Shown: one piece after another, positions 1 through 64,000 of the stretch
How positions within the stretch are numbered: position 1 is the first letter of the stretch
Layout: the number at the start of each line of letters is the position of its first letter
Assembly: GCA_045648305.1 (NCBI GenBank)
Contig: JAZRNR010000163.1
Span: forward strand, 45,929-109,928
Length of the DNA stretch: 64,000 nucleotides
Source of the DNA: Acutalibacteraceae bacterium
GTDB lineage: Bacteria > Bacillota > Clostridia > Oscillospirales > Acutalibacteraceae
Direction of reading: 5' to 3'
The notes under the pieces: model-generated
Database searches by the model: none
What the model was told of the DNA's origin: nothing
The model's input: the letters and a program-made list of their open reading frames with translations, nothing else
Program-made: the position numbers and the translations under genes

Positions 1-1131
1 GATAAAACTAAGCTGAACGGTGTTTATGCCATAGCCGCAAAGTCAACGATTGTTGTAGACGGATACACCTTTACAGTACCGAATACAAGAACAGTAAGTA
101 TATGGGGCGGTGTGTATCTTGAAGGTATGGGTATATATAACACGGAATATGAATCGGACGGAACAAATAACGCTTTGACACTTGTGTGCCAAGTAAAGCA
201 TCCGCTGACTCTTGAACCTATTGCACAGAATGCCGATTACAGAGAAAACACTGAGGTTATTACAAGTTTCTGGCTTAAAAACAGTTATTCCGATAACTAT
301 ACACCGACAGAAGATGTTTCAGTAAAGTTCTGTGTGTATAAGGGTTCAACACTCATACACTCTTATACGAAAGCAAAAGTTGTTGTACCCGGCAACCTTC
401 ATAATCTGCTGTATTTCAAATGGAAAGTTCCGACAGGACTGAACGGTGCAAATGTCAGAATTACAGGCGAAATCGTTGATGACGGTGTTTCGTACAACAA
501 GGTTTCTGCAACCTATTCGACAACACCGTATGTAAAGGTGATTACTCCCGACACACAGTTTGAAAAGAAAGCTCCTGCAGGATTTACAATTCCCGAGAAT
601 ACAGGTGTTCAGGGAACAATATCAACTTGGTGGGAATACACTTATTCCGGAGGTAAGTATATTAAGACGGATTATTGTATCGGTCATATAAAAAATGCAA
701 TGACCATAACACCGTCGAATTTACAGACAGCGACCAAGAACGGCAGTGTATGGTATATGAATTCGGGTTACGGTATCAGGTTAGCTCTTGATAACGGTAC
801 TGATTCAGCAAAGGGCGGTTTCCCTGCAGCACCAAGTTCATCGTATACTCTTCCGCAGTATGCAGAATCATATTTTCCTGAATACGGTTATGCTGTGACA
901 ACGGGTACAGTCTCTACTCTGTCTCTTTCGGGCGGTAAATGGATATTCCCGAGTAACGGAAATTACGGCAATGTTCATTTCACTCCTCTGTGGTATCCTG
1001 ACGGAAGCTATACCGTAAGGGCAAAACTCAGTGATTTATGGACACCTGCAGGTATGATACATCAGGAGTATAAGTCAAACACAATCAATATCCAATACTC
1101 TGCTTATGACGATTGGTATGTAGGCAGATAA
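1..1131 (+). CDS. hypothetical protein, 5'-partial (runs off left edge)
   Basis: Frame 1 is open from base 1, so the ORF-track start at 112 is an internal GTG. Stop at 1129-1131. No motif recognised. Confidence 0.6.
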   Translation, partial: DKTKLNGVYAIAAKSTIVVDGYTFTVPNTRTVSIWGGVYLEGMGIYNTEYESDGTNNALTLVCQVKHPLTLEPIAQNADYRENTEVITSFWLKNSYSDNYTPTEDVSVKFCVYKGSTLIHSYTKAKVVVPGNLHNLLYFKWKVPTGLNGANVRITGEIVDDGVSYNKVSATYSTTPYVKVITPDTQFEKKAPAGFTIPENTGVQGTISTWWEYTYSGGKYIKTDYCIGHIKNAMTITPSNLQTATKNGSVWYMNSGYGIRLALDNGTDSAKGGFPAAPSSSYTLPQYAESYFPEYGYAVTTGTVSTLSLSGGKWIFPSNGNYGNVHFTPLWYPDGSYTVRAKLSDLWTPAGMIHQEYKSNTINIQYSAYDDWYVGR

Positions 1132-1187
1132 ATATGTTTAAGGGTGGCATTTTGTCACCTTTATGTTTTTATGAGGAGAATTACAGA

Positions 1188-1514
1188 ATGATATGTAACT
1201 ACAGTAATGTGTTAGCCACAAAACACGGCATCAATGCTGCTCTTATTGCAGGATATATCAACTACTGTCTTGAATCTTGCAGATTTACAGTAGAAGAAAA
1301 CGGTTGCCGTTGGGTAAGGCTTTCGCAGAAATCAATAACAGGTGTTTTTCCCTTTATGGGTGTTTTTGCAGTAAGACACGCCGTCAGAAAACTCAAAAAC
1401 GCAGACATTGTTGTTGTAGAACAGCTAAAAAAGAAACGCTTTGACAGCACAAATCATTACACACTCACGGAATACGGCAGAACCGTAATAAAAGGAGCTG
1501 GTGATATTGAATGA
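1188..1514 (+). CDS. small hypothetical protein, possibly winged-helix DNA-binding (ICE accessory)
   Basis: ATG at 1188 is preceded by GAGGAG (1173-1178). The ORF-track start at 1113 overlaps the upstream gene. The fold guess rests on length and basic helices only. Confidence 0.55.
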   Translation: MICNYSNVLATKHGINAALIAGYINYCLESCRFTVEENGCRWVRLSQKSITGVFPFMGVFAVRHAVRKLKNADIVVVEQLKKKRFDSTNHYTLTEYGRTVIKGAGDIE

Positions 1515-2109
1515 TAAAAAGCGTATGGCGGGTGCTTATGAAGTAACCCATTCATTTGAAATCGGTAAGAAAGAAATCATAATCGGAAAAGATGAAAACG
1601 CATCTCCCGAAGAAAGGTTTGTCGTTGCTGATTACGAAAACAACGGAATCTTTGAGAGATATGTAAACGCACTTGTCGGAAATGACTTTGCCGAAATTGC
1701 AAAGATATTTGCAGAGAGAATCAAAAATGAAGCTGAACGTGTAATGGATGAAATCTCAAAAATTGAGGTTGATACTACACCTATTTATGCTGACGGATGT
1801 ACCGTTATCAGTGCAGAAGATTCTATCAAAAACAAAGTTGTAGTAATCAGAGCCGATGTTTTTAAACCCGAATATCAGATTGCGACAATGCAGTTGCAGC
1901 TTTGTACGGGTGGTTTTGGCTGTGTGCCGCATTCAAGAGGTTCAGCCTGCTTCTGTACTAATCTTTACAGCGGTAAAGAGTCAAGATATGAACGCAGAGA
2001 TATTCTCGGTGTTATTGAAAAAGACAAACTCCCTGATTGGGCAAAAGAAAGACTGGAGGCAGTTCAGAAGGAACGAGCCGCAAGAAGAAAGGAAAATGAT
2101 GCAAGATGA
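1501..2109 (+). CDS. conserved ICE-associated hypothetical protein
   Basis: Long ORF tightly packed with neighbours. AAGGAG at 1493-1498 favours TTG 1507 (or ATG 1525) as the true start. Cys-rich stretch CTGGFGCVPHSRGSACFC. Confidence 0.6.
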   Translation: MILNDKKRMAGAYEVTHSFEIGKKEIIIGKDENASPEERFVVADYENNGIFERYVNALVGNDFAEIAKIFAERIKNEAERVMDEISKIEVDTTPIYADGCTVISAEDSIKNKVVVIRADVFKPEYQIATMQLQLCTGGFGCVPHSRGSACFCTNLYSGKESRYERRDILGVIEKDKLPDWAKERLEAVQKERAARRKENDAR

Positions 2110-3059
2110 CAGATTTATTTATTAATCCCATTACAGAAGACCTTGAAAAATACACATTCAAACAGAGCAATCAGTTATATCAGCAGACAGGATGTATAGG
2201 TTATCTCCGTGCAGATCTCGGAGCGAGCGGAACTGAGTTCTTTTCAACATGGAATGATACCTGCACATTCTTTAAAACAGACGAGTTCAAGAAGGAATTT
2301 GATGACTTAATCAATGCCCTTCGTCTTGATGAAAAGTACGGCAGATTGCTTGGAGACAGAACCAAACTTGCTGAGTATTGCAAAAGAAAAGCAAAGCAGT
2401 ACAGCGGTATGGATAATGAGTATTACGGAGTAACAATAAACACTGAAAATTACACGTATCTGTTAAGACTCAATCCGAAAATCGGTCAGTATAATCTTTA
2501 CTGTTATTGCTTTGTAAAGCAGTATCTTGAAACACATCTTGTTGCTGCAAGCAGGGGCATAAGGTTCATAACCCCTTCATATAAACCTGTGTTCACGATT
2601 CCGGACGGTGACAAAATAAGGATCATCCATTCTAATGGCGAAAAGTATGATAAGAGCTGCAGATATATAGACGATTACCATACAGAGGTTGGTGACAGAC
2701 TCTATCATATCTGCGAGTTTGCGGAGCTGATGAAGAATAACGGAAGCAAGGTCATTCCGCTTCGTTCATCACTTCCCGAAAGAGCATACAATGTACACCC
2801 GACTGACGGCAGCCTCATAATCATCACAAAGGGCGAATCCGGTTATACAGAATCAAATAACGGTGAAATAGACTCGGAAAAGAACAGAAAACTCGCTGAC
2901 GGTCATAATTCCGAAATGGGTGTTACCAAGGCACAGGCAGAAGCAATGCTTGCAGGTTCTATGTTCGGCTGGCACGTACAGGGAGCTGACCCTAAAAGCT
3001 ATGATGAAAACGGTAAGTTAATTCAGCAGAATCATCATATGCGAGGTGAAGCACGATGA
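2106..3059 (+). CDS. conserved ICE-associated hypothetical protein
   Basis: ATGA overlap with the upstream stop indicates translational coupling. No catalytic motif recognised. Confidence 0.6.
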   Translation: MTDLFINPITEDLEKYTFKQSNQLYQQTGCIGYLRADLGASGTEFFSTWNDTCTFFKTDEFKKEFDDLINALRLDEKYGRLLGDRTKLAEYCKRKAKQYSGMDNEYYGVTINTENYTYLLRLNPKIGQYNLYCYCFVKQYLETHLVAASRGIRFITPSYKPVFTIPDGDKIRIIHSNGEKYDKSCRYIDDYHTEVGDRLYHICEFAELMKNNGSKVIPLRSSLPERAYNVHPTDGSLIIITKGESGYTESNNGEIDSEKNRKLADGHNSEMGVTKAQAEAMLAGSMFGWHVQGADPKSYDENGKLIQQNHHMRGEAR

Positions 3060-3192
3060 GATTCATCGTCAGAAATGAAGGTTAATGAAAGAAAATTAGG
3101 TTGCAAAAGATGCAGATTCAGGGACGGATATGTGTGTAATATCTGTTGGAAAAAGGTATACAAAGAATTTTACGAAAGAAAGGAGAAGGGCA

Positions 3193-3495
3193 ATGCCAAA
3201 AAGAGCAAAAACGAGTAAGATACAATCCAAGTTTGAAATAATTGAAAAGTTTGCTTTGCATGGAATCACTACGGAAGAACAGATAAAAAACCTCACACCG
3301 ACAGAGGCATTGAGTATGAAAGATATATCCTTTGATGATATTTCTCTTATTCATAAAATTCAGGAATGTGTGAAAGAAAACAAAATATTTTCCTTTCTTA
3401 CCGCAGAAATAACCGACACTGTTGAGATTAAAAGCACAGAAAAGCCGCCGAGAAAGGCTAAATCAAACAGTGAGGTGAAACCTGATGGCGAGTAA
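3193..3495 (+). CDS. small hypothetical protein
   Basis: ATG 3193 is preceded by AAAGGAGAAGG. The 3' end overlaps the start of the giant gene. Confidence 0.5.
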   Translation: MPKRAKTSKIQSKFEIIEKFALHGITTEEQIKNLTPTEALSMKDISFDDISLIHKIQECVKENKIFSFLTAEITDTVEIKSTEKPPRKAKSNSEVKPDGE

Positions 3496-6400
3496 ATTAC
3501 AGATTATCAACGCTATGTTCGATGATGAAGTGAGCAAGGTTACGGACAGTTATGACAGGTGGACATCATTTCTCAGAACTGCATCCAATAACTATAAGTA
3601 TAACTTCCACGAACAGATTTTGATTTACAGCCAAAGACCTGATGCAACGGCCTGTGCAGAGATAGGTTTTTGGAATGATAAAATGAACCGTTGGGTCAAT
3701 CGAGGTGCATCGGGTATTGCATTGTTTGATTACTCAGGTAATTATCAGAGATTACGATATGTTTTTGATGTTTCGGATACAAATTCATTTTACGGTTATG
3801 AGGTTCCACGATGGGAAGTAAAAGACCGTTATCACAGTGAAATTGCCGAAGCTTTGACCAATGCTTTCGGTGATACAGCCGAGGGAGGTCTTGAAAGTGT
3901 AATTGACGATACTGCGAGAAATATGGCTGAAGATAATGCCATTGACTATATCTCAACCTTGAAAGACAGTGCAGACGGCAGTTTCCTCGAAGAGCTTGAT
4001 GAAGATAATATTTCGGTTGTTTTAAAGAACACTCTTGCTTCAAGTATCGGATATATGATGATGACAAGGTGTGGTATCAATGCAGATGAATTTTATGACC
4101 GTGAAGATTTTAAAGACCTGTTTAATTTCAACACTCCGTCAACAGTTATTGCAATGGGCGTAGCAGTAAGTGATATTGCGGAAATGGGTCTTCGTGAAAT
4201 CGAGAGTACGGTAAAAAATATTCAGAAACTTGAGAAAAAACAAAATCGCACATTTGTCAATGTAAAAGAAACCGAGTATGATGAGGGTGCAATAAACCAA
4301 ACTGAAAGGAGAAATGAAAATGTCACAGATGAGTTACAGACAGGTAGGGGATTATCAGATTCCGAATCTCACATTGCCTCCCGAGGAGAACGTTACACTT
4401 GGGAAGTACGGTATGATGAGGAAGAAATACCTGATGGAACACAGGAAGGTCTATTTCACTCAGTTGATAGCGAAGGGCGAACTGATGCGAACCGTCAAAC
4501 AGACGGAAACCGAAGCTTTACAGATGACGGAGCAGCTGACCGGACAGCTGATGAAATCTTGGGGAGTGACGGAGGAACTCAAAGCATCAGACCCGATGAA
4601 GTGGGTAGGCTTGATGAACAACATCAGGATGACAGTCGAGGAAATCGTGATGAAGGAACTGATTTACAGTTAAGCGGACACGACTTTGATGCCCGTTGGA
4701 ATGGTGTCGAATATTTCCACCAAGACAAACAAAAAAGTGAGTTAATAAGGTCTTTTTTAACTCCGCATACAGAAGAAATCGCTATGTTCTATGAAAGTCA
4801 TTCAGACAAACAGGAACGTAGCGATTTTATTAAGTCTTTCTTTAATTCAATACCTTATGAAACAACACTCACAAACGGGGTAAAAGCAGGTTTTGAAGCA
4901 TATTCCGATGCTATCAGATTATGGCGTGATGACGGAACCGAACTCCGGGAAGCTTGGTCAAAATGGTTTCAGATTGAGCGTTCTGTTTTCGGTATGATAC
5001 TCATTGAAGAATGGACAGAGCCGCAGGCTTTGTTGTTACCCGGTGTGGAAACACAACTTGAATTCATCGGCACCAAAGTAAAGGATGCTGTTCTTCCGTT
5101 ACCGCAGGGTGCTATTGACTATGTGCTTGGCAGTGGCAGTGGTTTTAGTGAAGGTAAAATGCGTGTGTACCGACAGTTTACCGAAAGTCTTTCAAAAGAA
5201 GATAATATCAAGTTTTTGAAAAATGAGTATGGTACAGGCGGCGGTACAAGTGTTATCCCCGGTACGGGTTATTGGGAAAACCACGATGCTAAAGGTATTG
5301 AAATATCTGACCATTACAGTGTTCCTGAAAGACGAACTCTGCTTAAATGGAATTATGTTGAAAAGCGTATTTCCGAACTCATAAGGCTCGACAGATATCT
5401 GAGTCAGAAAGAAAAGGAAATGTATCCTCAGTGGCTTGAAGAAAGAATTGCAAAGGAAGCAGCGTGGAAAAAGACAAATGAAATTCGTCAGATAATCCGT
5501 GATGCTCCTGAAAAGCAGGGTCCACCGAAGGAATACAGATTTGAATATAACCTCGGTGATACGGTGTATATCGGTGCTGATGAATACACCATACTTTCTC
5601 TTGAAGACCCCGTCATTCTTAATGACAGCCAATATCCGTTATTCAGCAAGGAACTTTCTAAGGCTGATTTTGAACAAAAGATAAAAGAAAACCCTGCCAA
5701 CAACCATTTAAGAGTTGAAGTTGCAGTTGAAATACCTGTAATTAATAACGAACTCGAAACAGAGGTTGATGACAGTAATAAACCGGATTTCTTGGTTCAG
5801 TATGAGCAGGTAAAAAAGGAAAATCCCGATGGTGTACTTCTTATGCATACAGGTGGGTTCTATATTGCATTTGGCAAGGATGCTCAAACACTTTCAAAGT
5901 ACACACATTATACTGCTCCGGGAAAAAATTTCTACGGAAATGTCTTTACTCCTTGTTGTGAAGTTCTCGACTTCAATCTCAGCTATTGTCAGAAAGAGCT
6001 TTACGCAAACAATAACATTAATATTGTTATTATGGAGGTTGACAAAGGTGTTGTTGACAGATTCCCGACACCTTCAGTTGAAATAACTGAAACCTTTGAT
6101 GTTGAATATACCGATGCTTTCTTCGTAAATGACGGCAGTAATAATGTTGAGTGGATATATTACAATCCTGACGGCAATGACGGTAAGGGACAGTTTGTTA
6201 ATAACCTTATAACTTTCGAGGATATTTTAAAGGCAGCAGAGCTTCATACGGATGAAAAAGAGTTCTTTGATTATCTCGGTTCTGTTGCTAAACAGACACT
6301 TTCTGATTACGGCACAAAAGAATATAAGGAAGATTATGAGTATTTCCATTCTGCTGTTGATTTGACCGATTGCACAAATGAAACTATGCAGGCTCTTATT

Positions 6401-9400
6401 GAAGAAGCAAAGACTATTGAAAGAGATGCTCCTGCGAATCCTGAAAACAGCCGTGACTCCTATTGGGATGCTTACAATGATATAAAGCACGACAATCCTT
6501 CTTCTTTGGTGCTTTATCAGGTGGGAGATTTCTTTGAAGCATACGGTGAAGAGGCAAAACAGATAGCAAAGGCTCTTGATATTCACCTTACCGAAAGAAC
6601 GGTTTACGGTAATACAAGAGTAGATATGTGCGGTGTTCCGAAACACAGACTTGAAACGTATCTTGATATGCTTACAGACAGAGGTTTTGATGTTACTGTT
6701 TCTGCCTTTGAAAACGGAGAAAGAAAAACATTTTCTCTTATTTCCACCAACAAGGAAGACCCGGTTGAGTCCAGACCCGTAGGCAGAATTGATTATCTTC
6801 ATACAGACGGCACGGTTCGTGAAAGTATAGAATATACAAGCGAATATCAGTTCGTAAAGGATATTAAGGATGAGAATTACTACGGTACTCCGATGTCAGT
6901 CGTTGCTTATGCAGATAACGACGGTAATACCGTTTCACTTGACTTTATATCTGAACTTGACCCGCAGTTACAGAGCTTTCAGGTAGTCCGCAGTCCTTAT
7001 CTTGAAAAATCACTGTCTGAAAGACTTGTTGATTTTTATGAAAGCTTCGATTTTTACGGATTCAGAGATACTCTTGAAATCGGTGAGTCAAAAGAGGATG
7101 CGGCAGATAAGCTTGCCCTTGATTTGCAGAACCCGCAGTCCATTGATGCTGCTATTGCAGAGTTGGAAAGTCTTGTTGCTGAGGCAGACCCCGAAGATAA
7201 AGCAACAGCACAGCAGTTGATAGCTGAACTGAAAGAAGAAAAAGACAAGCTGACTGTTATTCCCGATGCGGAGCTTATAGGCAAAGAGGTCATTATTGAC
7301 GGTACCGCATTTGTTATCGAAAAGATTGACCCTGTGTTCGGTCAGGTTTCAATGCGTGACACTTCTTCACTGTATCCGATTAACCGTGTAGAAAATATCA
7401 ATGTTGTACGTGAGTATATAAATCAGCAGAACACACCGAGCTATTTAATAGAAAAGGTTGATGAAATATCTGCAGAAGAAAGCGGACTCCCGTTTGATGT
7501 AACCATTCAGACGCTTCGCACAGAAGCACCTACCTTAACTCCGCCTGTCTGGGAAGAAAAGAAAGAGAAGGTAACAACACTTTATCCTACTATTCCCGAC
7601 AGTGAAAAGCACAATTTCAGAATAACAGATGATAATTTAGGTGTAGGCGGTCCGAAAGAAAAATTCCGTAATAATATGGCTGCTATCAACCTCTTGCACG
7701 ATCTCGAATTTGAAAACCGTCTTGCAACTCCCGAAGAACAGGAAATACTTTCAAAGTATGTAGGCTTCGGTGGTCTTGCGGATGCTTTTGATGAAAGCAA
7801 AGCAAATTGGGCAGATGAATACAAGGAACTAATTGTTACACTCTCTCCCGAAGAATATGCTGCAGCACGAGAAAGCACACTTACTGCTTTCTATACACCT
7901 CCCGGAGTTATCCGTGCTATGTATGAAGCACTTGGTAATATGGGATTCAGCGAAGGTAATATTCTTGAACCGTCTTGTGGTACGGGTAACTTTATAGGTA
8001 TGCTTCCTGACAATATGCAGAAGAGTAATTTCTTCGGTGTTGAGCTTGATAGCTTAACAGGTCGTATTGCACAGCAGTTATATCAGAAATCAGGTATCAC
8101 AGTACAGGGTTATGAAAACGCATCACTCCCCGACAGTTTCTTTGATGTTGCCATAGGTAATGTGCCTTTCGGTCAGTTTAAAGTAATTGATAAAAAGTAC
8201 GACAAGAATAATTGGCTCATACACGATTACTTTTTCGGAAAGACACTTGATAAGGTTCGCCCCGGTGGTGTAATTGCATTTATTACTTCTTCGGGTACTT
8301 TGGACAAGAGAAATTCAAATGTAAGAAAATATATCGCACAAAGAGCCGAGCTTCTCGGCGCCATTCGTTTGCCGAATAACACATTTAAGGCTAATGCAGG
8401 TACCGAGGTAACTTCAGATATTCTCTTCTTGCAGAAAAGAGATACTCTTGTAAATGATGAACCCGATTGGGTTCACCTTGACCGAGATGAGAACGGTAAC
8501 GAATACAACAAGTATTTTGTTGACCACCCTGAAATGGTACTCGGTGAAATGGTTATGGAGTCCTCACAGTTCGGTTATTCCTTGACTTGTAAGCCGTATG
8601 AGGACAGAAACCTTACTGACCTTTTAAGCGAAGCAGTACAGAATATTCATGCAGAGATTACAGAGTTTGATATTTCAGAAATCGGTGAGGTTGAAGATAA
8701 TTCAGTTCCTGCCGACCCGAATGTTAAGAATTTCAGTTTTACTGTTGTCGAGGATAAGATTTATTATCGTCAGAACAGCAGAATGAATCCTGTTGATGTT
8801 TCTGCAACTGCTGAAAGCAGAATTAAGGGTATGATTAAAATCCGTGATTGTGTTCGTGAGCTTATACGACTTCAGACGGACGATTATACCGATTCTGCTA
8901 TTCTTTCTGCTCAGGAAAGATTAAACACCTTATATGATGATTTTACAAAGAAATACGGACTTCTAAATGCAAGAGCTAATAGATTAGCTTTTGCTGATGA
9001 CAGTTCATATTGCTTACTTTGTTCTCTCGAAATCGTTGGTGAAAACGGTGAACTTAAACGCAAGGCGGATATGTTTACCAAGAGAACCATCAAACCTCAT
9101 ATTAAGGTAACATCTGTTTCAACTGCAAGTGAAGCACTCGCTGTTTCAATCGGTGAAAAAGCAAAGGTTGATATGGACTTTATGTGTGAGCTTACGGGTA
9201 AAACGGAACAGGAACTCTTTGAAGAACTCAAAGGTGTAATCTTTCTTAACCCGGAATACACAAATGAGTATAGCAACGATGAAAGGTATCTCCCTGCAGA
9301 TGAATACTTGTCAGGCAATGTACGAAAGAAACTTGAACTTGCAAGACGAACTGCAGAGATTTACCCCGATGATTACAACATCAATGTTGAAATGCTTGAA

Positions 9401-12394
9401 AAGGTACAACCTCAAGATTTGACAGCAAGTGAAATCTCTGTTCGTTTGGGTGCAACTTGGCTTCCACCTGAAGATGTTGAGAGATTTGTATATGAAATTT
9501 TACAGACACCTCGTTATGCACAGTGGAATATTAAGGTTAAATATACCGAACTTACGGGTGAATGGACTATCGTAAATAAGACTTATGACCGAACCAATGT
9601 TGTTTCTAATACAACCTACGGTACAAGTAGAATCAATGGTTATAGAATTATTGAAGATACTCTCAATCTTAAAGATGTTCGTATTTTCGATTATGTCGAA
9701 GATGAACATGGAAATAAAAAGCCTGTTCTCAATAAAAAAGAAACTGCTATTGCTCAGGGTAAGCAAGAAATGATAAAACAAGCCTTTCAGGATTGGATTT
9801 GGAAAGACCCGGAACGAAGAGTAAGACTTGTTAGAATTTATAACGATTTGTTCAATTCAATGCGAGCTCGTGAGTATGATGGTAGTCATATCACATTTTC
9901 GGGTATGAACCCTGAAATATCTTTACGGCCACATCAAATAAATGCTGTTGCCCGTATTATGTACGGTGGTAATTCCTTACTTGCTCATGTTGTTGGTGCA
10001 GGCAAGACCTTTGAAATTGTTGCTGCAGCACAGGAAAGCAAAAGGCTGGGACTTTGCAATAAATCCCTTATTGTAGTTCCTAACCACCTTACAGAACAGT
10101 GGGCATCCGAATACCTCCAACTTTATCCTTCAGCAAACATTCTTGTTTCTACGAAGAAAGACTTTGAAACAAAGAACCGTAAGAAGTTCTGTGCTCGTAT
10201 TGCCACGGGTGATTATGATGCTATTATCATAGGTCATTCACAGTTTGAAAAAATTCCTATCAGTATTGAAAGACAAAAAGAAATGCTTCAGCGACAGATT
10301 GATGAAATAACTCTCGGTGTGCAACAAATCAAGTATGACAGAGGTGAGAAAATCACCGTTAAACAGCTTGAAAAAACGAAGAAATCGTTACAGACGAAAC
10401 TCGATAAGCTCAATGACCAAAGCCGTAAAGACGATGTTGTTACCTTTGAAGAATTAGGTGTTGACAGACTCTTTGTTGACGAAGCTCACAATTTCAAGAA
10501 CCTCTTTCTATATACAAAAATGAGAAACGTGGGCGGTATCGCACAGACGGAAGCACAGAAATCTTCCGACCTTTATATGAAGTGCAGATACCTTGACGAA
10601 GTGACTGGAAACAAAGGTGTTATCTTTGCTACGGGTACTCCCGTTTCAAACTCAATGGTAGAGCTTTATACAATGCAGAGATACCTTCAGTATGATGCAC
10701 TTGAAGATAAGCATTTACAGCATTTCGACTCTTGGGCATCAACATTTGGTGAAACTGTTACAGCTATTGAACTTGCCCCCGAAGGTACAGGTTATCGTGC
10801 GAAAACACGATTTGCAAAGTTCTATAACCTACCCGAACTTATGATGATGTTCAGGCAAGTTGCTGATATTCAAACGGCAGATATGCTCAATCTTCCCGTT
10901 CCTAAAGCAAACTTTCATAATATTGCAGTTAAGCCGACAGAACATCAGAAACAGATTGTTGAATCTCTTTCAGAACGAGCCGAAAAGGTAAGAAACAAGA
11001 TGGTTGATTCAAGTGTTGATAATATGCTTCTCATTACCAATGACGGCAGAAAGTTAGCACTTGACCAAAGACTCTTCAATGAACTGTTACCTGATGACCC
11101 TGACAGTAAGGTTGCAGCTTGTGTTGATAATGTTTATGGCATTTGGGAGAAAACAACTCCTCAAAAATCAACACAGCTTATTTTCTGTGATTTATCTACT
11201 CCGCATAATGACGGTAAGTTTAATGTTTATGATGACATTAAGAAGAAGCTTATTGCAAAAGGTGTCCCGGAAAGTGAAATAGCCTTTATTCATAATGCAG
11301 ATAGTGAAGCAAAGAAAAAAGACCTTTTCGGAAAAGTCCGTTCAGGTCAAGTTCGTGTTCTTATAGGTTCAACCGCCAAAATGGGTGCAGGAACTAATGT
11401 TCAGCAGAAGCTCATAGCAATTCATCATACTGACTGTCCGTGGCGTCCTGCAGATTTGCATCAGCGTGAAGGTAGAATTATCCGACAAGGTAATGAAAAC
11501 CCCGAAGTTGAAATTTACAGTTATGTAACAGAGCAGACCTTTGATGCATACCTTTATCAGCTCGTTGAGAATAAGCAAAAGTTTATAGGTCAGATTATGA
11601 CTTCCAAATCGCCTGTGCGTTCAGCAGAAGATGTTGACGAGCAGGCGTTATCTTATGCCGAAATCAAAGCTCTTGCAACAGGTAATCCGTATATCAAGGA
11701 AAAGATGGATTTGGATGTTGCCGTTTCAAAGCTCAAACTTTTGAAGCAGAACCATTTGAGTCAGAGATATAGCCTTGAGGACAGAATTATTAAGTTCTAT
11801 CCTCAACAGATAAAGCAAGGTGAAGAAAGAATTGCCGGGTACAATGCAGATATTGAAAGAGCAAAAGAAAACACCTTCCCGAGTGTTGATAACTTCTCAC
11901 CTATGGTGGTTGAAGATGTTACCTATGACGAAAAGAAAGGTGCAGGTTCAGCACTTTTGGTGGCTTGTAAGGCGATGACTTCACCTGAACCGAAAGCAAT
12001 AGGTTCATACCGTGGCTTTAATATGGAGATGTCATTCAATTCTTTTGAAAAAGAATATGTATTAACTCTTGTAGGTTCACTCAGACATTCTGTATCTCTC
12101 GGTGCTGATATTTACGGTAATATTACCCGTCTTGATAACCTTATATCTTCAATGCCTGACAAATTAAAGGCTTGTGAAGAAAGACTTGCTGATACAAAGG
12201 TTCAGCTTGAAAATGCAAAAGCAGAGGTTGAAAGACCGTTTCCGCAGGAAGAAGAACTCTCACAAAAAATGGAGAGATTAGCAGAGCTTAATGCTTTGCT
12301 TGATATGGACCATCGTGAAAATGAAATTGTCGATGGAGAAGTAGAGCAAGAAGGAACAGAAAGACCTGTTATTGATAAATCGATTTCAAGATAA
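3485..12394 (+). CDS. polyvalent conjugative-element protein: ArdC-N-like ssDNA-binding + 2x MutS-domain-I-like + N6-adenine DNA methyltransferase + SNF2/DEAH helicase
   Basis: Uninterrupted 2969-codon ORF. Domain motifs, N- to C-terminal:
- ArdC-N-like: ILIYSQRPDATACAEIGFWN.
- MutS-I-like: LLMHTGGFYIAFGKDA and LVLYQVGDFFEAYGEEAKQIAKALDI.
- Methyltransferase motif I ILEPSCGTGNFIG and motif IV GNVPFG.
- Helicase: GAGKTFE, DEAHNFKN, HQREGRIIRQGN. Confidence 0.9.
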   Translation: MASKLQIINAMFDDEVSKVTDSYDRWTSFLRTASNNYKYNFHEQILIYSQRPDATACAEIGFWNDKMNRWVNRGASGIALFDYSGNYQRLRYVFDVSDTNSFYGYEVPRWEVKDRYHSEIAEALTNAFGDTAEGGLESVIDDTARNMAEDNAIDYISTLKDSADGSFLEELDEDNISVVLKNTLASSIGYMMMTRCGINADEFYDREDFKDLFNFNTPSTVIAMGVAVSDIAEMGLREIESTVKNIQKLEKKQNRTFVNVKETEYDEGAINQTERRNENVTDELQTGRGLSDSESHIASRGERYTWEVRYDEEEIPDGTQEGLFHSVDSEGRTDANRQTDGNRSFTDDGAADRTADEILGSDGGTQSIRPDEVGRLDEQHQDDSRGNRDEGTDLQLSGHDFDARWNGVEYFHQDKQKSELIRSFLTPHTEEIAMFYESHSDKQERSDFIKSFFNSIPYETTLTNGVKAGFEAYSDAIRLWRDDGTELREAWSKWFQIERSVFGMILIEEWTEPQALLLPGVETQLEFIGTKVKDAVLPLPQGAIDYVLGSGSGFSEGKMRVYRQFTESLSKEDNIKFLKNEYGTGGGTSVIPGTGYWENHDAKGIEISDHYSVPERRTLLKWNYVEKRISELIRLDRYLSQKEKEMYPQWLEERIAKEAAWKKTNEIRQIIRDAPEKQGPPKEYRFEYNLGDTVYIGADEYTILSLEDPVILNDSQYPLFSKELSKADFEQKIKENPANNHLRVEVAVEIPVINNELETEVDDSNKPDFLVQYEQVKKENPDGVLLMHTGGFYIAFGKDAQTLSKYTHYTAPGKNFYGNVFTPCCEVLDFNLSYCQKELYANNNINIVIMEVDKGVVDRFPTPSVEITETFDVEYTDAFFVNDGSNNVEWIYYNPDGNDGKGQFVNNLITFEDILKAAELHTDEKEFFDYLGSVAKQTLSDYGTKEYKEDYEYFHSAVDLTDCTNETMQALIEEAKTIERDAPANPENSRDSYWDAYNDIKHDNPSSLVLYQVGDFFEAYGEEAKQIAKALDIHLTERTVYGNTRVDMCGVPKHRLETYLDMLTDRGFDVTVSAFENGERKTFSLISTNKEDPVESRPVGRIDYLHTDGTVRESIEYTSEYQFVKDIKDENYYGTPMSVVAYADNDGNTVSLDFISELDPQLQSFQVVRSPYLEKSLSERLVDFYESFDFYGFRDTLEIGESKEDAADKLALDLQNPQSIDAAIAELESLVAEADPEDKATAQQLIAELKEEKDKLTVIPDAELIGKEVIIDGTAFVIEKIDPVFGQVSMRDTSSLYPINRVENINVVREYINQQNTPSYLIEKVDEISAEESGLPFDVTIQTLRTEAPTLTPPVWEEKKEKVTTLYPTIPDSEKHNFRITDDNLGVGGPKEKFRNNMAAINLLHDLEFENRLATPEEQEILSKYVGFGGLADAFDESKANWADEYKELIVTLSPEEYAAARESTLTAFYTPPGVIRAMYEALGNMGFSEGNILEPSCGTGNFIGMLPDNMQKSNFFGVELDSLTGRIAQQLYQKSGITVQGYENASLPDSFFDVAIGNVPFGQFKVIDKKYDKNNWLIHDYFFGKTLDKVRPGGVIAFITSSGTLDKRNSNVRKYIAQRAELLGAIRLPNNTFKANAGTEVTSDILFLQKRDTLVNDEPDWVHLDRDENGNEYNKYFVDHPEMVLGEMVMESSQFGYSLTCKPYEDRNLTDLLSEAVQNIHAEITEFDISEIGEVEDNSVPADPNVKNFSFTVVEDKIYYRQNSRMNPVDVSATAESRIKGMIKIRDCVRELIRLQTDDYTDSAILSAQERLNTLYDDFTKKYGLLNARANRLAFADDSSYCLLCSLEIVGENGELKRKADMFTKRTIKPHIKVTSVSTASEALAVSIGEKAKVDMDFMCELTGKTEQELFEELKGVIFLNPEYTNEYSNDERYLPADEYLSGNVRKKLELARRTAEIYPDDYNINVEMLEKVQPQDLTASEISVRLGATWLPPEDVERFVYEILQTPRYAQWNIKVKYTELTGEWTIVNKTYDRTNVVSNTTYGTSRINGYRIIEDTLNLKDVRIFDYVEDEHGNKKPVLNKKETAIAQGKQEMIKQAFQDWIWKDPERRVRLVRIYNDLFNSMRAREYDGSHITFSGMNPEISLRPHQINAVARIMYGGNSLLAHVVGAGKTFEIVAAAQESKRLGLCNKSLIVVPNHLTEQWASEYLQLYPSANILVSTKKDFETKNRKKFCARIATGDYDAIIIGHSQFEKIPISIERQKEMLQRQIDEITLGVQQIKYDRGEKITVKQLEKTKKSLQTKLDKLNDQSRKDDVVTFEELGVDRLFVDEAHNFKNLFLYTKMRNVGGIAQTEAQKSSDLYMKCRYLDEVTGNKGVIFATGTPVSNSMVELYTMQRYLQYDALEDKHLQHFDSWASTFGETVTAIELAPEGTGYRAKTRFAKFYNLPELMMMFRQVADIQTADMLNLPVPKANFHNIAVKPTEHQKQIVESLSERAEKVRNKMVDSSVDNMLLITNDGRKLALDQRLFNELLPDDPDSKVAACVDNVYGIWEKTTPQKSTQLIFCDLSTPHNDGKFNVYDDIKKKLIAKGVPESEIAFIHNADSEAKKKDLFGKVRSGQVRVLIGSTAKMGAGTNVQQKLIAIHHTDCPWRPADLHQREGRIIRQGNENPEVEIYSYVTEQTFDAYLYQLVENKQKFIGQIMTSKSPVRSAEDVDEQALSYAEIKALATGNPYIKEKMDLDVAVSKLKLLKQNHLSQRYSLEDRIIKFYPQQIKQGEERIAGYNADIERAKENTFPSVDNFSPMVVEDVTYDEKKGAGSALLVACKAMTSPEPKAIGSYRGFNMEMSFNSFEKEYVLTLVGSLRHSVSLGADIYGNITRLDNLISSMPDKLKACEERLADTKVQLENAKAEVERPFPQEEELSQKMERLAELNALLDMDHRENEIVDGEVEQEGTERPVIDKSISR
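4320..4673 (+). CDS. tnpV: TnpV-family small protein, nested in +1 frame inside the giant gene
   Basis: The frame opens just after TAA 4293-4295. AAAGGAG sits at 4305-4311, ATG codons at 4314 and 4320, and TAA at 4671-4673. The product YRQVGDYQIPNLTLPPEE..LGKYGMMRKKYLMEHRK....GVTEELKASDPMKWVGLMNNIR..VEEIVMKELIYS matches my memory of the TnpV family pattern. Confidence 0.6.
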   Translation: MSQMSYRQVGDYQIPNLTLPPEENVTLGKYGMMRKKYLMEHRKVYFTQLIAKGELMRTVKQTETEALQMTEQLTGQLMKSWGVTEELKASDPMKWVGLMNNIRMTVEEIVMKELIYS

Positions 12395-12397
12395 TTT

Positions 12398-12904
12398 TTA
12401 CTCCTGATGCCTTTCATTTCGATGGGAGGCATCATATTCTGCCCATACTTTTTCTGCTTCGTCAGTAGTTTCAAAATATAGGTGTTTTTCCAAATATTCG
12501 CCGATTAATATAACAAGGTAGGGGTTATGGTTTTTTGTGCCATAAAATTGCCAATCAAGCATTTCTTCAAGTTCTTCTTTTGTGAAATAAAGACCTTTGC
12601 TATAAAAATCTTTAACTTCTTCAATAGTGTAATCAGGAGGAGAAGTAACAATTCCCATATGTAACGTAACAAATATTTCCGAAATTAATTTCTCTTCTGT
12701 TTCAGTAAGTAAATTTCTTTTTTGTTTGTATTTCTTTAATTCCTCTGGAGTAAAAAGTTCAGGGCGATTTTTGACAAGCAAAAATAAGCGGCACAAGTTA
12801 TCGTAATGTCTTATTAATCTTTTCTTTTCTTCCATTGACTCAATATGCCATAAACCTCTTATTGACATTGCAAGTTTATCTGTAATTTTAACTTCTTTTT
12901 TCAT
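12398..12904 (-). CDS. hypothetical protein (AT-rich cargo)
   Basis: ATG at 12904 lies 8 nt after AAGGAG; the ORF-track GTG at 12913 abuts the RBS. Reverse strand relative to the ICE backbone. No motif recognised. Confidence 0.6.
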   Translation of the reverse strand: MKKEVKITDKLAMSIRGLWHIESMEEKKRLIRHYDNLCRLFLLVKNRPELFTPEELKKYKQKRNLLTETEEKLISEIFVTLHMGIVTSPPDYTIEEVKDFYSKGLYFTKEELEEMLDWQFYGTKNHNPYLVILIGEYLEKHLYFETTDEAEKVWAEYDASHRNERHQE

Positions 12905-13150
12905 TTTGAACACTCCTTACATTTTGGGTTTCATATATATATGACAAAAAAGCAAAATACTTCACATTTTTTTGAAGAGTTCACAAAATGTTTACTATTT
13001 AATAAGTATAGGTAGGAGTCGCAAATTGGTAAACAACCCAATATATCGTGAAAGTTGCATAAAATTGAATAAAAGTACAATTAGTTTACATATTAATTAT
13101 AGATTAACTTGAATTAAAAAAAATATAATGATATAATAAGGAGAAATAAT

Positions 13151-14479
13151 ATGAGATTTAGAGGTGTTTTTATGGACAAAGCTAAAAATCTTGCTGAGAT
13201 TCGTCGAACATGTGCGAATTATGCCTTGGATAGAGATGAATTAACACATTTCTATGTAGATACATCAAAAGCACGTGGGGTTGATATGCTTACACGCCTA
13301 ACGAAACATTTTGACTATGTTCCTAATATTTATCAACAAGTTTTGTATTTGGGTCATCGTGGTTCAGGAAAATCAACGATTTTATATCAGTTAGAGCAGA
13401 AACTTAATAGTGTATATGAAATTATACGGTATTCTGTACAAGAAATGTTGGATATTAAAAATCTCACTTTGGTTGACCTTTTGTTTTCTATGTATGAGAG
13501 AATTTTCTTTATATATGCAAACATCATAAAGGATGATGACAGTGATTATGAAATCATAAACACGATTTATGAAAAATGGTATTCAGCCACAAAAATAGAA
13601 GAAGAAACTCACAAAAAAAGTACAATTAGTGTGGATTTTGGAGGGGAAGTTAAGCCGTCAATAAAGATTGCTAAATTGTTTGCAAAATTAAATACGGCTT
13701 TTCGTTTTAACACTTCTGAAAAAGAGATAGTACTCACAAATGTGAAAAATAGTATCCCAGACTATATATTATATCTCAACGAATTAATAGAACTTATATC
13801 AAAAAAAGTAGGCAAACCCCTTTTGTTTATGTTTGAAGACCTTGAAAAAATTTCACGCACATCTGCAGAAATACTGTTTTTAGATCAGGCAAAGTATATT
13901 CCTATGATAAAGGCACATATGCTACTTACAACACCTATATATTTTAAGTATTCTATGGAATTTAGAAGAGATACTATGCAGTATTTTCCAGACACAGAAC
14001 GATGTCCGATGATTTCATTGACAGATGCACAAAAAAATAAAAATGAATATGGCTATAAAACAATGAAAGATATTGTTTATGCGCGTGTTCAGGAGAATTT
14101 AATTGATGAAGATACACTCGAATTAGCGATTACGTACTCTGGTGGAGTAATAAGAGATTTGTTTGCTATTATACGTGAAGCATCATTAAGTAGTGAAATT
14201 AATGGTAAATTAAATATTTCTAAAGAAGATATAGAAAACGCATTTGTTACTTTTCAGGAAACTTTTTCGGATATTGTTCATGATGTTCATATTCCGGTAA
14301 TTGAAAATGTGTATCAAAATCCTCAAGGACCTATTTGCACTTCAGATTTGTTAATTGAACTTATGTGTGCTGAAGTTATTATTGAGTATAATGGCGAACA
14401 GTGGCGAGGTGTTCATCCTGCAGTTTCTGCTTATTTGGAAAAAAGGGGTATCTTGAATTGTAAAAAAGAGGATAAGTAA
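13151..14479 (+). CDS. P-loop NTPase (AAA/Orc1-Cdc6- or STAND-like ATPase)
   Basis: AAGGAG lies upstream of ATG 13151. Walker A is LGHRGSGKSTILYQL and Walker B-like is LLFMFEDLEKI. Confidence 0.75.
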   Translation: MRFRGVFMDKAKNLAEIRRTCANYALDRDELTHFYVDTSKARGVDMLTRLTKHFDYVPNIYQQVLYLGHRGSGKSTILYQLEQKLNSVYEIIRYSVQEMLDIKNLTLVDLLFSMYERIFFIYANIIKDDDSDYEIINTIYEKWYSATKIEEETHKKSTISVDFGGEVKPSIKIAKLFAKLNTAFRFNTSEKEIVLTNVKNSIPDYILYLNELIELISKKVGKPLLFMFEDLEKISRTSAEILFLDQAKYIPMIKAHMLLTTPIYFKYSMEFRRDTMQYFPDTERCPMISLTDAQKNKNEYGYKTMKDIVYARVQENLIDEDTLELAITYSGGVIRDLFAIIREASLSSEINGKLNISKEDIENAFVTFQETFSDIVHDVHIPVIENVYQNPQGPICTSDLLIELMCAEVIIEYNGEQWRGVHPAVSAYLEKRGILNCKKEDK

Positions 14480-14481
14480 TT

Positions 14482-15966
14482 ATGATTGATAAACTGAGAA
14501 GAATCGAAGATTTTATTCAGGAAACCGAAAGAAATCTTGAAGGATTAAATAGGGTGATGTTATCTTCGGAAAGGAATTTGATTCTGGTCAATATTAATTC
14601 TACTTTTATAACCAAATATATTTTAAAATGGTTGAAAAAAAACAATGTTGATATACAAATTCCGACAGAAGCAGATATTATGGAATGTGGTTCTCTTGGT
14701 GGTTTTTTAAGGTATCAAAAAGAGTTGTGCGATTTTTCAAATAGTTGTTTGATTTTGGACTTTTACGAAGAGTTGTCAGGTTTGTATAGTAATTCACAGG
14801 ATTTGTCAGACGATATAAATATAAACAGAGATTTGTTTAGAAACGCCTTCAATAATGTGATAATATTAACATCCCCTTACAATACATATTCAATAATGCG
14901 ATATTCTATTGATTTCAAAAGTTGCATTAGTTACTATGCTGATATGACAAAATGGTTTTGTAGTATAGTTCCAATCCCACTTGTTAAAATTAGAACGTTT
15001 TCTAACTTGTCTTCAATACTCGTAGATTCTTATCAAAAAAACAAAGAACTTTTTTTAGATTTTATGGATTTAAAAGATAGTATTTCAAAGGTAACAACTT
15101 ATACGCATGAAGTTTTTGTGAATTATTTGAATGAAATTAATAAGTTCAATAATTACTTATATCATTGTGATTTGTTGAATGATCTTATAGATAGGATAGT
15201 TAATATAGAAGCTAAAAAGGGTACTAATGAAAGTAGGATTAAAGATCTTCGAAATATTGCGCATAGCGTGACATTGTCTATTGAAACGGTTGATATTTTA
15301 ATAGTGTTAGCAGAATTTTTTTATAAAGAGAATTGTTTCTCAGAGTCAATATTTTGTTATCAAAAATCAAATCAAATACTAATTGAAAATGGTAATAAAG
15401 ATAAAAACAATCAGGCGGTAATATCATACATACAATGCAATATTGTTGTTTGTAATTATCTTTTGAAAAATAAACATTCGCCAGAAGATTTAATGGAAGA
15501 GTTAAAGTTTCGGTTGATATGTGGTGAAAATATGTGTTCATCTGACCAAATTGAGTTTATGAAAACATATTTGTTATTGGTAAGTTGTTCCATTCAACAT
15601 TACTCATTTTCACAACATATAGACCTTTTTAAAAATTTAACAATGACTAAAAAAACATCTTTTGAAATAATGGATTTATCTGAATCTTATGATGTGGCAT
15701 ATTCGTGGAGTTGCTTTATTGATAATTACTTTTTTCCAGCGGTAATGAATAGAAAAAAATCTGATTTAACAGAAATAATATATTATGTACAAAAGATGAT
15801 ATATTTTTTTTCTAAAGGTGATTATGTAAGAGCAAGGAATTCGTGTAAAACAGCTAGAAGTAAAGCAAAACTTTATGGATACATACAAGTGTATGAAATT
15901 ATTGATAGAATATGGAAAAATATGAAATATTTATATAAAGAATCAATGATGATTGACATTGAATAG
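14482..15966 (+). CDS. large hypothetical protein, degenerate P-loop-like N-domain plus helical-repeat C-region; partner of the ATPase
   Basis: Starts 2 nt after the ATPase stop. N-terminal beta-strand-like blocks NLILVNINSTF, CLILDFYEEL and VIILTSP have no Walker A Lys. The C-terminal half is helical and repeat-like. Confidence 0.6.
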   Translation: MIDKLRRIEDFIQETERNLEGLNRVMLSSERNLILVNINSTFITKYILKWLKKNNVDIQIPTEADIMECGSLGGFLRYQKELCDFSNSCLILDFYEELSGLYSNSQDLSDDININRDLFRNAFNNVIILTSPYNTYSIMRYSIDFKSCISYYADMTKWFCSIVPIPLVKIRTFSNLSSILVDSYQKNKELFLDFMDLKDSISKVTTYTHEVFVNYLNEINKFNNYLYHCDLLNDLIDRIVNIEAKKGTNESRIKDLRNIAHSVTLSIETVDILIVLAEFFYKENCFSESIFCYQKSNQILIENGNKDKNNQAVISYIQCNIVVCNYLLKNKHSPEDLMEELKFRLICGENMCSSDQIEFMKTYLLLVSCSIQHYSFSQHIDLFKNLTMTKKTSFEIMDLSESYDVAYSWSCFIDNYFFPAVMNRKKSDLTEIIYYVQKMIYFFSKGDYVRARNSCKTARSKAKLYGYIQVYEIIDRIWKNMKYLYKESMMIDIE

Positions 15967-16000
15967 TTTTCTTTCTAGTGTAATTTTGTGCTCTATAAAA

Positions 16001-16034
16001 AACATCCATCCAATTAGGGGTGGATGTTTTTATT
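16001..16034 (+). terminator. intrinsic terminator closing the ATPase cassette
   Basis: Stem ACATCCA (16002-16008) pairs with TGGATGT (16021-16027), followed by TTTTTATT. Confidence 0.7.
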
Positions 16035-16045
16035 ATAAAAAGGAG

Positions 16046-16393
16046 ATGATTGATTTAACAAGAGAGAAATTAAATATCGAACTTTACGAAAAGATATACG
16101 CAGAGCAACAGGAGTTCATAAGTTCATTAAAAACTATGACTCCTGAAAGTATTATTCAGCACGCATACGAACTTGTTATCCGCGAAGATATATTATTATC
16201 ACTCGATGATAACGACCTTGATACAAGACAGAGTAAAGCTCTTTTGAATAAAAAGAAACCTCTTGATACACTATTCCTTGCTTGGGAAAAACACGAAGGT
16301 GACCATATGAATGAAATACGTGATTGTATTGAAAACAAGGCTAATGACCTTATTAAACTGGCAAGAATTAAAGCGGGTAGGGACAGCAGATAG
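16046..16393 (+). CDS. DUF3848-like ICE protein
   Basis: ATG 16046 follows AAGGAG. The part of the ORF-track ORF upstream of it spans the terminator. The family call is from memory of ICE gene sets. Confidence 0.6.
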   Translation: MIDLTREKLNIELYEKIYAEQQEFISSLKTMTPESIIQHAYELVIREDILLSLDDNDLDTRQSKALLNKKKPLDTLFLAWEKHEGDHMNEIRDCIENKANDLIKLARIKAGRDSR

Positions 16394-16394
16394 T

Positions 16395-17353
16395 ATGGCA
16401 TATTATTCTCAAAGTGCTATTAACAGAGCAAGGGAAATGGATCTTCTCACTTATCTGCAAACTTATGAACCTAACGAGCTTGTGAGGATTTCAGGTAACA
16501 CTTACACCACAAAAACACACGATAGTTTAAAAATTTCAAACGGGATGTGGATGTGGTGGTCGAGAGGTATCGGCGGAAGAAGTGCTGTTGATTATCTTAT
16601 GAGGGTGCGTGATATGACTTTCATTGAAGCGGTATCACAAATTGCAAATGATGAAAGTGCTCTAAGGAAACAGTATGAAAAACCAAAAACGAGAACGGAA
16701 AGAAATCTAATACTTCCTACAAAAGCAGATAATAATAACATTGCAATCGAGTATTTGAAACAAAGAGGAATTAATGAAGAGGTTATTTCTTACTTCATTG
16801 AAAACGATATGCTCTATCAAAGTGTGCCGATGAATAACATTGTATTTGTCGGTTACGATGAAAATAACAAACCTAAATATGCAGGTATGCGTGGTACAGA
16901 AAAGTACAGATATATCGGTGATGCTTACGGAAGTGATAAGTCATTTCCTTTTCGGTTAGTAAATAAAGACAATACAAATATTCATATTTTTGAAGGTGCA
17001 ATAGATTTATTATCTTATGCAACACTTCTTTATGAGCAAGGTTCTGATTTCAAAAGTCAGAACCTTGTTTCTTTATCCGGAGTATATAAGCCGACAAAAA
17101 ATATGAATAATGCACAGATACCACTTTCATTACAGACTGTACTCAAAGATAATCCGCAACTTAAAACTGTTTATCTTCATTTGGATAATGACTCTGCAGG
17201 CCGTAAAGCTGCAGAGGTAATAAGCAATTTATTGAAAGATAAATACACTGTAAAAAACATTTTGTACCTGTAGGTAAAGATGTAAATGACTATTTATGTT
17301 ATTCAAAAAATTTACCATACAGAACTTTTGAAAAGGAGGTTGCATGTAGATAA
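16395..17353 (+). CDS. DUF3991/Toprim-domain protein (primase-like), interrupted by an apparent 1-nt deletion in an A6 run
   Basis: Toprim DxD motif in YLHLDNDSAGRKAAE. The annotated frame stops at 17271-17273. The +1 frame from 17264 reads PVGKDVNDYL... and ends at TAA 17351-17353, overlapping the next ATG as TAATG. Confidence 0.75.
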
Positions 17354-17913
17354 TGAAAAAATTTGAAGTAATTATAACCGAAACTTTGAAAAAGAAAGTT
17401 GAAGTTGAAGCAGAAACTCAGGAAGAAGCAGAACAGATTGTAACCGATGATTGGTACAGAGGTGAACATATTCTTGATGCTGATAACTTTACCGAAATTA
17501 ACTTTGAAGCAAAGGAATGTATTCCTGAAAAGATAAAAGTTGTTTTGGTTGAACCCGGCAAGATTGCAAAAGTTCAGGAGATTGATTCTTCTCTTGAGAG
17601 TATGCAAAACATTGTCGGAGGTAATGTTGATGTTCGTTATTTATCAGACGGTCTAATTATTCATAACCGTGAAGGTAAACTTCTTTCTTTACCATTAAAC
17701 AGAGGACTGTGTGATGGTGAAGGCAGAGTTAATGATATCATTTTCGGAACATTTTTTATCTGTGACAGTAAAGAAGATGAGTTTACAAGTCTTTCTGATA
17801 AACAGATAACCGAACACTTAAAAAGGTTTAAGTACCCTGAAAAGTTTTTTAAGGTCGATGACCGTATAACTAAAGTACCATATAACCCGATAAAAAAAGA
17901 ACATGAAAGATAA
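17353..17913 (+). CDS. DpnD/PcfM-like N-domain + DUF3846-domain protein
   Basis: VVLVEPGKIAKVQEIDSSLESMQNIVGG....FGTFFICD matches the remembered DUF3846 pattern. The gene is translationally coupled on both sides. Confidence 0.65.
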   Translation: MKKFEVIITETLKKKVEVEAETQEEAEQIVTDDWYRGEHILDADNFTEINFEAKECIPEKIKVVLVEPGKIAKVQEIDSSLESMQNIVGGNVDVRYLSDGLIIHNREGKLLSLPLNRGLCDGEGRVNDIIFGTFFICDSKEDEFTSLSDKQITEHLKRFKYPEKFFKVDDRITKVPYNPIKKEHER

Positions 17914-17927
17914 TGGAGGAATATATA

Positions 17928-18164
17928 ATGAAAAGATTTAAAGCAGTCGTAATTCATTGCTTAGCCAATGTGGTTGAAGTAATTGCAAACTCAAAAGAGG
18001 AAGCTGAAGCAAAGATAAAAGATATTGACAATTCAACTGACGTAATTTCGCAGCTTGAAAACACGAAAATGTTTCCGGTATATAAGGTGTTTGAAGCTGA
18101 CAGCGAGTCAGAGGACTGTGATACAGATGATACTCAGAACGTTTCTGACGACGAAGAAGTCTGA
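17928..18164 (+). CDS. small DpnD/PcfM-like protein with acidic tail
   Basis: GGAGGA lies 7 nt upstream of ATG 17928. The N-terminus resembles that of the previous gene (KRFKAVVIHCLANVVEV vs KKFEVIITETLKKKVEV). Confidence 0.55.
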   Translation: MKRFKAVVIHCLANVVEVIANSKEEAEAKIKDIDNSTDVISQLENTKMFPVYKVFEADSESEDCDTDDTQNVSDDEEV

Positions 18165-18204
18165 TTGATGAGCTGTATTAACAGAAAAAATGCGTGGCAT
18201 CAGT

Positions 18205-18249
18205 CTTAACAAGCATTGGGTAAAAGGGACATTTTACCCGCTTGTTAAG
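18205..18249 (+). other. candidate oriT hairpin
   Basis: Nested perfect inverted repeats: CTTAACAAGC/GCTTGTTAAG enclose GGGTAAAA/TTTTACCC. The hairpin lies about 150 nt upstream of mobC and the relaxase gene. Confidence 0.5.
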
Positions 18250-18291
18250 GGTTTTCACCCCTAACACCCCCGAAGAAAGGAGATGATTCCA

Positions 18292-18402
18292 ATGGACACA
18301 TTGGCTTATGTTGTGTTGATAGCATTGGCGTTTGCCTCTAATATTACTGCAACAGTATTGGTAGAAAAATTCAAAAGAAAAGGATTGATTTGTTGTGAGT
18401 GA
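18292..18402 (+). CDS. 36-aa hydrophobic micro-ORF upstream of mobC
   Basis: AAGGAG lies upstream of ATG 18292. The product is MDTLAYVVLIALAFASNITATVLVEKFKRKGLICCE. Its stop overlaps the GTG start of mobC. Confidence 0.35.
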   Translation: MDTLAYVVLIALAFASNITATVLVEKFKRKGLICCE

Positions 18403-18721
18403 GAGAAAATATGAATTTCATATCTATCTTAACGAAGAGGAAAAAGATGCTTTATGCAAACTTTCTGAAATTATAAAACTTTCAAAGTCGCAACTTATAA
18501 GAGAAATTATTTTAGGTTATTCTCCACCCGAAGGACCTCCTGCAAATTATGACGAATTGATTTATCAGTTACGGTGTATCGGTAATAACATCAATCAGAT
18601 TCTTCGCATTGCAAGAACGAATGGTATATTAAATCCTGTTGAGTTGGAAAAGCATTTGTCTGAGCTTAAAGATGTTGAACAGGAAATGCATGATGCTTTC
18701 AGGATAAACAGAAAAAATTAA
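18395..18721 (+). CDS. mobC: MobC-like relaxosome accessory protein
   Basis: Motif LRCIGNNINQILRIAR, and position immediately 5' of the relaxase gene. Confidence 0.8.
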   Translation: MSERKYEFHIYLNEEEKDALCKLSEIIKLSKSQLIREIILGYSPPEGPPANYDELIYQLRCIGNNINQILRIARTNGILNPVELEKHLSELKDVEQEMHDAFRINRKN

Positions 18722-18722
18722 A

Positions 18723-20111
18723 ATGGCAATAGTATATATCATTCCTATTCGTACACATCTTGACAGAACACTTGCTTATGTCGGTAACAAAAATAAAACT
18801 GAAAACGAAAACTACGAAAAAATGTTTCTGAATTTGCATAGTGTACTTGATTACAGTATTAATGATTTAAAAACAGAAGAACAGTTTTATGTTACTCCGA
18901 CTCAAAACCTGACATCAGTTGAAAACGCATTTCAGGAAATGAAGCGAACAAAGAAACGTCATCGCAAGACAGACGGAATTCTCGGTTATCACATTATTCA
19001 ATCGTTTGCACCCAATGAAGGAACACCGGATAAGATTCACGATTTGGGAATTGAATTTTTAAACAGAGCTTTTAACGGTTATGAAGGAGTCGTTGCAACA
19101 CATCTTAATACAGACTGTTTGCACAATCATCTTGTAGTGAACTCTGTTCAAGCAAAATCAGGATTGAAGTTCAACGATTGTCTTGAAAGCTATTATAACC
19201 TTCGTGAAATTTCTGATGACCTTTGTCGCGAATACGGGTTGTCTGTTATTAACAATCCGAAAAAGCGTGGTCATAAAAGTTATGATTTATATATGGCAGA
19301 AAAAAACGGAGAGTGGACAAAGGATGCAATCATCAGAAGAGATATTGATGAATGTATTCTGACAACAACAAATCGAAAAGCATTCTTTATTGAAATGCAA
19401 AGACTCGGATACACTTTTAATTTCAATCGTAAGTATCCGACTATTTCACATCCGAACTTTGAAAGACCGAGAAGATTAAAAACTCTCGGAGATGATTATA
19501 CAATTGAAAGCATAGACAACAGAATAAAATCAAAATGGCAGAGATACAGAATAGATATTCCTCAACAAGATAATCTTGTTGGGGATTTTTTTGTTCCTCT
19601 CGTTGAACAAACTTATCAACAGATTTATGTTTCGTTTGTAACCGTTGTTCAGTATGTAAAGAAAAATCCTAACAAGAACAGAGGTCTTGATAAATATCTC
19701 ATTGATGAAATGCGAAAGCTTGATAAACTGATTGAACAACAAAATCTTTTGTGTGATAACAACATCGATACTTCCGAACAACTTTCAGAATACAGACAGT
19801 CTTGCGAAAAAGAACTTCAGGAATGTGATGAAGGAAGAAAACGTCTTCGCAATATGTTAAAGGTTGCGGTTAGAAGTAATGATGAAAAAGAAATAGCTGA
19901 AATCAAAAATTCAATTTCGGTGTTAAGTCAGAGGATGAATACTTTAAGAAAAGATATTCGTATCTGTGACAGAATACAAAACGATGAACCTAAAATCGAA
20001 AACAAGATAAATAAAATTATGAACGATAAAGAAAGAAGGGAGATGAGTACAGATGAACGCTTCAGGCGACGCAGCAGAACAAATCGTGAGGATGACACTA
20101 CAGGGCGTTGA
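18723..20111 (+). CDS. relaxase/mobilisation nuclease (MobA/VirD2 superfamily)
   Basis: His-rich motif HLNTDCLHNHLVVNSV. N-terminal relaxase domain followed by a coiled-coil tail. Confidence 0.85.
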   Translation: MAIVYIIPIRTHLDRTLAYVGNKNKTENENYEKMFLNLHSVLDYSINDLKTEEQFYVTPTQNLTSVENAFQEMKRTKKRHRKTDGILGYHIIQSFAPNEGTPDKIHDLGIEFLNRAFNGYEGVVATHLNTDCLHNHLVVNSVQAKSGLKFNDCLESYYNLREISDDLCREYGLSVINNPKKRGHKSYDLYMAEKNGEWTKDAIIRRDIDECILTTTNRKAFFIEMQRLGYTFNFNRKYPTISHPNFERPRRLKTLGDDYTIESIDNRIKSKWQRYRIDIPQQDNLVGDFFVPLVEQTYQQIYVSFVTVVQYVKKNPNKNRGLDKYLIDEMRKLDKLIEQQNLLCDNNIDTSEQLSEYRQSCEKELQECDEGRKRLRNMLKVAVRSNDEKEIAEIKNSISVLSQRMNTLRKDIRICDRIQNDEPKIENKINKIMNDKERREMSTDERFRRRSRTNREDDTTGR

Positions 20112-20808
20112 AGTTGCAGGTAAGATGTCAATGGACGGAGCTGAACGTCTTATTAAGCTTATCCTTGCATCTCGTAAAGATACAACAAGAACAAAAGGCA
20201 GAGCTTCACTTAACACAATGCTTAAATCTCAGAAGCCTATTAAGGTTTTTGAAATCGATCAGAAGGATTTATATAAGTTTTGTAAAGAAGCAAAAAAGTA
20301 CGGTGTTATGTATCACGTGCTTAAAGATAAATCTAATGAAAATAATAAGTGCGATATTATGATACGTGCTGAAGACTCACCAAAGGTAAACCGCATATTC
20401 CAAAGATTCAAACTCGGATATATCGATAAAGCTGATGTTCGGAGCAGTCTTGAAAGATCCAAGAACGGTAACAAACAACCGAAAGAAAAACAGAGACCGG
20501 AGAAGAGCATGGAGGATAAATTCATTGATGAGCTCTTTGAGAAACCTCAGCAGAAAGAAACTTCGCATATCGAAAACCCCACTATGGCGAAGGCGGGAAA
20601 ATCCCGTCCGTCCGAGCCTACCTCCGGAATCAACGAAATCCGACGTTATACACGGGATGATGCTTCTTCCAGACCCTCAGTCAGGGCAGAGCTTAACAGG
20701 CTTAAGGAAGAGAAACAAAAGGCGGCAGTCGGAAAGACAACTCCGCAGAAATCAAAAACAACAAAAACAAAAACGAAAGGAACTAAAAAACATGACAGAA
20801 GCAGATAA
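20053..20808 (+). CDS. PcfB/DUF3801-like protein
   Basis: N-terminus MNASGDAAEQIVRMTLQGVEVAGK, then KVFEIDQKDLYKFCKEAKKYGVMYHVLKD. The C-terminal tail is Lys/Thr-rich. Confidence 0.65.
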   Translation: MNASGDAAEQIVRMTLQGVEVAGKMSMDGAERLIKLILASRKDTTRTKGRASLNTMLKSQKPIKVFEIDQKDLYKFCKEAKKYGVMYHVLKDKSNENNKCDIMIRAEDSPKVNRIFQRFKLGYIDKADVRSSLERSKNGNKQPKEKQRPEKSMEDKFIDELFEKPQQKETSHIENPTMAKAGKSRPSEPTSGINEIRRYTRDDASSRPSVRAELNRLKEEKQKAAVGKTTPQKSKTTKTKTKGTKKHDRSR

Positions 20809-21655
20809 TATTATCGGTAATGAACCGACAAATGAAACAGAACTTTATTCAAAAGAAGATTGGATAAAGCAGAAAAATGAGAACCGCGCATTAGCTTATG
20901 AAATGCTCGAAACAGCAACAGAAGAACTTAACAATCCCGATACCGTAATGGCGTATCTTGATGTTCAGAGCAGATTCGACAGATACTCGGTAAGCAATGC
21001 ACTTCTGGTCGCATATCAGAACCCTGATGCAACAAGACTTTGCGATTCAAAGACGTGGCAGAAGAATCATGTGTTTATCAACAAGGGTGAAACAGGTATT
21101 GTTATCCTTGAACCCGGCAAGGAATATACAAGAGATGACGGCAAAAAGGTCATTCCGTATAACGCAAAGAAGGTCTTTGATATTTCACAGACCAATGCAA
21201 AGCTGAGACCGCAGAGAACCAAAACTCCCGATGTCCGTGTGGTAATAAAGGCTATGATTACCACATCTCCCGTTCCTGTTGAAATAAACAATGAACTTCC
21301 CGAAAACGTGAATGCTGTATATCAGCCCGAAAATAAAAAGATTCTTATCAGTCAGGGAATGAACGGTGATGAAATTGTCCGTGCACTCTCAAAAGAAATT
21401 GCATTTGCAAAACTTGATAAGGGTGATTTCAACAGAGAAAATCTTGAGTTCTCCGCACAGGCTATTTCATATATTGCAACATCAAGAGCAGGCTATGAGC
21501 CTGAACCAATTACCGGTGTAAGCGAAAAGTTCCTTTCTCTTGAAGCAAAAGAAAAGAGAGCTGAGCTTTCACAGATTCGTGACCATGCGAATAGTATTGC
21601 AAACACAATTACCAAGGCACTTGAACCTAAGCACAGAGAACACAGTGACAGATAA
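20792..21655 (+). CDS. ArdC-N-like (DUF1738-like) ssDNA-binding protein
   Basis: Internal ATG 20792 was chosen because the upstream part of the ORF is an alternate frame of the PcfB-like gene. Motif YSVSNALLVAYQNPDATRLCDSKTWQKNHVFINKGETGIVILEPG. Confidence 0.6.
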   Translation: MTEADNIIGNEPTNETELYSKEDWIKQKNENRALAYEMLETATEELNNPDTVMAYLDVQSRFDRYSVSNALLVAYQNPDATRLCDSKTWQKNHVFINKGETGIVILEPGKEYTRDDGKKVIPYNAKKVFDISQTNAKLRPQRTKTPDVRVVIKAMITTSPVPVEINNELPENVNAVYQPENKKILISQGMNGDEIVRALSKEIAFAKLDKGDFNRENLEFSAQAISYIATSRAGYEPEPITGVSEKFLSLEAKEKRAELSQIRDHANSIANTITKALEPKHREHSDR

Positions 21656-21667
21656 GGCGGTGTTCAT

Positions 21668-21856
21668 ATGAAGGATGAAAAAAGATTAATAACAGTTGAT
21701 TCCTTTGAACACAATCTGTTGATTAACGGTTTCAATGAATTCAGAAACAGTTTACTTGAACAGGAACAACCTACGGAAGATGTTGACAAGCTTCTTTTGA
21801 AAATCATTGATGCTCCGCCTCTGAGAAGGAGGAGATTTGACCGTGCGGACAGATAA
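21668..21856 (+). CDS. small hypothetical conjugation-operon protein
   Basis: 62-codon ORF tightly packed ahead of the coupling protein gene. Confidence 0.45.
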   Translation: MKDEKRLITVDSFEHNLLINGFNEFRNSLLEQEQPTEDVDKLLLKIIDAPPLRRRRFDRADR

Positions 21857-23696
21857 ACTATCCCAAACAAATCTCATACTTTATTCCTGCGGACTTATAC
21901 CTGTTATATGGCTCGGACTGTTGGTTGCACCGTATGTTGATGGCGGACTTGTAGATATCATCGAGAATCTGTCAGTTGCTTTCAGTAATCCTTTTAATAT
22001 TTCTTTTTGTGAGGACAGCTTAAAAACTGTCCTCATTTTTATTGTCGGATATGCTCTCGGTATCGGTATATATATATCTAATGATAAGAATTACCGAAGG
22101 AGAGAAGAGCACGGCTCGGCTAAATGGGGAAAGCCGGATACTATTAAAAAGAAATATATGGATAAGGATGTTACCGAAAACAAGGTTCTCACTCAAAATA
22201 CTGCAATCGGTCTTGACGGCAGACAGCACAGAAGAAATCTTAATGTTTTGGTCTGTGGTGGGTCGGGTTCAGGTAAGACCCGATTTTATGCGAAGCCAAA
22301 TATTATGCAGGCCAACTCCTCTTTTATAGTTCTTGATCCAAAAGGCGAATTGCTTCGTGATACCGGAAATATGTTAGAAAAGCGTGGCTATGACATTAAG
22401 GTGCTTGACCTTATTAACATGGATAAGAGTGATTGCTATAATCCGTTTGTATACATTAATAATGATAATGATATACAGCGACTTGTTACCAATCTGTTTA
22501 AGAATACCACTCCGAAAGGAAGTCAGAGCAATGACCCGTTCTGGGACCAAGCGGCAAGTATGCTGTTAAAAGCACTTGTATCATATCTTCATTATGAAGC
22601 ACCGCCCGAAGAACAGAACTTCTCAATGGTTCTTGAACTTATCCGTGCAGGTGAAATACCTGATGAACAGATGGATACTATTATAACGAGTCAGCTTGAT
22701 GATGTGTTCAACAAACTGGAAAATGATAACCCTGACCATATTGCACTTAAGTATTACCGTTCATATCGCAGCGGTTCAGCGAAAACTTTGAAATCAATTC
22801 AGATTACCTTGCTTGCAAGGCTTGAAAAATTTAATCTTGATTCCCTTGCGAATATGACCTGTACAGACGAGCTTGAACTTGACCAAATCGGAGAAAAGAA
22901 AACGGCAGTATTTGCACTTATTCCCGAAAACGATACAAGTTTTAATTTTATTGTCGGTATGCTCTACACACAGCTTTTCCAACAGTTATATTATCAGGCA
23001 GATTTTGTACACGGAGGCAGGCTTCCCGTTCACGTTCATTTCGTAATGGACGAGTTTGCTAATATTGCCTTGCCCGATGACTTTGATAAGCTGCTTTCAA
23101 CGATGCGTTCCCGTGAAATATCTGTTTCAATCATCATTCAGAATATGGCACAGCTTAAAGCATTGTTTGAAAAACAGTGGGAATCGATTGTAGGTAACTG
23201 TGATGAGTTTTTGTATCTTGGCGGTAACGAGCAGTCAACACACGAATACGTTTCAAAACTGTTGGGCAAAGAAACGATTGATACAAACACTTACGGACAG
23301 TCAAGAGGCAGAAACGGTAGTTATTCAACTAACTATCAGATTGCAGGACGAGAACTTCTCACCCCTGATGAAGTGCGTATGCTTGACAACAAGTACGCAC
23401 TTCTTTTTATTCGCGGTGAAAGACCGGTGCAGGACTTAAAGTATGATATTTTAAAACACCCCAACGTCAAAGACACAACAGACGGAAAGGGTGAAAACTA
23501 TGTTCACGGCTTTGATGATTATTCAAGCTTTGAACTTCTTTTTAAGAATCCTGAAGATATTGATAATAAAGATATAAAGGATTCAGATATTATCGTTTAT
23601 TCAAATGAAGAAATAGAAGCATATTTATATGCTATGGAGGTACAAAATGGACAAGAAAACAATCAGCAAAACAAAGAAAATCCCGATGAAGGGTAA
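21837..23696 (+). CDS. type IV coupling protein (VirD4/TraG family)
   Basis: N-terminal TM helices. Walker A VLVCGGSGSGKTRF and Walker B-like HFVMDEFANI. Confidence 0.85.
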   Translation: MTVRTDKLSQTNLILYSCGLIPVIWLGLLVAPYVDGGLVDIIENLSVAFSNPFNISFCEDSLKTVLIFIVGYALGIGIYISNDKNYRRREEHGSAKWGKPDTIKKKYMDKDVTENKVLTQNTAIGLDGRQHRRNLNVLVCGGSGSGKTRFYAKPNIMQANSSFIVLDPKGELLRDTGNMLEKRGYDIKVLDLINMDKSDCYNPFVYINNDNDIQRLVTNLFKNTTPKGSQSNDPFWDQAASMLLKALVSYLHYEAPPEEQNFSMVLELIRAGEIPDEQMDTIITSQLDDVFNKLENDNPDHIALKYYRSYRSGSAKTLKSIQITLLARLEKFNLDSLANMTCTDELELDQIGEKKTAVFALIPENDTSFNFIVGMLYTQLFQQLYYQADFVHGGRLPVHVHFVMDEFANIALPDDFDKLLSTMRSREISVSIIIQNMAQLKALFEKQWESIVGNCDEFLYLGGNEQSTHEYVSKLLGKETIDTNTYGQSRGRNGSYSTNYQIAGRELLTPDEVRMLDNKYALLFIRGERPVQDLKYDILKHPNVKDTTDGKGENYVHGFDDYSSFELLFKNPEDIDNKDIKDSDIIVYSNEEIEAYLYAMEVQNGQENNQQNKENPDEG

Positions 23697-23994
23697 CGTA
23701 AGAAAAGGTTTCAAGGCTTATGTGGGTATTATCCTTTGCCTTGTAATGCTTTTCACTTTCAGTGTAACAGCACTGGCAGCAGATGATCCTGTTGCAGTTG
23801 TAAACAATCTTTCGACATTCATATTCGGACTTATCAGAGCAATCGGTCTTATTATCCTCGGTTTCGGTATCGTGCAGGTCGGTCTTTCTCTTAAATCGCA
23901 CGACCCGTCACAGAGGGCCAACGGGTTCCTTACAGTAGCCGGTGGTATTGTAATCACATTTGCAAAGGAAATTCTTGACCTTATTGTCGGATAA
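23647..23994 (+). CDS. small membrane protein, Maff2-like
   Basis: GGAGG lies 7 nt upstream of ATG 23647. The protein has a signal or TM segment plus two further hydrophobic helices. The family call is tentative. Confidence 0.55.
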   Translation: MDKKTISKTKKIPMKGNVRKGFKAYVGIILCLVMLFTFSVTALAADDPVAVVNNLSTFIFGLIRAIGLIILGFGIVQVGLSLKSHDPSQRANGFLTVAGGIVITFAKEILDLIVG

Positions 23995-24098
23995 GTAATG
24001 GTATTTAGGGAAAGTTCAATTATAGTTTGTTCTATTATGCTTTAACTTTTGTTACACTCTTAATGAATTTTATTCACTAAAGGGAAGGAAAAATTAAT

Positions 24099-24605
24099 AT
24101 GATTGATCTGCCTTATAAGACTGCAAGTTTCACAGGACACAGACCGCAATCCATAACATATCTGTGGGATGAAGATTCTGTTCAGAGTTTGAACCTGAGA
24201 AAAAGAATCCGATCTGCAGTTATATATTTAATTGAAACATATGATGTCAGACATTTTATATCGGGTATGGCGATAGGTGTTGATATGATTGCTGCCGAAG
24301 TTGTACTTGAAGTAAAAAGTCAGTATTCCGACATTACTTTGGAATGTGCAATTCCCTGTGAGGTTCAACCCTTAAAGTGGAGTGATAAGTATAAGAGCAG
24401 ATATTACCGTATTCTAGAGTTAGCTGACACAAAAACCATTCTGCAACCAAACTATACTGCTGATTGTATGCATAAAAGAAATTGTTATATGGTTGATAAA
24501 TCCGATTTTGTGATAGCAGTATGGAACGGTTCGCCTTCAGGAACCGGGAAGACGGTATTGTATGCAAAAGAGCGTGATAAAAGGATAATTAAAATCAATC
24601 CATAA
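24099..24605 (+). CDS. DUF1273/YpsA-like SLOG-family protein
   Basis: N-terminal ASFTGHRPQ motif. Rossmann-like strands FISGMAIGVD and FVIAVWNG. Confidence 0.65.
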   Translation: MIDLPYKTASFTGHRPQSITYLWDEDSVQSLNLRKRIRSAVIYLIETYDVRHFISGMAIGVDMIAAEVVLEVKSQYSDITLECAIPCEVQPLKWSDKYKSRYYRILELADTKTILQPNYTADCMHKRNCYMVDKSDFVIAVWNGSPSGTGKTVLYAKERDKRIIKINP

Positions 24606-24609
24606 GATA

Positions 24610-24642
24610 AGAGTGTGCGAATAATCGCACACTCTTTGTTTT
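24610..24642 (+). terminator. intrinsic terminator
   Basis: Stem AGAGTGTGCGA / TCGCACACTCT with loop ATAA, followed by TTGTTTT. Confidence 0.75.
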
Positions 24643-24800
24643 ATGGAGTATTCGAATCCTGCGTTTGAATGTAAAAATGCAAATTTAACAGAAAAAGTGT
24701 TTATAAAAAGCCTTGGAAGTTTTTGCTTCTATATATATAAACAACCGAAATGCGAAAATGTAACACTTTTTTTAAAAAATTTTTTCAAAGGAGGTTTTTG

Positions 24801-25643
24801 ATGGAAGATTCAAGTAATTGGGTAGTGCAAAATCTACAGAATGCACTTTCCACTTGGAACGATAAGTTAAGTGAAATATGGCTTCTCATCACTCAATCCC
24901 CCGAAGAATTTAAAGACGGTACGATATGGAACGTCATAACCAATATCCACGGAGCACTTCAAGCGATAGGCTATTCGCTTTTGGTGCTCTTTTTCGTTGT
25001 AGGCGTAATGAAAACCTGCGGTAATTTCGCAGAAATGAAGCGACCCGAAATTGCCGTTAAGATGTTCATCCGCTTTATACTTTCTAAAGCAACCATTGAC
25101 TACGGTCTTGAATTGATGATGGCTCTGTTTGATATTGTGCAGGGCATTGTTGCGAAGATTATGGCAACGTCAGGTCTTGCATCTATTGAACAAACAGTGT
25201 TGCCCGACTCAATCATACAGTCAATAGAAGACAGCGGATTTTGGGAAAGCGTACCCTTGTGGGCAGTCACCCTTATAGGTAGTCTGTTCATAACGGTTCT
25301 TTCCTTCATTATGATTATGACGGTTTATGGACGTTTCTTCAGAATCTATCTATACACAGCCATTGCCCCGGTGCCTTTAGCCGCATTTGCAGGTGAATCT
25401 TCATCCTCAGTCGGTAAGAGCTTTATTAAATCTTATGCGGCAGTTTGTCTTGAAGGTGCAATTATTGTACTTGGTTGTATAATCTTCTCGCTGTTTGCCA
25501 CTTCACCTCCGGTCGTTGATGAAACGGCAGAAGCGGTAAATCAGGTATGGAGTTATGTAGGTGAATTGATATTCAATATGATTGTACTCGTCGGAACAGT
25601 AAAAATGAGTGATAGAGTTGTTAAGGAAATGATGGGACTTTAA
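24801..25643 (+). CDS. polytopic membrane protein, VirB6/TrbL-like
   Basis: AAGGAGG lies upstream of ATG 24801. Multiple hydrophobic helices, and position within the T4SS operon. Confidence 0.65.
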   Translation: MEDSSNWVVQNLQNALSTWNDKLSEIWLLITQSPEEFKDGTIWNVITNIHGALQAIGYSLLVLFFVVGVMKTCGNFAEMKRPEIAVKMFIRFILSKATIDYGLELMMALFDIVQGIVAKIMATSGLASIEQTVLPDSIIQSIEDSGFWESVPLWAVTLIGSLFITVLSFIMIMTVYGRFFRIYLYTAIAPVPLAAFAGESSSSVGKSFIKSYAAVCLEGAIIVLGCIIFSLFATSPPVVDETAEAVNQVWSYVGELIFNMIVLVGTVKMSDRVVKEMMGL

Positions 25644-25661
25644 TTATGAAAGGAGATTCAG

Positions 25662-25892
25662 ATGTTTGAACAGATATATAACCTGCATTTGATTGACGGC
25701 GGTGTGGTGTCAATTAAAGAAGAACAGGATGCTTCAGGTGAAAGCTCTTTTATGAATGAATTTATGAGTTGTAAGTCTGAACACGTTTTCTGCATTGGTG
25801 ATGAAATAAGCGGGTTTACCTATGTACCTAAAAGAAGCATAGTTTATGTGACAACAGGGGATGTGGATGAGGTGAACGACCTTGGAAGTTAA
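25662..25892 (+). CDS. small hypothetical protein
   Basis: 76-codon ORF inside the T4SS operon. Confidence 0.45.
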   Translation: MFEQIYNLHLIDGGVVSIKEEQDASGESSFMNEFMSCKSEHVFCIGDEISGFTYVPKRSIVYVTTGDVDEVNDLGS

Positions 25893-26256
25893 AATCAACA
25901 GAGAAATACGAGATTACAGTGAAGCTGTGTATTTCGGTCTTAATCTGAGACAGTTCATCTTTTCGATTCTTGCCTGCGGTGTTGCAGTAGGACTGTACTT
26001 TCTTTTAAAACCGTTCTTCGGTATTGAAACACTCAGTTGGGTGTGCATTGTAGGTGCAGCTCCCTTTGCAGCACTCGGCTTCTTCAAATATCACGGAATG
26101 ACAGCAGAAAAGGTTTTGTTCGCTTACCTTAAAAGTGAAATTCTTATGCCTAAAGAATTGAAGTTTATTGCAGTAAACTATTATGACAAAATGGAAGGGG
26201 AGAGTGACGATGTTCGACCTCATAGGCACAATAAAAAAGAAATCCGGACTCGATGA
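25882..26256 (+). CDS. PrgI/TcpE-like small membrane protein
   Basis: TTG start follows GAGGTG. Motif EVKINREIRDYSEAVYFGLNLRQFIF is followed by two TM helices. Confidence 0.65.
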   Translation: MEVKINREIRDYSEAVYFGLNLRQFIFSILACGVAVGLYFLLKPFFGIETLSWVCIVGAAPFAALGFFKYHGMTAEKVLFAYLKSEILMPKELKFIAVNYYDKMEGESDDVRPHRHNKKEIRTR

Positions 26257-28561
26257 GTTGTTCGGGGACGGAATGTCAGTCCCGAAGTCCGTTCAGGATG
26301 TCATTAAAATTGATGCCGTGTATGCAGACGGTATCTTTTTGACAGGTAGGGACAGATATTCTAAAACATTTAAGTTTACCGATATAAATTATGCGGTATC
26401 AAGTAAGGAAGATAAAGAAGCAAACTTCCTGCGTTACAGTGAAATCCTGAACTCACTTGAAAACGGTATTTCAAGTCAGATTACCATTATCAACAGAAAG
26501 CTCAAAAAGGCAGAGCTTAAAGAAATTGCACTTCTTGAAAGAGCTAATGATGATAAGGATAAATACCGCAAAGAAATCAATGATATGCTCACAATGATAG
26601 CAAACGGAGCGAATGCCATTGTTCAGGACAAATATGTAACGCTCACAATTCAGAAAAAGACGGTAGAAGAAGCACGAAGTCACTTCAACCGTGTAGGTGC
26701 AGATTTGACTGCACACTTTTCAAGACTCGGTTCAAAGTGTACAGAACTTGATTTAACGGAAAGACTTCGTATCATTCACGATTTCTGCAGACCTAAAGAG
26801 TCAGCAGATTATCATTTTGATTTGAGAGATACGATGCAGAAGGGACAGCATTTCAAAGACTATATCACACCTGACGGTTTTGAATTTAAATCAGACTATT
26901 TTAAAATCGGTGAAAGATTCGGCAGAGTTTTGTTTATACGTGATTATCCCTCATATATCAAAGACAGTGTTGTGTGGGAGCTCACTGACACAAACAGAAA
27001 TATGATTTTTAACTTTGATATTGTCCCGGTATCAACAGAAGAGGCTCAGAAATTCGGTGAAAAGCAAGCACTCGGCATTGAAACCAATATCGCAAACTAT
27101 CAGCGAAAGCAGAATGCTAATAACAACTATACGGCTGTTATACCATATGACCTTGAACAGCAGAGAAAGGAAGTCAGAGAATTCCTCGATGACCTTACAA
27201 CCCGTGACCAAAAAATGTTCAAAGTTGTTATCACAGTTATGCATACAGCAGATACTCTTGAAGAGCTCAACAGTGATACAGAAGCAATTCAGGCAACAGG
27301 CAGAAAGCATATGTGTCAGCTCGGTGTTCTTAAATATCAGCAGTTGGATGGCTTTAATGCTACATTGCCGATAGGAATAAATAAGATTGAAGCAAGGCGT
27401 ACTCTTACAACAGAAAGCCTTGCTGTTTTTATGCCCTTTAAAGTACAGGAGATTCAGCACGATGGCGGTGTATTCCAAGGTGTTAATGTTATCTCTAAAA
27501 ATATGATTATTGTAAACCGTAAGTTCCTGCTTAACGGTAACTGCTTCATTCTCGGTGTTTCGGGTTCGGGTAAATCCTTTACTGCAAAGGAAGAAATGGT
27601 AAACCTTCTTCTTTCAACTGATGCAGACGTTATGATTATTGACCCTGAAAGAGAATACTCAGCTCTTGTTGAGGCAATGGGCGGACAGGTTATCGAGCTT
27701 TCAGCAAAGAGTAAGAATCATATCAACTGTCTTGATATAAACAAGGAGTATGCAGACGGTGCAAGCCCTATTGCATTTAAGGCTGAATTTGTACTTTCTC
27801 TCTTTGAACAGGTTATGGGCAAAGACGGTATTGATGCTATTCAGAAATCTATTGTTGACCGTTGCCTTACAAATGTGTATTCAAGCTATATCAAGAGAGA
27901 ATACACCGGAAAGGTACCTACACTTGTTGATCTTTGCAACAATCTGAGAAAGCAGCCTGAACCGGAAGCTCTTGAGCTTGCAACTGCTATGGAATTGTTT
28001 GCATCAGGTTCACACAGTACCTTTGCACAGAAAACAAATGTAAACATTGAAAACAGACTTATCTGTTATGACATTCTTGAACTCGGCAGTCAGTTAATGC
28101 CTATCGGTATGCTTGTAGTTCTTGACAGTATTCTTAACCGCATCACAAAGAACAGAGCTGAAGGCAGAGAAACGTATATTTTCATTGACGAGATATATCT
28201 TCTTTTCCAACACGAATATTCTGCGAACTTCCTTTTCACACTTTGGAAACGAGTTCGTAAGTACGGTGCATATTGTACGGGTATCACTCAGAATGTTGAT
28301 GACCTTTTACAGAGCCACACAGCACGAACAATGCTCGCAAACTCCGAGTTCATTATAATGCTCAATCAGGGCGGTACTGACAGAGAAGACCTTGCTAATC
28401 TCTTGCAGATTAGCGAAACACAGATGACCCACATTACAAATGTTGAAGTCGGTCACGGTCTTGTTAAGGTCGGTTCTGCCCTTGTTCCCTTTGAAAGAAA
28501 GTTCCCGAAGAATACGGAACTGTATAAACTTATGACCACTAAGGTCGGCGAATTAAATTAA
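26210..28561 (+). CDS. VirB4-like conjugation ATPase
   Basis: ATG 26210 follows a GGAAGGGGAG purine tract. Walker A ILGVSGSGKSFTAKEE and Walker B-like YIFIDEIYLLF. Confidence 0.85.
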   Translation: MFDLIGTIKKKSGLDELFGDGMSVPKSVQDVIKIDAVYADGIFLTGRDRYSKTFKFTDINYAVSSKEDKEANFLRYSEILNSLENGISSQITIINRKLKKAELKEIALLERANDDKDKYRKEINDMLTMIANGANAIVQDKYVTLTIQKKTVEEARSHFNRVGADLTAHFSRLGSKCTELDLTERLRIIHDFCRPKESADYHFDLRDTMQKGQHFKDYITPDGFEFKSDYFKIGERFGRVLFIRDYPSYIKDSVVWELTDTNRNMIFNFDIVPVSTEEAQKFGEKQALGIETNIANYQRKQNANNNYTAVIPYDLEQQRKEVREFLDDLTTRDQKMFKVVITVMHTADTLEELNSDTEAIQATGRKHMCQLGVLKYQQLDGFNATLPIGINKIEARRTLTTESLAVFMPFKVQEIQHDGGVFQGVNVISKNMIIVNRKFLLNGNCFILGVSGSGKSFTAKEEMVNLLLSTDADVMIIDPEREYSALVEAMGGQVIELSAKSKNHINCLDINKEYADGASPIAFKAEFVLSLFEQVMGKDGIDAIQKSIVDRCLTNVYSSYIKREYTGKVPTLVDLCNNLRKQPEPEALELATAMELFASGSHSTFAQKTNVNIENRLICYDILELGSQLMPIGMLVVLDSILNRITKNRAEGRETYIFIDEIYLLFQHEYSANFLFTLWKRVRKYGAYCTGITQNVDDLLQSHTARTMLANSEFIIMLNQGGTDREDLANLLQISETQMTHITNVEVGHGLVKVGSALVPFERKFPKNTELYKLMTTKVGELN

Positions 28562-28582
28562 AGAAAGTAGAGGTTTTTATTT

Positions 28583-29368
28583 ATGTATAAGATTAATAAT
28601 TTTCAGAATAACGACGATGTAAGGATTCTCGATGAAAGAGGACCCTTTACCATTATTGAATACAAGAAAGATTTGAGTGTTACACCTTCAACGGCAATGC
28701 TCGCTTTCTTCTGTAACGAGATGAACGTAAGAAAACGTCAGCTCATCTGCAACCTTGCGGAAGCTGATGTCACAGTGCAGGCAGGAGCAATGCAGTGGTC
28801 TGTCGGTAATGTAAATGCAACAACAGGCATTAAGGGTGTAGGTGACCTTTTCGGCAAGGCAATCCGTGGCAAGGTTACGGGTGAAAGTGCAATCAAGCCC
28901 GAATACACAGGTAACGGTACACTTGTTCTTGAACCCACCTATAAGCATATTATTCTTATGAATACAGCCGACTGGAACGGCGCAGTTGTCCTTGATGACG
29001 GTCTTTTCCTTGCCTGCGATTCTGCACTTGAACAGAAAGCAGTAATGCGTACAAACCTTTCTTCAGCGGCTCTCGGTGGTGAAGGTCTTTTCAATCTCGG
29101 ACTTACAGGCAACGGTATGTTTGCCATTGAATCAAGATGTCCGAAAGAAGAACTCATTGAAATTGAACTCAATAACGATGTTCTCAAGGTTGACGGCAAT
29201 CTTGCTCTTGCCTGGAGTAAGTCACTCGATTTCACGGTTGAGCGTTCAGGCAAAACACTTGTAGGCTCTGCCGCATCCGGCGAAGGTCTTGTAAATGTTT
29301 ACAGAGGTACCGGTAAGGTTCTTCTTGCTCCTATTGATAAGACGATGCTTTACAACACTATCAACTGA
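28583..29368 (+). CDS. AIM24/DUF124-like protein
   Basis: Pattern QAGAMQWSVGNVNATTG....GESAIKPEYTGNGTLVLEP....GGEGLFNLGLTGNGMFAIES....GEGLVNVYRGTGKVLLAP. Confidence 0.6.
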   Translation: MYKINNFQNNDDVRILDERGPFTIIEYKKDLSVTPSTAMLAFFCNEMNVRKRQLICNLAEADVTVQAGAMQWSVGNVNATTGIKGVGDLFGKAIRGKVTGESAIKPEYTGNGTLVLEPTYKHIILMNTADWNGAVVLDDGLFLACDSALEQKAVMRTNLSSAALGGEGLFNLGLTGNGMFAIESRCPKEELIEIELNNDVLKVDGNLALAWSKSLDFTVERSGKTLVGSAASGEGLVNVYRGTGKVLLAPIDKTMLYNTIN

Positions 29369-29403
29369 ACCAATCAAATCTGAATTTAATTTAGGAGGTG
29401 ACT

Positions 29404-31356
29404 ATGGGTAAAGGTATTAAGACTCGTGAAGTAGTCAAAAATATTAAGGTTCACGATACTGCTGTGAATGTCGGTGACAGAATGAAAAACATCGGTGTCA
29501 AAACAAAAGACACCGTTAATGAAAACATCAATCAGGCTGATAATGTCACACCTGAACAGTATGCAACAGATAAAGTATCTGAAACAATGCGAACAGGCAG
29601 TGAAAGTGTTGCTGTCGGCACAGAAAAAGCAATCCGCAAGGGTGCAAGTAAAGCGAAAGATAAAATCAAAGAGAAAAGAGCCGAGAAGAAAGCAGCAAAA
29701 GAAACGGAGAAAAAAACCGATAATCCACCTGATGAAGAAGCTCCTGAAGGCGAAAAACCAAAAGGGGAGAGCGAATCTTCTCCTAAAGAGAAATCATCTG
29801 AAACCGGAAAACAGCAGAACAGTCAGAAAACCACTAAATCTAAAACAGACAAAGGCGATGCCAACGTTGTTAAAGAAAAGCAGGATAAACCCGTAATCAA
29901 AGAAAAAACTCAGGCACCGCCTAAAACAAAGACACAGCCTGAAACAACAGTTGAGGAAATAAAGAAACCCCGACAAAGAAAGCAAACTGCACCTAAAACC
30001 AAAGGTAAAGCCAATATTAAAAAGCTCAGTGCCGAAAAACAAACAGTTAAGACGGTCAATAACGGAACCCGTAAGATAAAGCAGTCACAGAGAAGTCTTA
30101 ACAATACCGCCAAAGGTATTAAGAAAGCAGATAAAACTGTAAAAACAGCAAAGAGCGTAGCCAAGAAAACTGCATCGGCAACAAAGAAAAGTGCAGAAAC
30201 AGCAAGAAGAACAAAACAGGCTGCACAAGCAACTGCAAAAGCGACAGTTAAAACCGTTAAGGTTGTGTCAAAAGTAGTTGTTGAAGCGGGCAAGGCTGTT
30301 GTTGCAGGAGTTAAAAGCATAGGTGCTGCTATTGCTGCTGGCGGAGCACCTGCCGTTATTGTTATCATTGTTATCTGCTTAATCGGCGCTATCGGAGGTA
30401 CTTGTTTCGGTATCTTTCTTGCAAACGATGAAACAACCGGCACGAACAAAACAATGTCACAGGCTATATCAGAACTCACATCCGAACACTATGCAAATCT
30501 TACTGCGATGAAAGCATCCTACACTTATGATTTACTTGAAGTGCAAGGAGACACTTCGATAAATTGGAAGGATGTTCTTGCAGTTTATGCAGTAAAAACA
30601 ACCTCAGGCGAAAATCCGCTTGAGGTTGTGACTTTAGATGATGCTAAAATGGAGCTTCTTCGTGAAATTATGAAGGATATGAACACAATGACGGGTGTTG
30701 TTACACCTAAAGTTGTTGCGGAAACTACCGTTACAACAGATGAAAACGGTAACTCAATCAAAACAACAACCTATGTCACAAAGAAGGTTCTTACAGTATC
30801 AATTATTCAGTTGAGTGTAGATGAAATCTCTGCTCTTTACAATTTCAATGACGAGCAAAAAGCATTGTTGGAGGAATTGATGAGTGATGAATATTCCGAC
30901 TTGTGGGGAGAGCTTCTCGGAGCAAGCGGACAGATTATTCAAAGCGGCAGTTCTTATGTCGGCACAGGTATGTTTACTTGGCCGTTTGAAAGTACACAGA
31001 CCGTTACTTCTCGTTTCGGAACTCGTGTTGACCCGATTTCAGGTGAAGTAAAAACTCACGGTGGTACAGATATTGCAGCTCCGCTCGGAACACCTATTCT
31101 TGCAGCGGCTGATGGAACAGTAGTAACTGCAACTTGGCATAATTCTTACGGATATTATGTAAAGATTAAACACGATAACACTTATTCAACGCTTTACGGA
31201 CATTGTTCAGCTCTCCATGTATCTGCCGGACAGACAGTAAAACAAGGACAGGTAATTGCAGATTGCGGTTCAACAGGTTACTCAACAGGACCTCATTGCC
31301 ATTTTGAGGTTATTCAGAATGGTGTCAGAGTTGATGCGTTGAGGTTTTATAAGTAG
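29404..31356 (+). CDS. conjugation cell-wall hydrolase: Lys-rich region, TM segment, C-terminal M23 peptidase
   Basis: AGGAGG lies 6 nt upstream of ATG 29404. M23 motifs HGGTDIAAPLGTPILAAADG and GSTGYSTGPHCHFEV. Confidence 0.85.
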   Translation: MGKGIKTREVVKNIKVHDTAVNVGDRMKNIGVKTKDTVNENINQADNVTPEQYATDKVSETMRTGSESVAVGTEKAIRKGASKAKDKIKEKRAEKKAAKETEKKTDNPPDEEAPEGEKPKGESESSPKEKSSETGKQQNSQKTTKSKTDKGDANVVKEKQDKPVIKEKTQAPPKTKTQPETTVEEIKKPRQRKQTAPKTKGKANIKKLSAEKQTVKTVNNGTRKIKQSQRSLNNTAKGIKKADKTVKTAKSVAKKTASATKKSAETARRTKQAAQATAKATVKTVKVVSKVVVEAGKAVVAGVKSIGAAIAAGGAPAVIVIIVICLIGAIGGTCFGIFLANDETTGTNKTMSQAISELTSEHYANLTAMKASYTYDLLEVQGDTSINWKDVLAVYAVKTTSGENPLEVVTLDDAKMELLREIMKDMNTMTGVVTPKVVAETTVTTDENGNSIKTTTYVTKKVLTVSIIQLSVDEISALYNFNDEQKALLEELMSDEYSDLWGELLGASGQIIQSGSSYVGTGMFTWPFESTQTVTSRFGTRVDPISGEVKTHGGTDIAAPLGTPILAAADGTVVTATWHNSYGYYVKIKHDNTYSTLYGHCSALHVSAGQTVKQGQVIADCGSTGYSTGPHCHFEVIQNGVRVDALRFYK

Positions 31357-31609
31357 ATATCAGTTGAATAAGTGCAGATAAAAATACTCTACCGTAGTTT
31401 GACCGAGAGGGATAGGTACTTCTCTGGGTGGTAAGATAAGGTTTAGGATGAGATAATCGCTAACCTAACGATATTGAGTTGCATTTTTGTTTGACATAAT
31501 AATATTTTTCTTTCCATAAAAACATCCTGTTATTTGGTAGCTTAATTTTACCTAATAGCAGGAGGTTAGTCTAATGTGTAGATAAAATAATATTCAAACT
31601 TCAAATCAC

Positions 31610-31643
31610 AACGTTTTTGCAGTAAACCGGAGCGTTTTTGCAG
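31610..31643 (+). promoter_or_regulatory. direct repeat AACGTTTTTGCAG / AGCGTTTTTGCAG with 21-bp period (LytTR-type site candidate)
   Basis: Copies at 31610-31622 and 31631-31643, about 295 nt upstream of the RHS1 start. Confidence 0.4.
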
Positions 31644-31904
31644 GATGCATTGCAGTAAACATCTTCACATAATATTGTATATGTATAGATATAAATACAA
31701 TTATTTACAAAGCTATATTGCCAAAGACTAAATCAAGCACTCAAAACAAGCTGAATATTCATACGCAGCAATAAAAATCTCATATCGATTAAGAATAAGC
31801 TGCGGTTTCCGTAGCTTATTTTGCTTTAAATAACAAGGGAAGTGGTCAAAATGCAGATGTAATTGTGTTCTTAAACTCAAAAGAAATACAAGGAGGATAA
31901 ATTT

Positions 31905-34900
31905 ATGAAAACAAAAATGTGGATAAGAATCATATCAACAATTCTTTCAATTCTTTTTGTGCTTGAAATTCTGCCAATTTCTGTAATGGCGGAAGAGTAC
32001 AACAAATACAAAGATTTATCAAACGCAGAACTGTTTACTCAGCAGGAAGAAAAATCGCCTATCGTTTCCGAAGTGGTTTCTGAACGCGATGCCTTCAAGA
32101 AGGTTTTTGAACGCGAAGACGGTTCGTTTACAGCAATCATTTCATCCGGTCCCGTTCACTATTTCGAAGACGGTGAATGGCTTGAAATTGACAATACACT
32201 TACAGAAACAAACGGTACAATCACAAACGAAAGTAATGGCTTTTCCGTTGACTTGCCGTCAGAGATAACATCAGACAAAAATGTAACCATAGCAACTGAA
32301 AAGGCAGAACTTTCATTTACTATGGAAAACATATCATCATCTGTAGCAGAGATCGCAGAGATTGAACCTGTTAATGATGAAACATCGCTTATGATGGGTC
32401 TTGACAACATCGCTTCATCTGTTGAATACACATCTGTTATGACAAATACTGATCTTGTGTATGATATCGGTGCAGACTCTGTTAAGGAAAGCATAATTCT
32501 TTCATCTTGCCCATCTCAGGTAACTGACTATTCATATACAATTAATACAAATGGTGCTACTCTCTATCTTAATGAAGATAACAGCATCAATGTTGTTAAG
32601 AACGGACAGATTGAGTTTGTTATCGAAGCTCCGTATATGTTTGATTCAAACGGTATTTCGACAGATTATATTGATGTATCACTTGAAAACATCGGTGAAT
32701 CTACATATACCCTTACATACTCTCCTGATTATGATTGGCTTTCATCAGACGAGAGAGTATACCCCGTAACAATCGACCCGACAACTACAGTTTATTCTGC
32801 GACTGCTATTTCGGAGGCATTTATCGGAACGGTTGATTCAACTGCAACTGATCTCGATAAGTTTCACTATTTAAAGAATGCAAATAGACTTTATTTTAAA
32901 TATTCAGATTCTGTTTCAAATGGTTTTGGTAAGAATGCAGTTATCACAAATGCTGAGTTTTCTCTTTACTGCGAGGCTTTGACGGACGATGATACTCTTG
33001 CTGTTTTTCCGATTTCTTCAGAGTGGACCGAAGAAACTGTAACTCCTGTCACAGAAACTGCAGACTTGCTTGATTATAATATCATCAAATATGGTGAATC
33101 AGCAAAACGTTATGTTTGGGATATTACTGAAATAGCGGCAAAATGGCAGATGAATCAGTTTGATAACAACGGTATATCTATAAGACAGCTTAGCGATACA
33201 ATCAACACAAAAATTTACCGTTCTACAACTGCTAATCTTACTTCGCGCAGACCTTGGTTCCAGATTGACTATGTAACAATCGATAATATGGCAGAATATG
33301 ATACTGAAACTGTCGATATGGGTAGAGCGGGTACATTCTATCTCAATAAATATACCGGCACATATTATGTCAAAAGATCAGACCTTAGTCTCAACGGTAA
33401 TGTTTCTCCTGTAGAAATGAGCTTTACATATGATCCGTGGAGTGCAAGTATTACACGAGGTTCATCCTACGGTGCTTATTGGATTACAGATTACTACAAC
33501 AAAATATTCTATAGTCAGACTGTAACAGAGAATGATATTACAAGACATCAGTATACATTCAGAGACAATGGAGGTATCAAAACACGTTTTGTCGAGGTTG
33601 TATCAACAGATGAAGATTACAGTACAGTGCCTGAAGGATTCACTGAATCATACCTCACAGATTATACAAGATACAAGGCGGTTTCAGGTGATTTAAACAA
33701 ATGTCTTTGGGTTCCTAAGTCGGATACAACTTACAAAGATTTCGCTAATATGATTATCGAGGACTCTACTTATCGTTACACGATTGACAGCATCAATAGA
33801 GTAACATCACGAGTACATAAGACAAGTGGTGCGGTAATAGCTATCGAACACAGAACAGCATCATCTGATGCAATTCGTTCTGTAACTGATGGTGTCGGAA
33901 GAAAATATGATCTTCCATCAGCAAAAGATACTAATGGCAAGACAATTACAGATAAGTTGGTAATGTACAATTCTTCAGGTAATGTGATTAAAGTTTCAAC
34001 TCTTACAGGGGATGTCGCAATCGGAGTAGATTATGGTTATACCGCAATTGATGATGCAACATCGCATCTTACAACAGTAACCTACGCTGACGGCGAAGCA
34101 ATTACTTACGAATACAACACAGACGGACTTATGACATCTGTCACTAATGTTGACGGTTCTCGTCTTGAACTTCGTTACAGCGGTGACAGAGTAATCGGCT
34201 ATACAAAGTATGCTTATTATGTATCAGCCGGCAATTCACAGAACTGCTTTGAAAGTCAGCTTGATATTAGCTTTGACGGACCGAAACAAAGAACATTTAC
34301 ATATTATGAATATGATAAAACCACTCCGTCAATTGTTACTAAGCAGCGTTATGATTCAACACTGCAGGCAACTGATTATATAAACAGTGACGGAGAATAC
34401 AGTTATACAAAAACAATAACAACCGATACAACTGAAATTGCAAGTTATTCAACAAATGACGATGAGGCAACCAACCTCATTGCAAATGGTAATTTTGAAA
34501 GTGGTAAAACAGGTTGGATAAGTGTACCGGATAATGCAAGTATCGGATTGCCTGTGCTTAGTGAAACGTTTGCTTTTGATGGAGTTTCCGGTAAAATGAT
34601 TTCGCTTAACTCAGGTTTAAGAAAGAATCTTCGTGTAGGTCAGACTATTTCAAGTTTACCCGCAAATGAAGATACAGTTTACACTTTGAGTGCTTGGGCA
34701 AAAACGTATCGTTCTGTGGCGACAAGCTATGTTAATGACCACGCACATCTCGATAAAACTTTTGCGATTTGTGTAACAGATAACGAAGGCAATGTTCTTG
34801 CACAGTATGATTTTGACACAACGACCGATGAATGGCAGTTCGGTGCTGTTTCATTCGAAACAGATGTCACTCTTGAAAATATCAAAGTAATTCTTATGGC

Positions 34901-37814
34901 AGACGGTCAAATGGCATATACAAGATTTGATGATGTCAGGTTGATTGAAAGTTCCACAAGTAGTGTGGAAATATTGTTAGATGAGGTAGAAACTTTTGAT
35001 ACTCAATCGACAGAAATCGATGAAGCTTCACATTGTTCTTGTAGTGATTGCTCAGATGGTACTTGCAATTGCCACGAGTGCTTAAACGAAGAATGTGATT
35101 GCATAGGCGAATGCACGCATCAGACCTGTGTCGGATGTTCAAAGTCTAAAGACATAGAAAAGAATGAACATGGTAGCATAACCAGTCAAAGCACAACGGT
35201 TGGAGATAAATCTTCCACAACCTCAATAACATACACCGAGAACGGCAACTATGTTTCCGATGGAATTGACCCTAACGGAACAACTACAACCTTGAATTAT
35301 AACGAAGACAACGGTTATCTAGATTCAGTTGTCGATGGAAATGGTAATCAGATTTCATACAAGTATACAGCTTATGGTGCTTTAGCTCAGGTTTCACAGG
35401 TTGTATCAGGTTTATCAAACGGTTCGTTTGTAAGTAAGGAATATACTTATCTTCACGATAGATTAACCGCAGTTACGCATAATGGTTTTTCATACACCTT
35501 TGACTATGACGGTTATGGAAATAAAACATCTGTAAAAGTTGAAAATCAAGCACTTGTAAACTATTCTTATAATACTGATCGTTCACTTAACACGATCGAG
35601 TATTCTAACGGTCAAAAAATACATTATAACTATACTGATTACGGTTTTATTACGGGTATATGGTTTGATGATGACACCAACTGTAAGTACACCTACAATT
35701 ACGACAGTGCAGGCAGATTGGTTTCAAGTATTGATAACATCAACTCTACAATCACCAATTATGCTGAAGACAACAGCTTTAGCGTATATGAATATTCAAA
35801 TGGAACAACTGGCGAATTGATTTATTCAACGTCATTTACTGATGAAGGTTCCACGATAAATAATGTTTATGGTAACTCCTACGAGCATTACGAAGCTGAC
35901 ACAGATTATAATCACGATACAGGGACTTCTGTTGTCACGAACAGAATAGAAAACGGTGATGAAGTTTTATTTGATGTCATTGAAACAACAGACTATTTTG
36001 ACAGAGAAATAAGTCAAAAAATTAAGATTTCTGATAATATGTACTATAACTATGAGTACAGTTACGGTGATACCCCTGACACAGCAAAAACACAATTGGA
36101 TTCTTGTGTTTATTCTGCTTTGGTCCCATCGGGTACATTAAGCAGTGTTACTTGGTCTTGGGATTACGATAATAACGGTAATCTTACTCACGTTATGGAG
36201 TATAACCCCGAAACGCAGGTTGAACGTGAAATTTACACTTATTTGTATGATGAAGCGGGACAACTTATCAGGTGTAACGATTTTTGTGAAGAAGCTACTT
36301 ATACATACACCTATGATATCGGTGGCAATCTCGTAACAAAGAAAATTTTTGCATACACTACAGGTGAACTGGGAGAGCCTTTGGATACAATTAATTATAC
36401 TTACGATTCCATATGGAAAGATCAGTTGACAAGTTTTGATGGTAAGACTATAATTTATGATAGTGTTGGCAACCCTTTATCTTATGATGGTTGGTCATTC
36501 ACTTGGAGTGCAGGCAGACAGTTATCTTCTGTTTCAAATGCAGATAAATCTTTGGCATTCAAATATAACGACAGAGGTTTAAGAACTGAAAAAACGTTAA
36601 CTGTAAACGGAATAACAACTGTTATTGAGTATGTCTGGAACGAAGATAAACTCATAAGTCAGAGTGACGGCATAAATCAACTGTATTTTATTTACGACAG
36701 CGAGGATCGCCCGATAGCCTTTGTACTTAACGGAAATCAAACTTTCTACTATATGAAAAGTCCGTTAGGCGATGTTGTTGCAATCTATGACAAAAACGGT
36801 GTTTATGCCGGTGGATATCAGTATGATTCTTGGGGTAATTGTACTTCTAATATGTCTGATGATTATCCTAACTTGATTTATCTCAATCCGTTTAGATATC
36901 GTGGTTATGTTTATGATTCGGAAACAAAACTGTATTATCTCCAGTCACGTTATTATAATCCAGAATGGGGCAGGTTTATCAATGCGGATGATGTGGATGA
37001 AGTTATTGGTGTTATTCCAAATAGTATATCAATAATTGATAATATATGTACTGTTAATCTTTTTGCATATGCATTAAATAATTCTGTAATGTGTGTTGAT
37101 TATACAGGTAAAGCATCTACAACTAAAATGAATGCTGCGGAAAAAACTGTAATGCAGGTGTTTTTTATTGTAATAGCATACAACTTCACCACAATAAAAG
37201 GGTGTTCATATAATGGTTTGATTACTACAAAAGGAGCAATTAGTATCAATTTTCTTTCAACAACCTTTTATTATAAGGGGCAAGTTGGTTATGATAAAGT
37301 TTATATTAGAGCGTCAAACGAAAGCGATAATTTTTATTCTGTAATTGATTCATACAAAAAGGCGTTTGGTGAAGAAGTATATAGCCTTTTAGCAGATGTT
37401 GCATTAGAAAAATTTAAACAAGAGTATTATTATCCATCCAAAAAGAATAATAATGAAAAAATTTTCCCTAATAGAGATTTTTTGTTTTCAAAAAAATGTT
37501 TAACCAAAGAAATTAAATTGCATTTTGAAGGATATATGTGGTCAATTAACAAAAAGGGATATTATTGTCCATTGGTATTTACTCTTTATAAAATTGTAAA
37601 AGTAAAAACGAAAGCTAATATTGGAGAAGCTTGTAGAGCTGCTGATATATTAGAAAGAGGGGTTCACGACGAAATATTGGAATCCATTGGATTTGATTAT
37701 TACAATGGAATAAACAATAAATATCAAAAAACCAAAGAGGATCCGTATTTCAATACGGTTACGAAAAAACGAAGTCGTACTGTATATGAAGATTGGAAAT
37801 ATTTATTATTTTAG
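31905..37814 (+). CDS. secreted WapA-like RHS/YD-repeat polymorphic toxin 1
   Basis: Signal peptide MKTKMWIRIISTILSILFVLEILPISVMA. Many YD repeats and a CBM-like NGNFESGKTGW segment. The core ends at RYRGYVYDSETKLYYLQSRYYNPEWGRFINAD, followed by an unrelated AT-rich tail of about 270 aa. Confidence 0.9.
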   Translation: MKTKMWIRIISTILSILFVLEILPISVMAEEYNKYKDLSNAELFTQQEEKSPIVSEVVSERDAFKKVFEREDGSFTAIISSGPVHYFEDGEWLEIDNTLTETNGTITNESNGFSVDLPSEITSDKNVTIATEKAELSFTMENISSSVAEIAEIEPVNDETSLMMGLDNIASSVEYTSVMTNTDLVYDIGADSVKESIILSSCPSQVTDYSYTINTNGATLYLNEDNSINVVKNGQIEFVIEAPYMFDSNGISTDYIDVSLENIGESTYTLTYSPDYDWLSSDERVYPVTIDPTTTVYSATAISEAFIGTVDSTATDLDKFHYLKNANRLYFKYSDSVSNGFGKNAVITNAEFSLYCEALTDDDTLAVFPISSEWTEETVTPVTETADLLDYNIIKYGESAKRYVWDITEIAAKWQMNQFDNNGISIRQLSDTINTKIYRSTTANLTSRRPWFQIDYVTIDNMAEYDTETVDMGRAGTFYLNKYTGTYYVKRSDLSLNGNVSPVEMSFTYDPWSASITRGSSYGAYWITDYYNKIFYSQTVTENDITRHQYTFRDNGGIKTRFVEVVSTDEDYSTVPEGFTESYLTDYTRYKAVSGDLNKCLWVPKSDTTYKDFANMIIEDSTYRYTIDSINRVTSRVHKTSGAVIAIEHRTASSDAIRSVTDGVGRKYDLPSAKDTNGKTITDKLVMYNSSGNVIKVSTLTGDVAIGVDYGYTAIDDATSHLTTVTYADGEAITYEYNTDGLMTSVTNVDGSRLELRYSGDRVIGYTKYAYYVSAGNSQNCFESQLDISFDGPKQRTFTYYEYDKTTPSIVTKQRYDSTLQATDYINSDGEYSYTKTITTDTTEIASYSTNDDEATNLIANGNFESGKTGWISVPDNASIGLPVLSETFAFDGVSGKMISLNSGLRKNLRVGQTISSLPANEDTVYTLSAWAKTYRSVATSYVNDHAHLDKTFAICVTDNEGNVLAQYDFDTTTDEWQFGAVSFETDVTLENIKVILMADGQMAYTRFDDVRLIESSTSSVEILLDEVETFDTQSTEIDEASHCSCSDCSDGTCNCHECLNEECDCIGECTHQTCVGCSKSKDIEKNEHGSITSQSTTVGDKSSTTSITYTENGNYVSDGIDPNGTTTTLNYNEDNGYLDSVVDGNGNQISYKYTAYGALAQVSQVVSGLSNGSFVSKEYTYLHDRLTAVTHNGFSYTFDYDGYGNKTSVKVENQALVNYSYNTDRSLNTIEYSNGQKIHYNYTDYGFITGIWFDDDTNCKYTYNYDSAGRLVSSIDNINSTITNYAEDNSFSVYEYSNGTTGELIYSTSFTDEGSTINNVYGNSYEHYEADTDYNHDTGTSVVTNRIENGDEVLFDVIETTDYFDREISQKIKISDNMYYNYEYSYGDTPDTAKTQLDSCVYSALVPSGTLSSVTWSWDYDNNGNLTHVMEYNPETQVEREIYTYLYDEAGQLIRCNDFCEEATYTYTYDIGGNLVTKKIFAYTTGELGEPLDTINYTYDSIWKDQLTSFDGKTIIYDSVGNPLSYDGWSFTWSAGRQLSSVSNADKSLAFKYNDRGLRTEKTLTVNGITTVIEYVWNEDKLISQSDGINQLYFIYDSEDRPIAFVLNGNQTFYYMKSPLGDVVAIYDKNGVYAGGYQYDSWGNCTSNMSDDYPNLIYLNPFRYRGYVYDSETKLYYLQSRYYNPEWGRFINADDVDEVIGVIPNSISIIDNICTVNLFAYALNNSVMCVDYTGKASTTKMNAAEKTVMQVFFIVIAYNFTTIKGCSYNGLITTKGAISINFLSTTFYYKGQVGYDKVYIRASNESDNFYSVIDSYKKAFGEEVYSLLADVALEKFKQEYYYPSKKNNNEKIFPNRDFLFSKKCLTKEIKLHFEGYMWSINKKGYYCPLVFTLYKIVKVKTKANIGEACRAADILERGVHDEILESIGFDYYNGINNKYQKTKEDPYFNTVTKKRSRTVYEDWKYLLF

Positions 37815-37826
37815 GGTGAAAATCAT

Positions 37827-38576
37827 ATGAAAAAATTTTTGAGAATTTTGGTTATTGTGTTAACAAGTGTGATTGTACTAATTTTAGGAATAATAAATTT
37901 TCCTATTGGAATAAATACATCGGATTCTATTATTAAACCCATAGTAAAGGAAGTAGAAAATAAAAAAATGCTTTGCTATGCTTACGGTGAGAATGTTTTC
38001 GCTGAAGATTATTATAGTTTAAAGTTACCTTACGCGCATGTAAACCTTGTTTACAAAAATGAAATTATTGTGAAAGAAGTTTATACATCAAGATTCAAAA
38101 AACTTTTTCCGACAATTTTAAAAGAAAAGTTTTTGATTATAGGTAATGAAAAAATAGTTGAACATACAGGCTTTTTATATGACCCGGTGTATTATAATAT
38201 TGGCATTAATGTACCGGAAATAGTTGCTGAAAACATAAAAGAAATTTCTTTGTGTGAGGGAACTTATCATTATTATTGGTATAAGCCAACGGATGATGTT
38301 GAAACAATACATGATGTTGTCCAATCATTATATTCAGAAGAAGTCAATAATGAAGTAAAGTACAAAGAGTGCGATGTTAAGGTTGTCGAATCTCATTCTG
38401 ATCTTGAATACATAGAAAACTTTGTAGAAAATATAAAAAATTCTACAAAAATTCTTAATCAGGACGGGTATTATACTATGGATTTTGAAGACCAAAAAGT
38501 AATGTATCGTATAGAGTTCAAAGACGAGGAATTCCCTTTTTATTTAATTGTTGCTATAGTAGGGGGGATGTATTAA
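37827..38576 (+). CDS. candidate immunity protein for RHS toxin 1 (N-terminal TM anchor)
   Basis: Starts 12 nt after the toxin stop. It has the same AT-rich composition as the toxin tail. Confidence 0.55.
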   Translation: MKKFLRILVIVLTSVIVLILGIINFPIGINTSDSIIKPIVKEVENKKMLCYAYGENVFAEDYYSLKLPYAHVNLVYKNEIIVKEVYTSRFKKLFPTILKEKFLIIGNEKIVEHTGFLYDPVYYNIGINVPEIVAENIKEISLCEGTYHYYWYKPTDDVETIHDVVQSLYSEEVNNEVKYKECDVKVVESHSDLEYIENFVENIKNSTKILNQDGYYTMDFEDQKVMYRIEFKDEEFPFYLIVAIVGGMY

Positions 38577-38700
38577 GACAGGATTAGCGCAGGGGACGAT
38601 TAGCGTGAAAACCTAAAAGTGTAGACCCTGCAAAAAGACAATACTAAACCAAGGCTGTTGCAAAAATGTGACAGCCTTAGGTGCAGAAAAATATTTAAAA

Positions 38701-38743
38701 CACAAAGGGACGGTTCTTGTAGCACAGGGGACGGTTCTCTGTG
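38701..38743 (+). repeat. tandem copies of a 21-22-nt motif (CACAAAGGGACGGTTCTTGTAG, CACAGGGGACGGTTCTCTGTG)
   Basis: The second copy is identical to 41756-41776. A looser copy, GCAGGGGACGATTAGCGTG, lies at about 38589-38607. Confidence 0.7.
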
Positions 38744-38817
38744 TTAGTTAAAAATCAAAATCCCATGGGGTAACCACTCCCCATGGGTAAACCAAAATCA
38801 AATATCTTTCAACGCGG

Positions 38818-38855
38818 AAGCACCCATTAATTTGGGTGCTTTCTGCTTTGTGTTT
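38818..38855 (+). terminator. hairpin with U-rich tail (copy A of the duplicated junction)
   Basis: AAGCACCCA / TGGGTGCTT stem followed by CTGCTTTGTGTTT. Homologous to 41813-41849. Confidence 0.55.
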
Positions 38856-38883
38856 ACAAGCTTGCAAAACTTGACGAAAATCT

Positions 38884-38914
38884 AACGTTTTTGTCGAAAA
38901 ATGAGACTTTTATG
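38884..38914 (+). promoter_or_regulatory. AACGTTTTTG half-site with a degenerate second repeat
   Basis: AACGTTTTTG at 38884-38893. The segment 21 nt downstream (AGACTTTTAT) matches only weakly. About 245 nt upstream of 39129. Confidence 0.25.
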
Positions 38915-39128
38915 CATAGTAACTTGACTTAGTTCTATATAGAAGTAAATTAATAGTAAAAATGTGTTTCTATTAACAATGCCCAAAATGATTTCAAGGT
39001 GGGGTGTGACGATTCTATAATATTATATTTCTTGATATAAACATATAATTAATTTATCCGTTTGATATATTTAATTATATAAATTGTGCAGATAATATTT
39101 TATATAATAATTTAAAGGTGGGAGTCAA

Positions 39129-39665
39129 ATGTCAATAAAGTATACCGGAGAACTATTATTAATGCCTTGTCCGACAGTTTTAGTTACATCCAAAAAAGAT
39201 AATATTGAAAACATTGTAACGGTTTCATGGGCAGGAATTGCATCTTCTCATCCTGAATATATTACCATTTCTATAAATCCTAAACGTTATTCATACGATA
39301 TTATAGCTAAAACCAAAAAATTTTGCATTAACATTCCTGAAGTCGACTTAATAAATGAAATTGATTTTTGTGGGAACCACTCTGGTAGAGATATAGATAA
39401 ATTCTCGGTTTGCCATTTTACTAAGAAGTATATCAATGATTATGTGTTAATTGAACAGTGTAAATTGCATATTCTTTGTGAGGTTGAAAAAATTGTAAAA
39501 TTGGGAAGTCATCACTTGTTTATTGCAAAAGTAATAGAAAAATATCTTAATGTTGACAATACAAATAACATTCATGAATACTTAAAACCAGTTGCTTATT
39601 ATAGGCCTTATTATTATAAGCTTGAAGAGAATAATATAGGTATATATGGCTTTACAAAAAAATAA
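39129..39665 (+). CDS. flavin reductase-like (FMN-binding split-barrel) protein
   Basis: Pattern LMPCPTVLVTSKKDNIENIVTVSWAGIASSHPEYITISINPKRYSYDII, then FCGNHSGRDIDKF. Confidence 0.7.
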   Translation: MSIKYTGELLLMPCPTVLVTSKKDNIENIVTVSWAGIASSHPEYITISINPKRYSYDIIAKTKKFCINIPEVDLINEIDFCGNHSGRDIDKFSVCHFTKKYINDYVLIEQCKLHILCEVEKIVKLGSHHLFIAKVIEKYLNVDNTNNIHEYLKPVAYYRPYYYKLEENNIGIYGFTKK

Positions 39666-39727
39666 TATGATGTTTATCGTAGTTTAATTTCTAAATATGA
39701 TTATCAAAACATTCAGAAGGTGAAAGT

Positions 39728-40606
39728 ATGATATGTGGTAAGGATTTAATTATCAAGTTTTTAGATGAAACAAATACAGCTAAAGAAAGTATAACAATCA
39801 CAACATCTGAAGAAGATGCTTCTCCTTTTGATAGAAATGTGCAAGTAGGTCGAGATTCTATTGACTTAAGAATAGCAAGTTCTGGCTATAAAATAAAATG
39901 TAATTATGATTTCATTAATACATTAGATTCAAAGGTTGATGAGTATTTTTATGATATCTCACTTGAGAAAGACGGATATATTATTCAGCCTGGGGAAACA
40001 ATAATTGTCAACACAGTGGAAAGAATAAAACTAACAGGAAATATAACTGGAGAATTAACGGGACGAACTCGTTTTGCTAGAATGGGTCTATCCGTTTGTA
40101 GTGCTACAAAATTCCAAAGTTATTCTGACGCTATTATTGTTTTGCAAATATGCAATCATAATAAAGTTCCTTTAAAGATATTTCCATATCAAAAATTAGT
40201 TCAATTGGTTATTCACCAAGTAGATGGAATCCCAAATGAAAAACGAGGCAATTACCATAACGAAATAAAACTTATGAAACCGATAATTGGCGATGAAGAA
40301 TTAACAGGTTTGTCTCCTGAAAGAAAAAAGTCTATAAGTCGTCAAATGCCACAAAAATCCTCTTTTGTTACAGAAGATGGTAACATTGATAATAAAAAGA
40401 GATTGAAGCAAAACAACAAAATTATGAATATATTTTCAAAAATATTTAGTTCCATATCCGCCATTCTTGGATTAATAATAGGTATATTATGCTCTTTACC
40501 TACTTTTAATACTACGCCAATAATAGTAATGTCAATTTCATCAGTATTATTGATAGTTATGTCGGTTGTGTTAGACACAATTAAAGATAACAATTTTATT
40601 GATTAA
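39728..40606 (+). CDS. dCTP deaminase (Dcd/dUTPase)-fold protein with C-terminal two-TM anchor; catalytic Glu position is Gln
   Basis: YIIQPGETIIVNTVERIKLTGNITGELTGRTRFARMGLSV aligns with E. coli Dcd [40 protein letters not shown]. The VLEF motif reads VLQI. C-terminal hydrophobic segments are ISAILGLIIGILCSL and IIVMSISSVLLIVMSVVL. Confidence 0.65.
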   Translation: MICGKDLIIKFLDETNTAKESITITTSEEDASPFDRNVQVGRDSIDLRIASSGYKIKCNYDFINTLDSKVDEYFYDISLEKDGYIIQPGETIIVNTVERIKLTGNITGELTGRTRFARMGLSVCSATKFQSYSDAIIVLQICNHNKVPLKIFPYQKLVQLVIHQVDGIPNEKRGNYHNEIKLMKPIIGDEELTGLSPERKKSISRQMPQKSSFVTEDGNIDNKKRLKQNNKIMNIFSKIFSSISAILGLIIGILCSLPTFNTTPIIVMSISSVLLIVMSVVLDTIKDNNFID

Positions 40607-40617
40607 AGGTGATTACA

Positions 40618-41529
40618 ATGATAAAAACATTGAGGATACAACTTACAGAAGAATGCAATTTAAATTGTGTATATTGTTGCCACGAAGGAACTAAAAATGA
40701 TTTTAGCATTTTAAAAAATAGAAATTTGGCTTCTTTTATACGTGCTACATATGACGTTCTTGACATAAAAAGAGTTAAATTTACTGGTGGAGAACCGCTA
40801 GAATATGATGAAAATATCTGCGATATAATCAAAAACATAAATCGTGCTGACATACAATATTCAATAGTAACCAATGCAACAAACTACGATACTTTTATAA
40901 ATTTAGTAGAAAACACCCCCAACATTGAGGTAACCATCTCACTTCCAGTACCTCCCGACGAAACATATCTGAAAGCCTTTAAAACTATAACAGGAGCAAT
41001 TAATGAAAAAAAAGCGTTTTTGTCTGTTGTGGATTGTGTCGAGTATATGGTAGAGACCAAAAAATTTTTTAAAATAAATTATGTCTTATGTAAAGACATG
41101 AACACAACAAATACGCAAATAAAAAGCATGATTAAATATGCACAAAATCATCCTACGATACAATTAAGATTTTTGGAGACAGCAGTAAACAGTACTAATA
41201 ATAAAAACGGAAGAATGTCGAAGTTCGTGTTTACACAAAATGAGTTTGAAAAAGTTCTTATAGATTTAGGGTACGAAGAATCAGTCGCAAACAAATTATC
41301 TGACAAAAGATCGTCGTGTTTATATAATTTGGATGGTTGCATAATTAAATTTATCAAATTTTTTTGTAATAATAATTGTTATAATTGTCCAGAAGATAAA
41401 ACTTCTTTATGGTTAACTTCCACCGGTTATATAAAAAGATGTTCATACAGAAGTAGAGCAATACCTGTTGATAATTGGCAATATAATAAAATTACCAAAC
41501 AATTAGAAGAAAGTATATTTGAGACTTAA
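40618..41529 (+). CDS. radical SAM enzyme, MoaA-like
   Basis: LRIQLTEECNLNCVYCCHEG carries the CX3CX2C motif, followed by FTGGEPL. The C-terminal Cys cluster FCNNNCYNC...LWLTSTGYIKRC resembles the MoaA auxiliary-cluster region. Confidence 0.75.
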   Translation: MIKTLRIQLTEECNLNCVYCCHEGTKNDFSILKNRNLASFIRATYDVLDIKRVKFTGGEPLEYDENICDIIKNINRADIQYSIVTNATNYDTFINLVENTPNIEVTISLPVPPDETYLKAFKTITGAINEKKAFLSVVDCVEYMVETKKFFKINYVLCKDMNTTNTQIKSMIKYAQNHPTIQLRFLETAVNSTNNKNGRMSKFVFTQNEFEKVLIDLGYEESVANKLSDKRSSCLYNLDGCIIKFIKFFCNNNCYNCPEDKTSLWLTSTGYIKRCSYRSRAIPVDNWQYNKITKQLEESIFET

Positions 41530-41755
41530 ATGTTTAATCAATATATCATTAATATTGGATGCGTTTGTTACTGTGACCGATTTTTATTGTACATATCATA
41601 CTAATAAATCATCGCAAATTGCGGTGCCTTCTTGTTATTGGTGCATTTATGCATGAAAATTAACCCTCTGTTCTACTGGTGGCAAATAACGAGTAGTGCT
41701 ACAATAAAAACGGCGAGTTTTATGCAAGCAGAATGTTGTTAGTAGCAAATATAAA

Positions 41756-41776
41756 CACAGGGGACGGTTCTCTGTG
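41756..41776 (+). repeat. CACAGGGGACGGTTCTCTGTG motif, copy B
   Basis: Exact 21-mer match to 38723-38743. Confidence 0.7.
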
Positions 41777-41812
41777 CTCGATTGAAAATGAAAATCAAAT
41801 ATTATTCAAAAA

Positions 41813-41849
41813 GGAAGCACTCATTAATTTGGGTGCTTCCTTTGTATTT
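41813..41849 (+). terminator. hairpin with U-rich tail (copy B)
   Basis: GGAAGCAC / GTGCTTCC stem followed by TTTGTATTT. Confidence 0.55.
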
Positions 41850-41870
41850 ACGCCTTCGATAACGAAATTA

Positions 41871-41901
41871 AACGTTTTTGTATAAAATCGATACGTTTTT
41901 A
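41871..41901 (+). promoter_or_regulatory. direct repeat AACGTTTTTG / TACGTTTTTA with 21-bp period (LytTR-type site candidate)
   Basis: Copies at 41871-41880 and 41892-41901, about 205 nt upstream of the RHS2 start. Confidence 0.4.
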
Positions 41902-42076
41902 CTTTGTACAAATTTTTGGGTCGTTTATATGTTAATATCAAAACAGGCTAATTCTTTCGCTAATATTGATAAATCTACATGTGTTACATAGTGCAACTCG
42001 ATGTTTTTGAAAATGGTGTTAGCTTTTAAAAGCTATAAATGCTTTTTATATTTATAAAAGAAAGCGAGGAAACAAT

Positions 42077-45000
42077 ATGCAAAAATTCATCAAAATCTTA
42101 TCTATCGTTTTAGTTGTTGTTTTTTGTGCGCAAATAATTGCACCCGGAGCAACAGCTATCACAGCAACTCCTTTTGTAGGAAACAATGTTGCAAAAAGTG
42201 CATCAAAAGGAATTACATTACCTTCTCTAAACGATGATTTAGGGAAGATAGAAGCTGATTCCATTGTGCAAAACATTGACAGCTCGGACAATGAAATCAT
42301 AACTCCGATAATGGGCGAAATTACGGAATTACGAACCGAGAATGCAAAACACTATCGCCACGAAGACGGCACCTATACGGCTGCTGTCTATCCTGAGCCT
42401 ATTCATTATATGGATTCAAGTGGTGCGTGGAAGGATATCGACAACACTCTCACTCTTAAAAGTGTTGCCGGAAAAGCTACTTATACTCCTGCCACAGCAG
42501 CTCTTGATATCCGAATTCCTCAGGATTTTTCAAACAACCAAATGTTAACCATCGGTAAAGACGGCTATACAGTTGGTATGAGAATTAAGTCATCAGATAA
42601 TTTGGAAACAATGAGCCGAGAATCTGCAACTGCATCCACAACAATCAATTCTGCTAAAGCTGTGATTAACAACAACTTTGAAAGTTTACAGGCAGTTAAC
42701 ACATCGCCCGTTATAGATGCGACTGCTTCTAATAACTTGAAAGTTGAAGCAGAAAACAAACAGTTTATGAAACTTGAAAAGAAGGTTTCTGCTGTTAATT
42801 ATAACGGTGTTTTAGACGGTGCAAACTTACAGTATGTTATCACACCAAGCAGAGTTAAAGAAAACATCATTGTTACTAAAACACAGGATTCATATGTTTA
42901 TCAGTTTGAACTCGCTTTAGACGGTCTTACTCCTGTTGCTCAGGAGAACGGTTCAATAAATCTCTACGAAAACATAGACGATGAAGAACCTCTGTTTGTC
43001 ATTGAAGCTCCTTATATGTATGATGCAACAGAGGAAACCAGTTTCGATGTTGCAATGAGTTTAAATGGTAATACCCTTACTGTCACAGCTGATGCTGAGT
43101 GGATTAATGACGAAAATCGAGAGTTCCCTGTTGTTATCGACCCCACATTTTCTGCAAACACTACAACTTTTTATGATGCAACTGCAAACCAAAACACTCC
43201 CGATATGAATTTTCCGTCCTTTACTACATTATATGCAGGTAACGGAACACTTAATCTCAGACGAACATACATTAAATTCACACTTCCTCAACTCCCGGAA
43301 GGTAGTGTGGTTACAGAATCAAAATTAACTTTAATCCAACACGATGTAACTTTGGGAAACAGTGACCGAAAACTTATGGCTTTCGATTTAACGCAAAAGG
43401 GTTCTTGGACAGAAGGTTCTATTACTTGGAACAATCAGCCTGTTTCGAACAGCCCTAACGCTGCTGTTTACGATAATGCAGTTAAAACCCTAGACTATGC
43501 ATCTTTCCAAACAACAAATGTTGACGGACAGTCATACTCTTTTTATATCACAAAAGCCGTTAAGAATTGGTACGAAGGAAGTGCTAATAACGGCATTATG
43601 ATAACAAGTGATGATGAAAGTGCAAACAGTCAGGCAATTTTATATTCAAGCGAACACGAAGACACAACTCTTCATCCATCAGTTACTATACGATATAACA
43701 ACAATATCGGACTTGAAGATTATTGGTCTTATGAAACAGTTGATATGGGACGTGCGGGCGCGCTGTATGCTAATCCGTATAACGGTAGTGTTACGTATGT
43801 TCATAGCGATTTGAATATGACAGGCAACCGTCTTCCTATCAATATTTCTCATGTTTTCAACAACAACACTTCCGATATATATAGTTCCGTATATAGAGGA
43901 ATGCTCGTAGGAAAAAAGTTTCACCTGAGTATTCAGGAAGTATTAGTTCAAGAGAATCCCAGAAAATATAAGCATTACGATGGAGACGGTACTCTTCATT
44001 ACTACATTTTAAAAAGTAACGATAAAATTGAACACGAATATGACCCTACCAAAACACTTACATTAAACGACTCCGAATATATAATAAGTGATGCACAAGG
44101 CAACAAGAAGTATTTCAATTCAGCGGGTCAGCTCTATAAACTTGTTGACAACAACGGCAATACACAGACGTTTACTTTTAATGGCAATTTAATCACAAAG
44201 GTAACGGATCCGGTTGGCAGATCAGCAATTTTATCATATAATTCTGACGGACAGCTTATCTCCATCACTGATCCCGCGGGTCGCGTAACCACTTATACTT
44301 ATAGAGGTTTGACTGAACCTGCGCCTCTTATAAAAATAACTTATCCTAACAGCGATACAACTAGTCTTCAGTATGCAACAGATAACCTTGCATGCATTAG
44401 ATCTAATAACCGTACGAATTGTATAATAACTTATCACAATTCAACTTACAGAGGATATCGAGTTTCAACTATAAGACAGTATGACAAAACACCACAGGTA
44501 GTTAACTTATCAACATTCAGATATGTCGAAAATAATGAATCTGGTATTGCATCGGAAAATACGGTTGTAAGTCGTTATTTTGACGCAGATAAAACCAATT
44601 TTGATGGCTCGAACACCTATTTGTTTGATACTTACGGACGTGTAACCAGTATAACAAACGAAAACCATCAAACTCGATACGCTGTATACGGAACGTCCGC
44701 AAACTATGCTACTTTTAATAAAATTCAGGACTCTTCAGAGCTTTTAACTATTTCAACAAACACTATTAATAACCATGGATTTGAAAATGGTAATGATGGT
44801 TGGTCTGCACTACAAACAGCAAGCGGAAATTGGGGCGTTGTTGAAGATACCGCATCCAGTTCTTTGGGACGCAAGTATATGCAACTCGAACTGACAGGTA
44901 ACTCAGGAGCGTTTGAAGTTGGACAAGACTTCACCGCAACAGCAGGAGAGACATATACTGTTTCTGTAGATATCAACATTCCAAATGCACTTGAACTGAA

Positions 45001-48000
45001 TAACAACAATGGTGTTGCATTCGGCTTGGTATATTGTATCAATGGCACATGGTACAACTCTTCGTCAAGATGGCTTGGTTCGACAAGCGGATGGGAGCGT
45101 TTCAGTCATACTGTGACATTGCCAAGCGGCAATATAACCAACTGCCATGTTTTCCTTGAACTTGTCAACGCTGAAGGCATTGTTCGCTTTGATAATGTTC
45201 AGGTTGAAAAAAGCGGCGGTTCTCGTAGCTATAATCTTGTTGAAAATAGTGATTTTTCAACAGGTACGGGCAGTGATGTGTATGGTTGGACAAGTTCTGA
45301 TATGCAGACCGGTGATGGTGTAAAATACGACGTAGGTGCAGGGCGTAATTGTTATATGATGATGGGTTCTGTTTCCAAAGCTAAATCTATATGCCAAAAA
45401 GTATATGTAAATGCAAACGCCGGAGATTCCCTTATAATAGGTGGTAAGGTAGCTGCATATGTAACAGATGGTACTAGCAATTCCAGAAAATTTGAAATAC
45501 GTGCTGCTTTATATAATGCTAATGGAACATGTATAAAGATTGTAACAGTTCCTTTTGATAAAAAAATAAATCAGGAGAGACAAGTAAAGGCTGCCTATGT
45601 ACCGGTCGAACAAGATTGTGAATACATAAACTTCTATTTTAATTATCATTATCAGGCTGATGCTTTCACCATTGATAATGCCTTTGTTTATGTAGACAAC
45701 TATGGTGAGCACTACTCCTACGATGAAACCAGCGGTTTGACAACAGCAGTTTATAACGACGAAGGAACTAAAACTGAATACATACACGGTGATAATACTG
45801 ATGTTGATGAGGTTACTCAGACTGTAAGCGGTGTTGAACAAACTGTTGCGACATATACCTATGATAACAATCATAATGTTTTAACCGCAACTAATAATGT
45901 CGGCAGTAAAATTGAATATAAATATAATACAACCGGTCAGGTAACTAAACAAACTACTATATCTGTAGATGAAAATGGCCGTGAAACAAGATCCTCTGAA
46001 ACCTTTTTGTATGGTCAGAATGGTAACTATTTATATGAACACGTTGACGCTAATGGTATTCGTACACGGTATGCTTATGATAATACTACCGCTGCAAATC
46101 AAATAAAGAAAGGTTTGCTGACAAGCGTAACAGATGCTTACGATTGTGTTACAACCTATACCTATGACCCAGACACAGATGAATTGCTTTCGGTAAGCGG
46201 CTCTGCAGACTCAACTGTTCCTGAACTTACATCGACAACAACTTTTTCCTACGAGGATTATTTACCGAAAACAATATCTCGAAACGGAACAACATATTCG
46301 TATGAATATGACTCTCAGAATCGTGTTACTTCAAGCAAAGTCGGCACCCAAACATTGGTAACCAATTCATATGACAACAGGCAAAGATTATCAGGTGTAG
46401 AATATGGAAATAACGACATATACACTCCGATTTATGACAATCGTGATCGCTTGGTAGGTGATTCCTGGAATAATACGCAAATTTCACAGTATTATTATAA
46501 CGACAATGATAGATTGTCAAAGGTTGTGGATAACGTTACAAATACATCTTACCAGTACGATTATGCTTTCTATGATTTGCCTCTCAGAGTTACCGGAAGC
46601 GATGGAACAGTGACAGCATATGATTATGATATGTCCGGTAATCTTGCTAGATTGACTTTTAGTGATGATAATGCAAATATATATTCAGGTAAGTACTATA
46701 CCAACGAAAAAGGTATGCCTGAAGATATTGTTATCGACACTCTCAATAACACATTGATTCACTATAACTATGACGATTTAGGCAGAGTTGAAAGTTATTC
46801 CTACGGTCCGGTTATAAGAACAATCACGTACAGGGATACTGTCGGAAGCACAAGAACAACTGCCAGAAATCAGATTAAAGAAATTGTTGACGAAACCAAA
46901 GACGGTGAAATTCTTCAGTCATATTCATTTGAATACGAAAGTACCGGTTATTTATATGAAATTACTGAAACTGTAGATAATCAAACAGTCAATTACTACT
47001 ATGATGAATTAGGCAGACTTGTAGATTGTACAGAATCTGCAGATAATTTCCATACGTTTACTTATGATGTAGACGGCAATATCACTTCGATCGGTTTCGG
47101 TTACGACCTGATTCACACATTCACTTACGGTAATGCGAATTGGAAAGACCAGTTAACTGCTTTCGATGGTAAGCCAATTACATACGATGATATCGGTAAC
47201 CCGCTTACTTACGACGGATATACTTATACTTGGGAACGAGGCACTAAGCTTGCCGGTATAACAGGAAACGGTAAAAACATCAGTTATGTATATGACTCGC
47301 AGGGCAATCGAGTTCAGAAAACAGTTAACGGAGTAACAACCAATTATCTTTATTCGGGTAATTTGCTTATGCGTCAGACTGACGGTACAAATACCATTGA
47401 TTTCCAGTATGATGTAAGCGGTGATGTGGTTGGGTTTATTTACAACGGAACACCGTATTACTATTTAAGAACATTGCTGAATGACGTTTCCGGTATTGTT
47501 GACGGAGAAGGCAATGTCGTTGCCGAATACAAATATGGCGCATACGGTAACATCATTTATGCTACAGGTGATTTAGCCGCAATTAATCCTATTCGTTACA
47601 GAGGCTATTATTATGATACCGAAACGAGTTGGTATTATCTTCAGTCAAGATATTACAACCCTGAATGGTGCAGATTTATCAGTCCTGACTGTCTCTTTAT
47701 CGCAGGTGATGCAATTAACGGAAGTAACATGTATGCTTATTGTAATAATAATCCAGTTAAATACATCGACACGTCCGGTGCAGCTTCTGAAACAAATAAG
47801 ATTGATCTTACACCCGTGGCAGATGGTATACGAATAATTAGCGGCAAACTATCTCAAACATTATCTGAACACGCAAGGGACCTTTTTGCCGGTACCACCG
47901 ACAGAATCCTGAACGAGTTAAAAAGTGTCTGTGAGTATAAGCTTCCTGGCCAAAAGGAAGGATTTGCTTACTCTTATCCGATGATATTTATTGGAACACC

Positions 48001-48823
48001 AATTTTATGTATCGGTTCGCTCACAGTATTACCTCTTCTTGATTTAATAATAAATCCTGACCAAAAATTCCCTGAAAGTCCTGAATTCAAATTGCCTACA
48101 GGAATTAGACACTTCACACCATGGAGTATGGAATTCTTAACAGGATATGCGACATATTTTCTTGGCTTTGAAAGTGACGGTGGAGGAAAAACCTATACAA
48201 CAAATCCGGATAATTTTATGTGGCAAAGTATGGTAGGTTATAATTGGTTTTATGATTACTTTTTCAGCTTGGGTGGACCAATAACAAAAATAGTTCTTCC
48301 CTTTGATGCTCCCGCGACAAGCCTGTTTCCTGATGCTTCTTATGCAGTATGGTGTTGGAAAGCGGACTATTGGAACTTAGGTGCTGGCGCTGAAATAGGA
48401 ATATATTGGCAACCAATAAAAGCTCTTGCTGAGCGTGGATTCTACCGTATTGACCAAGAAAACCTTCTTGTTGATGTCAATATGCAGGTTACTTATGATC
48501 ATTCAAAAGACGAGCTTTCTTCATACAATCACATAGAGGTTTTGCATGGTAACGGTGAACCTCATTCATCTCTCAAGCAAACAAGTTGGTGGATTACTAA
48601 TTTTACACCGCATATACAATTTGTGGATTTAGAAGCATTGAATGTATGTCAGGCTGTTAATTTTGCTGAAAGTGGCATTCATAGTAATTTGTATGAGGCT
48701 TTTTATGAAAAATATAGTAACGACGATACACATCCTGAATTATCCTGGTCTGTTTCCGAACCTCAGTGGGAATACTTAAATTTTGATAGTGAATATCCTT
48801 ATGAATTCTACATTCAGTACTAA
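42077..48823 (+). CDS. secreted WapA-like RHS/YD-repeat polymorphic toxin 2
   Basis: Signal peptide MQKFIKILSIVLVVVFCAQIIAPGATA. DNRLRE-like N-domain (LNLRRTYIKFTLPQLPEGSVV) and a CBM-like NHGFENGNDGW segment. The core ends at RYRGYYYDTETSWYYLQSRYYNPEWCRFISPD and NMYAYCNNNPVKYIDTSG. A distinct C-terminal domain of about 345 aa follows. Confidence 0.9.
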   Translation: MQKFIKILSIVLVVVFCAQIIAPGATAITATPFVGNNVAKSASKGITLPSLNDDLGKIEADSIVQNIDSSDNEIITPIMGEITELRTENAKHYRHEDGTYTAAVYPEPIHYMDSSGAWKDIDNTLTLKSVAGKATYTPATAALDIRIPQDFSNNQMLTIGKDGYTVGMRIKSSDNLETMSRESATASTTINSAKAVINNNFESLQAVNTSPVIDATASNNLKVEAENKQFMKLEKKVSAVNYNGVLDGANLQYVITPSRVKENIIVTKTQDSYVYQFELALDGLTPVAQENGSINLYENIDDEEPLFVIEAPYMYDATEETSFDVAMSLNGNTLTVTADAEWINDENREFPVVIDPTFSANTTTFYDATANQNTPDMNFPSFTTLYAGNGTLNLRRTYIKFTLPQLPEGSVVTESKLTLIQHDVTLGNSDRKLMAFDLTQKGSWTEGSITWNNQPVSNSPNAAVYDNAVKTLDYASFQTTNVDGQSYSFYITKAVKNWYEGSANNGIMITSDDESANSQAILYSSEHEDTTLHPSVTIRYNNNIGLEDYWSYETVDMGRAGALYANPYNGSVTYVHSDLNMTGNRLPINISHVFNNNTSDIYSSVYRGMLVGKKFHLSIQEVLVQENPRKYKHYDGDGTLHYYILKSNDKIEHEYDPTKTLTLNDSEYIISDAQGNKKYFNSAGQLYKLVDNNGNTQTFTFNGNLITKVTDPVGRSAILSYNSDGQLISITDPAGRVTTYTYRGLTEPAPLIKITYPNSDTTSLQYATDNLACIRSNNRTNCIITYHNSTYRGYRVSTIRQYDKTPQVVNLSTFRYVENNESGIASENTVVSRYFDADKTNFDGSNTYLFDTYGRVTSITNENHQTRYAVYGTSANYATFNKIQDSSELLTISTNTINNHGFENGNDGWSALQTASGNWGVVEDTASSSLGRKYMQLELTGNSGAFEVGQDFTATAGETYTVSVDINIPNALELNNNNGVAFGLVYCINGTWYNSSSRWLGSTSGWERFSHTVTLPSGNITNCHVFLELVNAEGIVRFDNVQVEKSGGSRSYNLVENSDFSTGTGSDVYGWTSSDMQTGDGVKYDVGAGRNCYMMMGSVSKAKSICQKVYVNANAGDSLIIGGKVAAYVTDGTSNSRKFEIRAALYNANGTCIKIVTVPFDKKINQERQVKAAYVPVEQDCEYINFYFNYHYQADAFTIDNAFVYVDNYGEHYSYDETSGLTTAVYNDEGTKTEYIHGDNTDVDEVTQTVSGVEQTVATYTYDNNHNVLTATNNVGSKIEYKYNTTGQVTKQTTISVDENGRETRSSETFLYGQNGNYLYEHVDANGIRTRYAYDNTTAANQIKKGLLTSVTDAYDCVTTYTYDPDTDELLSVSGSADSTVPELTSTTTFSYEDYLPKTISRNGTTYSYEYDSQNRVTSSKVGTQTLVTNSYDNRQRLSGVEYGNNDIYTPIYDNRDRLVGDSWNNTQISQYYYNDNDRLSKVVDNVTNTSYQYDYAFYDLPLRVTGSDGTVTAYDYDMSGNLARLTFSDDNANIYSGKYYTNEKGMPEDIVIDTLNNTLIHYNYDDLGRVESYSYGPVIRTITYRDTVGSTRTTARNQIKEIVDETKDGEILQSYSFEYESTGYLYEITETVDNQTVNYYYDELGRLVDCTESADNFHTFTYDVDGNITSIGFGYDLIHTFTYGNANWKDQLTAFDGKPITYDDIGNPLTYDGYTYTWERGTKLAGITGNGKNISYVYDSQGNRVQKTVNGVTTNYLYSGNLLMRQTDGTNTIDFQYDVSGDVVGFIYNGTPYYYLRTLLNDVSGIVDGEGNVVAEYKYGAYGNIIYATGDLAAINPIRYRGYYYDTETSWYYLQSRYYNPEWCRFISPDCLFIAGDAINGSNMYAYCNNNPVKYIDTSGAASETNKIDLTPVADGIRIISGKLSQTLSEHARDLFAGTTDRILNELKSVCEYKLPGQKEGFAYSYPMIFIGTPILCIGSLTVLPLLDLIINPDQKFPESPEFKLPTGIRHFTPWSMEFLTGYATYFLGFESDGGGKTYTTNPDNFMWQSMVGYNWFYDYFFSLGGPITKIVLPFDAPATSLFPDASYAVWCWKADYWNLGAGAEIGIYWQPIKALAERGFYRIDQENLLVDVNMQVTYDHSKDELSSYNHIEVLHGNGEPHSSLKQTSWWITNFTPHIQFVDLEALNVCQAVNFAESGIHSNLYEAFYEKYSNDDTHPELSWSVSEPQWEYLNFDSEYPYEFYIQY

Positions 48824-48976
48824 TTCACATTGTGATTTTAAAACTATCATCATAACCAACTATAAGCCAACGGTTTTAATTAGAAACAAACCTTAACTGG
48901 TTTAAATTATATGTTCATACACAGCCCTATTTCAATAGGGGGTGTATGAACGTCAATTAATTAGGAGGTTTTTATT

Positions 48977-49714
48977 ATGACAAGATTTCTCAGTATGCTT
49001 TTCTCGATTTTTATGTTCTTTTTTTCTTGGATGATACCTGCTGAGACACCTGGTGAGAAGCCTTTTGATCCGTACACTATTGAAATAAATGGTGTAACAT
49101 ATCAGAATGGATTTGTTCCTCAGGATATGCATTTTACAAAGGAATATGATGTTGACAAAGAAAACCCTTTGTATAGTAAGTTTGCTTTACCGGAAACTAT
49201 TAATTATTATCGATTTGAGGATAATTGGATTATCAGACATGAAAGCACAACATGGGCTACTAATGTTCAGGATGTTTTATATTGTCCGATTGGTGAATGG
49301 GAGGAGCTTCACGCGTATTACGCCGACCCCAACAACTATCATTATTATTTTAAAATTCAGCTTGATTTTGGAAACCTTACAACATACGAAATTCCGAATG
49401 TTGATATGGAAATGTTTGAAAGAATAATTCAGTTTGATGAAGATAATAGTTACGGAACAAACAGTTCAAACAAAGCGGAAACCATCAAACTTCCGATTAG
49501 TCATGCTGATAATGTCCGTTTTCAGAAAGAAAGTAAAGACGGATTATTTTATAACCATACTACGGAGTTTACCATATACGAAGGTCGTGTATATTATTAC
49601 AGATATTCCAATATGGCGACTGGTCAGGATGAAGTGGCCGTTCTTCCAAAAGAAATGGAAGACTATATTATTTCATTGCTCAAAACAACTGATTTAAATG
49701 AATATTTTCAATAA
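48977..49714 (+). CDS. candidate immunity protein A for RHS toxin 2
   Basis: N-terminal hydrophobic segment. Paralogous to the next ORF: INGVTYQNGF vs VNGIIYRNKF, and YYYRYSNM...VLPKEMEDYIISLL vs LVYRYYEV...EVPQDLSEYFVSVI. Confidence 0.55.
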   Translation: MTRFLSMLFSIFMFFFSWMIPAETPGEKPFDPYTIEINGVTYQNGFVPQDMHFTKEYDVDKENPLYSKFALPETINYYRFEDNWIIRHESTTWATNVQDVLYCPIGEWEELHAYYADPNNYHYYFKIQLDFGNLTTYEIPNVDMEMFERIIQFDEDNSYGTNSSNKAETIKLPISHADNVRFQKESKDGLFYNHTTEFTIYEGRVYYYRYSNMATGQDEVAVLPKEMEDYIISLLKTTDLNEYFQ

Positions 49715-49741
49715 TCTAAAATTAATAAAGGACAAAAGTAA

Positions 49742-50521
49742 GTGAAAAAAATTAAATATAGTTTAGTTTGCATAGTTACTTTACTTATGTTATCCTCTTG
49801 CACCATAAATCTTTCTGATTCTGATACAACCAATTCTACAACAACTGGTGCAAACGACTCGATTGTTGTGGAAGAGTATAACGAAGACACAGCAGATACA
49901 ACTGCAATTAAGGTTAACGGTATTATCTACCGTAACAAGTTTCAAGGTGATTTGATACTTCAAAACCTAAAGTACAGCGAAGAAGTTGTTCTCCAAAACA
50001 CTGTCGGGAAATTTCACCGCATTGAAGGAACAAAATATGATTTGCTTTACAATGCAAATTCCGAAGTTACAGGTGCATCAGAAAGTGTTTACTGCCGCAA
50101 TGACCAATGGCAGGAGCTTAAAAAGTACTATTCTAACTCGAACAATTTCACATATCAATGCATTGTTAAAGCTGATAACAATTCATCTGAAACCATCGAT
50201 GTGAACAAAATTGATATAGTCAAGCTTAATGAACTTTTAGTTTTCTGCAACGAGAACAAATATGAGCCAAACAGCTTCGCTGAAACGTCCAACAGAACAG
50301 CGTTTTTAACATCAAGTCTTGGTGACAAAACATATCGCTTCAAAATGTCCAGCAAAGACGGGTTATTTTCTGCAGATGCTAAATCATTCAGCATCGTCGA
50401 TAATACTCTTGTTTACAGGTATTATGAAGTGATGTCAGAAAACAAGACCTTGATTATTGAGGTTCCACAGGATTTGAGTGAATATTTTGTATCAGTAATC
50501 AGTAATTTGGATACTAAGTAA
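49742..50521 (+). CDS. candidate immunity protein B (lipoprotein paralogue)
   Basis: Lipobox LLMLSSC. Paralogous to 48977-49714. Confidence 0.55.
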   Translation: MKKIKYSLVCIVTLLMLSSCTINLSDSDTTNSTTTGANDSIVVEEYNEDTADTTAIKVNGIIYRNKFQGDLILQNLKYSEEVVLQNTVGKFHRIEGTKYDLLYNANSEVTGASESVYCRNDQWQELKKYYSNSNNFTYQCIVKADNNSSETIDVNKIDIVKLNELLVFCNENKYEPNSFAETSNRTAFLTSSLGDKTYRFKMSSKDGLFSADAKSFSIVDNTLVYRYYEVMSENKTLIIEVPQDLSEYFVSVISNLDTK

Positions 50522-50543
50522 AACGCAACCCAATATCATAATT

Positions 50544-50590
50544 AAAAAAGCCGATGCTTATTCTTTCGAATAGGCATCGGTTATTTTTTA
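50544..50590. terminator. bidirectional intrinsic terminator
   Basis: A-run, then CCGATGCTTATTC / GAATAGGCATCGG stem, then T-run. It lies between convergent genes. Confidence 0.8.
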
Positions 50591-50634
50591 TTGTATTATC
50601 TGTATGTGTGAGGCTTTTTCCTTGCTTGCTGTCA

Positions 50635-51135
50635 TCAACTTTTAAAATTCAAAAACGCCTTCTTAAACGCACTGATTTTTCTGGATGAAGTATAAACCGA
50701 GTATTCTTTATCACCATATTTCACCTTAGCAAAATCCTTGGTAACCTCGTAAACATAGTTAAGATTAACGATGAAGCTGTGATGAGGCTGCGCAAACACA
50801 TTAAGGTCAAGCAGATTTAACCAATAGTCAATGTTATAATTTGTCTCAACTCTTCTGTCTTTCAGATAGAGCACGGACTTCCTTTTTTCTATCGCAATGT
50901 AAAGAATCTCATGCGGACAAATCCGGAGTATGTCTTTGCTGCTTGTATGTATAATGATGCCTGAATTACAGCAGTACTTCTCACAAGTATTTTCTTCGTC
51001 CTTTAAATCAATGCAGATTCTTTCACATCCGCAACATTCAACCAGATTATATTTTATGCCGTTATCTTCCATAAAACCCAATAGTTTTGATTTTATTTCC
51101 TCTTTTGTAGTAACTTTGTATGCCGTTGAATCCAT
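50635..51135 (-). CDS. stand-alone LytTR-domain DNA-binding protein with Cys-rich N-terminal region
   Basis: The C-terminal half ILRICPHEILYIAIEKRKSVLYLKDRRVETNYNIDYWL....FAQPHHSFIVNLNYV fits LytTR. The N-terminal region is VECCGCERICIDLKDEENTCEKYCC. No receiver domain is present. Confidence 0.7.
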   Translation of the reverse strand: MDSTAYKVTTKEEIKSKLLGFMEDNGIKYNLVECCGCERICIDLKDEENTCEKYCCNSGIIIHTSSKDILRICPHEILYIAIEKRKSVLYLKDRRVETNYNIDYWLNLLDLNVFAQPHHSFIVNLNYVYEVTKDFAKVKYGDKEYSVYTSSRKISAFKKAFLNFKS

Positions 51136-51467
51136 AAAAATACCATCCTCAATTTAGATACAGAAATAAATTTCTATATATAAATGAAGAAAATGACAAA
51201 ATGTCCCACGAAAATTTCACTTTTTTCAAACTTTCGCTGTTTTCGACAAATGCGGATGATTATAATTGTGCATAATTATATTATGTAAAACAGGTTAATA
51301 TCATAATTTTCTGCAGCATTTTTATTAATAAGAAATTTAACCGCAAAAAGCATCTTCTACAACACTTGTTAAAAAAGTTTTCTGACTTAACTTTTTTGAC
51401 ATAATTTCACAAAACTGTTATAATTATCCAGGTTTATAAATTATTTGAGGAAGAGGACTGGTATAGG

Positions 51468-52016
51468 TTGATTAGCGCAGAAAGGGCAAAAGAAATTGCT
51501 GATTTATACTATGATGACGTATATCATCTTTGTTATTCAAGGCTTAAAAAGGAAACGGATGCATCCGATGTTACTCAGGAGGTTTTCCTTTTCTTTCAGG
51601 AGAACTGTAACGAACTCGAAGATAGTTTTATCAAAGCGTGGCTTTATAAGGTTGCTGACAATAAAATAAAGGAAGAGTTCAGAAGCATAGCCAAGCGTGA
51701 GAAGGAGCTCATCTTCGGAACTGTATTCGGAACACAGACAAGTGCGGATATTCTCTACGAAATGGAAGAGGATAATAAGATAACCGACGAAGAGCTTGAA
51801 GAAAAGAAGCAAGGAATACTTTCTTCGCTGAGTGAAAAGGAGCTTGAACTCTTTGAAATGGTTTACACAAAGCGTATGGAATATGCTGAACTTGCAAAGG
51901 CACTTGATACTACTGAACATGCGGTAAGGTCGAGAGTTTACAGATTGAGACTGAAAATCAAAGATAAAGCAGCATTTGTATTTATGGCACTTTTACTTCT
52001 TTTTATGAAATTATAA
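51468..52016 (+). CDS. ECF-type RNA polymerase sigma factor
   Basis: Region 2-like DVTQEVFLFF and region 4-like MEYAELAKALDTTEHAVRSRVYRLRLKI. The start codon is TTG. Confidence 0.75.
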   Translation: MISAERAKEIADLYYDDVYHLCYSRLKKETDASDVTQEVFLFFQENCNELEDSFIKAWLYKVADNKIKEEFRSIAKREKELIFGTVFGTQTSADILYEMEEDNKITDEELEEKKQGILSSLSEKELELFEMVYTKRMEYAELAKALDTTEHAVRSRVYRLRLKIKDKAAFVFMALLLLFMKL

Positions 52017-52129
52017 AAATTTTTCAAAAAAATATAAATTTTTTGCGTGACAAATTGCATTTTCTTTCATATATATTTGAAGGAGGTTTTACATTTATTG
52101 AAGCATAAATACGGGAGGTGAACAAATCC

Positions 52130-52933
52130 ATGGAAAACGAACACAATAAGGCGACTGAGAATCAGACCTTAAAGGACAAGCTTATGGCAATCATTTTGCT
52201 TGAAACTGCAAAGGATTATAAGAAAATGGACAGTGACCTTGTGACGGAATGTGTTGATTTTCTTATGGAGCTGGAAGGAATACCAAGACTTACTAAAGAA
52301 GAAATTGAACAAAGAGTAAATGAAATACCGTTTAAAGGCAAGGTAATGGCTCTGAACTCTTATGCTAAGAAAAAGCTGAGAGCTAAGCGTATTGCTATCA
52401 TAGCCGCTGTGCTCGCGGTACTTATTGCACTCTTGGGTATATTTGCTATCAGTTCGGGCGGTGTTATTGAAGAATTTTTCAGAAAAGTGGGTGACTCCAT
52501 TAGCGAAATCCTTGATGACGGTCCGAAAGAACATAGCGGTATAACATTTTATAAAAATGACAAAACAATAACATATTCCTCACTAGAAGAATTCAAAGAA
52601 AGTGAAGGAGTAGATATTTTATATCCGACATGGTTGCCGGAAGATGAAAAGATTATTGAAATCAGTTATTTAGTTGAAGGGGAAACAGAAATATACTTGT
52701 TGTGTTCAAGTGAACCAGATCACAGTATTGCTATAGACGTTGATACTGAATTGGCCGATGACTTTAAGTTGAATTGTGAAGAAAAAGAAGTTTTAGATTA
52801 TTTGGTATATTACGAGAGCACACCTTTGTTTGTACAAGGCAACTTTGTCCATGATAATAACGTTTATCGTGTGAAAGCTGATACAGAAGATAATCTTTTC
52901 AGAATTATTGAAAATCTGAAGGAGATTAACTGA
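52130..52933 (+). CDS. putative anti-sigma factor (single TM)
   Basis: Follows the sigma gene. Central TM segment IAIIAAVLAVLIALLGIFAI. The start could be GTG 52118 or ATG 52130. Confidence 0.55.
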   Translation: MENEHNKATENQTLKDKLMAIILLETAKDYKKMDSDLVTECVDFLMELEGIPRLTKEEIEQRVNEIPFKGKVMALNSYAKKKLRAKRIAIIAAVLAVLIALLGIFAISSGGVIEEFFRKVGDSISEILDDGPKEHSGITFYKNDKTITYSSLEEFKESEGVDILYPTWLPEDEKIIEISYLVEGETEIYLLCSSEPDHSIAIDVDTELADDFKLNCEEKEVLDYLVYYESTPLFVQGNFVHDNNVYRVKADTEDNLFRIIENLKEIN

Positions 52934-52935
52934 TT

Positions 52936-53328
52936 ATGAAAAGAATAATTGCACTTATTATGGTAGTTGTTTCACTCTTTTGTATGATGTCTGTTTCAGC
53001 AGGTGCTCAGGGAGTGGACGAAGATACGGTTATTATTACCGCAAACGAAACAGTATTTATTTTTGATGCAGACACAACTGTAGATTTTCGCGAGAAATTT
53101 ATTGCAAATTACTTTAACGGTGAAGACGACGGTGTAACAACTTACGGTCTTACGTGTACGCTTTTCGGACACAAGATTGAAACAACATCTGTTACTACTG
53201 TAACACACAAAGCTAAAGCAACATCACCTCGTTGTCTGCGTGAAATATATGATGTTGATAATTGCACACGGTGTGACTATACGAAATCAACAAAGAAGGA
53301 TGCTACATACATCGTTTGCTGTGCATAA
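52936..53328 (+). CDS. small secreted Cys-rich protein
   Basis: Signal peptide MKRIIALIMVVVSLFCMMSVSAGA. C-terminal cysteines in CLREIYDVDNCTRCDY....YIVCCA. Confidence 0.55.
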   Translation: MKRIIALIMVVVSLFCMMSVSAGAQGVDEDTVIITANETVFIFDADTTVDFREKFIANYFNGEDDGVTTYGLTCTLFGHKIETTSVTTVTHKAKATSPRCLREIYDVDNCTRCDYTKSTKKDATYIVCCA

Positions 53329-53391
53329 ACTAATCATTGCCGATGTGCTTAACTGCATATCGGCAATAACCTTTGAATAGGGTGAGAGAAT

Positions 53392-53877
53392 ATGAAAGAA
53401 AAACTAATCGTCAGCTTTTTCGGCCATAGGTTCATTGACGATTCTCAGACAGTTGAACAAAAGCTCTATGAACTCCTCCGCATTATAATGAGCAGGGGAG
53501 ACAGAGAGGTCGAGTTCCTAGTCGGCAGAAATGGCGACTTTGACCTGATGACAGCGTCCGTTGTGCGAAGACTTAAAAAGGAATTAAACGCTGAAAATGT
53601 TTTTCTCACCCTCGTTCTGCCCTATGAAACCGCTGAATTGAGAAACAACGCTGAAGCTTTTGAAAACTATTACGATTCAATAGAAATCAGCGAAGCATCT
53701 GCCGATAAGAATTTTAAATATGCTATTACAGCAAGAAACAGAGATATGATCGACAGGTCAGATGTGGTTGTTGTTTACGTCAAAAATCAATCAGGCGGTG
53801 CGTATCAGTCTCTCAGATATGCAGAGAAAAATGATAAACGAATTATAATTTTATATAGCGAACAAAATGAAAACTAA
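53392..53877 (+). CDS. DUF1273/YpsA-like SLOG-family protein (second copy)
   Basis: N-terminal VSFFGHR motif and VVVVYVKNQSGGAY. Same architecture as 24099-24605. Confidence 0.55.
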   Translation: MKEKLIVSFFGHRFIDDSQTVEQKLYELLRIIMSRGDREVEFLVGRNGDFDLMTASVVRRLKKELNAENVFLTLVLPYETAELRNNAEAFENYYDSIEISEASADKNFKYAITARNRDMIDRSDVVVVYVKNQSGGAYQSLRYAEKNDKRIIILYSEQNEN

Positions 53878-53912
53878 CCGAATTTGCTTATGCAGATTCG
53901 GTTAGTTTTTTT
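53875..53912 (+). terminator. intrinsic terminator
   Basis: TAACCGAAT / ATTCGGTTA stem followed by a T7 run. Confidence 0.75.
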
Positions 53913-53970
53913 CGTGACAAACCTCGAATTCGGTCATATATAGTTATATGACAATTTCAGAGGTGATATT

Positions 53971-54168
53971 TTGAAAGAGTACAAACGCTGTATTAGTGTG
54001 ATAAGAACATATCTAAATGACACAACACTTAAACTTAATGTGAAGAAATTGGATACACTTATCAGCCAAGAACTCGAAAAGCCTGCAAATGAAATGGACA
54101 CACAATTAATTGACCTCTGCCTCAATGCACTTGTAGCATACCGAATATATATGTCAGACAGACAATGA
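53971..54168 (+). CDS. short ORF resembling an anti-sigma N-terminal fragment
   Basis: TTG start follows GAGGTG. MDTQLIDLCLNALVA resembles MDSDLVTECVDFLME of 52130-52933. May be a remnant. Confidence 0.3.
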   Translation: MKEYKRCISVIRTYLNDTTLKLNVKKLDTLISQELEKPANEMDTQLIDLCLNALVAYRIYMSDRQ

Positions 54169-54275
54169 TAGAGTGTATAGGTGGATTAAAATAAATAATG
54201 GGATTATATATTAGTATTTTAACATTACAAATTTCTATATTAGGTTTTATAGCACAACTAACCGGCTGAACAATA

Positions 54276-54668
54276 TTATTCTATTATTGCCTTTACTATG
54301 GATGATGTTTGCCACTTTACAATTTTAGTTGCATTGTTCTTTACAATGGTTGATGTTCTTTCAGATCCCCAAGGTTCTATGGCGATGATTTTTTTACCCA
54401 TTTCTTGTGCTAGTTCAATTTCAATGTTTATCCATTTGCTGTATGTAGAATAAACACCTGCTAATATTAGAATACAACTAGCATGTTTTATTTGATTTCG
54501 AATTGCTTCTTTTAATTGATAATCGTACTTTGCATTGTGTATAGGATCATCTTTAGGAACTGAATAGTTTTTATAAGAAAAATTATCAGCAGAATCTAAA
54601 AGATTAATCAATTTTTCATATGCATCGGAATAAGCCCATGAATGGCTAATAAAAAGATTATATGTCAT
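54276..54668 (-). CDS. TIR-like protein (DUF1863 / ThsB-like)
   Basis: N-terminal NLFISHSW. ILILAGVYSTYSKWINIEIELAQEMGKKIIAIEPWG carries a conserved Glu in the S.W...E context. Confidence 0.7.
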   Translation of the reverse strand: MTYNLFISHSWAYSDAYEKLINLLDSADNFSYKNYSVPKDDPIHNAKYDYQLKEAIRNQIKHASCILILAGVYSTYSKWINIEIELAQEMGKKIIAIEPWGSERTSTIVKNNATKIVKWQTSSIVKAIIE

Positions 54669-54676
54669 AATGTAAA

Positions 54677-55141
54677 TTACCTCAACTTTCGTTTTAATTC
54701 TTGATAAAAAGCATGTGTATCGATCTTTTTTGCACTTGATAATCCGTAATGTTCTAATATGTAGCTTTCTTCATAAGACTGTCTAACATCAACATACGTA
54801 GCAATATCATCTGAATTTTTCAATCTTGGCCAATAACTTAAGTAATCAGGTAGCTCTACATCTGATGACAAAAAGCTTGCCGTTGGCATATCTTTTTGAG
54901 CGGACATGCCTATTTCAAACGGAACCCACCAAGATTTCTTGGTAGACTCAGTCATTACGACAATTACGTCAGTGCAGGAGTTTAAATTTTTCTTGATGTG
55001 TTCAGTGAGTGCCTTACCGTCATTTGCTATTTCATTATCTAATACATCAAGGTATGACGAAACTCCGTTTTCATCTAATGTACGTTTCACCCATAATGCA
55101 CGTAGCTCGTCTTCTTTTTTATGAGAAATAAAAACCTTCAT
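54677..55141 (-). CDS. TIR-domain protein
   Basis: N-terminal MKVFISHKKEDE. VIVVMTESTKKSWWVPFEIGMS provides the candidate catalytic Glu. Its start overlaps the upstream stop as TAATG. Confidence 0.7.
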   Translation of the reverse strand: MKVFISHKKEDELRALWVKRTLDENGVSSYLDVLDNEIANDGKALTEHIKKNLNSCTDVIVVMTESTKKSWWVPFEIGMSAQKDMPTASFLSSDVELPDYLSYWPRLKNSDDIATYVDVRQSYEESYILEHYGLSSAKKIDTHAFYQELKRKLR

Positions 55142-55629
55142 TATGCTCCACCTCCTTTGCAATTACAAATTATTTCCAACAGTTTTTTACCAATAGGAAC
55201 AAGAATCGAAATTGAATATAGGACAATGAATAAAATCGGAATAATTTTTTCTATAGTAGTTAGTCTTATATATTTCTTATTGTTGTTCAGCTTTTCCCAT
55301 TCATATGAAAAGGGAGAGAGTGGTAATTGCTGTTCTATTTCGTTTATAATGTCATATTTTACTTTGCTAAGCCTGCTGTAACTATTAAGTGTGTATAACC
55401 ATAAAAAACAAATGCACATACCCGCCAACGACAACAGTAAACTTTTATATTCAATGGAAAAACTGATTACTGCTAATATGGCAACATTAATTGTTATAAA
55501 AATATTATTAGAATTGTTTCTTTTTTCAGAATTGCAATTTGCCATTTCGACACATGTTTTCCACTGTTCTAAAACAGTTGGCTTGTATTTTTCTCCATAT
55601 GTTGTTTTATCAGTTGAGTATAAAGTCAT
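55141..55629 (-). CDS. small multi-TM protein (SLATT/DUF4231-like candidate effector)
   Basis: First gene of the operon, with AGGAG RBS. Amphipathic N-helix LEQWKTCVEMANCNSEKR. TM segments IFITINVAILAVISFSI, LLLSLAGMCICFLWLYTL and IIPILFIVLYSISILVPIG. Confidence 0.55.
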   Translation of the reverse strand: MTLYSTDKTTYGEKYKPTVLEQWKTCVEMANCNSEKRNNSNNIFITINVAILAVISFSIEYKSLLLSLAGMCICFLWLYTLNSYSRLSKVKYDIINEIEQQLPLSPFSYEWEKLNNNKKYIRLTTIEKIIPILFIVLYSISILVPIGKKLLEIICNCKGGGA

Positions 55630-56067
55630 AAATATCTACTCCTATGTAATTTTTGATACTTCTTTATGATTTTAACTGGTTCTAATGCCCAATTTATTAG
55701 TACACTTTTAGATTATACAAAACTAAATTATGTATTCAATATTGTTTGCAAAAATGCTTCATTTTTTGACAAAAATGATCGATTTTTGTATGAGTTATAC
55801 ATTAAATTTCAATGTTGCTTTATAATGTACAATATTTACCAGGGAGTATAAATATTATGTTTTTGCGTCGTTTTTGAGTGTTTATTAAGTTGAAAAACCA
55901 TAAAAGCTTACTTTTTTGCAATATTTCAATGCATTTTTGCAAATTTAATGAATATTTGATCGAAAGAGTCTAGAATATGCATATAAACATATAGAAAAAT
56001 AGAAATTTATGGTTTAAGTGTTACTTTTCTTGATTTCATTTGTTTTAAATAATTGTAAGGATGTAGA

Positions 56068-56979
56068 TTACAATTTATTTCGATAATTATATTTATTTAA
56101 AACTTGTTTTTTTCGCTTGGTGGAGACCTCGGTATATATTTCAGTTGTTGCCACGCTACTATGACCAAGAATTTCTTGAACAGAACGTAAATCCGCTCCA
56201 TTTGAGAGAAGATTTGTCGCAAATGTGTGTCGCAAATAATGTGGTGTTGAATTTTCATTAATTCCACAGGCTCTTTTTGCCGAATTATATATGTATTCTA
56301 TACCATGAATACTCAGTTGCTCACCAAAACGGTTTACAAATATCTTGTCTGTATTTACCGGTCTGTTATTGCGGATTTTCAGCCATCGTGTAAGGTTGGT
56401 CCAAGTGTCGTTACAGGATATATAAATGAGCCTTTGTTTTCGACCTTTACCGTGGATAAGAATTGTCCGTTCAGAAAAAATCACATCACTAAGTGCGATG
56501 TTTGACGCCTCGGCGATTCTTATGCCGGTACTAATTAAAATATCAATTAATGCAAGGTTGCGGGAATTCTTCCATGAATCAAAAAATGTTGTTTTCTTTT
56601 CAGCACGGTTAGAAAGATAGGTTAGCAACTTTGATGTTTCTCTGACTGCCAACGTTTTTGGAAGCCTCCGCTCTTTCTTGTAGCGGAAATGATGATTCTG
56701 GTAATAATTGACATCAGTATAACCTTGCTCACAAAGAAAACTAAAAAACATTTTCAGCGTAATTAGCTTTCGGCAAATTGTGTTGTCTTTGAGGTCTCGC
56801 TCTTTGGATAACACCTGCACATATTTCAGGATAACCGTTTCATCAAGCTCATTGTCTTGTAGAAATACCTGAAAATCCTTTAAATCCGAACGATAAGCCG
56901 TTATCGTTTTATCGGATAAATTTTTTGTAGATTGGATGACTTGTATAAATTCATCACTTGCTGTTTTTATACTTCTCAT
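56068..56979 (-). CDS. tyrosine recombinase (XerC/XerD-like)
   Basis: SAM-like N-domain. Catalytic region GIRIAEA, HGKGRKQR, HYLRHTFATNLL and LGHSSVATTEIYTEV. Confidence 0.9.
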   Translation of the reverse strand: MRSIKTASDEFIQVIQSTKNLSDKTITAYRSDLKDFQVFLQDNELDETVILKYVQVLSKERDLKDNTICRKLITLKMFFSFLCEQGYTDVNYYQNHHFRYKKERRLPKTLAVRETSKLLTYLSNRAEKKTTFFDSWKNSRNLALIDILISTGIRIAEASNIALSDVIFSERTILIHGKGRKQRLIYISCNDTWTNLTRWLKIRNNRPVNTDKIFVNRFGEQLSIHGIEYIYNSAKRACGINENSTPHYLRHTFATNLLSNGADLRSVQEILGHSSVATTEIYTEVSTKRKKQVLNKYNYRNKL

Positions 56980-56986
56980 TTGATCG

Positions 56987-57042
56987 CTCCTCGAAATTTT
57001 GAAAATGTGTTCGCAAAATCATTTTAACAGAATTTCGAGGAG
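56987..57042 (-). promoter_or_regulatory. hairpin able to sequester the recombinase Shine-Dalgarno
   Basis: CTCCTCGAAATT (56987-56998) is the exact reverse complement of AATTTCGAGGAG (57031-57042). The proximal arm contains the GAGGAG RBS, 7 nt from the start codon. Confidence 0.5.
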
Positions 57043-57050
57043 ATTAAAAT

Positions 57051-57108
57051 TACTTACAATAACTATAAATTATTGTAAGAAAAATAAGATAGATAACTAT
57101 TTGTTATC
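57051..57108. repeat. left copy of 58-bp perfect inverted repeat
   Basis: Exact reverse complement of 59742-59799. Contains a 10-7-10 palindrome (CTTACAATAA CTATAAA TTATTGTAAG) and a 6-5-6 palindrome (GATAAC TATTT GTTATC). Confidence 0.95.
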
Positions 57109-57126
57109 CTAAACAGGAGAGAAAAT

Positions 57127-57924
57127 ATGTCAAATATTAAACACGAATATTTAATAGAAACAATTGAAGATTTATGTAGCACTATCGAAATAATTAAAAA
57201 TGAACTTTCCAAATACAATAGCGATAAAGTTAAATACAAAACTTTATGGTATAGGGGACAACAAAATTCCAGTTGGGAAATTGTGCCATCGATTCAAAGA
57301 AAAGATAATATGGTAAACGAACAAGTTTTTTCTCACTCGTTTTATCATAATGCAAGTCAAATTATGGCAACAAAAATACCCAAAGTAGCATATGATCAAT
57401 GGATTTCAATAATGCAACACTATGGCTTACCTACGCGTCTTTTGGATTGGTCATATTCACCTTTGGTGGCATTGTTTTTTGCTTTGTCCGATTCAGAAAA
57501 TACCACCAATGAGTATTCAAGCATTACAATTATTTGTCCTGAAATGATTAATTTCAAACAAGGTTTTGATCCATATATTTATCCCATGGATTCTGAATGT
57601 GCATTTAGTTTATTAAGACCAGCCTTCAGTACTCATTATGAAAGTTCGAATAAGATTTTAGCATGCTTTTCTACTAGTAATGATTTACGAATTTATGCAC
57701 AACGAGCAGCTTTCACAATTCATGATACAAATACAAAGTTATGTGATATCTGTGATGATCCCTGTATATTCACTATCTTAATTCCATCGGAAAGGAAAGC
57801 ATATTTTCAAAACATTTTAAAAAACTTTGAAATAAACGAGAAGTATATGTATCCAGATTTATCTCATATAGCAAAACAAGTGATTAAAAATCGAAGAGTT
57901 CAAAACCAGGAAGTGCCAATATGA
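57127..57924 (+). CDS. FRG-domain protein
   Basis: Motif LWYRGQQNSSWEIVPSIQR and HYGLPTRLLDWSYSPLVALFFAL. AGGAGAG RBS. Confidence 0.7.
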   Translation: MSNIKHEYLIETIEDLCSTIEIIKNELSKYNSDKVKYKTLWYRGQQNSSWEIVPSIQRKDNMVNEQVFSHSFYHNASQIMATKIPKVAYDQWISIMQHYGLPTRLLDWSYSPLVALFFALSDSENTTNEYSSITIICPEMINFKQGFDPYIYPMDSECAFSLLRPAFSTHYESSNKILACFSTSNDLRIYAQRAAFTIHDTNTKLCDICDDPCIFTILIPSERKAYFQNILKNFEINEKYMYPDLSHIAKQVIKNRRVQNQEVPI

Positions 57925-58478
57925 AAAACGACAAAATATTAGTTTTTTTTAGTAGACCAAATCCTTACATAGAGCAACAGCAAATTTTTATTGAAAAACT
58001 ACAAAGCATATTTGGTAAGTACGATTTAAAAACTGTCACCTTGGAAGCTGGTGAATATGATTTAACAGATTCAATTAATTATTTGAAAGGGATAATAAGG
58101 CAATGTTATGGCATCGTTATAGTAGGCTTCAAACAGATACATATAGAAAAAGGGATAAAGAAAAAAGGAGGAAAACCTAATGACTCTTTTTTTTATCCTG
58201 AAGAAATTGACATATCAGGTCAATCTCTTACTAGTCCGTTTTGTCATATTGAAGGAACTATTGGACTATTGTACGATTTGCCTTTATTAATCATAAACGA
58301 AGAAGGAATACGAGAAGAAGGAATTGTAAAAGGCGGTAGATTTAGTGTGAAAACAATTAATTTTGATTTATCTAATATAGATGATTTTTTCGCTGACAAC
58401 ACGTTTAATGAACAACTTTTAGTGTGGATAGGTAAAGTTACCGACTATTATTTGTTTTTAAATCTCAAAAAGGTTTAA
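57921..58478 (+). CDS. small Rossmann-like (TIR/nucleoside-deoxyribosyltransferase-like?) protein
   Basis: ATGA overlap with the FRG gene. Alternating strand-like blocks ILVFFSRP, GIVIVGF and PLLIINE. The fold call is tentative. Confidence 0.4.
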   Translation: MKNDKILVFFSRPNPYIEQQQIFIEKLQSIFGKYDLKTVTLEAGEYDLTDSINYLKGIIRQCYGIVIVGFKQIHIEKGIKKKGGKPNDSFFYPEEIDISGQSLTSPFCHIEGTIGLLYDLPLLIINEEGIREEGIVKGGRFSVKTINFDLSNIDDFFADNTFNEQLLVWIGKVTDYYLFLNLKKV

Positions 58479-59718
58479 GGATTTTTTGAATTTCGTCTAT
58501 ATCTTCTTTAAGTTTGGTTATGCCTTGTGTAATGACATTTTTCTGTAACACCGACATGTCGGTGTCATCTTTTAGTAATTGTGTCATTTTATCGTAGTCA
58601 ATATATTTGCCGTTTATAATAGATTTTAGATCGTGAAGATTATATCTATAATAAATTCTTTCATCATATTCCCCATTTTCGAGAGCAGTCATAGGTTTTT
58701 CCTGATATATCTTAGCAAAATGGATTGCAGTATAAAAATACTCTTTTATAACATTGGGATCTTCAGTTAATTCGTGTATTCTAAGAAGTGTTGCACAATA
58801 GTTTCTAGGGCAATATAAATTCGTTTTACAGAAAAAGGAACCGATTCTATAGTGTTTAAGTGCATTGTAATAATATTTTTCATCTCCGGTTAAATTGTAT
58901 ATCCTTAAGCTAATTGCTGCTATACGTCCAATCAAATATTCTGAATTGCAGTTTTCTACATCTATATTACTTTGCAAAAAGTTTAAACAATCGATTAAAC
59001 TTTTGTTACTCTTATTCTTTTCTGCAATTTTATATTTAGCTAGTGATAAAAGTAATAAATTTTCTTCTGATGGATCGTGTTCATATAATTCTGCAAATTG
59101 CAATTCTGCTTCTTCAAAATTATTTTCTTCTAGTGCTTTGTTCCCTTCCAAGTAATAACTGTACAATGACTTGTTTATAGAATTTGGAACGTTCTGGTTA
59201 TACATTTTTCTTTCAATTAGAGCTCTATGTATAGGATTATCTGGAAGATTATCAGTGCTAGTTATGGCGAAATCAATAAATTGATTTAATTTAGTCTTAG
59301 CTTCTGCTATAGCTTTTTTATTTAATGTTAACCCACTATGCTCATAGAAAATAATAGGAACATAATTAATATCAAAAAACTTAAAATCTTTTTCTTTATC
59401 TTTCGCACAAAGAATTATTGTAGATTTTGGTTTTAAAGCATGTCTTACACCTAATTCATATATTGCATTTGCATTCATAGTGCTAATATCTGCAATAACA
59501 ATATCCGAGTTGCTTAAACAGGTAATAAACTTGTAATCTATAGAAGTTGTTCCAATTATTTCATCACATCTAAATGCATTGAATTTATCATCATTATATA
59601 ATGAATATGGTCTCAAATTGTTTTCATTAATACAAGGCTTGATTATTTCATTATATGTTAAATCGAGATTAATGTTATTCTTAATTCCAAACCCCATAAT
59701 AACAAAACAACTTTTCAT
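58465..59718 (-). CDS. DUF4071-like Rossmannoid N-domain + TPR-repeat protein
   Basis: ATG 59718 lies 8 nt after GGGGAG. N-terminal CFVIMGFG....SDIVIADISTMNANAIYELGVRHALKPKSTIIL, with a helical-repeat C-terminal region. Its 3' end overlaps the convergent gene by 14 nt. Confidence 0.6.
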   Translation of the reverse strand: MKSCFVIMGFGIKNNINLDLTYNEIIKPCINENNLRPYSLYNDDKFNAFRCDEIIGTTSIDYKFITCLSNSDIVIADISTMNANAIYELGVRHALKPKSTIILCAKDKEKDFKFFDINYVPIIFYEHSGLTLNKKAIAEAKTKLNQFIDFAITSTDNLPDNPIHRALIERKMYNQNVPNSINKSLYSYYLEGNKALEENNFEEAELQFAELYEHDPSEENLLLLSLAKYKIAEKNKSNKSLIDCLNFLQSNIDVENCNSEYLIGRIAAISLRIYNLTGDEKYYYNALKHYRIGSFFCKTNLYCPRNYCATLLRIHELTEDPNVIKEYFYTAIHFAKIYQEKPMTALENGEYDERIYYRYNLHDLKSIINGKYIDYDKMTQLLKDDTDMSVLQKNVITQGITKLKEDIDEIQKILKPF

Positions 59719-59741
59719 ATTTAATATCTCCCCGAACATAA

Positions 59742-59799
59742 GATAACAAATAGTTATCTATCTTATTTTTCTTACAATAATTTATAGTTATTGTAAGTA
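59742..59799. repeat. right copy of 58-bp perfect inverted repeat
   Basis: Exact reverse complement of 57051-57108. Confidence 0.95.
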
Positions 59800-59831
59800 T
59801 TGCATGTTGATATTATGGAGCGTGATTTAAA

Positions 59832-60383
59832 TTGGATATTGAGAAATTAGTTCAAGAAGGTTTGGGTTTTAAATCCGGCTCGACAAATCAAAAATTTAGA
59901 ACCGATTTAAAAGACAAAGTTATAGAAACAAAACTCGACGCACTTCCTAATGGAATTGTGTCGAGTTTCATGAATGGTGAGTATAAAACATATATAACGG
60001 TTGAGGAGATAGTTTTATATCGCACATACGGTAGAGGATACAGCAAGAATAGGGGAGCTAGTTGGAACGGTAGTTATGCATCAACGGAGTTTGCTGAATC
60101 AAGAATTGATGTAAAGATAAGACTTGCGTTAAAACCTGAGTGGGTAAACACTAGATTGGTTGAGGAAAAAATACTTGTGCCGATTGGCACGAAAATTAAT
60201 GTAGGTGTAGTTGCTCCGGTTATACTTGATACGGGCACCGTATTAGATGGTGGAGCGGAACAAGTGTTGTTACCTATGAGTTGGCCCAAGGAATGGGTAA
60301 TAGGATACAGGGAAGTTACGTCAAAGCCATTAATGGACTATCCAGAATTTTGTCAAATGCCACCTAAAGATAATCGGGAATAG
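59832..60383 (+). CDS. stand-alone toxin-like domain protein (possible TNT/ART-like NAD-utilising fold)
   Basis: TTG start follows GGAGCG. Pattern VLYRTYGRG....YASTEF....VPIGTKINVGVVAPVILDTGTVLDGGAEQVLLP recalls R / S-T / GG.Q elements. The assignment is weak. Confidence 0.35.
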   Translation: MDIEKLVQEGLGFKSGSTNQKFRTDLKDKVIETKLDALPNGIVSSFMNGEYKTYITVEEIVLYRTYGRGYSKNRGASWNGSYASTEFAESRIDVKIRLALKPEWVNTRLVEEKILVPIGTKINVGVVAPVILDTGTVLDGGAEQVLLPMSWPKEWVIGYREVTSKPLMDYPEFCQMPPKDNRE

Positions 60384-60779
60384 TGCAAACAAAGTGTTTT
60401 AACAAAAAGATAGATCAAAGAGCAGAAAAAGAAAAAACAAAGAAAGAGAATAATGTAAGACGTAGAAATATTATAATTTACTATGATTTAAAATTGATTT
60501 TTGAAGGAATTTCACAATTGTATTCTTTAATGGCAGTTCTTACGGTTTCAGGAAAAAGGATATGAAAGAAAAGTTCTATGAATTTGCTGATAAACTCGAT
60601 ATTTACATAGATGATGGGATTATAAATGTAGCTTCATTACACGAAGTTTTTATAAAAAATTGATCAAATAATAATTTTTGATATATAGAGATATGTGTTC
60701 AATAGGAACTGTGTTAAAATTAAATACATTCGACTTTAACTCGAGTATGCGGAGCCAATTATTAGATTGCGACTACCCT

Positions 60780-60857
60780 AGCACCGTATGAAGCCAGAAT
60801 GGAATCAAGGTATAACTATACCTGTTTCTGTTCTGATTTCTACGGTGCTTTTTATTT
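60780..60857 (+). terminator. long three-tier stem-loop ending in a U-tract (terminator or small structured RNA)
   Basis: Outer stem AGCACCGTA / TACGGTGCT, middle CAGAA / TTCTG and inner AGGTAT / ATACCT, followed by TTTTATTT. Confidence 0.5.
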
Positions 60858-60886
60858 GCTCCATCAACTTGCTTCATAGATGTTAG

Positions 60887-60935
60887 AAGTTCCTTTCTGC
60901 GGTTATCCGCTACAGAAAGGAACTTTTATGCTTTT
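60887..60935 (+). terminator. strong intrinsic terminator
   Basis: AAGTTCCTTTCTG / CAGAAAGGAACTT 13-bp stem followed by TTTATGCTTTT. Confidence 0.75.
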
Positions 60936-61020
60936 CAGATGGCTTTGTTTTATAGCTGAATATCCGTAATCTCCCAATTTTGATTTCAACTGAATTTCAA
61001 AATTTAAAGGAGATTATAAA

Positions 61021-61563
61021 ATGACCAATAATGAAAGACTAGAACAATTTACCCGTGAGTGTAAGTTGATAAATCTCAGATATGAATACGAGGGATATAT
61101 GAATGAAATTCAATGGGCTATAGTAACTGAGCTTTCAGAAGAAGAGCTTTTTCAAAAATATTCCGAAGAAATAAAACCCTATACTCCATTTATCAGACTT
61201 TCTGTGTCTCAGGGTGAAGTGTTTGAAGAAGGCATAAGGTATGAAAACAAAAACAGAATGAGAGAGAAGAGATGCGGACATGTTTTTGATATTACCGATG
61301 ATGATTTTGGAAATTATCATCCTGAACTAATTGTAACCGATACAGAGGAGGAGCTAATTAGAAGAGATGAAGCAAAAACCTTACAAACCGCTTTGAACAC
61401 TCTGTCAAAACTAAACAGGGAAAGGGTTTATAAATTTTTCTTTCTTGGAATGAACTATTCCGAAATAGCCCGGGAAGAAGGTCTCTGTGAGTCGTCGATA
61501 AGACGCTCAATTGAAAACTCTGTTAAGAAATTGAAAACTTTTTATGAAAAGATGCCGAATTGA
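61021..61563 (+). CDS. sigma-70 region-4-like HTH regulator
   Basis: C-terminal RERVYKFFFLGMNYSEIAREEGLCESSIRRSIENSVKKLK. Confidence 0.65.
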   Translation: MTNNERLEQFTRECKLINLRYEYEGYMNEIQWAIVTELSEEELFQKYSEEIKPYTPFIRLSVSQGEVFEEGIRYENKNRMREKRCGHVFDITDDDFGNYHPELIVTDTEEELIRRDEAKTLQTALNTLSKLNRERVYKFFFLGMNYSEIAREEGLCESSIRRSIENSVKKLKTFYEKMPN

Positions 61564-61634
61564 GGTGTTCCCAGTGCAAACATAATGAAGGGTATTTTTC
61601 CCTTCAGAAAAATTTTTTTGAAAGGTAGATATTC

Positions 61635-62213
61635 ATGCAGAATGAAAAAATCCAAAAAGTAAAATGGGGAGACATTTTTTATTGTGATTTAGGTAAAGCG
61701 AACGGTTCGGTACAGTTCGGATATCGACCTGTCGTTGTTGTTCAGGCAAACTCCTTGAACAAGTCCAGTCCTACAATCGTGGTAGCTGTAATTACATCTG
61801 TTCGGAAAAACCAATCTATGACAACACATATTCTTCTTGATGAGAATTGTGGTTTGAGTGAACCTTCGATGATTGTTTTAGAACAACTGCGAACAATAGA
61901 TAGAGTGGAAGGGCTCGGAAGATACATAGGTACAATTTCAGATGAAATTAAGAGAAACGAAATAAAGCAAGGTCTCAAACATTTGGTAGGAATTCCTCGA
62001 AATCCTAGAAGAGAACGATTTGGTCGAATAGCAACGTTATGTATTAATTGTCAACAAGAGTTAATGAAAAAACCTGACAATATGATAAGAAGAATTGACC
62101 CTTTGCAGAGAGAAAAAGGACTTTGCGAAAAGTGTCAAACCTATTATGGATATGACTATCTTATTACAAAAAAGTATAAACATGCGGAAAACCGGGAGGT
62201 GAAAAAGATTTGA
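61635..62213 (+). CDS. MazF/PemK-family toxin domain with C-terminal Cys-rich (zinc-ribbon-like) extension
   Basis: N-terminal KWGDIFYCDLGKANGSVQFGYRPVVVVQAN....PTIVVAVITS....IVLEQLRTIDR. The C-terminus carries CINCQ...CEKCQ. Confidence 0.7.
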   Translation: MQNEKIQKVKWGDIFYCDLGKANGSVQFGYRPVVVVQANSLNKSSPTIVVAVITSVRKNQSMTTHILLDENCGLSEPSMIVLEQLRTIDRVEGLGRYIGTISDEIKRNEIKQGLKHLVGIPRNPRRERFGRIATLCINCQQELMKKPDNMIRRIDPLQREKGLCEKCQTYYGYDYLITKKYKHAENREVKKI

Positions 62214-62416
62214 CTGAAGAAAAAACTAAAAAAGGAGCCGTTTATGAAAAGCGAGTATATACTGTCGAAGAAATTATGAACATACTTAATATCGGTAAAA
62301 ACGCGGCGTATACTCTTGTTAATTCAGGCGTGTTCCGCTATGTCAAAATTGGCGGTCATTATCGCGTATCAAAAAAGAGTTTTGATGATTGGCTCGAGGC
62401 TGAAACCATAGAATAA
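62210..62416 (+). CDS. excisionase-type HTH (HTH_17-like) protein
   Basis: YTVEEIMNILNIGKNAAYTLVNSGVFRYVKIGGHYRVSKKSFDDWL. Confidence 0.7.
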   Translation: MTEEKTKKGAVYEKRVYTVEEIMNILNIGKNAAYTLVNSGVFRYVKIGGHYRVSKKSFDDWLEAETIE

Positions 62417-62509
62417 AAATCGCACATTTGTTGTTTCTCTTATATGTTGATATCATATAGTCAAGCCGCTTGGTTATATGATATCACCTGTTTAATAGGA
62501 GGAATTGTC

Positions 62510-62694
62510 ATGATAGAAGAAAGCAAAAAATCTACTCGGTTAATGAAATACAAGATATTTTAGGTATTTGTAAAACTAGTGCATATGCCCTTGTTAAAAG
62601 AAAAGAGTTTTACAGTATAAAAATCGGTGATACATATAGGATTTCGAAAATTAGTTTTGATGAATGGTTAAATAACAGAAAAGGGGAGTGCTGA
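62510..62694 (+). pseudogene. excisionase-type HTH gene broken by an apparent 1-nt deletion in an A6 run
   Basis: GGAGG RBS and ATG 62510. The frame stops after 17 codons. The +2 frame from 62533 reads YSVNEIQDILGICKTSAYALVKRKEFYSIKIGDTYRISKISFDEWL to TGA 62692-62694. Confidence 0.65.
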
Positions 62695-62696
62695 TT

Positions 62697-63398
62697 ATGG
62701 ATAAACAAATGTCTCTTGATGAAAGAATACTGTTATTTAATACTGAAAGTGATACTCGGTATCTTGAGGAAATATTAAGAAATGATAGGGGAAAGGAGGA
62801 AGAATTATGGCAATCCTATTCATCAGAGCAAATCCAAAAGATGTTTTCATTAACTGAAGATGAAGCACTTAAATTGTTGAAGTCAGGATTGTTCAAGGTT
62901 TACAGGGCCGGTAATGAATACCGAGCTTCAACAAAAAGCGTAGAGGAAAATCAACAAATCGTTAAAACAATGATGAATTATAGAGATAAAAAGACCATAT
63001 CCGTTCCCGATTTGAGAAGGATTTTAGGCCTTGGAAAAACAGCAGTGTATCGGTTGGTCAATCATCAGTATTTTAAAACTTTTGTGGTGTTTGGGAAAAT
63101 GAGAGTAGATGTCGAAAGTTTTGAAGAATGGTATGCCAATCAGTTTCATTATCGAAAGGTAAACGGTGAAAGACCCGGAAAAAACTATGGAAAAACAATT
63201 ACATCTACAACAATTGCAAAAGTTTTAGGCATTTCAAGACCATCGGCAAGAGAACTTATTGATAAGTACGATATGGATATGATATGGGTTGACGGCACAA
63301 GAAGAGTAAAGCAGGAAAGTTTTGAAAAGTGGTATGCTTCTCAAACTCATTATAAAAAAGTAGCCGAGATAGAGGAGGTTGAAAGATTTGTCAACTAA
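62697..63398 (+). CDS. protein with three tandem excisionase-type HTH domains
   Basis: Three repeats end in ...YRASTKSVEE, ...MRVDVESFEEWYANQ and ...RRVKQESFEKWYASQ. Confidence 0.65.
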   Translation: MDKQMSLDERILLFNTESDTRYLEEILRNDRGKEEELWQSYSSEQIQKMFSLTEDEALKLLKSGLFKVYRAGNEYRASTKSVEENQQIVKTMMNYRDKKTISVPDLRRILGLGKTAVYRLVNHQYFKTFVVFGKMRVDVESFEEWYANQFHYRKVNGERPGKNYGKTITSTTIAKVLGISRPSARELIDKYDMDMIWVDGTRRVKQESFEKWYASQTHYKKVAEIEEVERFVN

Positions 63399-63609
63399 AT
63401 TTGAATCTAAATCATTTTGTGGTAATGCGGCCTTTGAGAAAAAGAGTTACACAGTACCTGAAGTAATGAGAATCCTTGATACAACAAGACAGTCTGTTTA
63501 CAAACTAATAAAAAGCGGTTGTTTTCGGGCAGTAAAAGTAGAAAAAGGCTATCGAATTGTTAAGAAGAGCTTTGATGATTGGTTAAACGGTACGGAAGGG
63601 GTAGTATAA
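63379..63609 (+). CDS. excisionase-type HTH protein
   Basis: YTVPEVMRILDTTRQSVYKLIKSGCFRAVKVEKGYRIVKKSFDDWL. Confidence 0.7.
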   Translation: MKDLSTKFESKSFCGNAAFEKKSYTVPEVMRILDTTRQSVYKLIKSGCFRAVKVEKGYRIVKKSFDDWLNGTEGVV

Positions 63610-63610
63610 A

Positions 63611-64000
63611 ATGGCATCGATACAGAAAAGAAAAAACAATAAATATTCGGTAATTTATGATGTTGTTGATAAAGATGGCAAAAGAAAACAGAAGTGGGAA
63701 ACGTTTTCAACCAATGCAGAAGCGAAGAGACGAAAGAATGAAATTGAACATCAGCAGGATAACGGTATTTTCGTTATTCCGACAGTCACAACGGTTGCAG
63801 AACTGTTAGAAAAGTATTGTGCCATATATGGTGTTGCAAATTGGGCGATGAGTACATATAACTCTCGTAAAGGATTGATATATAATTATATAATTCCTCT
63901 TATCGGAGATTATAAATTGATTGATATAACGCCTTTGATGATGGATAACTTTTATCAAAGTTTATCAAAAGTTAAATCCAAAACAACAAACAATCGAAAA
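63611..64000 (+). CDS. int: tyrosine integrase, 3'-partial (runs off right edge)
   Basis: ATG 63611, with the frame open to base 64000. N-terminus MASIQKRKNNKYSVIYDVVDKDGKRKQKWETFSTNAEAKRRKNEIEHQ is typical of Tn916-like Int arm-binding and SAM-like domains. Confidence 0.75.
   Translation, partial: MASIQKRKNNKYSVIYDVVDKDGKRKQKWETFSTNAEAKRRKNEIEHQQDNGIFVIPTVTTVAELLEKYCAIYGVANWAMSTYNSRKGLIYNYIIPLIGDYKLIDITPLMMDNFYQSLSKVKSKTTNNRK

Follow-up and report, generated by a model that had tools for sequence, protein, structure and literature searches.

In Bacillus subtilis, the 46-codon gene comS lies inside srfAB and is transcribed from the srfA promoter. We know of no family of comS outside close relatives. 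Overprinting also occurs in phiX174, where gene B lies in A and gene E in D, and in viruses it is usually the nested partner that is new and disordered. A review covers overprinting in small phages and viruses (PMC8227390). Stand-alone tnpV genes are carried by mobilizable transposons of the Tn4451/Tn4453 type and by serine-recombinase IMEs that reside in snf2 genes of Tn5252-type ICEs (PMC3158075, PMC9815147, PMC7168690, PMC5357655), and an Xis-like excision role for TnpV figures in the literature as a conjecture alone (PMC3158075). Polyvalent proteins of conjugative elements and phages are the subject of Iyer et al. 2017 (PMC5512222). "TnpV," "overlapping," and "linker" are all absent as words from the main text of that paper, so the nested gene considered here is apparently not described there, and in the literature on TnpV, on overlap and overprinting, and on polyvalent proteins we found no description of the nested pair.

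We analyzed a window of 64,000 nucleotides from an Acutalibacteraceae bacterium, in which a tnpV gene is nested within a giant polyvalent gene (Table 1). The giant protein comprises an N-terminal domain, the overprinted linker, and the following Pfam domains: MutS_I in two matched stretches, an Eco57I-like N6 methyltransferase, and an SNF2/ResIII helicase with Helicase_C. It joins several unrelated effector or DNA-handling domains in a protein of a conjugative element, as is characteristic of polyvalent proteins, and the window also encodes relaxase, T4CP, VirB4, and VirB6-like genes. Related loci carry homologous giant ORFs of 2600 to 3250 aa.

Table 1. Coordinates of the features of the nested locus and of related features elsewhere in the window
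Feature	Position	Strand	Basis or remark
Giant polyvalent gene, 2969 aa, single ORF	3485..12394	+	Pfam domains
N-terminal domain of giant protein, aa 1-270, ending in conserved NRTF motif	3485..4294	+	
Motif AATCGCACAT followed by putative -35 TTGTCA (4254-4259), in giant codons N-R-T-F-V	4244..4259	+	Promoter scan
Putative -10 hexamer TATGAT, exactly 17 nt past -35, in giant codons Y-D	4277..4282	+	
TAA closing the tnpV frame upstream of the start	4293..4295	+	
Overprinted interdomain linker, giant protein aa 271-396	4295..4672	+	Acidic, few hydrophobic residues
Predicted Shine-Dalgarno sequence GAAAGGAG for tnpV, E-R-R in giant frame	4304..4311	+	
Alternative tnpV form, 119 aa	ATG 4314, 2 nt after SD	+	
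tnpV CDS, 117 aa from ATG 4320	4320..4673	+	Pfam, AF2, codon-phase substitutions; start placed by SD spacing
Degraded tnpV remnant, MSNKNATQYR*VSDYLILNLILPP...	31400..31496	-	Same family; outside nested unit
Second copy of promoter module (AATCGCACAT-TTGTTG, 17 nt, TATCAT)	62418..62456	+	Intergenic gap

The arrangement resembles comS and srfAB in that a small gene for a separate protein lies out of frame, on the same strand, within a giant multidomain Firmicute gene. It differs in that tnpV has 117 codons, belongs to a large family with stand-alone members, and apparently has its own embedded promoter; in that it overlaps a disordered linker and not an enzymatic domain; and in that its nesting is conserved across families of Clostridia, reaching Streptococcus. 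With the stand-alone TnpV proteins it shares the Pfam family PF14198 and an occurrence on mobile elements of Bacillota, and giant SNF2/COG4646 genes of this kind are the targets of the IMEs, whereas stand-alone tnpV genes are ordinary and non-overlapping, have 1 to 19 stops in the +2 frame (1 to 2 in L016 and L065), and lie beside serine recombinases or cargo. No serine-recombinase or resolvase domain was found when the ten window ORFs of at least 400 aa were scanned against Pfam; these ten offer no counterpart of the prototype Tn4451 context, a mobilizable transposon with a TnpX-type large serine recombinase as neighbor of tnpV, which is a feature of context and not of the family. One related locus, L074, carries such an IME insert, with tnpV and a tet gene. 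For this one case we rejected the nested tnpV as an attachment site for snf2 IMEs, since the insert interrupts helicase motif VI some 7 kb downstream. The giant protein fits the polyvalent class of Iyer et al. 2017: it has MutS-I, methylase, and SNF2 helicase modules and a header domain at its N terminus, and its element is conjugative. The overlap is of the phiX174 type in being long and on the same strand, with two frames that appear functional and one disordered, low-complexity partner, but here the nested tnpV would be the older, folded partner and the long host frame, where the two overlap, the more recent one, on a bacterial conjugative element and not in a size-limited capsid genome.

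The preliminary description had proposed that an alternate-frame ORF within the acidic linker was a complete TnpV-family gene. It had placed a closing TAA at 4293 to 4295, AAAGGAG at 4305 to 4311 (within GAAAGGAG, 4304 to 4311), ATG codons at 4314 and 4320, and a final TAA at 4671 to 4673, and all of these positions are correct. Relative to the ORF at 3485..12394, the ORF at 4314..4673 (119 aa) is in frame +1 [(4314 - 3485) mod 3 = 1]. The likely start is the ATG at 4320, giving 117 aa, rather than the one at 4314; with GAAAGGAG 8 nt upstream of ATG 4320 and the TAA at 4671, this ORF of stand-alone size has a start, a predicted ribosome-binding site, and a stop of its own. Membership in the TnpV family was borne out by an HMM search, in which the product matched PF14198 from end to end (E = 1.3e-39; 135 bits against a cut-off of 27), residues 8 to 117 aligning with profile positions 2 to 111 of 111. 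The product also matched PHROGs phrog_24764 (2.8e-31), and a search of NCBIfam gave no matches. Homologues numbered 1942, and among the matches listed nearly all were 114 to 133 aa long. The AF2 model (pLDDT, 89.6) has a beta-hairpin and a helical bundle; fold searches of PDB and BFVD returned nothing at E<1, so structure offers no clue to function. As a control, ten further ORFs in alternate frames of the giant gene were scanned against Pfam, and none had a match.

The N-terminal domain that precedes tnpV is widespread, with 3680 cluster representatives matching at E<=1e-3. Sequence and profile searches of Pfam and PDB with this domain gave no match. Its AF2 model (pLDDT, 92.6) had as top Foldseek match in PDB the ArdC protein of R388 (6sna), a weak hit (E = 0.085; prob, 0.93; TM, 0.43), and the domain may, tentatively, be ArdC-N-like.

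To describe the nesting in relatives we used two samples. Among 82 related loci fetched, which were picked by TnpV similarity, 59 have a giant frame that is uninterrupted over tnpV, with the start of the ORF about 840 nt upstream, and the other forward frame over tnpV has 3 to 22 stops. All nested copies directly follow a homologous N-terminal domain (identity down to 37%), and the frame relation is identical. The second sample was chosen by the N-terminal domain, without tnpV, and comprised the closest 150 of the 3680 clusters; by a local linker HMM, the same linker is present in 112 of the 120 sufficiently long representatives. It is important to note that many sampled loci are related, so these counts are not counts of independent events. 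A giant gene on a Streptococcus suis plasmid also contains a TnpV-like ORF (Pfam, 1.6e-14), again in the +1 frame, and the product of this giant gene is annotated as a single 2422-aa protein. The nesting thus spans families of Clostridia and extends to at least one Streptococcus element. A search of a 5.8-billion-protein collection with a linker profile gave only 4 weak matches and was uninformative, probably because of the low-complexity sequence and the word index. In a neighbor-joining tree of TnpV, the nested copies were not resolved as one clade, so a single origin is not established.

An artifact, in which compensating indels in sequencing or assembly misplaced the frame of this segment, has a negligible chance of being correct. 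We found no points in its support, and against it the same frame relation recurs in 59 independent assemblies from many taxa. These include isolate genomes (Enterocloster aldenensis, Agathobaculum butyriciproducens DSM 100391, Butyrivibrio hungatei DSM 14810, and Yeguia hominis NSJ-40), a record titled as a complete genome, and a plasmid whose record gives its sequence as complete.

In the loci examined, we found no split arrangement with the N-terminal domain, tnpV, and the remainder as three genes. Two candidates for an ancestral split were rejected. P0136, a short N-domain protein, comes from a locus at the end of a contig that is interrupted precisely at the SD by an insertion of foreign DNA, and P0159 is a shortened giant protein without a nested tnpV, with a stand-alone tnpV just downstream on the opposite strand. 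The remaining departures from the nesting come down to deletion, to insertion of a group II intron, or to a frameshift.

The preliminary description had called the giant-frame product over tnpV a low-complexity acidic stretch, and its composition agrees: the linker contains 26% D+E, 11% G, and only 16% hydrophobic residues, compared with 33 to 34% hydrophobic residues in the rest of the giant protein. Over nested copies, the giant frame encodes 12% hydrophobic residues versus 26% in the same frame of stand-alone tnpV (p = 5e-12), and 22% acidic residues versus 11%. The first codon position of the giant frame is biased to G, which gives rise to a linker rich in D, E, and G. Stops are avoided through the choice of codons, as had also been noted earlier. 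In the window, 15 of the 119 tnpV codons end in T, and none of these is found among the 35 positions where AA, AG, or GA follows in the next codon, so that the giant frame stays open. Across nested copies, stop-creating codon pairs occur at 0 of 2,073 chances, compared with 196 of 869 in stand-alone tnpV. We further built a null model by re-coding the same TnpV proteins with the codon usage seen in stand-alone tnpV. For 32 non-redundant nested lineages (below 80% nt identity), the re-coded giant frame averaged 7.8 stops, and the probability of none was <=0.001 in each, so the open giant frame, with 0 stops across tnpV in the 59 nested loci, is far from chance.

These results bear on the reading that the giant ORF is not one protein but an N-domain gene, tnpV, and a shorter helicase gene, the open frame being incidental. 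PGAP does call TnpV and a truncated giant gene in the close relatives L001 and L089, but its models leave the conserved N-terminal domain there without a gene. The 59 loci without an in-frame stop between that domain and the rest, the number of stops expected per lineage, the lack of stop-creating codon pairs, and the single-protein annotation of the S. suis homologue all count against separate genes, which we consider very improbable.

Substitutions among the relatives were compared in both frames, and their periodicity follows the codon phase of tnpV. Differences per site were highest at tnpV codon position 3, followed by position 1 and then position 2; the third position of the giant frame was the least variable. 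In every divergence bin, amino acid identity was higher in the TnpV frame than in the giant frame. By this comparison, the TnpV frame appears to be under ordinary purifying selection on its amino acid sequence, while the constraint on the giant frame over tnpV appears to be only that it remain open, hydrophilic, and acidic; selection seems to keep both frames intact.

Could tnpV simply have been swallowed as a linker, with TnpV no longer made and its ORF a leftover? The giant frame is clearly selected to be open and hydrophilic, as such a relic would have it, but constraint for a low-complexity linker alone would have let the TnpV frame decay. Instead, nested copies down to 45 to 50% identity retain the ORF, the invariant residues of the TnpV family, and TnpV-phased substitutions, and the predicted SD, the spacing to the ATG, and the predicted promoter are conserved as well, which makes a mere relic improbable. 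Conservation in the TnpV frame might also be ascribed to gene conversion, with the tnpV of IMEs as donor. This is unlikely because nested and stand-alone copies within one locus match the TnpV of the window to quite different degrees (36 to 51% identity, each measured against the window's TnpV), which speaks against recent homogenization, and because conversion would also import stops.

Predicted expression signals of tnpV are embedded in the giant gene. GAAAGGAG was found in 49 of 58 nested loci, and in 51 of 58 an ATG follows an SD-like motif at a fixed spacing of 8 nt. In addition, a promoter that the preliminary description did not notice is probably embedded there for tnpV itself. TTGTCA and TATGAT, 17 nt apart, have the form of a sigma-A/sigma-70 promoter, with -35 and -10 elements at 17±1 nt whose position is kept while the spacer diverges. 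In 26 non-redundant loci, conservation around the TTG is 85 to 100% from position -11 to +2, wobble included, and amino acid changes from F to I or V preserve the TTG. A -10-like hexamer at exactly 17 nt is present in 26 of 26 non-redundant loci of subfamily A, compared with a background of 2.9% for the remaining TTG sites of these ORFs. Between the hexamers the sequence has diverged, and the upstream ATCGCACA motif is invariant. Because the promoter motif overlaps conserved codons (NRTF and Y-D), part of its conservation could be at the protein level, and both the promoter and the SD are assigned at the level of consensus matches. A further 19 nested loci (subfamily B) do not have the embedded promoter. 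The promoter module also occurs in intergenic sequence, in L021 at 19992 and in the second copy in our window (Table 1). There the AATCGCACAT motif is matched exactly, in a promoter-like setting; the gap at 62418 lies among small ORFs of excisionase-like appearance, just upstream of a partial integrase-like ORF.

The same signals argue against programmed frameshifting, by which TnpV would be made as a fusion to the N-terminal domain instead of from its own start. A database protein, P0168, is such a fusion ORF, and there are loci whose tnpV frame extends, free of stops, up to about 100 nt or more ahead of the start codon. P0168 is, however, a single case that is consistent with an indel, and in the window the TAA at 4293 shuts the tnpV frame 11 nt before the SD. 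By eye, no slippery site or stimulatory structure was evident in 100 nt, and a conserved SD with an ATG at 8 nt, together with the promoter, indicates independent initiation. We therefore give frameshifting hardly any credence.

The preliminary description had left a choice between genuine dual coding and capture of tnpV as an in-frame linker. Dual coding is favored by the TnpV-frame periodicity, the kept SD and ATG, the putative promoter in subfamily A, and the stop-free giant frame in 59 loci, and capture is probably the origin of the arrangement but not the whole of its present state. We consider it likely, from comparative sequence evidence, that this is a genuine dual-coding locus on a conjugative element, with TnpV and a disordered acidic linker made from the same nucleotides. 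Both ORFs are intact and conserved in the sequences compared, as are the candidate signals. Nucleotides 4320 to 4673 would encode folded TnpV in one frame and the disordered acidic linker in the other, and this linker would bridge the N-terminal (possibly ArdC-like) domain and the rest of a polyvalent protein with methylase and helicase modules. The signals from which TnpV is made are probably its own and lie inside the giant ORF, at a domain boundary. A sigma-A-type promoter at 4254 to 4282, following the conserved AATCGCACA motif, would drive a tnpV transcript, and GAAAGGAG with the ATG 8 nt downstream would start translation. Since a transcript from this promoter would have no giant start codon, tnpV would be its first ORF and would meet no competing ribosomes in the giant frame. 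In subfamily B, TnpV would initiate internally on the giant mRNA. As for the direction of origin, we infer that, most likely, a pre-existing tnpV was read through out of frame and came to connect two portions of the giant protein.

Our best guess is that TnpV is a regulatory factor associated with recombination or transfer and co-expressed with the excision module. A stronger reading would make the overlap a functional coupling device, in which TnpV shares the AATCGCACAT-TTG promoter/operator with the putative excision-integration region and controls recombination or transfer, possibly acting on the tnpV-bearing serine-recombinase IMEs that are parasites of this giant gene, with the two genes locked together because tnpV sits in an indispensable interdomain linker, and with the giant gene assembled by read-through of an older one. 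We think this unlikely. If true, neither gene could be deleted or replaced without destroying the other, and out-of-frame read-through of an older gene would be a new route to domain fusion.

Most claims of long overlapping genes in bacteria are contested, concern single lineages, and are based on expression, without evolutionary support. The tnpV/giant gene pair appears to be the opposite, a rare and, on the comparative evidence, well-supported case: a fully nested same-strand pair of 350 nt, with comparative evidence of selection in both frames across dozens of diverged clostridial lineages and in at least one Streptococcus element; the related elements come from many gut bacteria. Its predicted translation and transcription signals lie within the coding sequence of the giant gene. 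The usual direction of overprinting would be reversed, with an old folded gene nested in a host frame that is the disordered newcomer, which suggests that genes may be fused when the gene between them is read through. In RefSeq the giant gene is annotated in truncated form; pipelines that forbid overlaps drop TnpV or truncate the giant gene, and both families are consequently miscounted in gut-microbiome catalogues. The nested locus may also serve as an entry point to the function of TnpV, a protein that accompanies antibiotic-resistance IMEs targeting this same giant gene.

The preliminary description had proposed a complete TnpV-family gene in the +1 frame of the giant gene's acidic linker, and the structure that it gave (nesting, upstream stop, Shine-Dalgarno site [SD], two ATG codons, and terminator) matches the sequence exactly. 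The family call also held, as the product aligns over its full length with Pfam TnpV (PF14198; 135 bits, cut-off 27; E = 1.3e-39) and also matches phrog_24764 (2.8e-31). Ten other alternate-frame ORFs within the giant gene had no Pfam match, in line with the remark that no other such ORF in the window looked like a real protein. A confident AlphaFold model of TnpV built from 26 homologues (pLDDT 89.6) has a beta-hairpin followed by a helical bundle, and no fold match at E < 1 was found for it in the PDB or BFVD. Because the first ATG lies only 2 nt from the SD, translation probably starts at the second, which has an 8-nt spacing in the window, giving a product of 117 aa, the commonest length in the TnpV family.

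Coordinates of the nested tnpV gene and of the promoter-like modules in the window
Feature	Position	Strand	Remark
Nested tnpV ORF	4314..4673	+	Wholly within ORF 3485..12394 (+; 2969 codons), one base out of phase
Stop closing the tnpV frame upstream	TAA 4293	+	tnpV's own frame
Shine-Dalgarno GAAAGGAG	4304-4311	+	
ATG codons of tnpV	4314 and 4320	+	
tnpV terminator	TAA 4671	+	
Promoter-like TTGTCA - 17 nt - TATGAT	4254-4282	+	Consensus scan
Second promoter-module copy: exact 13-mer AATCGCACATTTG, 17 nt, TATCAT	62418-62456	+	Sole further window copy

The host gene encodes a "polyvalent protein" as Iyer et al. 2017 (PMC5512222) use the term, with Pfam domains MutS_I (two matched stretches), Eco57I-like methyltransferase, and SNF2/ResIII plus Helicase_C. 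The window carries a conjugative element of Bacillota; besides the giant gene, it has genes for a MobA/VirD2 relaxase, a VirD4-type coupling protein, a VirB4-type ATPase, a VirB6-like protein, an M23 peptidase, a DUF3991-Toprim protein, and a tyrosine integrase; by eye, a partial ORF at the 3' end (from 63612) resembles a second integrase. Alongside the conjugation genes are two very large RHS-repeat proteins (31905-37814, 1969 aa; 42077-48823, 2248 aa; both +), an AIM24-domain protein (28583..29368), and a dCTP-deaminase-like protein (39728..40606). The gap directly upstream of the first RHS-repeat gene holds a degraded tnpV N-terminal remnant (31400-31496, -; MSNKNATQYR, in-frame stop, VSDYLILNLILPP...), and in another genome's locus, L083, a stand-alone tnpV likewise lies near an RHS gene.

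The first 270 residues of the giant protein form a well-predicted domain (pLDDT 92.6) whose closest fold in the PDB is that of ArdC, the R388 anti-restriction protein. Because this match is weak (E = 0.085, TM 0.43) and sequence searches with the domain gave no match, we call it possibly ArdC-N-like. Residues 271 to 396, encoded by the tnpV nucleotides, are 26% D+E, 11% G, and 16% hydrophobic, compared with 33-34% hydrophobic in the rest of the protein.

We fetched 82 loci picked by TnpV similarity: the closest TnpV relative (L001, 97% identical), L002 (81%), and 80 from species-representative genomes. The giant frame was stop-free across tnpV in 59 of the 82 as well as in the window, and the third forward frame always had 3 to 22 stops. 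The 59 independent assemblies contradict the idea of an assembly artefact. At the nested loci, the giant-frame ORF spans 2600-3250 codons where the contig is long enough and starts ∼840 nt upstream of tnpV. In tblastn searches with segments of this protein from the window, every nested tnpV directly follows a homologous N-terminal domain (identity down to 37% among nested loci), with the frame relation unchanged. Carriers of nested loci include Acutalibacteraceae, Oscillospiraceae, Lachnospiraceae, Christensenella, Anaerovoracaceae, Butyrivibrio, and Enterocloster, among other taxa. None of the 24 stand-alone copies lies within a giant gene, and these have 1 to 19 stops in the equivalent frame; one locus (L054) counts in both sets, as its stand-alone tnpV has, ∼2 kb upstream, a giant gene holding its own nested copy.

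Since these loci were chosen on TnpV similarity, a second sample was selected on the N-terminal domain alone, by scanning 1.84 billion cluster representatives in full with HMMER, which gave 3680 matches. Among the best 150 of these, 120 proteins have the length needed to span the linker, and an HMM of the giant-frame translation of nested tnpV matches 112 of them. The other eight are chimeras, proteins with internal deletions or with an inserted group II intron reverse transcriptase, and one shortened giant that has a different linker and, at its locus, a stand-alone tnpV directly downstream on the opposite strand. Beyond the Clostridia, on a Streptococcus suis plasmid, the gene for a 2422-aa "DEAD/DEAH box helicase family protein" has a 144-codon ORF in its +1 frame, 772 nt from the giant start and preceded by GAAAGAGGAGG (Pfam TnpV, 1.6e-14). 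That plasmid's annotation (L090, 8082-15350) has the giant gene whole and omits the nested ORF; RefSeq/PGAP elsewhere keeps the "TnpV protein" and starts the giant gene late, leaving the conserved N-terminal domain without annotation (L001, 9151-10273; L089, 8159-11271).

For a stop to arise in the giant frame, a T-ending tnpV codon must be followed by AA, AG, or GA. In the window, 15 of the 119 tnpV codons end in T and, as the preliminary description had noted, none of them precedes a codon starting with one of these dinucleotides, even though the gene has 35 of these. Across nested copies, such contexts occur in 0 of 2073 opportunities, against 196 of 869 in stand-alone copies; at the other sites of the nested genes, 14% of codons end in T. 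Re-coding the nested proteins with stand-alone codon usage gives 7.8 expected giant-frame stops, and the probability of zero is ≤0.001 in each of 32 lineages (>20% nucleotide difference between lineages). These statistics contradict the RefSeq model of three separate genes with a frame open by accident, which would also leave the N-terminal domain orphaned. Relative to the same frame of stand-alone copies, the giant-frame translation of nested copies is 12% versus 26% hydrophobic and 22% versus 11% acidic (p ∼1e-11). Because tnpV third positions (48% G) are giant-frame first positions, the giant frame acquires D, E, and G codons.

Differences per site between nested pairs rank tnpV position 3 > 1 > 2 (0.385, 0.232, and 0.182, respectively, in the 70-80% identity bin). 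Because position 2 varies least, the giant frame's own third position is the least variable, the opposite of what is expected for a protein-constrained giant frame. Amino acid identity is higher in the TnpV frame in every divergence bin, and every nested copy has retained an intact ORF together with the residues that are invariant in the family. In the orthologue comparison that the preliminary description had called for, substitutions at nested loci are phased to the TnpV frame, and the giant frame is stop-free. Taken together, these patterns indicate that both frames are under selection, in different ways. The TnpV-frame periodicity and the conserved signals described below contradict the view that tnpV is merely the leftover of a captured sequence.

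Of 58 nested loci, 49 have the SD sequence GAAAGGAG, and 51 have an SD-like motif at a spacing of exactly 8 nt from a following ATG. A frameshift yielding a fusion of the N-terminal domain to TnpV is known from one database ORF (P0168, in which this domain runs by a frameshift into TnpV). Against it, a TAA precedes the SD closely in the window, and the SD-ATG pair is conserved. In another natural disruption of this junction, at L086, foreign DNA is inserted exactly within the SD (3820-3877; GAAAG/TCCAGC...), and several contigs break there.

Upstream of the SD, we aligned 26 non-redundant loci on the TTG of the promoter-like element. Every position of AAATCGCACAT-TTG is 85-100% conserved, wobble positions of the N-R-T-F codons included, and TTG is retained where the amino acid differs (F to I or V). 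The following 17 nt show no conservation; at exactly that distance, a -10-like hexamer, [T/C/G]ATnnT, with positions 2, 3, and 6 invariant, occurs in 26 of 26 loci (background at other TTG sites of the same ORFs, 2.9%). Its second codon is D, N, S, H, P, or A, always T-ending.

The second copy of the module lies in an intergenic gap; by eye, the small ORFs on either side look excisionase-like, and the partial integrase-like ORF follows downstream. By our arithmetic, chance would produce the exact 13-mer ∼0.002 times in 64 kb. A perfect 12-nt inverted repeat overlapping its -10 box (TGATATCATATA, 62448-62459; TATATGATATCA, 62475-62486) looks like an operator, and the module recurs in another locus (L021, at 19992). 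Adjoining this putative excision region is a 192-aa ORF (61635-62213, +) with a Cys-rich tail and an N-terminal part that by eye resembles a PemK/MazF-type toxin. We take the module for a genuine promoter class of these elements, whose copy in the giant ORF would drive tnpV. In 19 nested loci, whose N-terminal domain ends in "...LRQIEVTIKNYEREK", the promoter is absent, and TnpV would have to start internally on the giant mRNA.

We propose that one DNA stretch carries two messages. For ribosomes starting at 3485, it would encode a flexible acidic tether from the N-terminal header domain to the MutS-I/methylase/helicase body. A second transcript would start a few bases past 4282, downstream of the giant start codon, with tnpV as its first ORF, yielding from its own SD and ATG a folded 13-kDa protein. 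The overlap would be workable because of TnpV's sequence character: its helices are rich in K/E/N/R/T, hence in codons starting with AA, GA, or AG, which, read two bases out of register and after any base but T, give the linker-like residues E, G, K, R, and Q.

A pre-existing tnpV was likely captured as a bridge, since the TnpV family extends far beyond the nested copies, to ordinary genes whose equivalent frame has many stops. The exceptional loci examined included no three-separate-gene intermediate, and the TnpV tree did not resolve a single origin of nesting. Two stand-alone copies with just 1 or 2 stops in the +2 frame (L016, 10001-10345; L065, 243-602) group with nested lineages in a rough tree and may be recent escapes from the nested state.

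Overlapping genes as such are not new, and comS in srfAB is perhaps the nearest analogue. The nested tnpV is set apart by its length and breadth of conservation and, on our reading, would differ further in the reversed age relation of its frames and the promoter embedded in coding sequence. We found no description of TnpV with overlap, overprinting, or polyvalent proteins among 8 million full texts, an absence that is not proof; the main text of the polyvalent-protein paper (PMC5512222) mentions neither TnpV nor overlap.

A role of TnpV in excision has been conjectured from a claimed likeness to lambda Xis (PMC3158075). In streptococci, tnpV-carrying serine-integrase IMEs specifically target snf2/COG4646 giant genes for insertion, namely those of Tn5252- and Tn1549-type ICEs, a preference whose cause is called unclear (PMC9815147, PMC7168690, PMC5357655). 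Consistent with the IME/CIME_SNF2 inserts described in S. suis, one of our loci (L074, 17072-19732) has a stand-alone tnpV followed by a tet ribosomal-protection gene inserted in a giant gene that also bears a nested tnpV; the insertion site is helicase motif VI, directly after ...CPWRPGD, and not the nested tnpV. Given this IME link and the promoter module common to tnpV and the putative excision-integration region, our best guess is that TnpV may act in the control of recombination or transfer.

Follow-up and report, generated by a model that had tools for sequence, protein, structure and literature searches.

A three-gene cassette from an Acutalibacteraceae genome encodes a dCTP deaminase (Dcd)-fold membrane protein in which glutamine replaces the catalytic glutamate, together with a flavoredoxin-like protein and a MoaA-like radical SAM enzyme. 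Across related loci the Dcd-fold protein, here called B, is the hub, and the flavoredoxin-like protein (A), the radical SAM enzyme (C), or a thymidylate-kinase-like (Tmk-like) enzyme (K) are its alternative partners; the trio is not an invariant unit. From the folds, motif states, gene linkage, co-divergence, fusions, and mobile-element contexts, all observed directly, we tentatively infer that the cassette serves as a conflict module, self-contained, horizontally mobile, and built around B, and most likely directed against phages or other mobile genetic elements in an abortive-infection manner. We hold this reading at slightly less than even confidence.

A cassette carried by a conjugative element

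Genes A, B, and C lie in this order on the same strand at positions 39129-41529 of the window, the 64,000-nucleotide stretch of DNA that was analyzed. Gene A (39129..39665, + strand) codes for a 178-amino acid protein of the PF01613 family with a split-barrel fold and predicted FMN binding. Gene B (39728..40606, + strand) codes for a 292-amino acid protein with a Dcd/dUTPase fold and a C-terminal two-helix membrane hairpin, and gene C (40618..41529, + strand) for a 303-amino acid radical SAM enzyme with two predicted Fe-S clusters. The open reading frame coordinates bear out the gaps given in the initial annotation, 62 nt between A and B and 11 nt between B and C, the latter if C begins at the ATG at 40618. 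An alternative upstream start, the GTG at 40609, gives a protein of 306 amino acids; the ATG is favored because it has a ribosome binding site (AAAGGTGA) and because a database twin (P0037) is 303 amino acids long.

The GC content of the cassette is 29.0%, compared to 36.0% for the window and 39-40% for the conjugation backbone, and it ranks within the lowest 2.6% of 2.4-kb windows. The AT-richness noted previously therefore stands, but not the 45% GC estimated at that time for the backbone. RHS/YD-repeat genes coding for 1969 and 2248 amino acids, one per side, are the immediate neighbors of the cassette within the window, which places it between two RHS toxin loci as first described. The window also encodes a relaxase, a T4 coupling protein, a VirB4-like ATPase, and an integrase, and the cassette is cargo of a conjugative element (ICE). 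It is bracketed by an imperfect direct repeat. The upstream copy (38723..38844) contains CACAGGGGACGGTTCTCTGTG and a terminator-like hairpin (38816-38843); the downstream copy (41756..41841) is 84% identical to it at a spacing of about 3.0 kb. Each direct-repeat motif occurs only twice in the window. Another terminator-like hairpin, from a pattern scan only, is at 41610..41626 (+ strand), 81 nt past the stop codon of C.

Other loci resemble the window at the DNA level only within positions 39128-41520, and this similarity ends at the edges of the three genes. The DNA most conserved across distant loci coincides with the C-terminal Cys cluster of C; at 41343-41446, identity is 81-86% with L013 and L016 and 73% with L015. 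With the similarity confined to the cassette and the genes paired again in many unrelated contexts, the pairing goes beyond chance. One related locus is in the accessory region of a Mu-like prophage beside an IS200 element. Others are found with a large serine recombinase (L038), a resolvase and a TIR/ThsB-like protein (L013), TnpV (L027), or IS elements (L001, L006-8, L029). Neighbors of related loci match the PADLOC models PDC-S02, PDC-S08, mad3/mad8, and the YhcG nuclease. Some loci, such as L009, L010, and L020-22, sit amid ordinary chromosomal genes, and in three Lachnospiraceae MAGs the K-B loci share conserved synteny with DUF1653, a 5'-nucleotidase, and SfsA; this 5'-nucleotidase matches the defense candidate PDC-S08 in PADLOC. 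Flanking genes differ at nearly every locus. A role in defense or conflict would fit these mobile-element and defense-gene neighborhoods.

The family is rare. In a pattern-seeded scan covering 185,579 species genomes of GTDB, only 10 B loci were confirmed, which is an under-count, and PLSDB and INPHARED contain essentially no members of the family. None of the known defense models in PADLOC matches A or the Dcd domain of B. As the initial annotation supposed, the combination of the three parts appears to be undescribed; no account of the cassette was found in PADLOC, NCBIfam, Pfam, or the literature searched.

B as the hub among alternative partners

To the 3' side of the B gene, a C-family gene follows directly in all 10 independent loci examined, with identities to the window from 74% down to 35%. 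The A-B-C trio is found in at least five further independent contexts (L001, L009, L010, L011/12, L017), and the B-C pair in five more (L004, L013, L015, L016, L033) at identities down to 35%. The divergence of B tracks that of C (r = 0.95 over 45 locus pairs). In a second clade, the Tmk-like gene stands in for C. The most common partner of B is A, and many A loci are without C, having the arrangement K-B-A or B-A. Relatives of A with at least 49% identity adjoin a B gene while a relative with 37% identity does not; A belongs to a small subfamily dedicated to B. In three loci (L008, L023, L027), overlaps of 14-20 nt join the reading frames of K, B, and A. Thus the trio does recur elsewhere, as was anticipated, but given the K-B, B-A, and K-B-A loci not as a fixed unit.

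B matches the DCD family PF22769 (E 2e-20), and the top Foldseek matches of its AF2 model (pLDDT 87) are dCTP deaminases (E 5e-12, target-normalized TM 0.76-0.84). PF22769, the alignment with E. coli Dcd, and Foldseek place the Dcd-like domain at residues 28-164 (39809..40219, + strand). Gln140 (codon 40145-40147) aligns with Glu138 of E. coli Dcd, changing VLEF to VLQI, while Arg113, Thr114, and Arg118 match Arg110, Ser111, and Arg115, the residues that clamp the nucleotide, the Ser111 equivalent being kept as Thr/Ser. Among these four scored positions, only the catalytic Glu is replaced. The IDPGW of E. coli Dcd aligns with KFQSYS in B, and in the alignment the family reads KFQSYS or KFSSGI with no conserved motif III Asp of the trimeric dUTPases (the IDxDY or IDPGW position). 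Part of the C-terminal lid motif is kept. These results agree with the earlier description of the middle protein as dCTP deaminase-like with VLQI for VLEF and the DPGW-type motif gone. B was rejected as an ordinary Dcd given the Gln at the catalytic position and a TIGR02274 score of 66.8, below the cut-off of 92.8.

The substitution is widespread. The Arg110, Ser111, and Arg115 counterparts are retained, with Gln at the Glu138 position in 141 of 184 B-related proteins and His in six; Glu is mainly in short soluble homologs. C-terminal transmembrane segments are found in 111 of the 141 Gln-type relatives, and the Glu to Gln change is present in no fewer than about 140 clusters at 50% identity, most of which have membrane helices. 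The recurrence of both features across the family upholds the view that B is not a conventional soluble deaminase. Ligand-bound Dcd crystal structures used Glu to Gln and Glu to Ala variants (3gf0, 1xs4, and 2j4q among the Foldseek matches of B). The Gln could also provide a different chemistry instead of none. The membrane hairpin (40391..40591, + strand) consists of helices at residues 222-256 and 262-288 in the AF2 secondary structure, and a hydropathy scan found one to three overlapping C-terminal hydrophobic segments in every B-family member scanned, consistent with the two appended transmembrane helices reported initially. Its sequence is poorly conserved, and the hairpin could be a mere anchor. 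Matches to SLATT models are weak and far below cut-offs: PADLOC RTasSLATT (6.5e-5 in the window B) matches three of 23 family members, as do NCBIfam SLATT_4 and SLATT_5 (E about 0.006). Transmembrane composition alone could be the cause.

Gln-type B domains are also encoded as fusions. In P0183 and P0198 the partner is a nucleosidase domain, with a match at 1e-25 to Effector PN-superfamily, a CBASS model of PADLOC. Guanylate kinases with transmembrane helices are the fusion partner in five proteins (P0173, P0175, P0176, P0228, P0234), and a radical SAM-like domain with transmembrane helices in one (P0212). As judged from these architectures, the B domain stands where sensor-effector proteins carry their sensor.

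The MoaA-like radical SAM enzyme and the flavoredoxin-like protein

The CX3CX2C radical SAM cluster motif of C (40654..40677, + strand; C16, C20, and C23 in the 306-amino acid numbering) is invariant in an alignment that includes true MoaA sequences. The C-terminal Cys cluster (41365..41442, + strand) comprises C253, C257, C260, and C278 with a conserved DKTSLWLTSTG block. C257, C260, and C278 align with the three cysteines of MoaA; C253 is an extra conserved Cys, accompanied by a four-residue insert. With this fourth Cys the cluster might have its full set of ligands, in contrast to that of MoaA, which binds substrate. Alignment and fold thus agree with the MoaA-like nature first assigned to both regions. 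Both sequence (147 bits) and fold (E 2e-13, TM 0.70) give MoaA as the closest solved relative of C; by fold, SPASM/twitch radical SAM enzymes such as SuiB come next and then viperins (about 4e-9). Like MoaA (PDB 1TV7/1TV8/2FB3), C retains equivalents of R17 (as R9), K69/R71, K163, and R192, basic residues that bind the triphosphate. Unlike MoaA, it has Ser and Trp at the Arg266 and Arg268 positions, inside the conserved TSLWLT block; Arg17, Arg266, and Arg268 are the MoaA residues mutated in PDB 2FB2. C probably acts on a triphosphate substrate yet differs from MoaA.

MoaA is the top match of C whether profiles, sequences of solved structures, or folds are compared, as would be expected if C were the host GTP 3',8-cyclase for molybdenum cofactor (Moco) synthesis with incidental neighbors. 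We consider this highly improbable. The MoaA equivalog scores are 107.4 for TIGR02666 (cut-off 284), 105.9 for TIGR02668 (325), and 105.8 for NF001199 (231), and identity to true MoaA is at most 31%, a sharp drop relative to the C family. No Moco gene (moaB/C/D/E, moeA) is among the precomputed Pfam families of genes in the related loci, and C is strictly linked to B, its neighbor in place of moa genes. Together with the lost Arg266 and Arg268, these results strengthen the earlier judgment that molybdopterin synthesis is unlikely and that C is not a housekeeping MoaA.

A scores 91.4 bits against PF01613 (gathering cut-off 27, E 8e-26), and its best solved relatives are the flavoredoxins 3bnk (1.6e-14) and 2d5m (3.4e-12), to which its NxxxxSW and CGxxSGxxxDKF segments align. 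A is flavoredoxin-like and predicted to bind FMN. These matches agree with its first assignment as a split-barrel flavin reductase. Electron supply, the role suggested with it, does not suffice: A is tightly coupled to B in loci without a radical SAM gene, so donating electrons to C is not its whole role.

A possible nucleotide-gated membrane module

In the conflict-module reading, ligand binding and membrane action by B, the chemistry of C, the direction of signaling, and the defense phenotype are the proposed elements. B would be a trimer of the Dcd/dUTPase fold acting as a nucleotide-gated membrane effector that clamps a nucleoside triphosphate-like ligand. With Gln in place of Glu, it would be unable to deaminate that ligand. 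The C-terminal arm, which in Dcd and dUTPase closes over the bound nucleotide, would lead straight into the hairpin, and this continuity would couple ligand occupancy to an assembly of six membrane helices, which would damage or gate the membrane. The partner enzyme would set the ligand of B: C in the window and the Tmk-like enzyme in the sister clade. As C keeps the NTP triphosphate clamp without the guanine-positioning arginines, its substrate is probably either an NTP other than GTP or GTP itself converted by another route, and its product would be a modified nucleotide. A would supply reducing equivalents, here to the Fe-S clusters of C, and probably also gives B a redox input. A more ambitious version of this model, which we regard as rather doubtful, is that the cassette represents an unrecognized class of immune module. 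A radical SAM enzyme or dNMP kinase would make or consume a nucleotide signal, a dead Dcd/dUTPase trimer would read it, the lid arm would open a hairpin pore or, in the fused relatives, activate a nucleosidase, and the flavoredoxin would tie the switch to redox state. If true, B would be the first immune sensor of the dUTPase fold, and its ligand the first second messenger made by a radical SAM enzyme.

Several known systems share features with this model. B has the fold of dCTP deaminases, Dcd-Dut enzymes, and trimeric dUTPases, with the Arg110, Ser111, and Arg115 equivalents and part of the lid motif, but differs from them in Glu138, in the IDPGW motif and its Asp, and in its membrane hairpin. 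Like CBASS, Pycsar, and SLATT-type two-transmembrane effectors, B has a putative ligand-binding domain followed by a transmembrane hairpin with a separate enzyme gene adjoining, though its similarity to SLATT-type effectors is marginal; the nucleosidase fusions resemble CBASS as well. Unlike CBASS and Pycsar, no CD-NTase or cyclase is evident. PADLOC had no CD-NTase or pyrimidine cyclase match for A, B, C, or the upstream open reading frame, and none appears in the top 25, by frequency, of the 83 PADLOC families matched by the 149 neighboring open reading frames of related loci. Those systems have nothing equivalent to the sensor fold of B, the putative signal makers (radical SAM or Tmk-like kinase), or the flavoprotein.

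Defensive dCTP deaminases of the DCD/AvcD type have an N-terminal kinase domain and a zinc-dependent cytidine deaminase fold and actively deplete dCTP. The combination of a nucleotide kinase with a "dCTP deaminase" superficially recalls the kinase-B pairs and fusions, but B has an unrelated, dUTPase-like fold, lacks the catalytic Glu, and is predicted to be membrane-bound; the PADLOC dCTP deaminase models do not match it. Staphylococcal phage dUTPases, which are active soluble enzymes, are nucleotide-dependent switches on the Stl repressor. They offer a precedent for a dUTPase-fold trimer serving as a nucleotide-controlled signaling switch through its C-terminal arm, and dUTPase-Stl complexes (7pwx, 8p8o) are among the Foldseek matches of B. 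Unlike those enzymes, B is predicted to be inactive and membrane-bound and is encoded on cellular mobile elements.

Viperins, which are radical SAM enzymes, make ddhNTP chain terminators. C may similarly make a chain-terminating or toxic analog from an NTP, with A reducing C and B as a membrane-tethered nucleotide-binding regulator, scaffold, or self-protection factor sequestering substrate or product, but we think this unlikely. Like the prokaryotic viperins (pVips), C belongs to the branch of nucleotide-directed radical SAM enzymes, matching PADLOC pVip (1e-15, limited to the generic radical SAM core) as well as the viperin structures, and is carried on mobile elements or in islands. The nucleotide kinase of the sister loci loosely recalls the PADLOC model of viperins associated with kinases. 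However, that kinase substitutes for the radical SAM enzyme rather than accompanying it. C is nearer to MoaA than to viperin, scoring 48.8 bits against the NCBIfam viperin model NF038283 (cut-off 180), and has a second cluster that viperins lack. Its pairing with a membrane Dcd-like protein is obligate, and the constant element is B, given the K-B, B-A, and K-B-A loci without a radical SAM gene.

A guard or addiction function appears less probable still. B would be a latent membrane toxin. A, C, or the kinase would have to go on supplying, with NAD(P)H, SAM, or ATP, the ligand or partner that holds B shut, and B would open when the ligand drops upon phage shutdown of metabolism, SAM degradation, or element loss. 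All three alternative partners are enzymes reporting on central cofactors, the overlapping K, B, and A frames suggest a fixed stoichiometry, and the cassette travels as mobile-element cargo. The proposal accounts neither for the recruitment specifically of nucleotide-directed enzymes nor for the nucleosidase effector to which the B domain is fused. The analysis turned up no small protein or RNA resembling an antitoxin, and no Rfam match. Of lower probability again is a metabolic role in place of conflict. The cassette would then be a small accessory pathway of anaerobic gut Firmicutes for making or salvaging, at the membrane, a modified nucleotide or cofactor, with B an enzyme of altered chemistry such as a pyrophosphatase. 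All parts have metabolic folds, and both the loci amid housekeeping genes and the K-B synteny in Lachnospiraceae are consistent with it. Against it are the patchy, rare distribution, the AT-skew, carriage on ICE, prophage, and transposons with variable flanks, the loss in B of both the catalytic Glu and the Asp of the IDPGW/IDSDY motif, and the fusion of the B domain to a CBASS-type effector; the 5'-nucleotidase of the synteny itself matches a defense candidate.

The cassette is a small, clonable 2.4-kb unit. If it is a defense module, it would add to known bacterial immunity a new sensor fold in the dead Dcd/dUTPase domain, a second, MoaA-like branch of radical SAM enzymes beside the viperins, and a flavoprotein input. 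The product of C could be a new nucleotide analog of pharmacological interest, like the viperin ddhNTPs. Should the cassette prove not to be defensive, the strict linkage of B with C and of B with A still delimits the function space of three unannotated families.

Gene layout and encoded proteins

The cassette consists of three genes on the forward strand. Gene A (39129-39665) codes for 178 aa and gene B (39728-40606) for 292 aa, both with good ribosome-binding sites in front. Gene C could start at a GTG at 40609, giving 306 aa, or at an ATG at 40618. The ATG is favored because the Shine-Dalgarno sequence AAAGGTGA lies 7 nt ahead of it and an identical database protein (P0037) is 303 aa long. 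With this start the ORF listing bears out the initial annotation of three co-oriented genes separated by 62 and 11 nt. The cassette has a GC content of 29.0%, versus 36.0% for the window and 39-40% for the conjugation genes, which places it in the lowest 2.6% among 2.4-kb windows. The early estimate of about 30% against 45% had the direction right but overstated the difference. Other AT-rich patches (25-35% GC) are found at 12000-20000 and 54000-60000, so the cassette is not alone in its low GC. Two ORFs in these patches, of 442 and 494 aa (13151-15966), have no Pfam hit. An Rfam search of the leader and flanks (38400-42200) gave no credible riboswitch or other RNA match.

Residues 28-164 of B are a Dcd-like domain (PF22769, 2e-20), and B scores 66.8 bits against TIGR02274 (cut-off 92.8). 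The AlphaFold model of B (pLDDT 87) best matches the dCTP deaminases of M. tuberculosis, B. halodurans, and E. coli (E 5e-12, target-normalized TM 0.76-0.84). By alignment, Arg110, Ser111, and Arg115 of E. coli Dcd are kept as Arg113, Thr114, and Arg118 while Glu138, the catalytic residue, is Gln140. In place of IDPGW, B has KFQSYS and so lacks the Asp. Residues 222-256 and 262-288 are two long helices, predicted by the model to form a hydrophobic hairpin, which SLATT profiles match marginally in three out of 23 family members. Alignment and model agree with the first reading of B as a Dcd-like protein that lost both the Glu and IDPGW and gained two C-terminal helices.

In an index of 5.8 billion proteins, the B family is small, comprising 36 clusters, all of about 290 aa. 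Searched exhaustively with a profile, a set of 1.84 billion representatives yielded 411 proteins at E<=1e-10. The best 148 of these 411 were aligned to the B profile with 36 close homologues. Gln is at the catalytic position in 141 of the 184 aligned sequences, with C-terminal TM segments in 111 of the 141. Only 26 keep the Glu and 22 of them have no TM segments. These Glu-keeping, TM-less relatives, mostly short and soluble, are ordinary Dcd. P0170 (823 aa with a 12-fold tandem repeat) was rejected as a relative of B, the low-complexity match being spurious and through a short GRDSIDI-like motif only.

C has the CX3CX2C (C16/C20/C23) and GGEPL motifs and a C-terminal cluster (C253/C257/C260/C278). 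Among solved structures, MoaA is clearly the closest to C by sequence (147 bits versus 72 for the next) and also ranks first by fold (E 2e-13, TM 0.70), followed by SPASM enzymes and viperins at about 1e-9. The label of MoaA-like radical SAM protein, initially based on the two Cys regions, thus holds. The basic residues of MoaA that clamp the GTP triphosphate, R17, K69/R71, K163, and R192, have equivalents in C. MoaA Arg266 and Arg268, mutated along with Arg17 in PDB 2FB2, are Ser and Trp in C, within a conserved DKTSLWLTSTG block. The MoaA equivalog models give C 107 bits, where their cut-offs are 231-325, and the viperin model gives it 48.8 bits with a cut-off of 180. With scores below both sets of cut-offs, C is classified from its sequence as MoaA-like and as neither MoaA nor a viperin. 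The family has about 38 members, and beyond them is an abrupt drop in score to true MoaA (<=31% identity). MoaA has three C-terminal cysteines and an open iron site, whereas residues 253-278 of C (nt 41365-41442) read CX3CX2C...C with four conserved cysteines. This could mean full ligation of the auxiliary cluster in C or a different mode of binding by the motif.

Partners of B across loci

Every C-family gene that could be inspected is immediately 3' of a B gene, at ten loci including that of the window. Identity of B to that of the window is 74% at L011/12, 69% at L017 (Faecousia), 68% at L009/L010, 56% at L004/5, 51% at L001 (a Bacilli MAG), 46% at L015, 38% at L013 (a Clostridium beijerinckii MAG), 37% at L016, and 35% at L033 (a Mu-like prophage). 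Pairwise identities of B and of C across the ten loci correlate with r = 0.95. At the DNA level, the other loci resemble the window only across the three genes (39128-41520), with different flanks. The cassette is a co-inherited, mobile unit. Co-occurrence in other genomes had been proposed as a check, and the cassette genes do recur together elsewhere with B and C co-diverging.

B is the hub of the system. A second clade of B, 31-38% identical, is found in Blautia, Roseburia, Mobilisporobacter, Ruminococcaceae, and other Lachnospiraceae with no radical SAM gene. Directly upstream of B in this clade is a gene for a thymidylate-kinase-like P-loop kinase, K (PF02223). A is often directly downstream of B, the reading frames overlapping by 14-20 nt. 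The order K-B-A is found at L006-8, L023-25, and L038/39, and K-B at L020-22, L036, and L041. Blautia schinkii MSK.6.26 is among the K-B-A hosts. A radical SAM gene of the kinase variant hidden past a contig end was rejected as the DNA downstream at L007, L008, L023, L025, and L038 has none. About 1 kb downstream of K-B-A at L008, past a transposase fragment, is a SPASM/anSME-type radical SAM gene (3809-4482, CNCDCPYC motif) that is unrelated to C and probably part of a separate peptide-maturase cluster. At L021 (9392-10753), K and B share a single 453-aa ORF, which is either a true gene fusion or the product of a frameshift or an assembly error. In three Lachnospiraceae MAGs, DUF1653, a PF06189 5'-nucleotidase, and an SfsA fusion follow the K-B pair (L021 10955-14292; L022 11361-14887; L026 1640-5019), a synteny that may reflect either a link in function or insertion at the same site.

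The Dcd domain with Gln at the catalytic position is also part of larger proteins. It is fused with guanylate kinase and TM segments in P0173, P0175, P0176, P0228, and P0234. In P0212 (631 aa, from a 62-kb ENA contig), a radical SAM-like domain is joined to the Gln-type Dcd domain and to TM helices. All cysteines of the N-terminal CX3CX2C motif of P0212 are replaced so the radical SAM module looks inactive, and it may be a binding domain. Two further proteins, P0183 and P0198, are fusions with a PNP_UDP_1 nucleosidase, which matches the PADLOC CBASS 'Effector PN-superfamily' (1e-25) and PDC-M60C (1e-34).

A is a split-barrel flavoprotein (PF01613, 91 bits). Among solved structures it is closest to the flavoredoxins 3BNK and 2D5M, with which the conserved NxxxxSW and CGxxSGxxxDKF segments align. 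A belongs to a small subfamily of 77 clusters that tracks B. Relatives of A at 56% and 49% identity are in B-A pairs (L027/28, L029/30) while one at 37% does not adjoin B. More B-A pairs were found in metagenomes (L034, L037, L040, L042, and L043), one of them GC-rich. It is reasonable that A is the reductant for the clusters of C in the window cassette, as originally suggested. Donating electrons to C cannot be its whole role, since A is also present in loci without a radical SAM gene, which shows a direct relation of A to B as well.

Mobile contexts and rarity

The window is a conjugative element coding for a MobA/VirD2 relaxase, a VirD4-type coupling protein, and a VirB4-like ATPase, as well as an M23 hydrolase and a tyrosine integrase. 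A 2969-aa ORF (3485-12394) with MutS domain I (MutS_I), an Eco57I-like methylase segment, and a SNF2/ResIII helicase looks like a giant ICE-borne anti-restriction or defense-type protein. The cassette is, as first placed, flanked by two RHS/YD-repeat genes, of 1969 aa (31905-38576) and 2248 aa (42077-49714). The small ORFs downstream (249 aa after the first; 245 and 259 aa after the second), none with Pfam hits, are presumably immunity genes. The C-terminal portion of the first RHS gene and the ORF downstream of it match the cassette in AT-richness (28% GC). An imperfect direct repeat (38723-38844 and 41756-41841; 84% identity, ~3.0 kb spacing) brackets the cassette. It contains the palindromic CACAGGGGACGGTTCTCTGTG and the terminator-like hairpin GGAAGCACYCATTAATTTGGGTGCTT, each with exactly two occurrences in the window. 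The repeat could be a duplicated RHS leader/terminator or a recombination scar from cassette insertion.

The cassettes are cargo of mobile elements. In addition to the window ICE, they are found in the accessory region of a Mu-like prophage beside an IS200 transposase (L033) and with a large serine recombinase (L038), TnpV (L027), or ISL3, DDE, and DUF772 transposases (L001, L006-8, L029). In the C. beijerinckii MAG, a 599-aa TIR/ThsB_TIR protein (L013 3771-5570) and a resolvase are encoded just upstream of B-C. Other loci (L009, L010, L020-22) are among ordinary chromosomal genes. Among 149 neighboring ORFs, the PADLOC matches listed include PDC-S02 (two), PDC-S08 (three), mad3 and mad8 (three each), and PD-(D/E)xK YhcG (two). 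The three PDC-S08 ORFs, matching at 1.3e-133, are probably the PF06189 5'-nucleotidases given the same count and E-value.

The family is rare, with ten B loci, a lower bound, confirmed among 185,579 GTDB species genomes in a pattern-seeded scan. A narrower B alignment gave ten loci in metagenomes, mostly short, and a scan of IMG/VR with B gave one, the Mu-like prophage. Scans of viral contigs with P0175 and P0129 returned no matches, and the plasmid and phage records of PLSDB and INPHARED held no close relatives of B, only distant Dcd-like matches.

Predicted mechanism and relation to known systems

From this anatomy and linkage we infer a mechanism centered on B, which has lost the general base of Dcd while keeping the residues that clamp phosphate and sugar. 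Glu to Gln and Glu to Ala are the substitutions behind Dcd crystals with bound nucleotide or pyrophosphate (3gf0, 1xs4, 2j4q). Taken with the lost base and kept clamps, these precedents make it most likely that B binds nucleotide but does not convert it. In Dcd and dUTPases, the C-terminal arm folds down onto the nucleotide held by a neighboring subunit. As the arm of B leads into the TM hairpin, ligand occupancy could be relayed to an assembly of six membrane helices in the trimer. The Gln-type domain precedes the CBASS-type nucleosidase effector in other proteins, the position of a ligand sensor. As alternative partners, both C and K are nucleotide-directed enzymes, plausibly making or removing the ligand of B. 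Our tentative preference is that B is a nucleotide-sensing membrane effector with its ligand set by C or K.

It is also possible, though rather unlikely, that C forms a viperin-like, directly antiviral product and B is the regulator; viperins are among the structural matches of C, and its viperin score is low. Guard or addiction logic, with loss of the ligand opening B, is an unlikely explanation, and a metabolic role outside of conflict is more doubtful still. Ordinary Moco synthesis is extremely improbable. MoaA is the closest solved relative, but C was rejected as a Moco-synthesis enzyme on its equivalog scores and the replacement of Arg266 and Arg268, in keeping with the initial annotation that molybdopterin synthesis was unlikely.

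A search of PADLOC found no match for A or the Dcd domain of B, only generic radical SAM/pVip matches for C, and only P-loop-level matches for K. No model in PADLOC 2.0, NCBIfam 20, or Pfam names the system and a full-text literature search found no earlier description, consistent with the initial view that no system combining the three parts had been described. The nearest hint in the literature is a remark on a dUTPase domain in an unvalidated predicted defense system (PMC13092281), which may or may not be of the B family. The cassette is like CBASS and Pycsar in the logic of an enzyme plus a sensor-TM effector and like viperins in having a nucleotide-directed radical SAM protein, but it has none of their defining components. 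The system, a candidate defense module, is built from families without a characterized role in immunity, and its logic is like that of known systems.

What the first reader, a model, noticed from the sequence alone, without database searches (positions are those of the whole stretch)
54276..55629. Translationally coupled operon: small multi-TM protein, TIR protein, TIR-like (ThsB-type) protein
Three reverse-strand genes are tightly coupled: a TAATG overlap, then an 8-nt gap containing GAGGTAA.

Both downstream proteins retain the Glu in the S.W...E context used by NAD-cleaving TIR domains. The first gene encodes only a 162-aa membrane protein with an amphipathic N-helix and three hydrophobic segments, reminiscent of SLATT/DUF4231-type pore effectors. 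It has no SIR2, SLOG or Macro sensor domain of the kind found in Thoeris ThsA.

A two-TIR signal generator coupled directly to a minimal membrane effector would be a Thoeris-like variant. As far as I know it has not been characterised experimentally. The operon sits in an AT-rich island next to further NAD- or nucleotide-related genes.
Basis: partly seen in the sequence, partly recalled or inferred. Interest (0 to 1): 0.7.

Follow-up and report, generated by a model that had tools for sequence, protein, structure and literature searches.

The report
Thoeris-like TIR operon, small membrane effector
This is an intact three-gene anti-phage cassette in which two TIR enzymes probably make a nucleotide alarm signal that opens a small membrane protein; a 2025 preprint already lists the type as predicted but untested, so this is a good example, not a new kind.

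Summary
Three intact, tightly packed minus-strand genes encode:
- a 162-aa three-TM protein (55629..55141);
- a 154-aa TIR (55141..54677);
- a 130-aa ThsB-type TIR (54668..54276).

Both TIRs keep the catalytic Glu (E76 and E83).

The membrane protein is not detectably SLATT. It belongs to Pfam PF24838 ("8xMP"). About 90% of the species-representative genomes sampled have a TIR gene directly beside it, and so do 6 of 7 distant bacterial and archaeal members. DNA similarity to other genomes stops at the cassette edges.

The "uncharacterised" claim needs qualifying. Yirmiya et al. (bioRxiv, Dec 2025) list "3TM" as a putative, untested Thoeris effector. One of their rows is exactly the TIR of a trio I recovered.

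Both TIRs are 56-65% identical to a consecutive TIR pair listed there under type IV (caspase) Thoeris. One lineage has a decayed 8xMP gene, an intact TIR pair and a caspase-like gene upstream.

I infer a cyclic-ADPR-isomer-gated (most likely N7-cADPR) membrane effector causing abortive infection. No function was tested.

Verdict: a real member of a catalogued but unverified Thoeris type. Moderate interest.

The parts
55141..55629 (-). g1: 162-aa three-TM protein of Pfam family PF24838 (8xMP). This is the predicted signal-gated membrane effector, the '3TM' class of Yirmiya et al. 2025.
   Evidence: - Pfam 8xMP: E=1.4e-31, 109.6 bits against a cut-off of 30.
- Hydrophobic segments at about 43-59, 63-82 and 128-148.
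- AF2 monomer model: helices 8-57, 64-99, 108-116 and 119-154, pLDDT 77.5.
- R37, E99 and E110 are invariant over 109 diverse homologues. N41, W77, Y84, K91, W111 and E127 are nearly invariant.
- TIR genes lie adjacent in most related loci.
54677..55141 (-). g2: 154-aa TIR protein with a conserved C-terminal extension of about 70 aa. It is an accessory second TIR, present in about half of the related cassettes.
   Evidence: - Pfam TIR_2 1e-10 and ThsB_TIR 3e-8; PADLOC ThsB models down to 8e-13.
- Candidate catalytic residue E76 in SWWVPFE. It is at least 95% conserved among 25 distinct sequences, query included, and aligns with the active-site Glu of reference TIRs.
- 56-58% identical to TIRs listed under type IV (caspase) Thoeris.
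- 29-33% identical to type VI TIRs.
54276..54668 (-). g3: 130-aa ThsB-type TIR. This is the core TIR of the cassette.
   Evidence: - Pfam ThsB_TIR 1.5e-18.
- Candidate catalytic residue E83 in SKWINIE; W79 and E83 are at least 95% conserved in 39 distinct sequences, query included.
- 78-79% identical to TIRs listed with a '3TM' partner in Yirmiya Table S1.
- 61% identical to the E. coli 328 type IV ThsB and 65% to IMG 2516114974.
- Present in both the three-gene and the two-gene versions of the cassette.
55712..55739 (-). Promoter-like site (TTGAAT-16-TATAAT) about 80 nt upstream of g1.
   Evidence: The consensus scan matches 10 of 12 positions. It is not statistically distinguishable from background in this AT-rich DNA: 11 sites were found against 15.4 expected. 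Its function is inferred only from its position.
54274..55667 (-). Extent of the mobile three-gene cassette, defined by DNA similarity to other genomes.
   Evidence: blastn of window 50-61 kb against all fetched loci finds similarity only within 54270-55667. L001 is 82% identical over 54274-55647 and L002 is 78% identical over 54277-55667. The flanks are unrelated.

Best explanation
This is a Thoeris-type abortive-infection cassette.

1. The two small TIR proteins are the sensors and signal generators. g3 is the core TIR and g2 is an accessory second one.
2. On phage infection they convert NAD+ into an ADP-ribose-derived second messenger. The most likely product is a base-cyclised cADPR isomer: N7-cADPR, as in type IV Thoeris, or canonical cADPR.
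3. The signal binds a conserved pocket on the cytoplasmic, membrane-proximal face of the homo-oligomeric 8xMP protein g1. The pocket would be formed by R37, N41, W77, Y84, K91, E99, E110, W111 and E127.
4. The bound effector then breaches or depolarises the membrane and stops phage replication.

**Shown here:** gene structure, domain identities, retention of the catalytic Glu, conserved effector-TIR linkage, cassette mobility, and sharing of TIR lineages with type IV systems.

**Inferred:** defence function, the identity of the signal, ligand gating, oligomeric state and membrane damage.
For: **1. Domains.** g1 is Pfam 8xMP, and g2 and g3 are TIR/ThsB. The Glu aligns with PsTIR's KWE Glu and with the RYE Glu of B. 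cereus ThsB. By residue counting, the PsTIR Glu corresponds to E79, the predicted active site whose E79Q mutant was tested.

**2. Linkage in 30 species-representative genomes.**
- 14 have g1-g2-g3 in the same order.
- 10 have g1-g3 only.
- 2 have two TIRs of other clades upstream.
- 1 has a 538-aa TIR fusion overlapping the start of g1.
- 3 are orphans.
- The 35 metagenome loci look the same.

**3. Distant members.** Of 7 members at about 35% identity, 6 have an adjacent TIR. One is an archaeal TIR-NB-ARC-WD40 protein. Their surroundings include type I R-M, PIN and Mrr genes.

**4. Mobility.** DNA similarity to other genomes ends at the cassette borders.

**5. Literature.**
- A '3TM' effector is listed as a putative Thoeris type.
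- Row ga0268263_100155011 is exactly the g3-type TIR of trio L048.
- Verified types V, VII and X show that a small membrane-only protein can be a Thoeris effector.

**6. Signal inference.**
- IMG genes 2516114973 and 2516114974 are consecutive. They are 58% identical to g2 and 65% identical to g3, and both are listed under 'Caspase - Type IV'.
- An archaeal 8xMP gene sits next to a TIR 67.5% identical to PsTIR, the TIR of the type IV system in which N7-cADPR signalling was characterised.
- In L059/L060 the 8xMP gene is a pseudogene with in-frame stops and R37 changed to C. g2, g3 and an upstream caspase-like gene are intact.

**7. Binding site.** All family-wide invariant residues lie at the predicted cytoplasmic ends of the TM helices or in the cytoplasmic helix and loop.
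Against: - There are no functional data for any 8xMP-TIR system. The source preprint did not test the 3TM class.
- That preprint warns that in unverified types the TIR could instead be an NAD+-depleting effector.
- The g3 TIR cluster (2734565194) also serves type VII and VIII systems, which use canonical cADPR. TIR clade therefore does not fix the signal.
- The close plasmid relatives of a type VII TIR that I inspected pair with caspases, or have one nearby, so partners are swapped freely.
- The oligomeric state rests only on the Pfam and NCBI family names. No solved structure was found by sequence or by fold.
- The monomer model is of medium confidence (pLDDT 77.5).
- PADLOC has no model for g1.
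- The role of the second TIR is unknown.
Confidence: 0.72

Rival explanations
1. Reversed roles. The TIR proteins are the toxic effectors and deplete NAD+. The 8xMP membrane protein is the sensor, anchor or regulator, for example sensing membrane perturbation by phage.
For: - Yirmiya et al. state this caveat explicitly for their unverified putative types.
- TIR NADase effectors exist in CBASS, Pycsar, pAgo and Avs systems.
- Both TIRs keep the catalytic Glu, which fits either role.
Against: - g2 and g3 are 56-65% identical to TIRs of type IV systems, where the TIR is the signal generator.
- The 8xMP gene pairs with at least four different TIR lineages and with a TIR-STAND fusion that carries its own sensor domain. 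That pattern is typical of an interchangeable effector, not of a dedicated sensor.
- In L059/L060 the 8xMP gene has decayed while the TIR pair persists next to a caspase-like effector.
Confidence: 0.12
2. The cassette is a selfish addiction or toxin-immunity module that stabilises the mobile island, not a phage-defence system.
For: - It sits beside a tyrosine recombinase, and a MazF-like toxin and an RHS toxin lie in the same region.
- The cassette moves as a unit between unrelated contexts.
- Integrases are near it in 9 of the fetched loci.
Against: - Every experimentally studied bacterial operon made of a ThsB-type TIR plus an effector that I read about is an anti-phage system.
- Related loci lie among R-M and other defence genes.
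- No antitoxin-like partner is apparent.
- Mobility and island location are equally typical of defence systems.
Confidence: 0.08
3. g1 is a housekeeping membrane protein. NCBI names the family 'RipA family octameric membrane protein', which may refer to Francisella RipA. On this reading, its adjacency to the TIR genes is incidental.
For: - One family member carries that NCBI name.
- Francisella RipA is a small inner-membrane protein linked to LpxA.
- Three Ruminococcus-like loci carry an orphan copy with no TIR.
Against: - TIR adjacency holds in 27 of 30 species-representative genomes and in 6 of 7 distant members across bacteria and archaea.
- The hosts here are Gram-positive Clostridia, which have no lipid A pathway (established knowledge).
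- I could not verify that Francisella RipA belongs to this family at all.
Confidence: 0.03

Closest known systems
Putative '3TM' Thoeris configuration of Yirmiya et al. 2025 (bioRxiv 10.64898/2025.12.03.692087; Fig. 1C, Table S1)
   Same: - The TIR cluster is the same: g3 is 78-79% identical to listed '3TM'-partnered TIRs.
- The effector family is the same. Their row ga0268263_100155011 is exactly the TIR of my trio locus L048, whose first gene is an 8xMP protein.
   Different: - The preprint gives only the label '3TM'. It reports no family assignment, no experiment and no signal for this class.
- In the rows I read, only g3-type TIRs are listed under '3TM' (the stored table is truncated). The recurrent second TIR (g2) is not described.
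Type IV Thoeris (TIR + caspase-like protease; signal N7-cADPR; Rousset et al., bioRxiv 10.1101/2024.10.24.620036)
   Same: - The TIR lineages are shared. g3 is 61% identical to the E. coli 328 ThsB. g2 and g3 are 58% and 65% identical to the consecutive genes 2516114973 and 2516114974.
- PsTIR-like TIRs also pair with 8xMP proteins, at up to 67.5% identity.
   Different: The effector here is a 162-aa membrane protein, not an arginine-specific caspase-like protease. There is no caspase gene in the window's operon. Use of the same signal is an inference.
Type V Thoeris (ThsF, DUF2270/PF10028; three TM helices; signal 3'cADPR)
   Same: Both have a small effector with three membrane-spanning helices. 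ThsF is modelled as a ring-shaped homo-oligomer with ligand pockets between protomers. That is the closest analogue for how g1 probably works.
   Different: None of 23 members of the g1 family hits PF10028, even at E<=10. The partner TIR clades differ.
Type VII Thoeris (ThsH, SLATT/DUF4231; signal canonical cADPR)
   Same: Both have a membrane-only effector with an N-terminal cytoplasmic helix followed by a TM hairpin. TIR cluster 2734565194 is shared.
   Different: There is no detectable homology. hhalign of 8xMP (109 sequences) against a ThsH-like DUF4231/SLATT_1 family (41 sequences) gives 11.5% probability. There are no SLATT hits in Pfam or NCBIfam. g1 also has a third TM helix.
Type I and type II Thoeris (ThsA SIR2-SLOG; Macro-TM effector)
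   Same: The logic is the same: ThsB-type TIR plus an effector. Multiple ThsB genes in one system are common.
   Different: g1 has no SIR2, SLOG or Macro domain.

Membership tests
Thoeris (TIR-signalling anti-phage systems, broad sense) | A ThsB-type TIR protein that retains the catalytic glutamate | tested here: met
   Pfam and PADLOC give ThsB/TIR hits. E76 of g2 and E83 of g3 fall in the only invariant column apart from F6 when aligned with PsTIR, BcThsB and others. They are conserved across homologues.
Thoeris (TIR-signalling anti-phage systems, broad sense) | A non-TIR effector gene in the same operon, with conserved linkage | tested here: met
   A TIR is adjacent in 27 of 30 species-representative genome loci. 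The 35 metagenome loci show the same pattern (several contigs are truncated), and 6 of 7 distant members do too. The gene junctions are a 1-nt overlap and an 8-nt gap.
Thoeris (TIR-signalling anti-phage systems, broad sense) | Infection-triggered production of an ADPR-derived signal that activates the effector, and phage protection | not testable with these tools
   This needs plaque assays, LC-MS of lysates and effector activation assays.
Thoeris (TIR-signalling anti-phage systems, broad sense) | Location in defence or mobile islands | tested here: met
   - In the window: AT-rich island, tyrosine recombinase, FRG-domain gene (PADLOC PDC-S15, 1e-40), MazF-like toxin and RHS toxin.
- In other loci: type I R-M, PIN, DUF4411 and Mrr genes.
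Putative '3TM' Thoeris type (Yirmiya et al. 2025) | A TIR of cluster 2734565194 or 2556961318 next to a three-TM protein | tested here: met
   g3 is 78-79% identical to listed TIRs. Three hydrophobic segments are present. A Table S1 TIR matches trio locus L048 exactly.
Pfam PF24838 (8xMP, octameric membrane protein family) | Score above the Pfam gathering threshold | tested here: met
   109.6 bits against a cut-off of 30, covering profile positions 1-132 of 136. All 23 aligned homologues match.
Pfam PF24838 (8xMP, octameric membrane protein family) | Homo-octameric assembly | not testable with these tools
   Only monomer prediction is available. No solved relative was found by sequence or by Foldseek.
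SLATT / DUF4231 effectors (type VII Thoeris ThsH; CBASS 2TM effectors) | Detectable homology to SLATT or DUF4231 models | tested here: not met
   - No SLATT or DUF4231 hit for any of 23 members at E<=10 in Pfam or NCBIfam.
- hhalign against a verified DUF4231/SLATT_1 family gives 11.5% probability.
- One member carries the submitter's name 'SLATT-5', which I could not reproduce.
- Only the SLATT_1/DUF4231 subfamily was tested profile against profile.
DUF2270 (ThsF, type V Thoeris) | Match to PF10028 | tested here: not met
   No PF10028 hit among 23 members at E<=10. No profile-profile test was done because I could not obtain a DUF2270 alignment.
Type IV Thoeris | A caspase-like protease effector next to the TIR | tested here: not met
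   The window's operon has no caspase-like gene. Only the TIR lineages are shared.
Type I / type II Thoeris | A SIR2-SLOG (ThsA) or Macro-TM effector | tested here: not met
   Pfam finds none of these domains in g1.

The most novel reading that the evidence does not exclude
8xMP proteins may be a large, unstudied family of ligand-gated oligomeric membrane effectors: 3,306 clusters at 50% identity, in bacteria and archaea. They would be opened by N7-cADPR or a related cADPR isomer and be interchangeable with the type IV caspase effector behind the same TIR pair. That would make this cassette a distinct, still unnumbered Thoeris type. If NCBI's 'RipA family' name is accurate, the Francisella virulence factor RipA would be a domesticated relative of an immune effector.
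Probability: 0.3. Interest if true: 0.6.

Novelty: new member of a known kind. Interest (0 to 1): 0.4.

Why it matters
**What is already known.** Thoeris systems with membrane-only effectors have been verified experimentally (types V, VII and X). The TIR + '3TM' arrangement is already catalogued as a prediction. This locus therefore adds an example, not a new principle.

**What this analysis adds for an experimenter.**
- The anonymous '3TM' label corresponds to a defined Pfam family (PF24838) of more than 3,000 clusters at 50% identity.
- A specific, testable signal hypothesis follows: N7-cADPR, or failing that canonical cADPR. It rests on three TIR lineages being shared with type IV Thoeris and on a natural case of effector replacement.
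- There is a short list of invariant residues to mutate: R37, E99, E110, K91, W77 and W111.
- A recurrent two-TIR architecture is flagged whose purpose is unknown.

**If confirmed.** It would add a Thoeris type. It would also show that one TIR signal can drive either a protease or a membrane effector.

Tried and rejected
- **SLATT or DUF4231 membership of g1: rejected.** There are no Pfam or NCBIfam hits, and hhalign gives 11.5% and 1.5%.
- **DUF2270 relationship: not settled.** Pfam shows no hit. I tried to fetch a genuine ThsF through a type V-like TIR on plasmids. The neighbour I found (L082, 135 aa) has no Pfam family and no similarity to 8xMP, so no proper profile-profile test was made.
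- **A solved structure for the family: none found.** Profile searches of PDB sequences returned one meaningless hit at E=0.57 or nothing. Foldseek of the AF2 model against PDB found nothing at E<=0.001.
- **Origin of the names '8xMP' and 'RipA family octameric membrane protein': not traced.** Five literature searches found no relevant paper. Two further searches on RipA did no better, and most 'RipA' hits are RIPA buffer. The link to Francisella RipA stays an unverified lead.
- **PADLOC and PHROGs models for g1: none**.
- **Fusion proteins.** The longer family members (about 300 aa) contain only the 8xMP domain according to Pfam.
- **Intrinsic terminator after g3: none found**.
- **The 161-aa SLOG-like neighbour as part of the system: rejected.** It is convergently oriented, and a homologue turned up near the cassette in only one locus from another source (L031), apart from contigs sharing this window's own gene order.
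Full report
**1. The observation**

- g1 runs 55629..55141 (162 aa).
- g2 starts at the ATG at 55141-55139 and ends at 54677 (154 aa).
- g3 runs 54668..54276 (130 aa).

The g1 stop (TAA, 55143-55141) shares its last base with the g2 start, which gives TAATG. The g2 stop (54679-54677) is followed by an 8-nt gap (TTTACATT) before the g3 ATG.

One detail is off. GAGGTAA (54683-54677) is the end of g2 including its stop codon. It precedes the gap; it is not inside it.

Each gene has a Shine-Dalgarno-like sequence at a sensible distance. A promoter-like site at 55739-55712 lies about 80 nt upstream of g1, but such matches are no more frequent here than in shuffled sequence.

Seven metagenome contigs carry the identical g1 protein in a matching local gene order. 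Independent gene calls there give the same 162/154/130-aa products on three of the four contigs shown; on the fourth the last gene is called at 78 aa.

The region is AT-rich: GC is 0.28-0.32 at 54-56 kb, against about 0.38-0.42 over much of the window.

**2. What the genes are**

g1 matches Pfam PF24838, 'Octameric membrane protein family (8xMP)', at E=1.4e-31 and nothing else of note. g2 matches TIR_2 (1e-10) and ThsB_TIR (3e-8). g3 matches ThsB_TIR (1.5e-18). PADLOC recognises both TIRs as ThsB-like but has no model for g1.

I aligned both TIRs with six reference TIRs from verified or listed Thoeris systems, among them E. coli 328, Pseudomonas sp. 1-7 (PsTIR) and B. cereus MSX-D12. Apart from F6, the only invariant column is the Glu: E83 in g3 and E76 in g2. 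By residue counting it corresponds to E79 of PsTIR, the predicted active site whose E79Q mutant was tested. Both residues are at least 95% conserved among the homologues I collected.

g1 has three hydrophobic segments at about 43-59, 63-82 and 128-148. An AF2 monomer model (pLDDT 77.5) shows four helices:
- a long N-terminal helix running into TM1 (residues 8-57);
- TM2 continuing into a cytoplasmic helix (64-99);
- a short helix (108-116);
- TM3 (119-154).

**3. Is the linkage real?**

Yes. The evidence comes from four sources.

*Species-representative genomes.* A scan returned 30 loci, mostly Clostridia. Their gene content was worked out.
- 14 have g1-g2-g3 in the same order.
- 10 have g1 followed by a g3-type TIR only.
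- 2 (L010, L015) have two TIRs of other clades immediately upstream.
- 1 (L027) has a 538-aa TIR fusion overlapping the start of g1.
- 3 closely related Ruminococcus-like loci have an orphan g1.

*Metagenomes.* The 35 metagenome loci show the same pattern.

*The wider family.* The family has 3,306 clusters at 50% identity with E<=1e-3, nearly all of them stand-alone proteins of 140-200 aa. I sampled 7 members at about 35% identity from other phyla and from archaea. Six have a TIR gene adjacent. One of these is a TIR-NB-ARC-WD40 protein in a Halobacteriota MAG. The surroundings include type I R-M, PIN, DUF4411 and Mrr genes.

*Cassette borders.* DNA similarity between the window and every other locus is confined to 54270-55667, which is the cassette itself. 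It therefore moves as a unit.

**4. Is g1 a SLATT protein?**

I found no evidence for that.
- No member of a 23-sequence alignment hits any SLATT, DUF4231 or DUF2270 model in Pfam or NCBIfam, even at E<=10.
- I recovered a genuine type VII-like effector (L077 2056-2493; DUF4231 4e-23, SLATT_1 1e-12) next to a type VII-like TIR. I built a 41-sequence alignment of that family and compared it with a 109-sequence 8xMP alignment.
- hhalign gives 11.5% probability over 19 transmembrane columns.

The resemblance is one of architecture: an N-terminal cytoplasmic helix followed by a TM hairpin. One database record calls a family member 'SLATT-5 domain-containing' and another 'RipA family octameric membrane protein'. 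I could reproduce neither name. No solved structure turned up by sequence or by fold.

**5. What the literature already says**

Yirmiya et al. (bioRxiv 10.64898/2025.12.03.692087, Dec 2025) scanned about 600 million proteins and annotated 29 putative Thoeris types. They verified types V-XI. Three of these have membrane-only effectors: type V (DUF2270, three TM helices, 3'cADPR), type VII (SLATT, canonical cADPR) and type X (ion channel).

Their Table S1 holds about 100 rows labelled '3TM', a putative effector they did not test.
- g3 is 78-79% identical to TIRs in those rows.
- Row ga0268263_100155011 is residue for residue the g3-type TIR of my locus L048 (contig Ga0268263_1001550). That locus is an 8xMP-g2-g3 trio.

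Their '3TM' class is therefore the 8xMP family, at least in that case, and this window holds a member of a catalogued but uncharacterised type. The authors caution that in unverified types the TIR might be an NAD+-depleting effector and not a signal generator.

**6. Which signal?**

This section is inference.
- Both TIRs have their closest characterised relatives in type IV Thoeris (caspase-like effector, N7-cADPR). g3 is 61% identical to the E. coli 328 ThsB.
- IMG genes 2516114973 and 2516114974 are consecutive genes, both listed under 'Caspase - Type IV'. They are 58% identical to g2 and 65% identical to g3. The same TIR pair therefore drives a caspase effector elsewhere.
- The other type IV TIR lineage also pairs with 8xMP. 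PsTIR belongs to the type IV system in which N7-cADPR signalling was characterised. TIRs of this lineage sit next to 8xMP genes at 67.5% identity in a Thorarchaeota MAG and at 43-44% in L010 and L015.
- In L059 and L060 the order is XRE regulator, caspase-like gene (322 aa), a 274-aa unknown gene, an 8xMP pseudogene, then intact g2 and g3. The pseudogene has in-frame stops and the invariant R37 changed to C. This looks like one effector replacing the other behind the same TIR pair.

Against a firm call:
- TIR cluster 2734565194 also serves types VII and VIII, which use canonical cADPR.
- The close plasmid relatives of a type VII TIR that I inspected pair with caspases or have one nearby.

I rate N7-cADPR as the most likely signal, canonical cADPR second.

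**7. How it probably works**

Over 109 diverse homologues, R37, E99 and E110 are invariant. N41, G70, W77, Y84, K91, L102, W111, E127 and P131 are at least 90% conserved.

In the model, most of these residues, and all the charged and aromatic ones, lie at the cytoplasmic ends of the TM helices or in the cytoplasmic helix and loop. That fits a conserved ligand pocket or protomer interface next to the membrane. It parallels the inter-protomer pockets modelled for ThsF and ThsH.

The best-supported scheme has three steps. The TIRs sense infection and make the signal. The signal binds oligomeric g1. g1 then compromises the membrane and infection aborts.

g2 is present in about half of the cassettes and has a conserved C-terminal extension of about 70 aa. 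It may widen the range of phages sensed, as multiple ThsB genes are thought to do in type I systems. That last point is from my own knowledge and was not tested here.

**8. Rivals**

- *TIRs as NADase effectors with g1 as the sensor.* This is possible. It fits poorly with the way g1 is exchanged among TIR lineages, and with the pseudogene case in L059/L060.
- *A selfish addiction module.* The data do not exclude it, but no precedent for this gene pair turned up in the papers I read.
- *Incidental adjacency to a housekeeping membrane protein.* The linkage data exclude it.

**9. Verdict**

The locus is a new member of a known, predicted but unverified kind. Interest is moderate. The remaining open questions are the signal, the effector mechanism, and the role of the second TIR.

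Noticed in passing
window 57127-58478 (+); L012 6293-6772; L048 5366-5860: An FRG-domain gene (Pfam FRG 6e-26; PADLOC candidate system PDC-S15, 1e-40) overlaps by ATGA a 185-aa gene with no family hit. Homologues of the 185-aa protein (E=8e-12 to L048) lie directly downstream of the 8xMP-TIR cassette in two other loci, so it may be an occasional accessory gene.
   Followed up: partly
window 58465-59739 (-): A 424-aa protein whose N-terminal domain of about 180 aa matches PHROG families of unknown function (3.7e-16) and, weakly, a PADLOC 'TIR effector' model (0.006). The C-terminal half shows one weak TPR-repeat hit (NCBIfam, E=0.004). The layout recalls the type VIII Thoeris effector ThsI (nucleotide hydrolase plus TPR). 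No adjacent TIR gene was identified, and homology was not tested.
   Followed up: partly
window 53392-53877 (+): A 161-aa protein, convergent with the cassette, with marginal hits to nucleoside 2-deoxyribosyltransferase, DprA and ShosA (SLOG-like fold) and to phrog_289 (1.4e-10). It accompanies the cassette in contigs sharing this window's gene order. Among loci from other sources, a homologue turned up only in L031.
   Followed up: partly
L059 and L060, about 1900-5330: Gene order: caspase-like gene, a 274-aa unknown gene, a decayed 8xMP pseudogene (in-frame stops, R37 changed to C), then intact g2 and g3 TIRs. This looks like a natural case of one Thoeris effector replacing another.
   Followed up: yes
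L073 314-3462: One distant 8xMP gene has no TIR neighbour. Its start overlaps the end of a radical-SAM gene, which follows a 402-aa unknown gene. This could be a different signal generator for the same effector family.
   Followed up: no
window 42077-50521 (+): A 2,248-aa protein with the repetitive sequence typical of RHS/YD-repeat toxins (judged from the sequence, not scanned against Pfam). It is followed by two paralogous small genes for putative secreted or lipoproteins, which may be immunity or cargo genes.
   Followed up: no
window 61635-62213 (+): A MazF/PemK-like growth inhibitor (phrog_1936, 1.5e-21) with a C-terminal Cys-rich extension. Together with the tyrosine recombinase at 56068-56979, it suggests the whole 54-64 kb stretch is a mobile or conflict island; the ORFs downstream of it (62688-63609) were not scanned.
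   Followed up: no
window 51468-52933 (+); L019 4591-6371; L022 5552-7332: In the window, a sigma-70-family factor plus a putative anti-sigma membrane protein lie about 1.3 kb from the cassette. A pair that looks similar directly follows the orphan 8xMP genes in L019 and L022. Homology between the pairs was not detected at E<=1e-4.
   Followed up: partly
protein P0270 (locus L074) and P0099 (locus L012): Public records name 8xMP family members 'RipA family octameric membrane protein' and 'SLATT-5 domain-containing protein'. Neither name could be traced to a model or a paper here. If Francisella RipA truly belongs to the family, a known virulence factor would be related to an immune effector.
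   Followed up: partly
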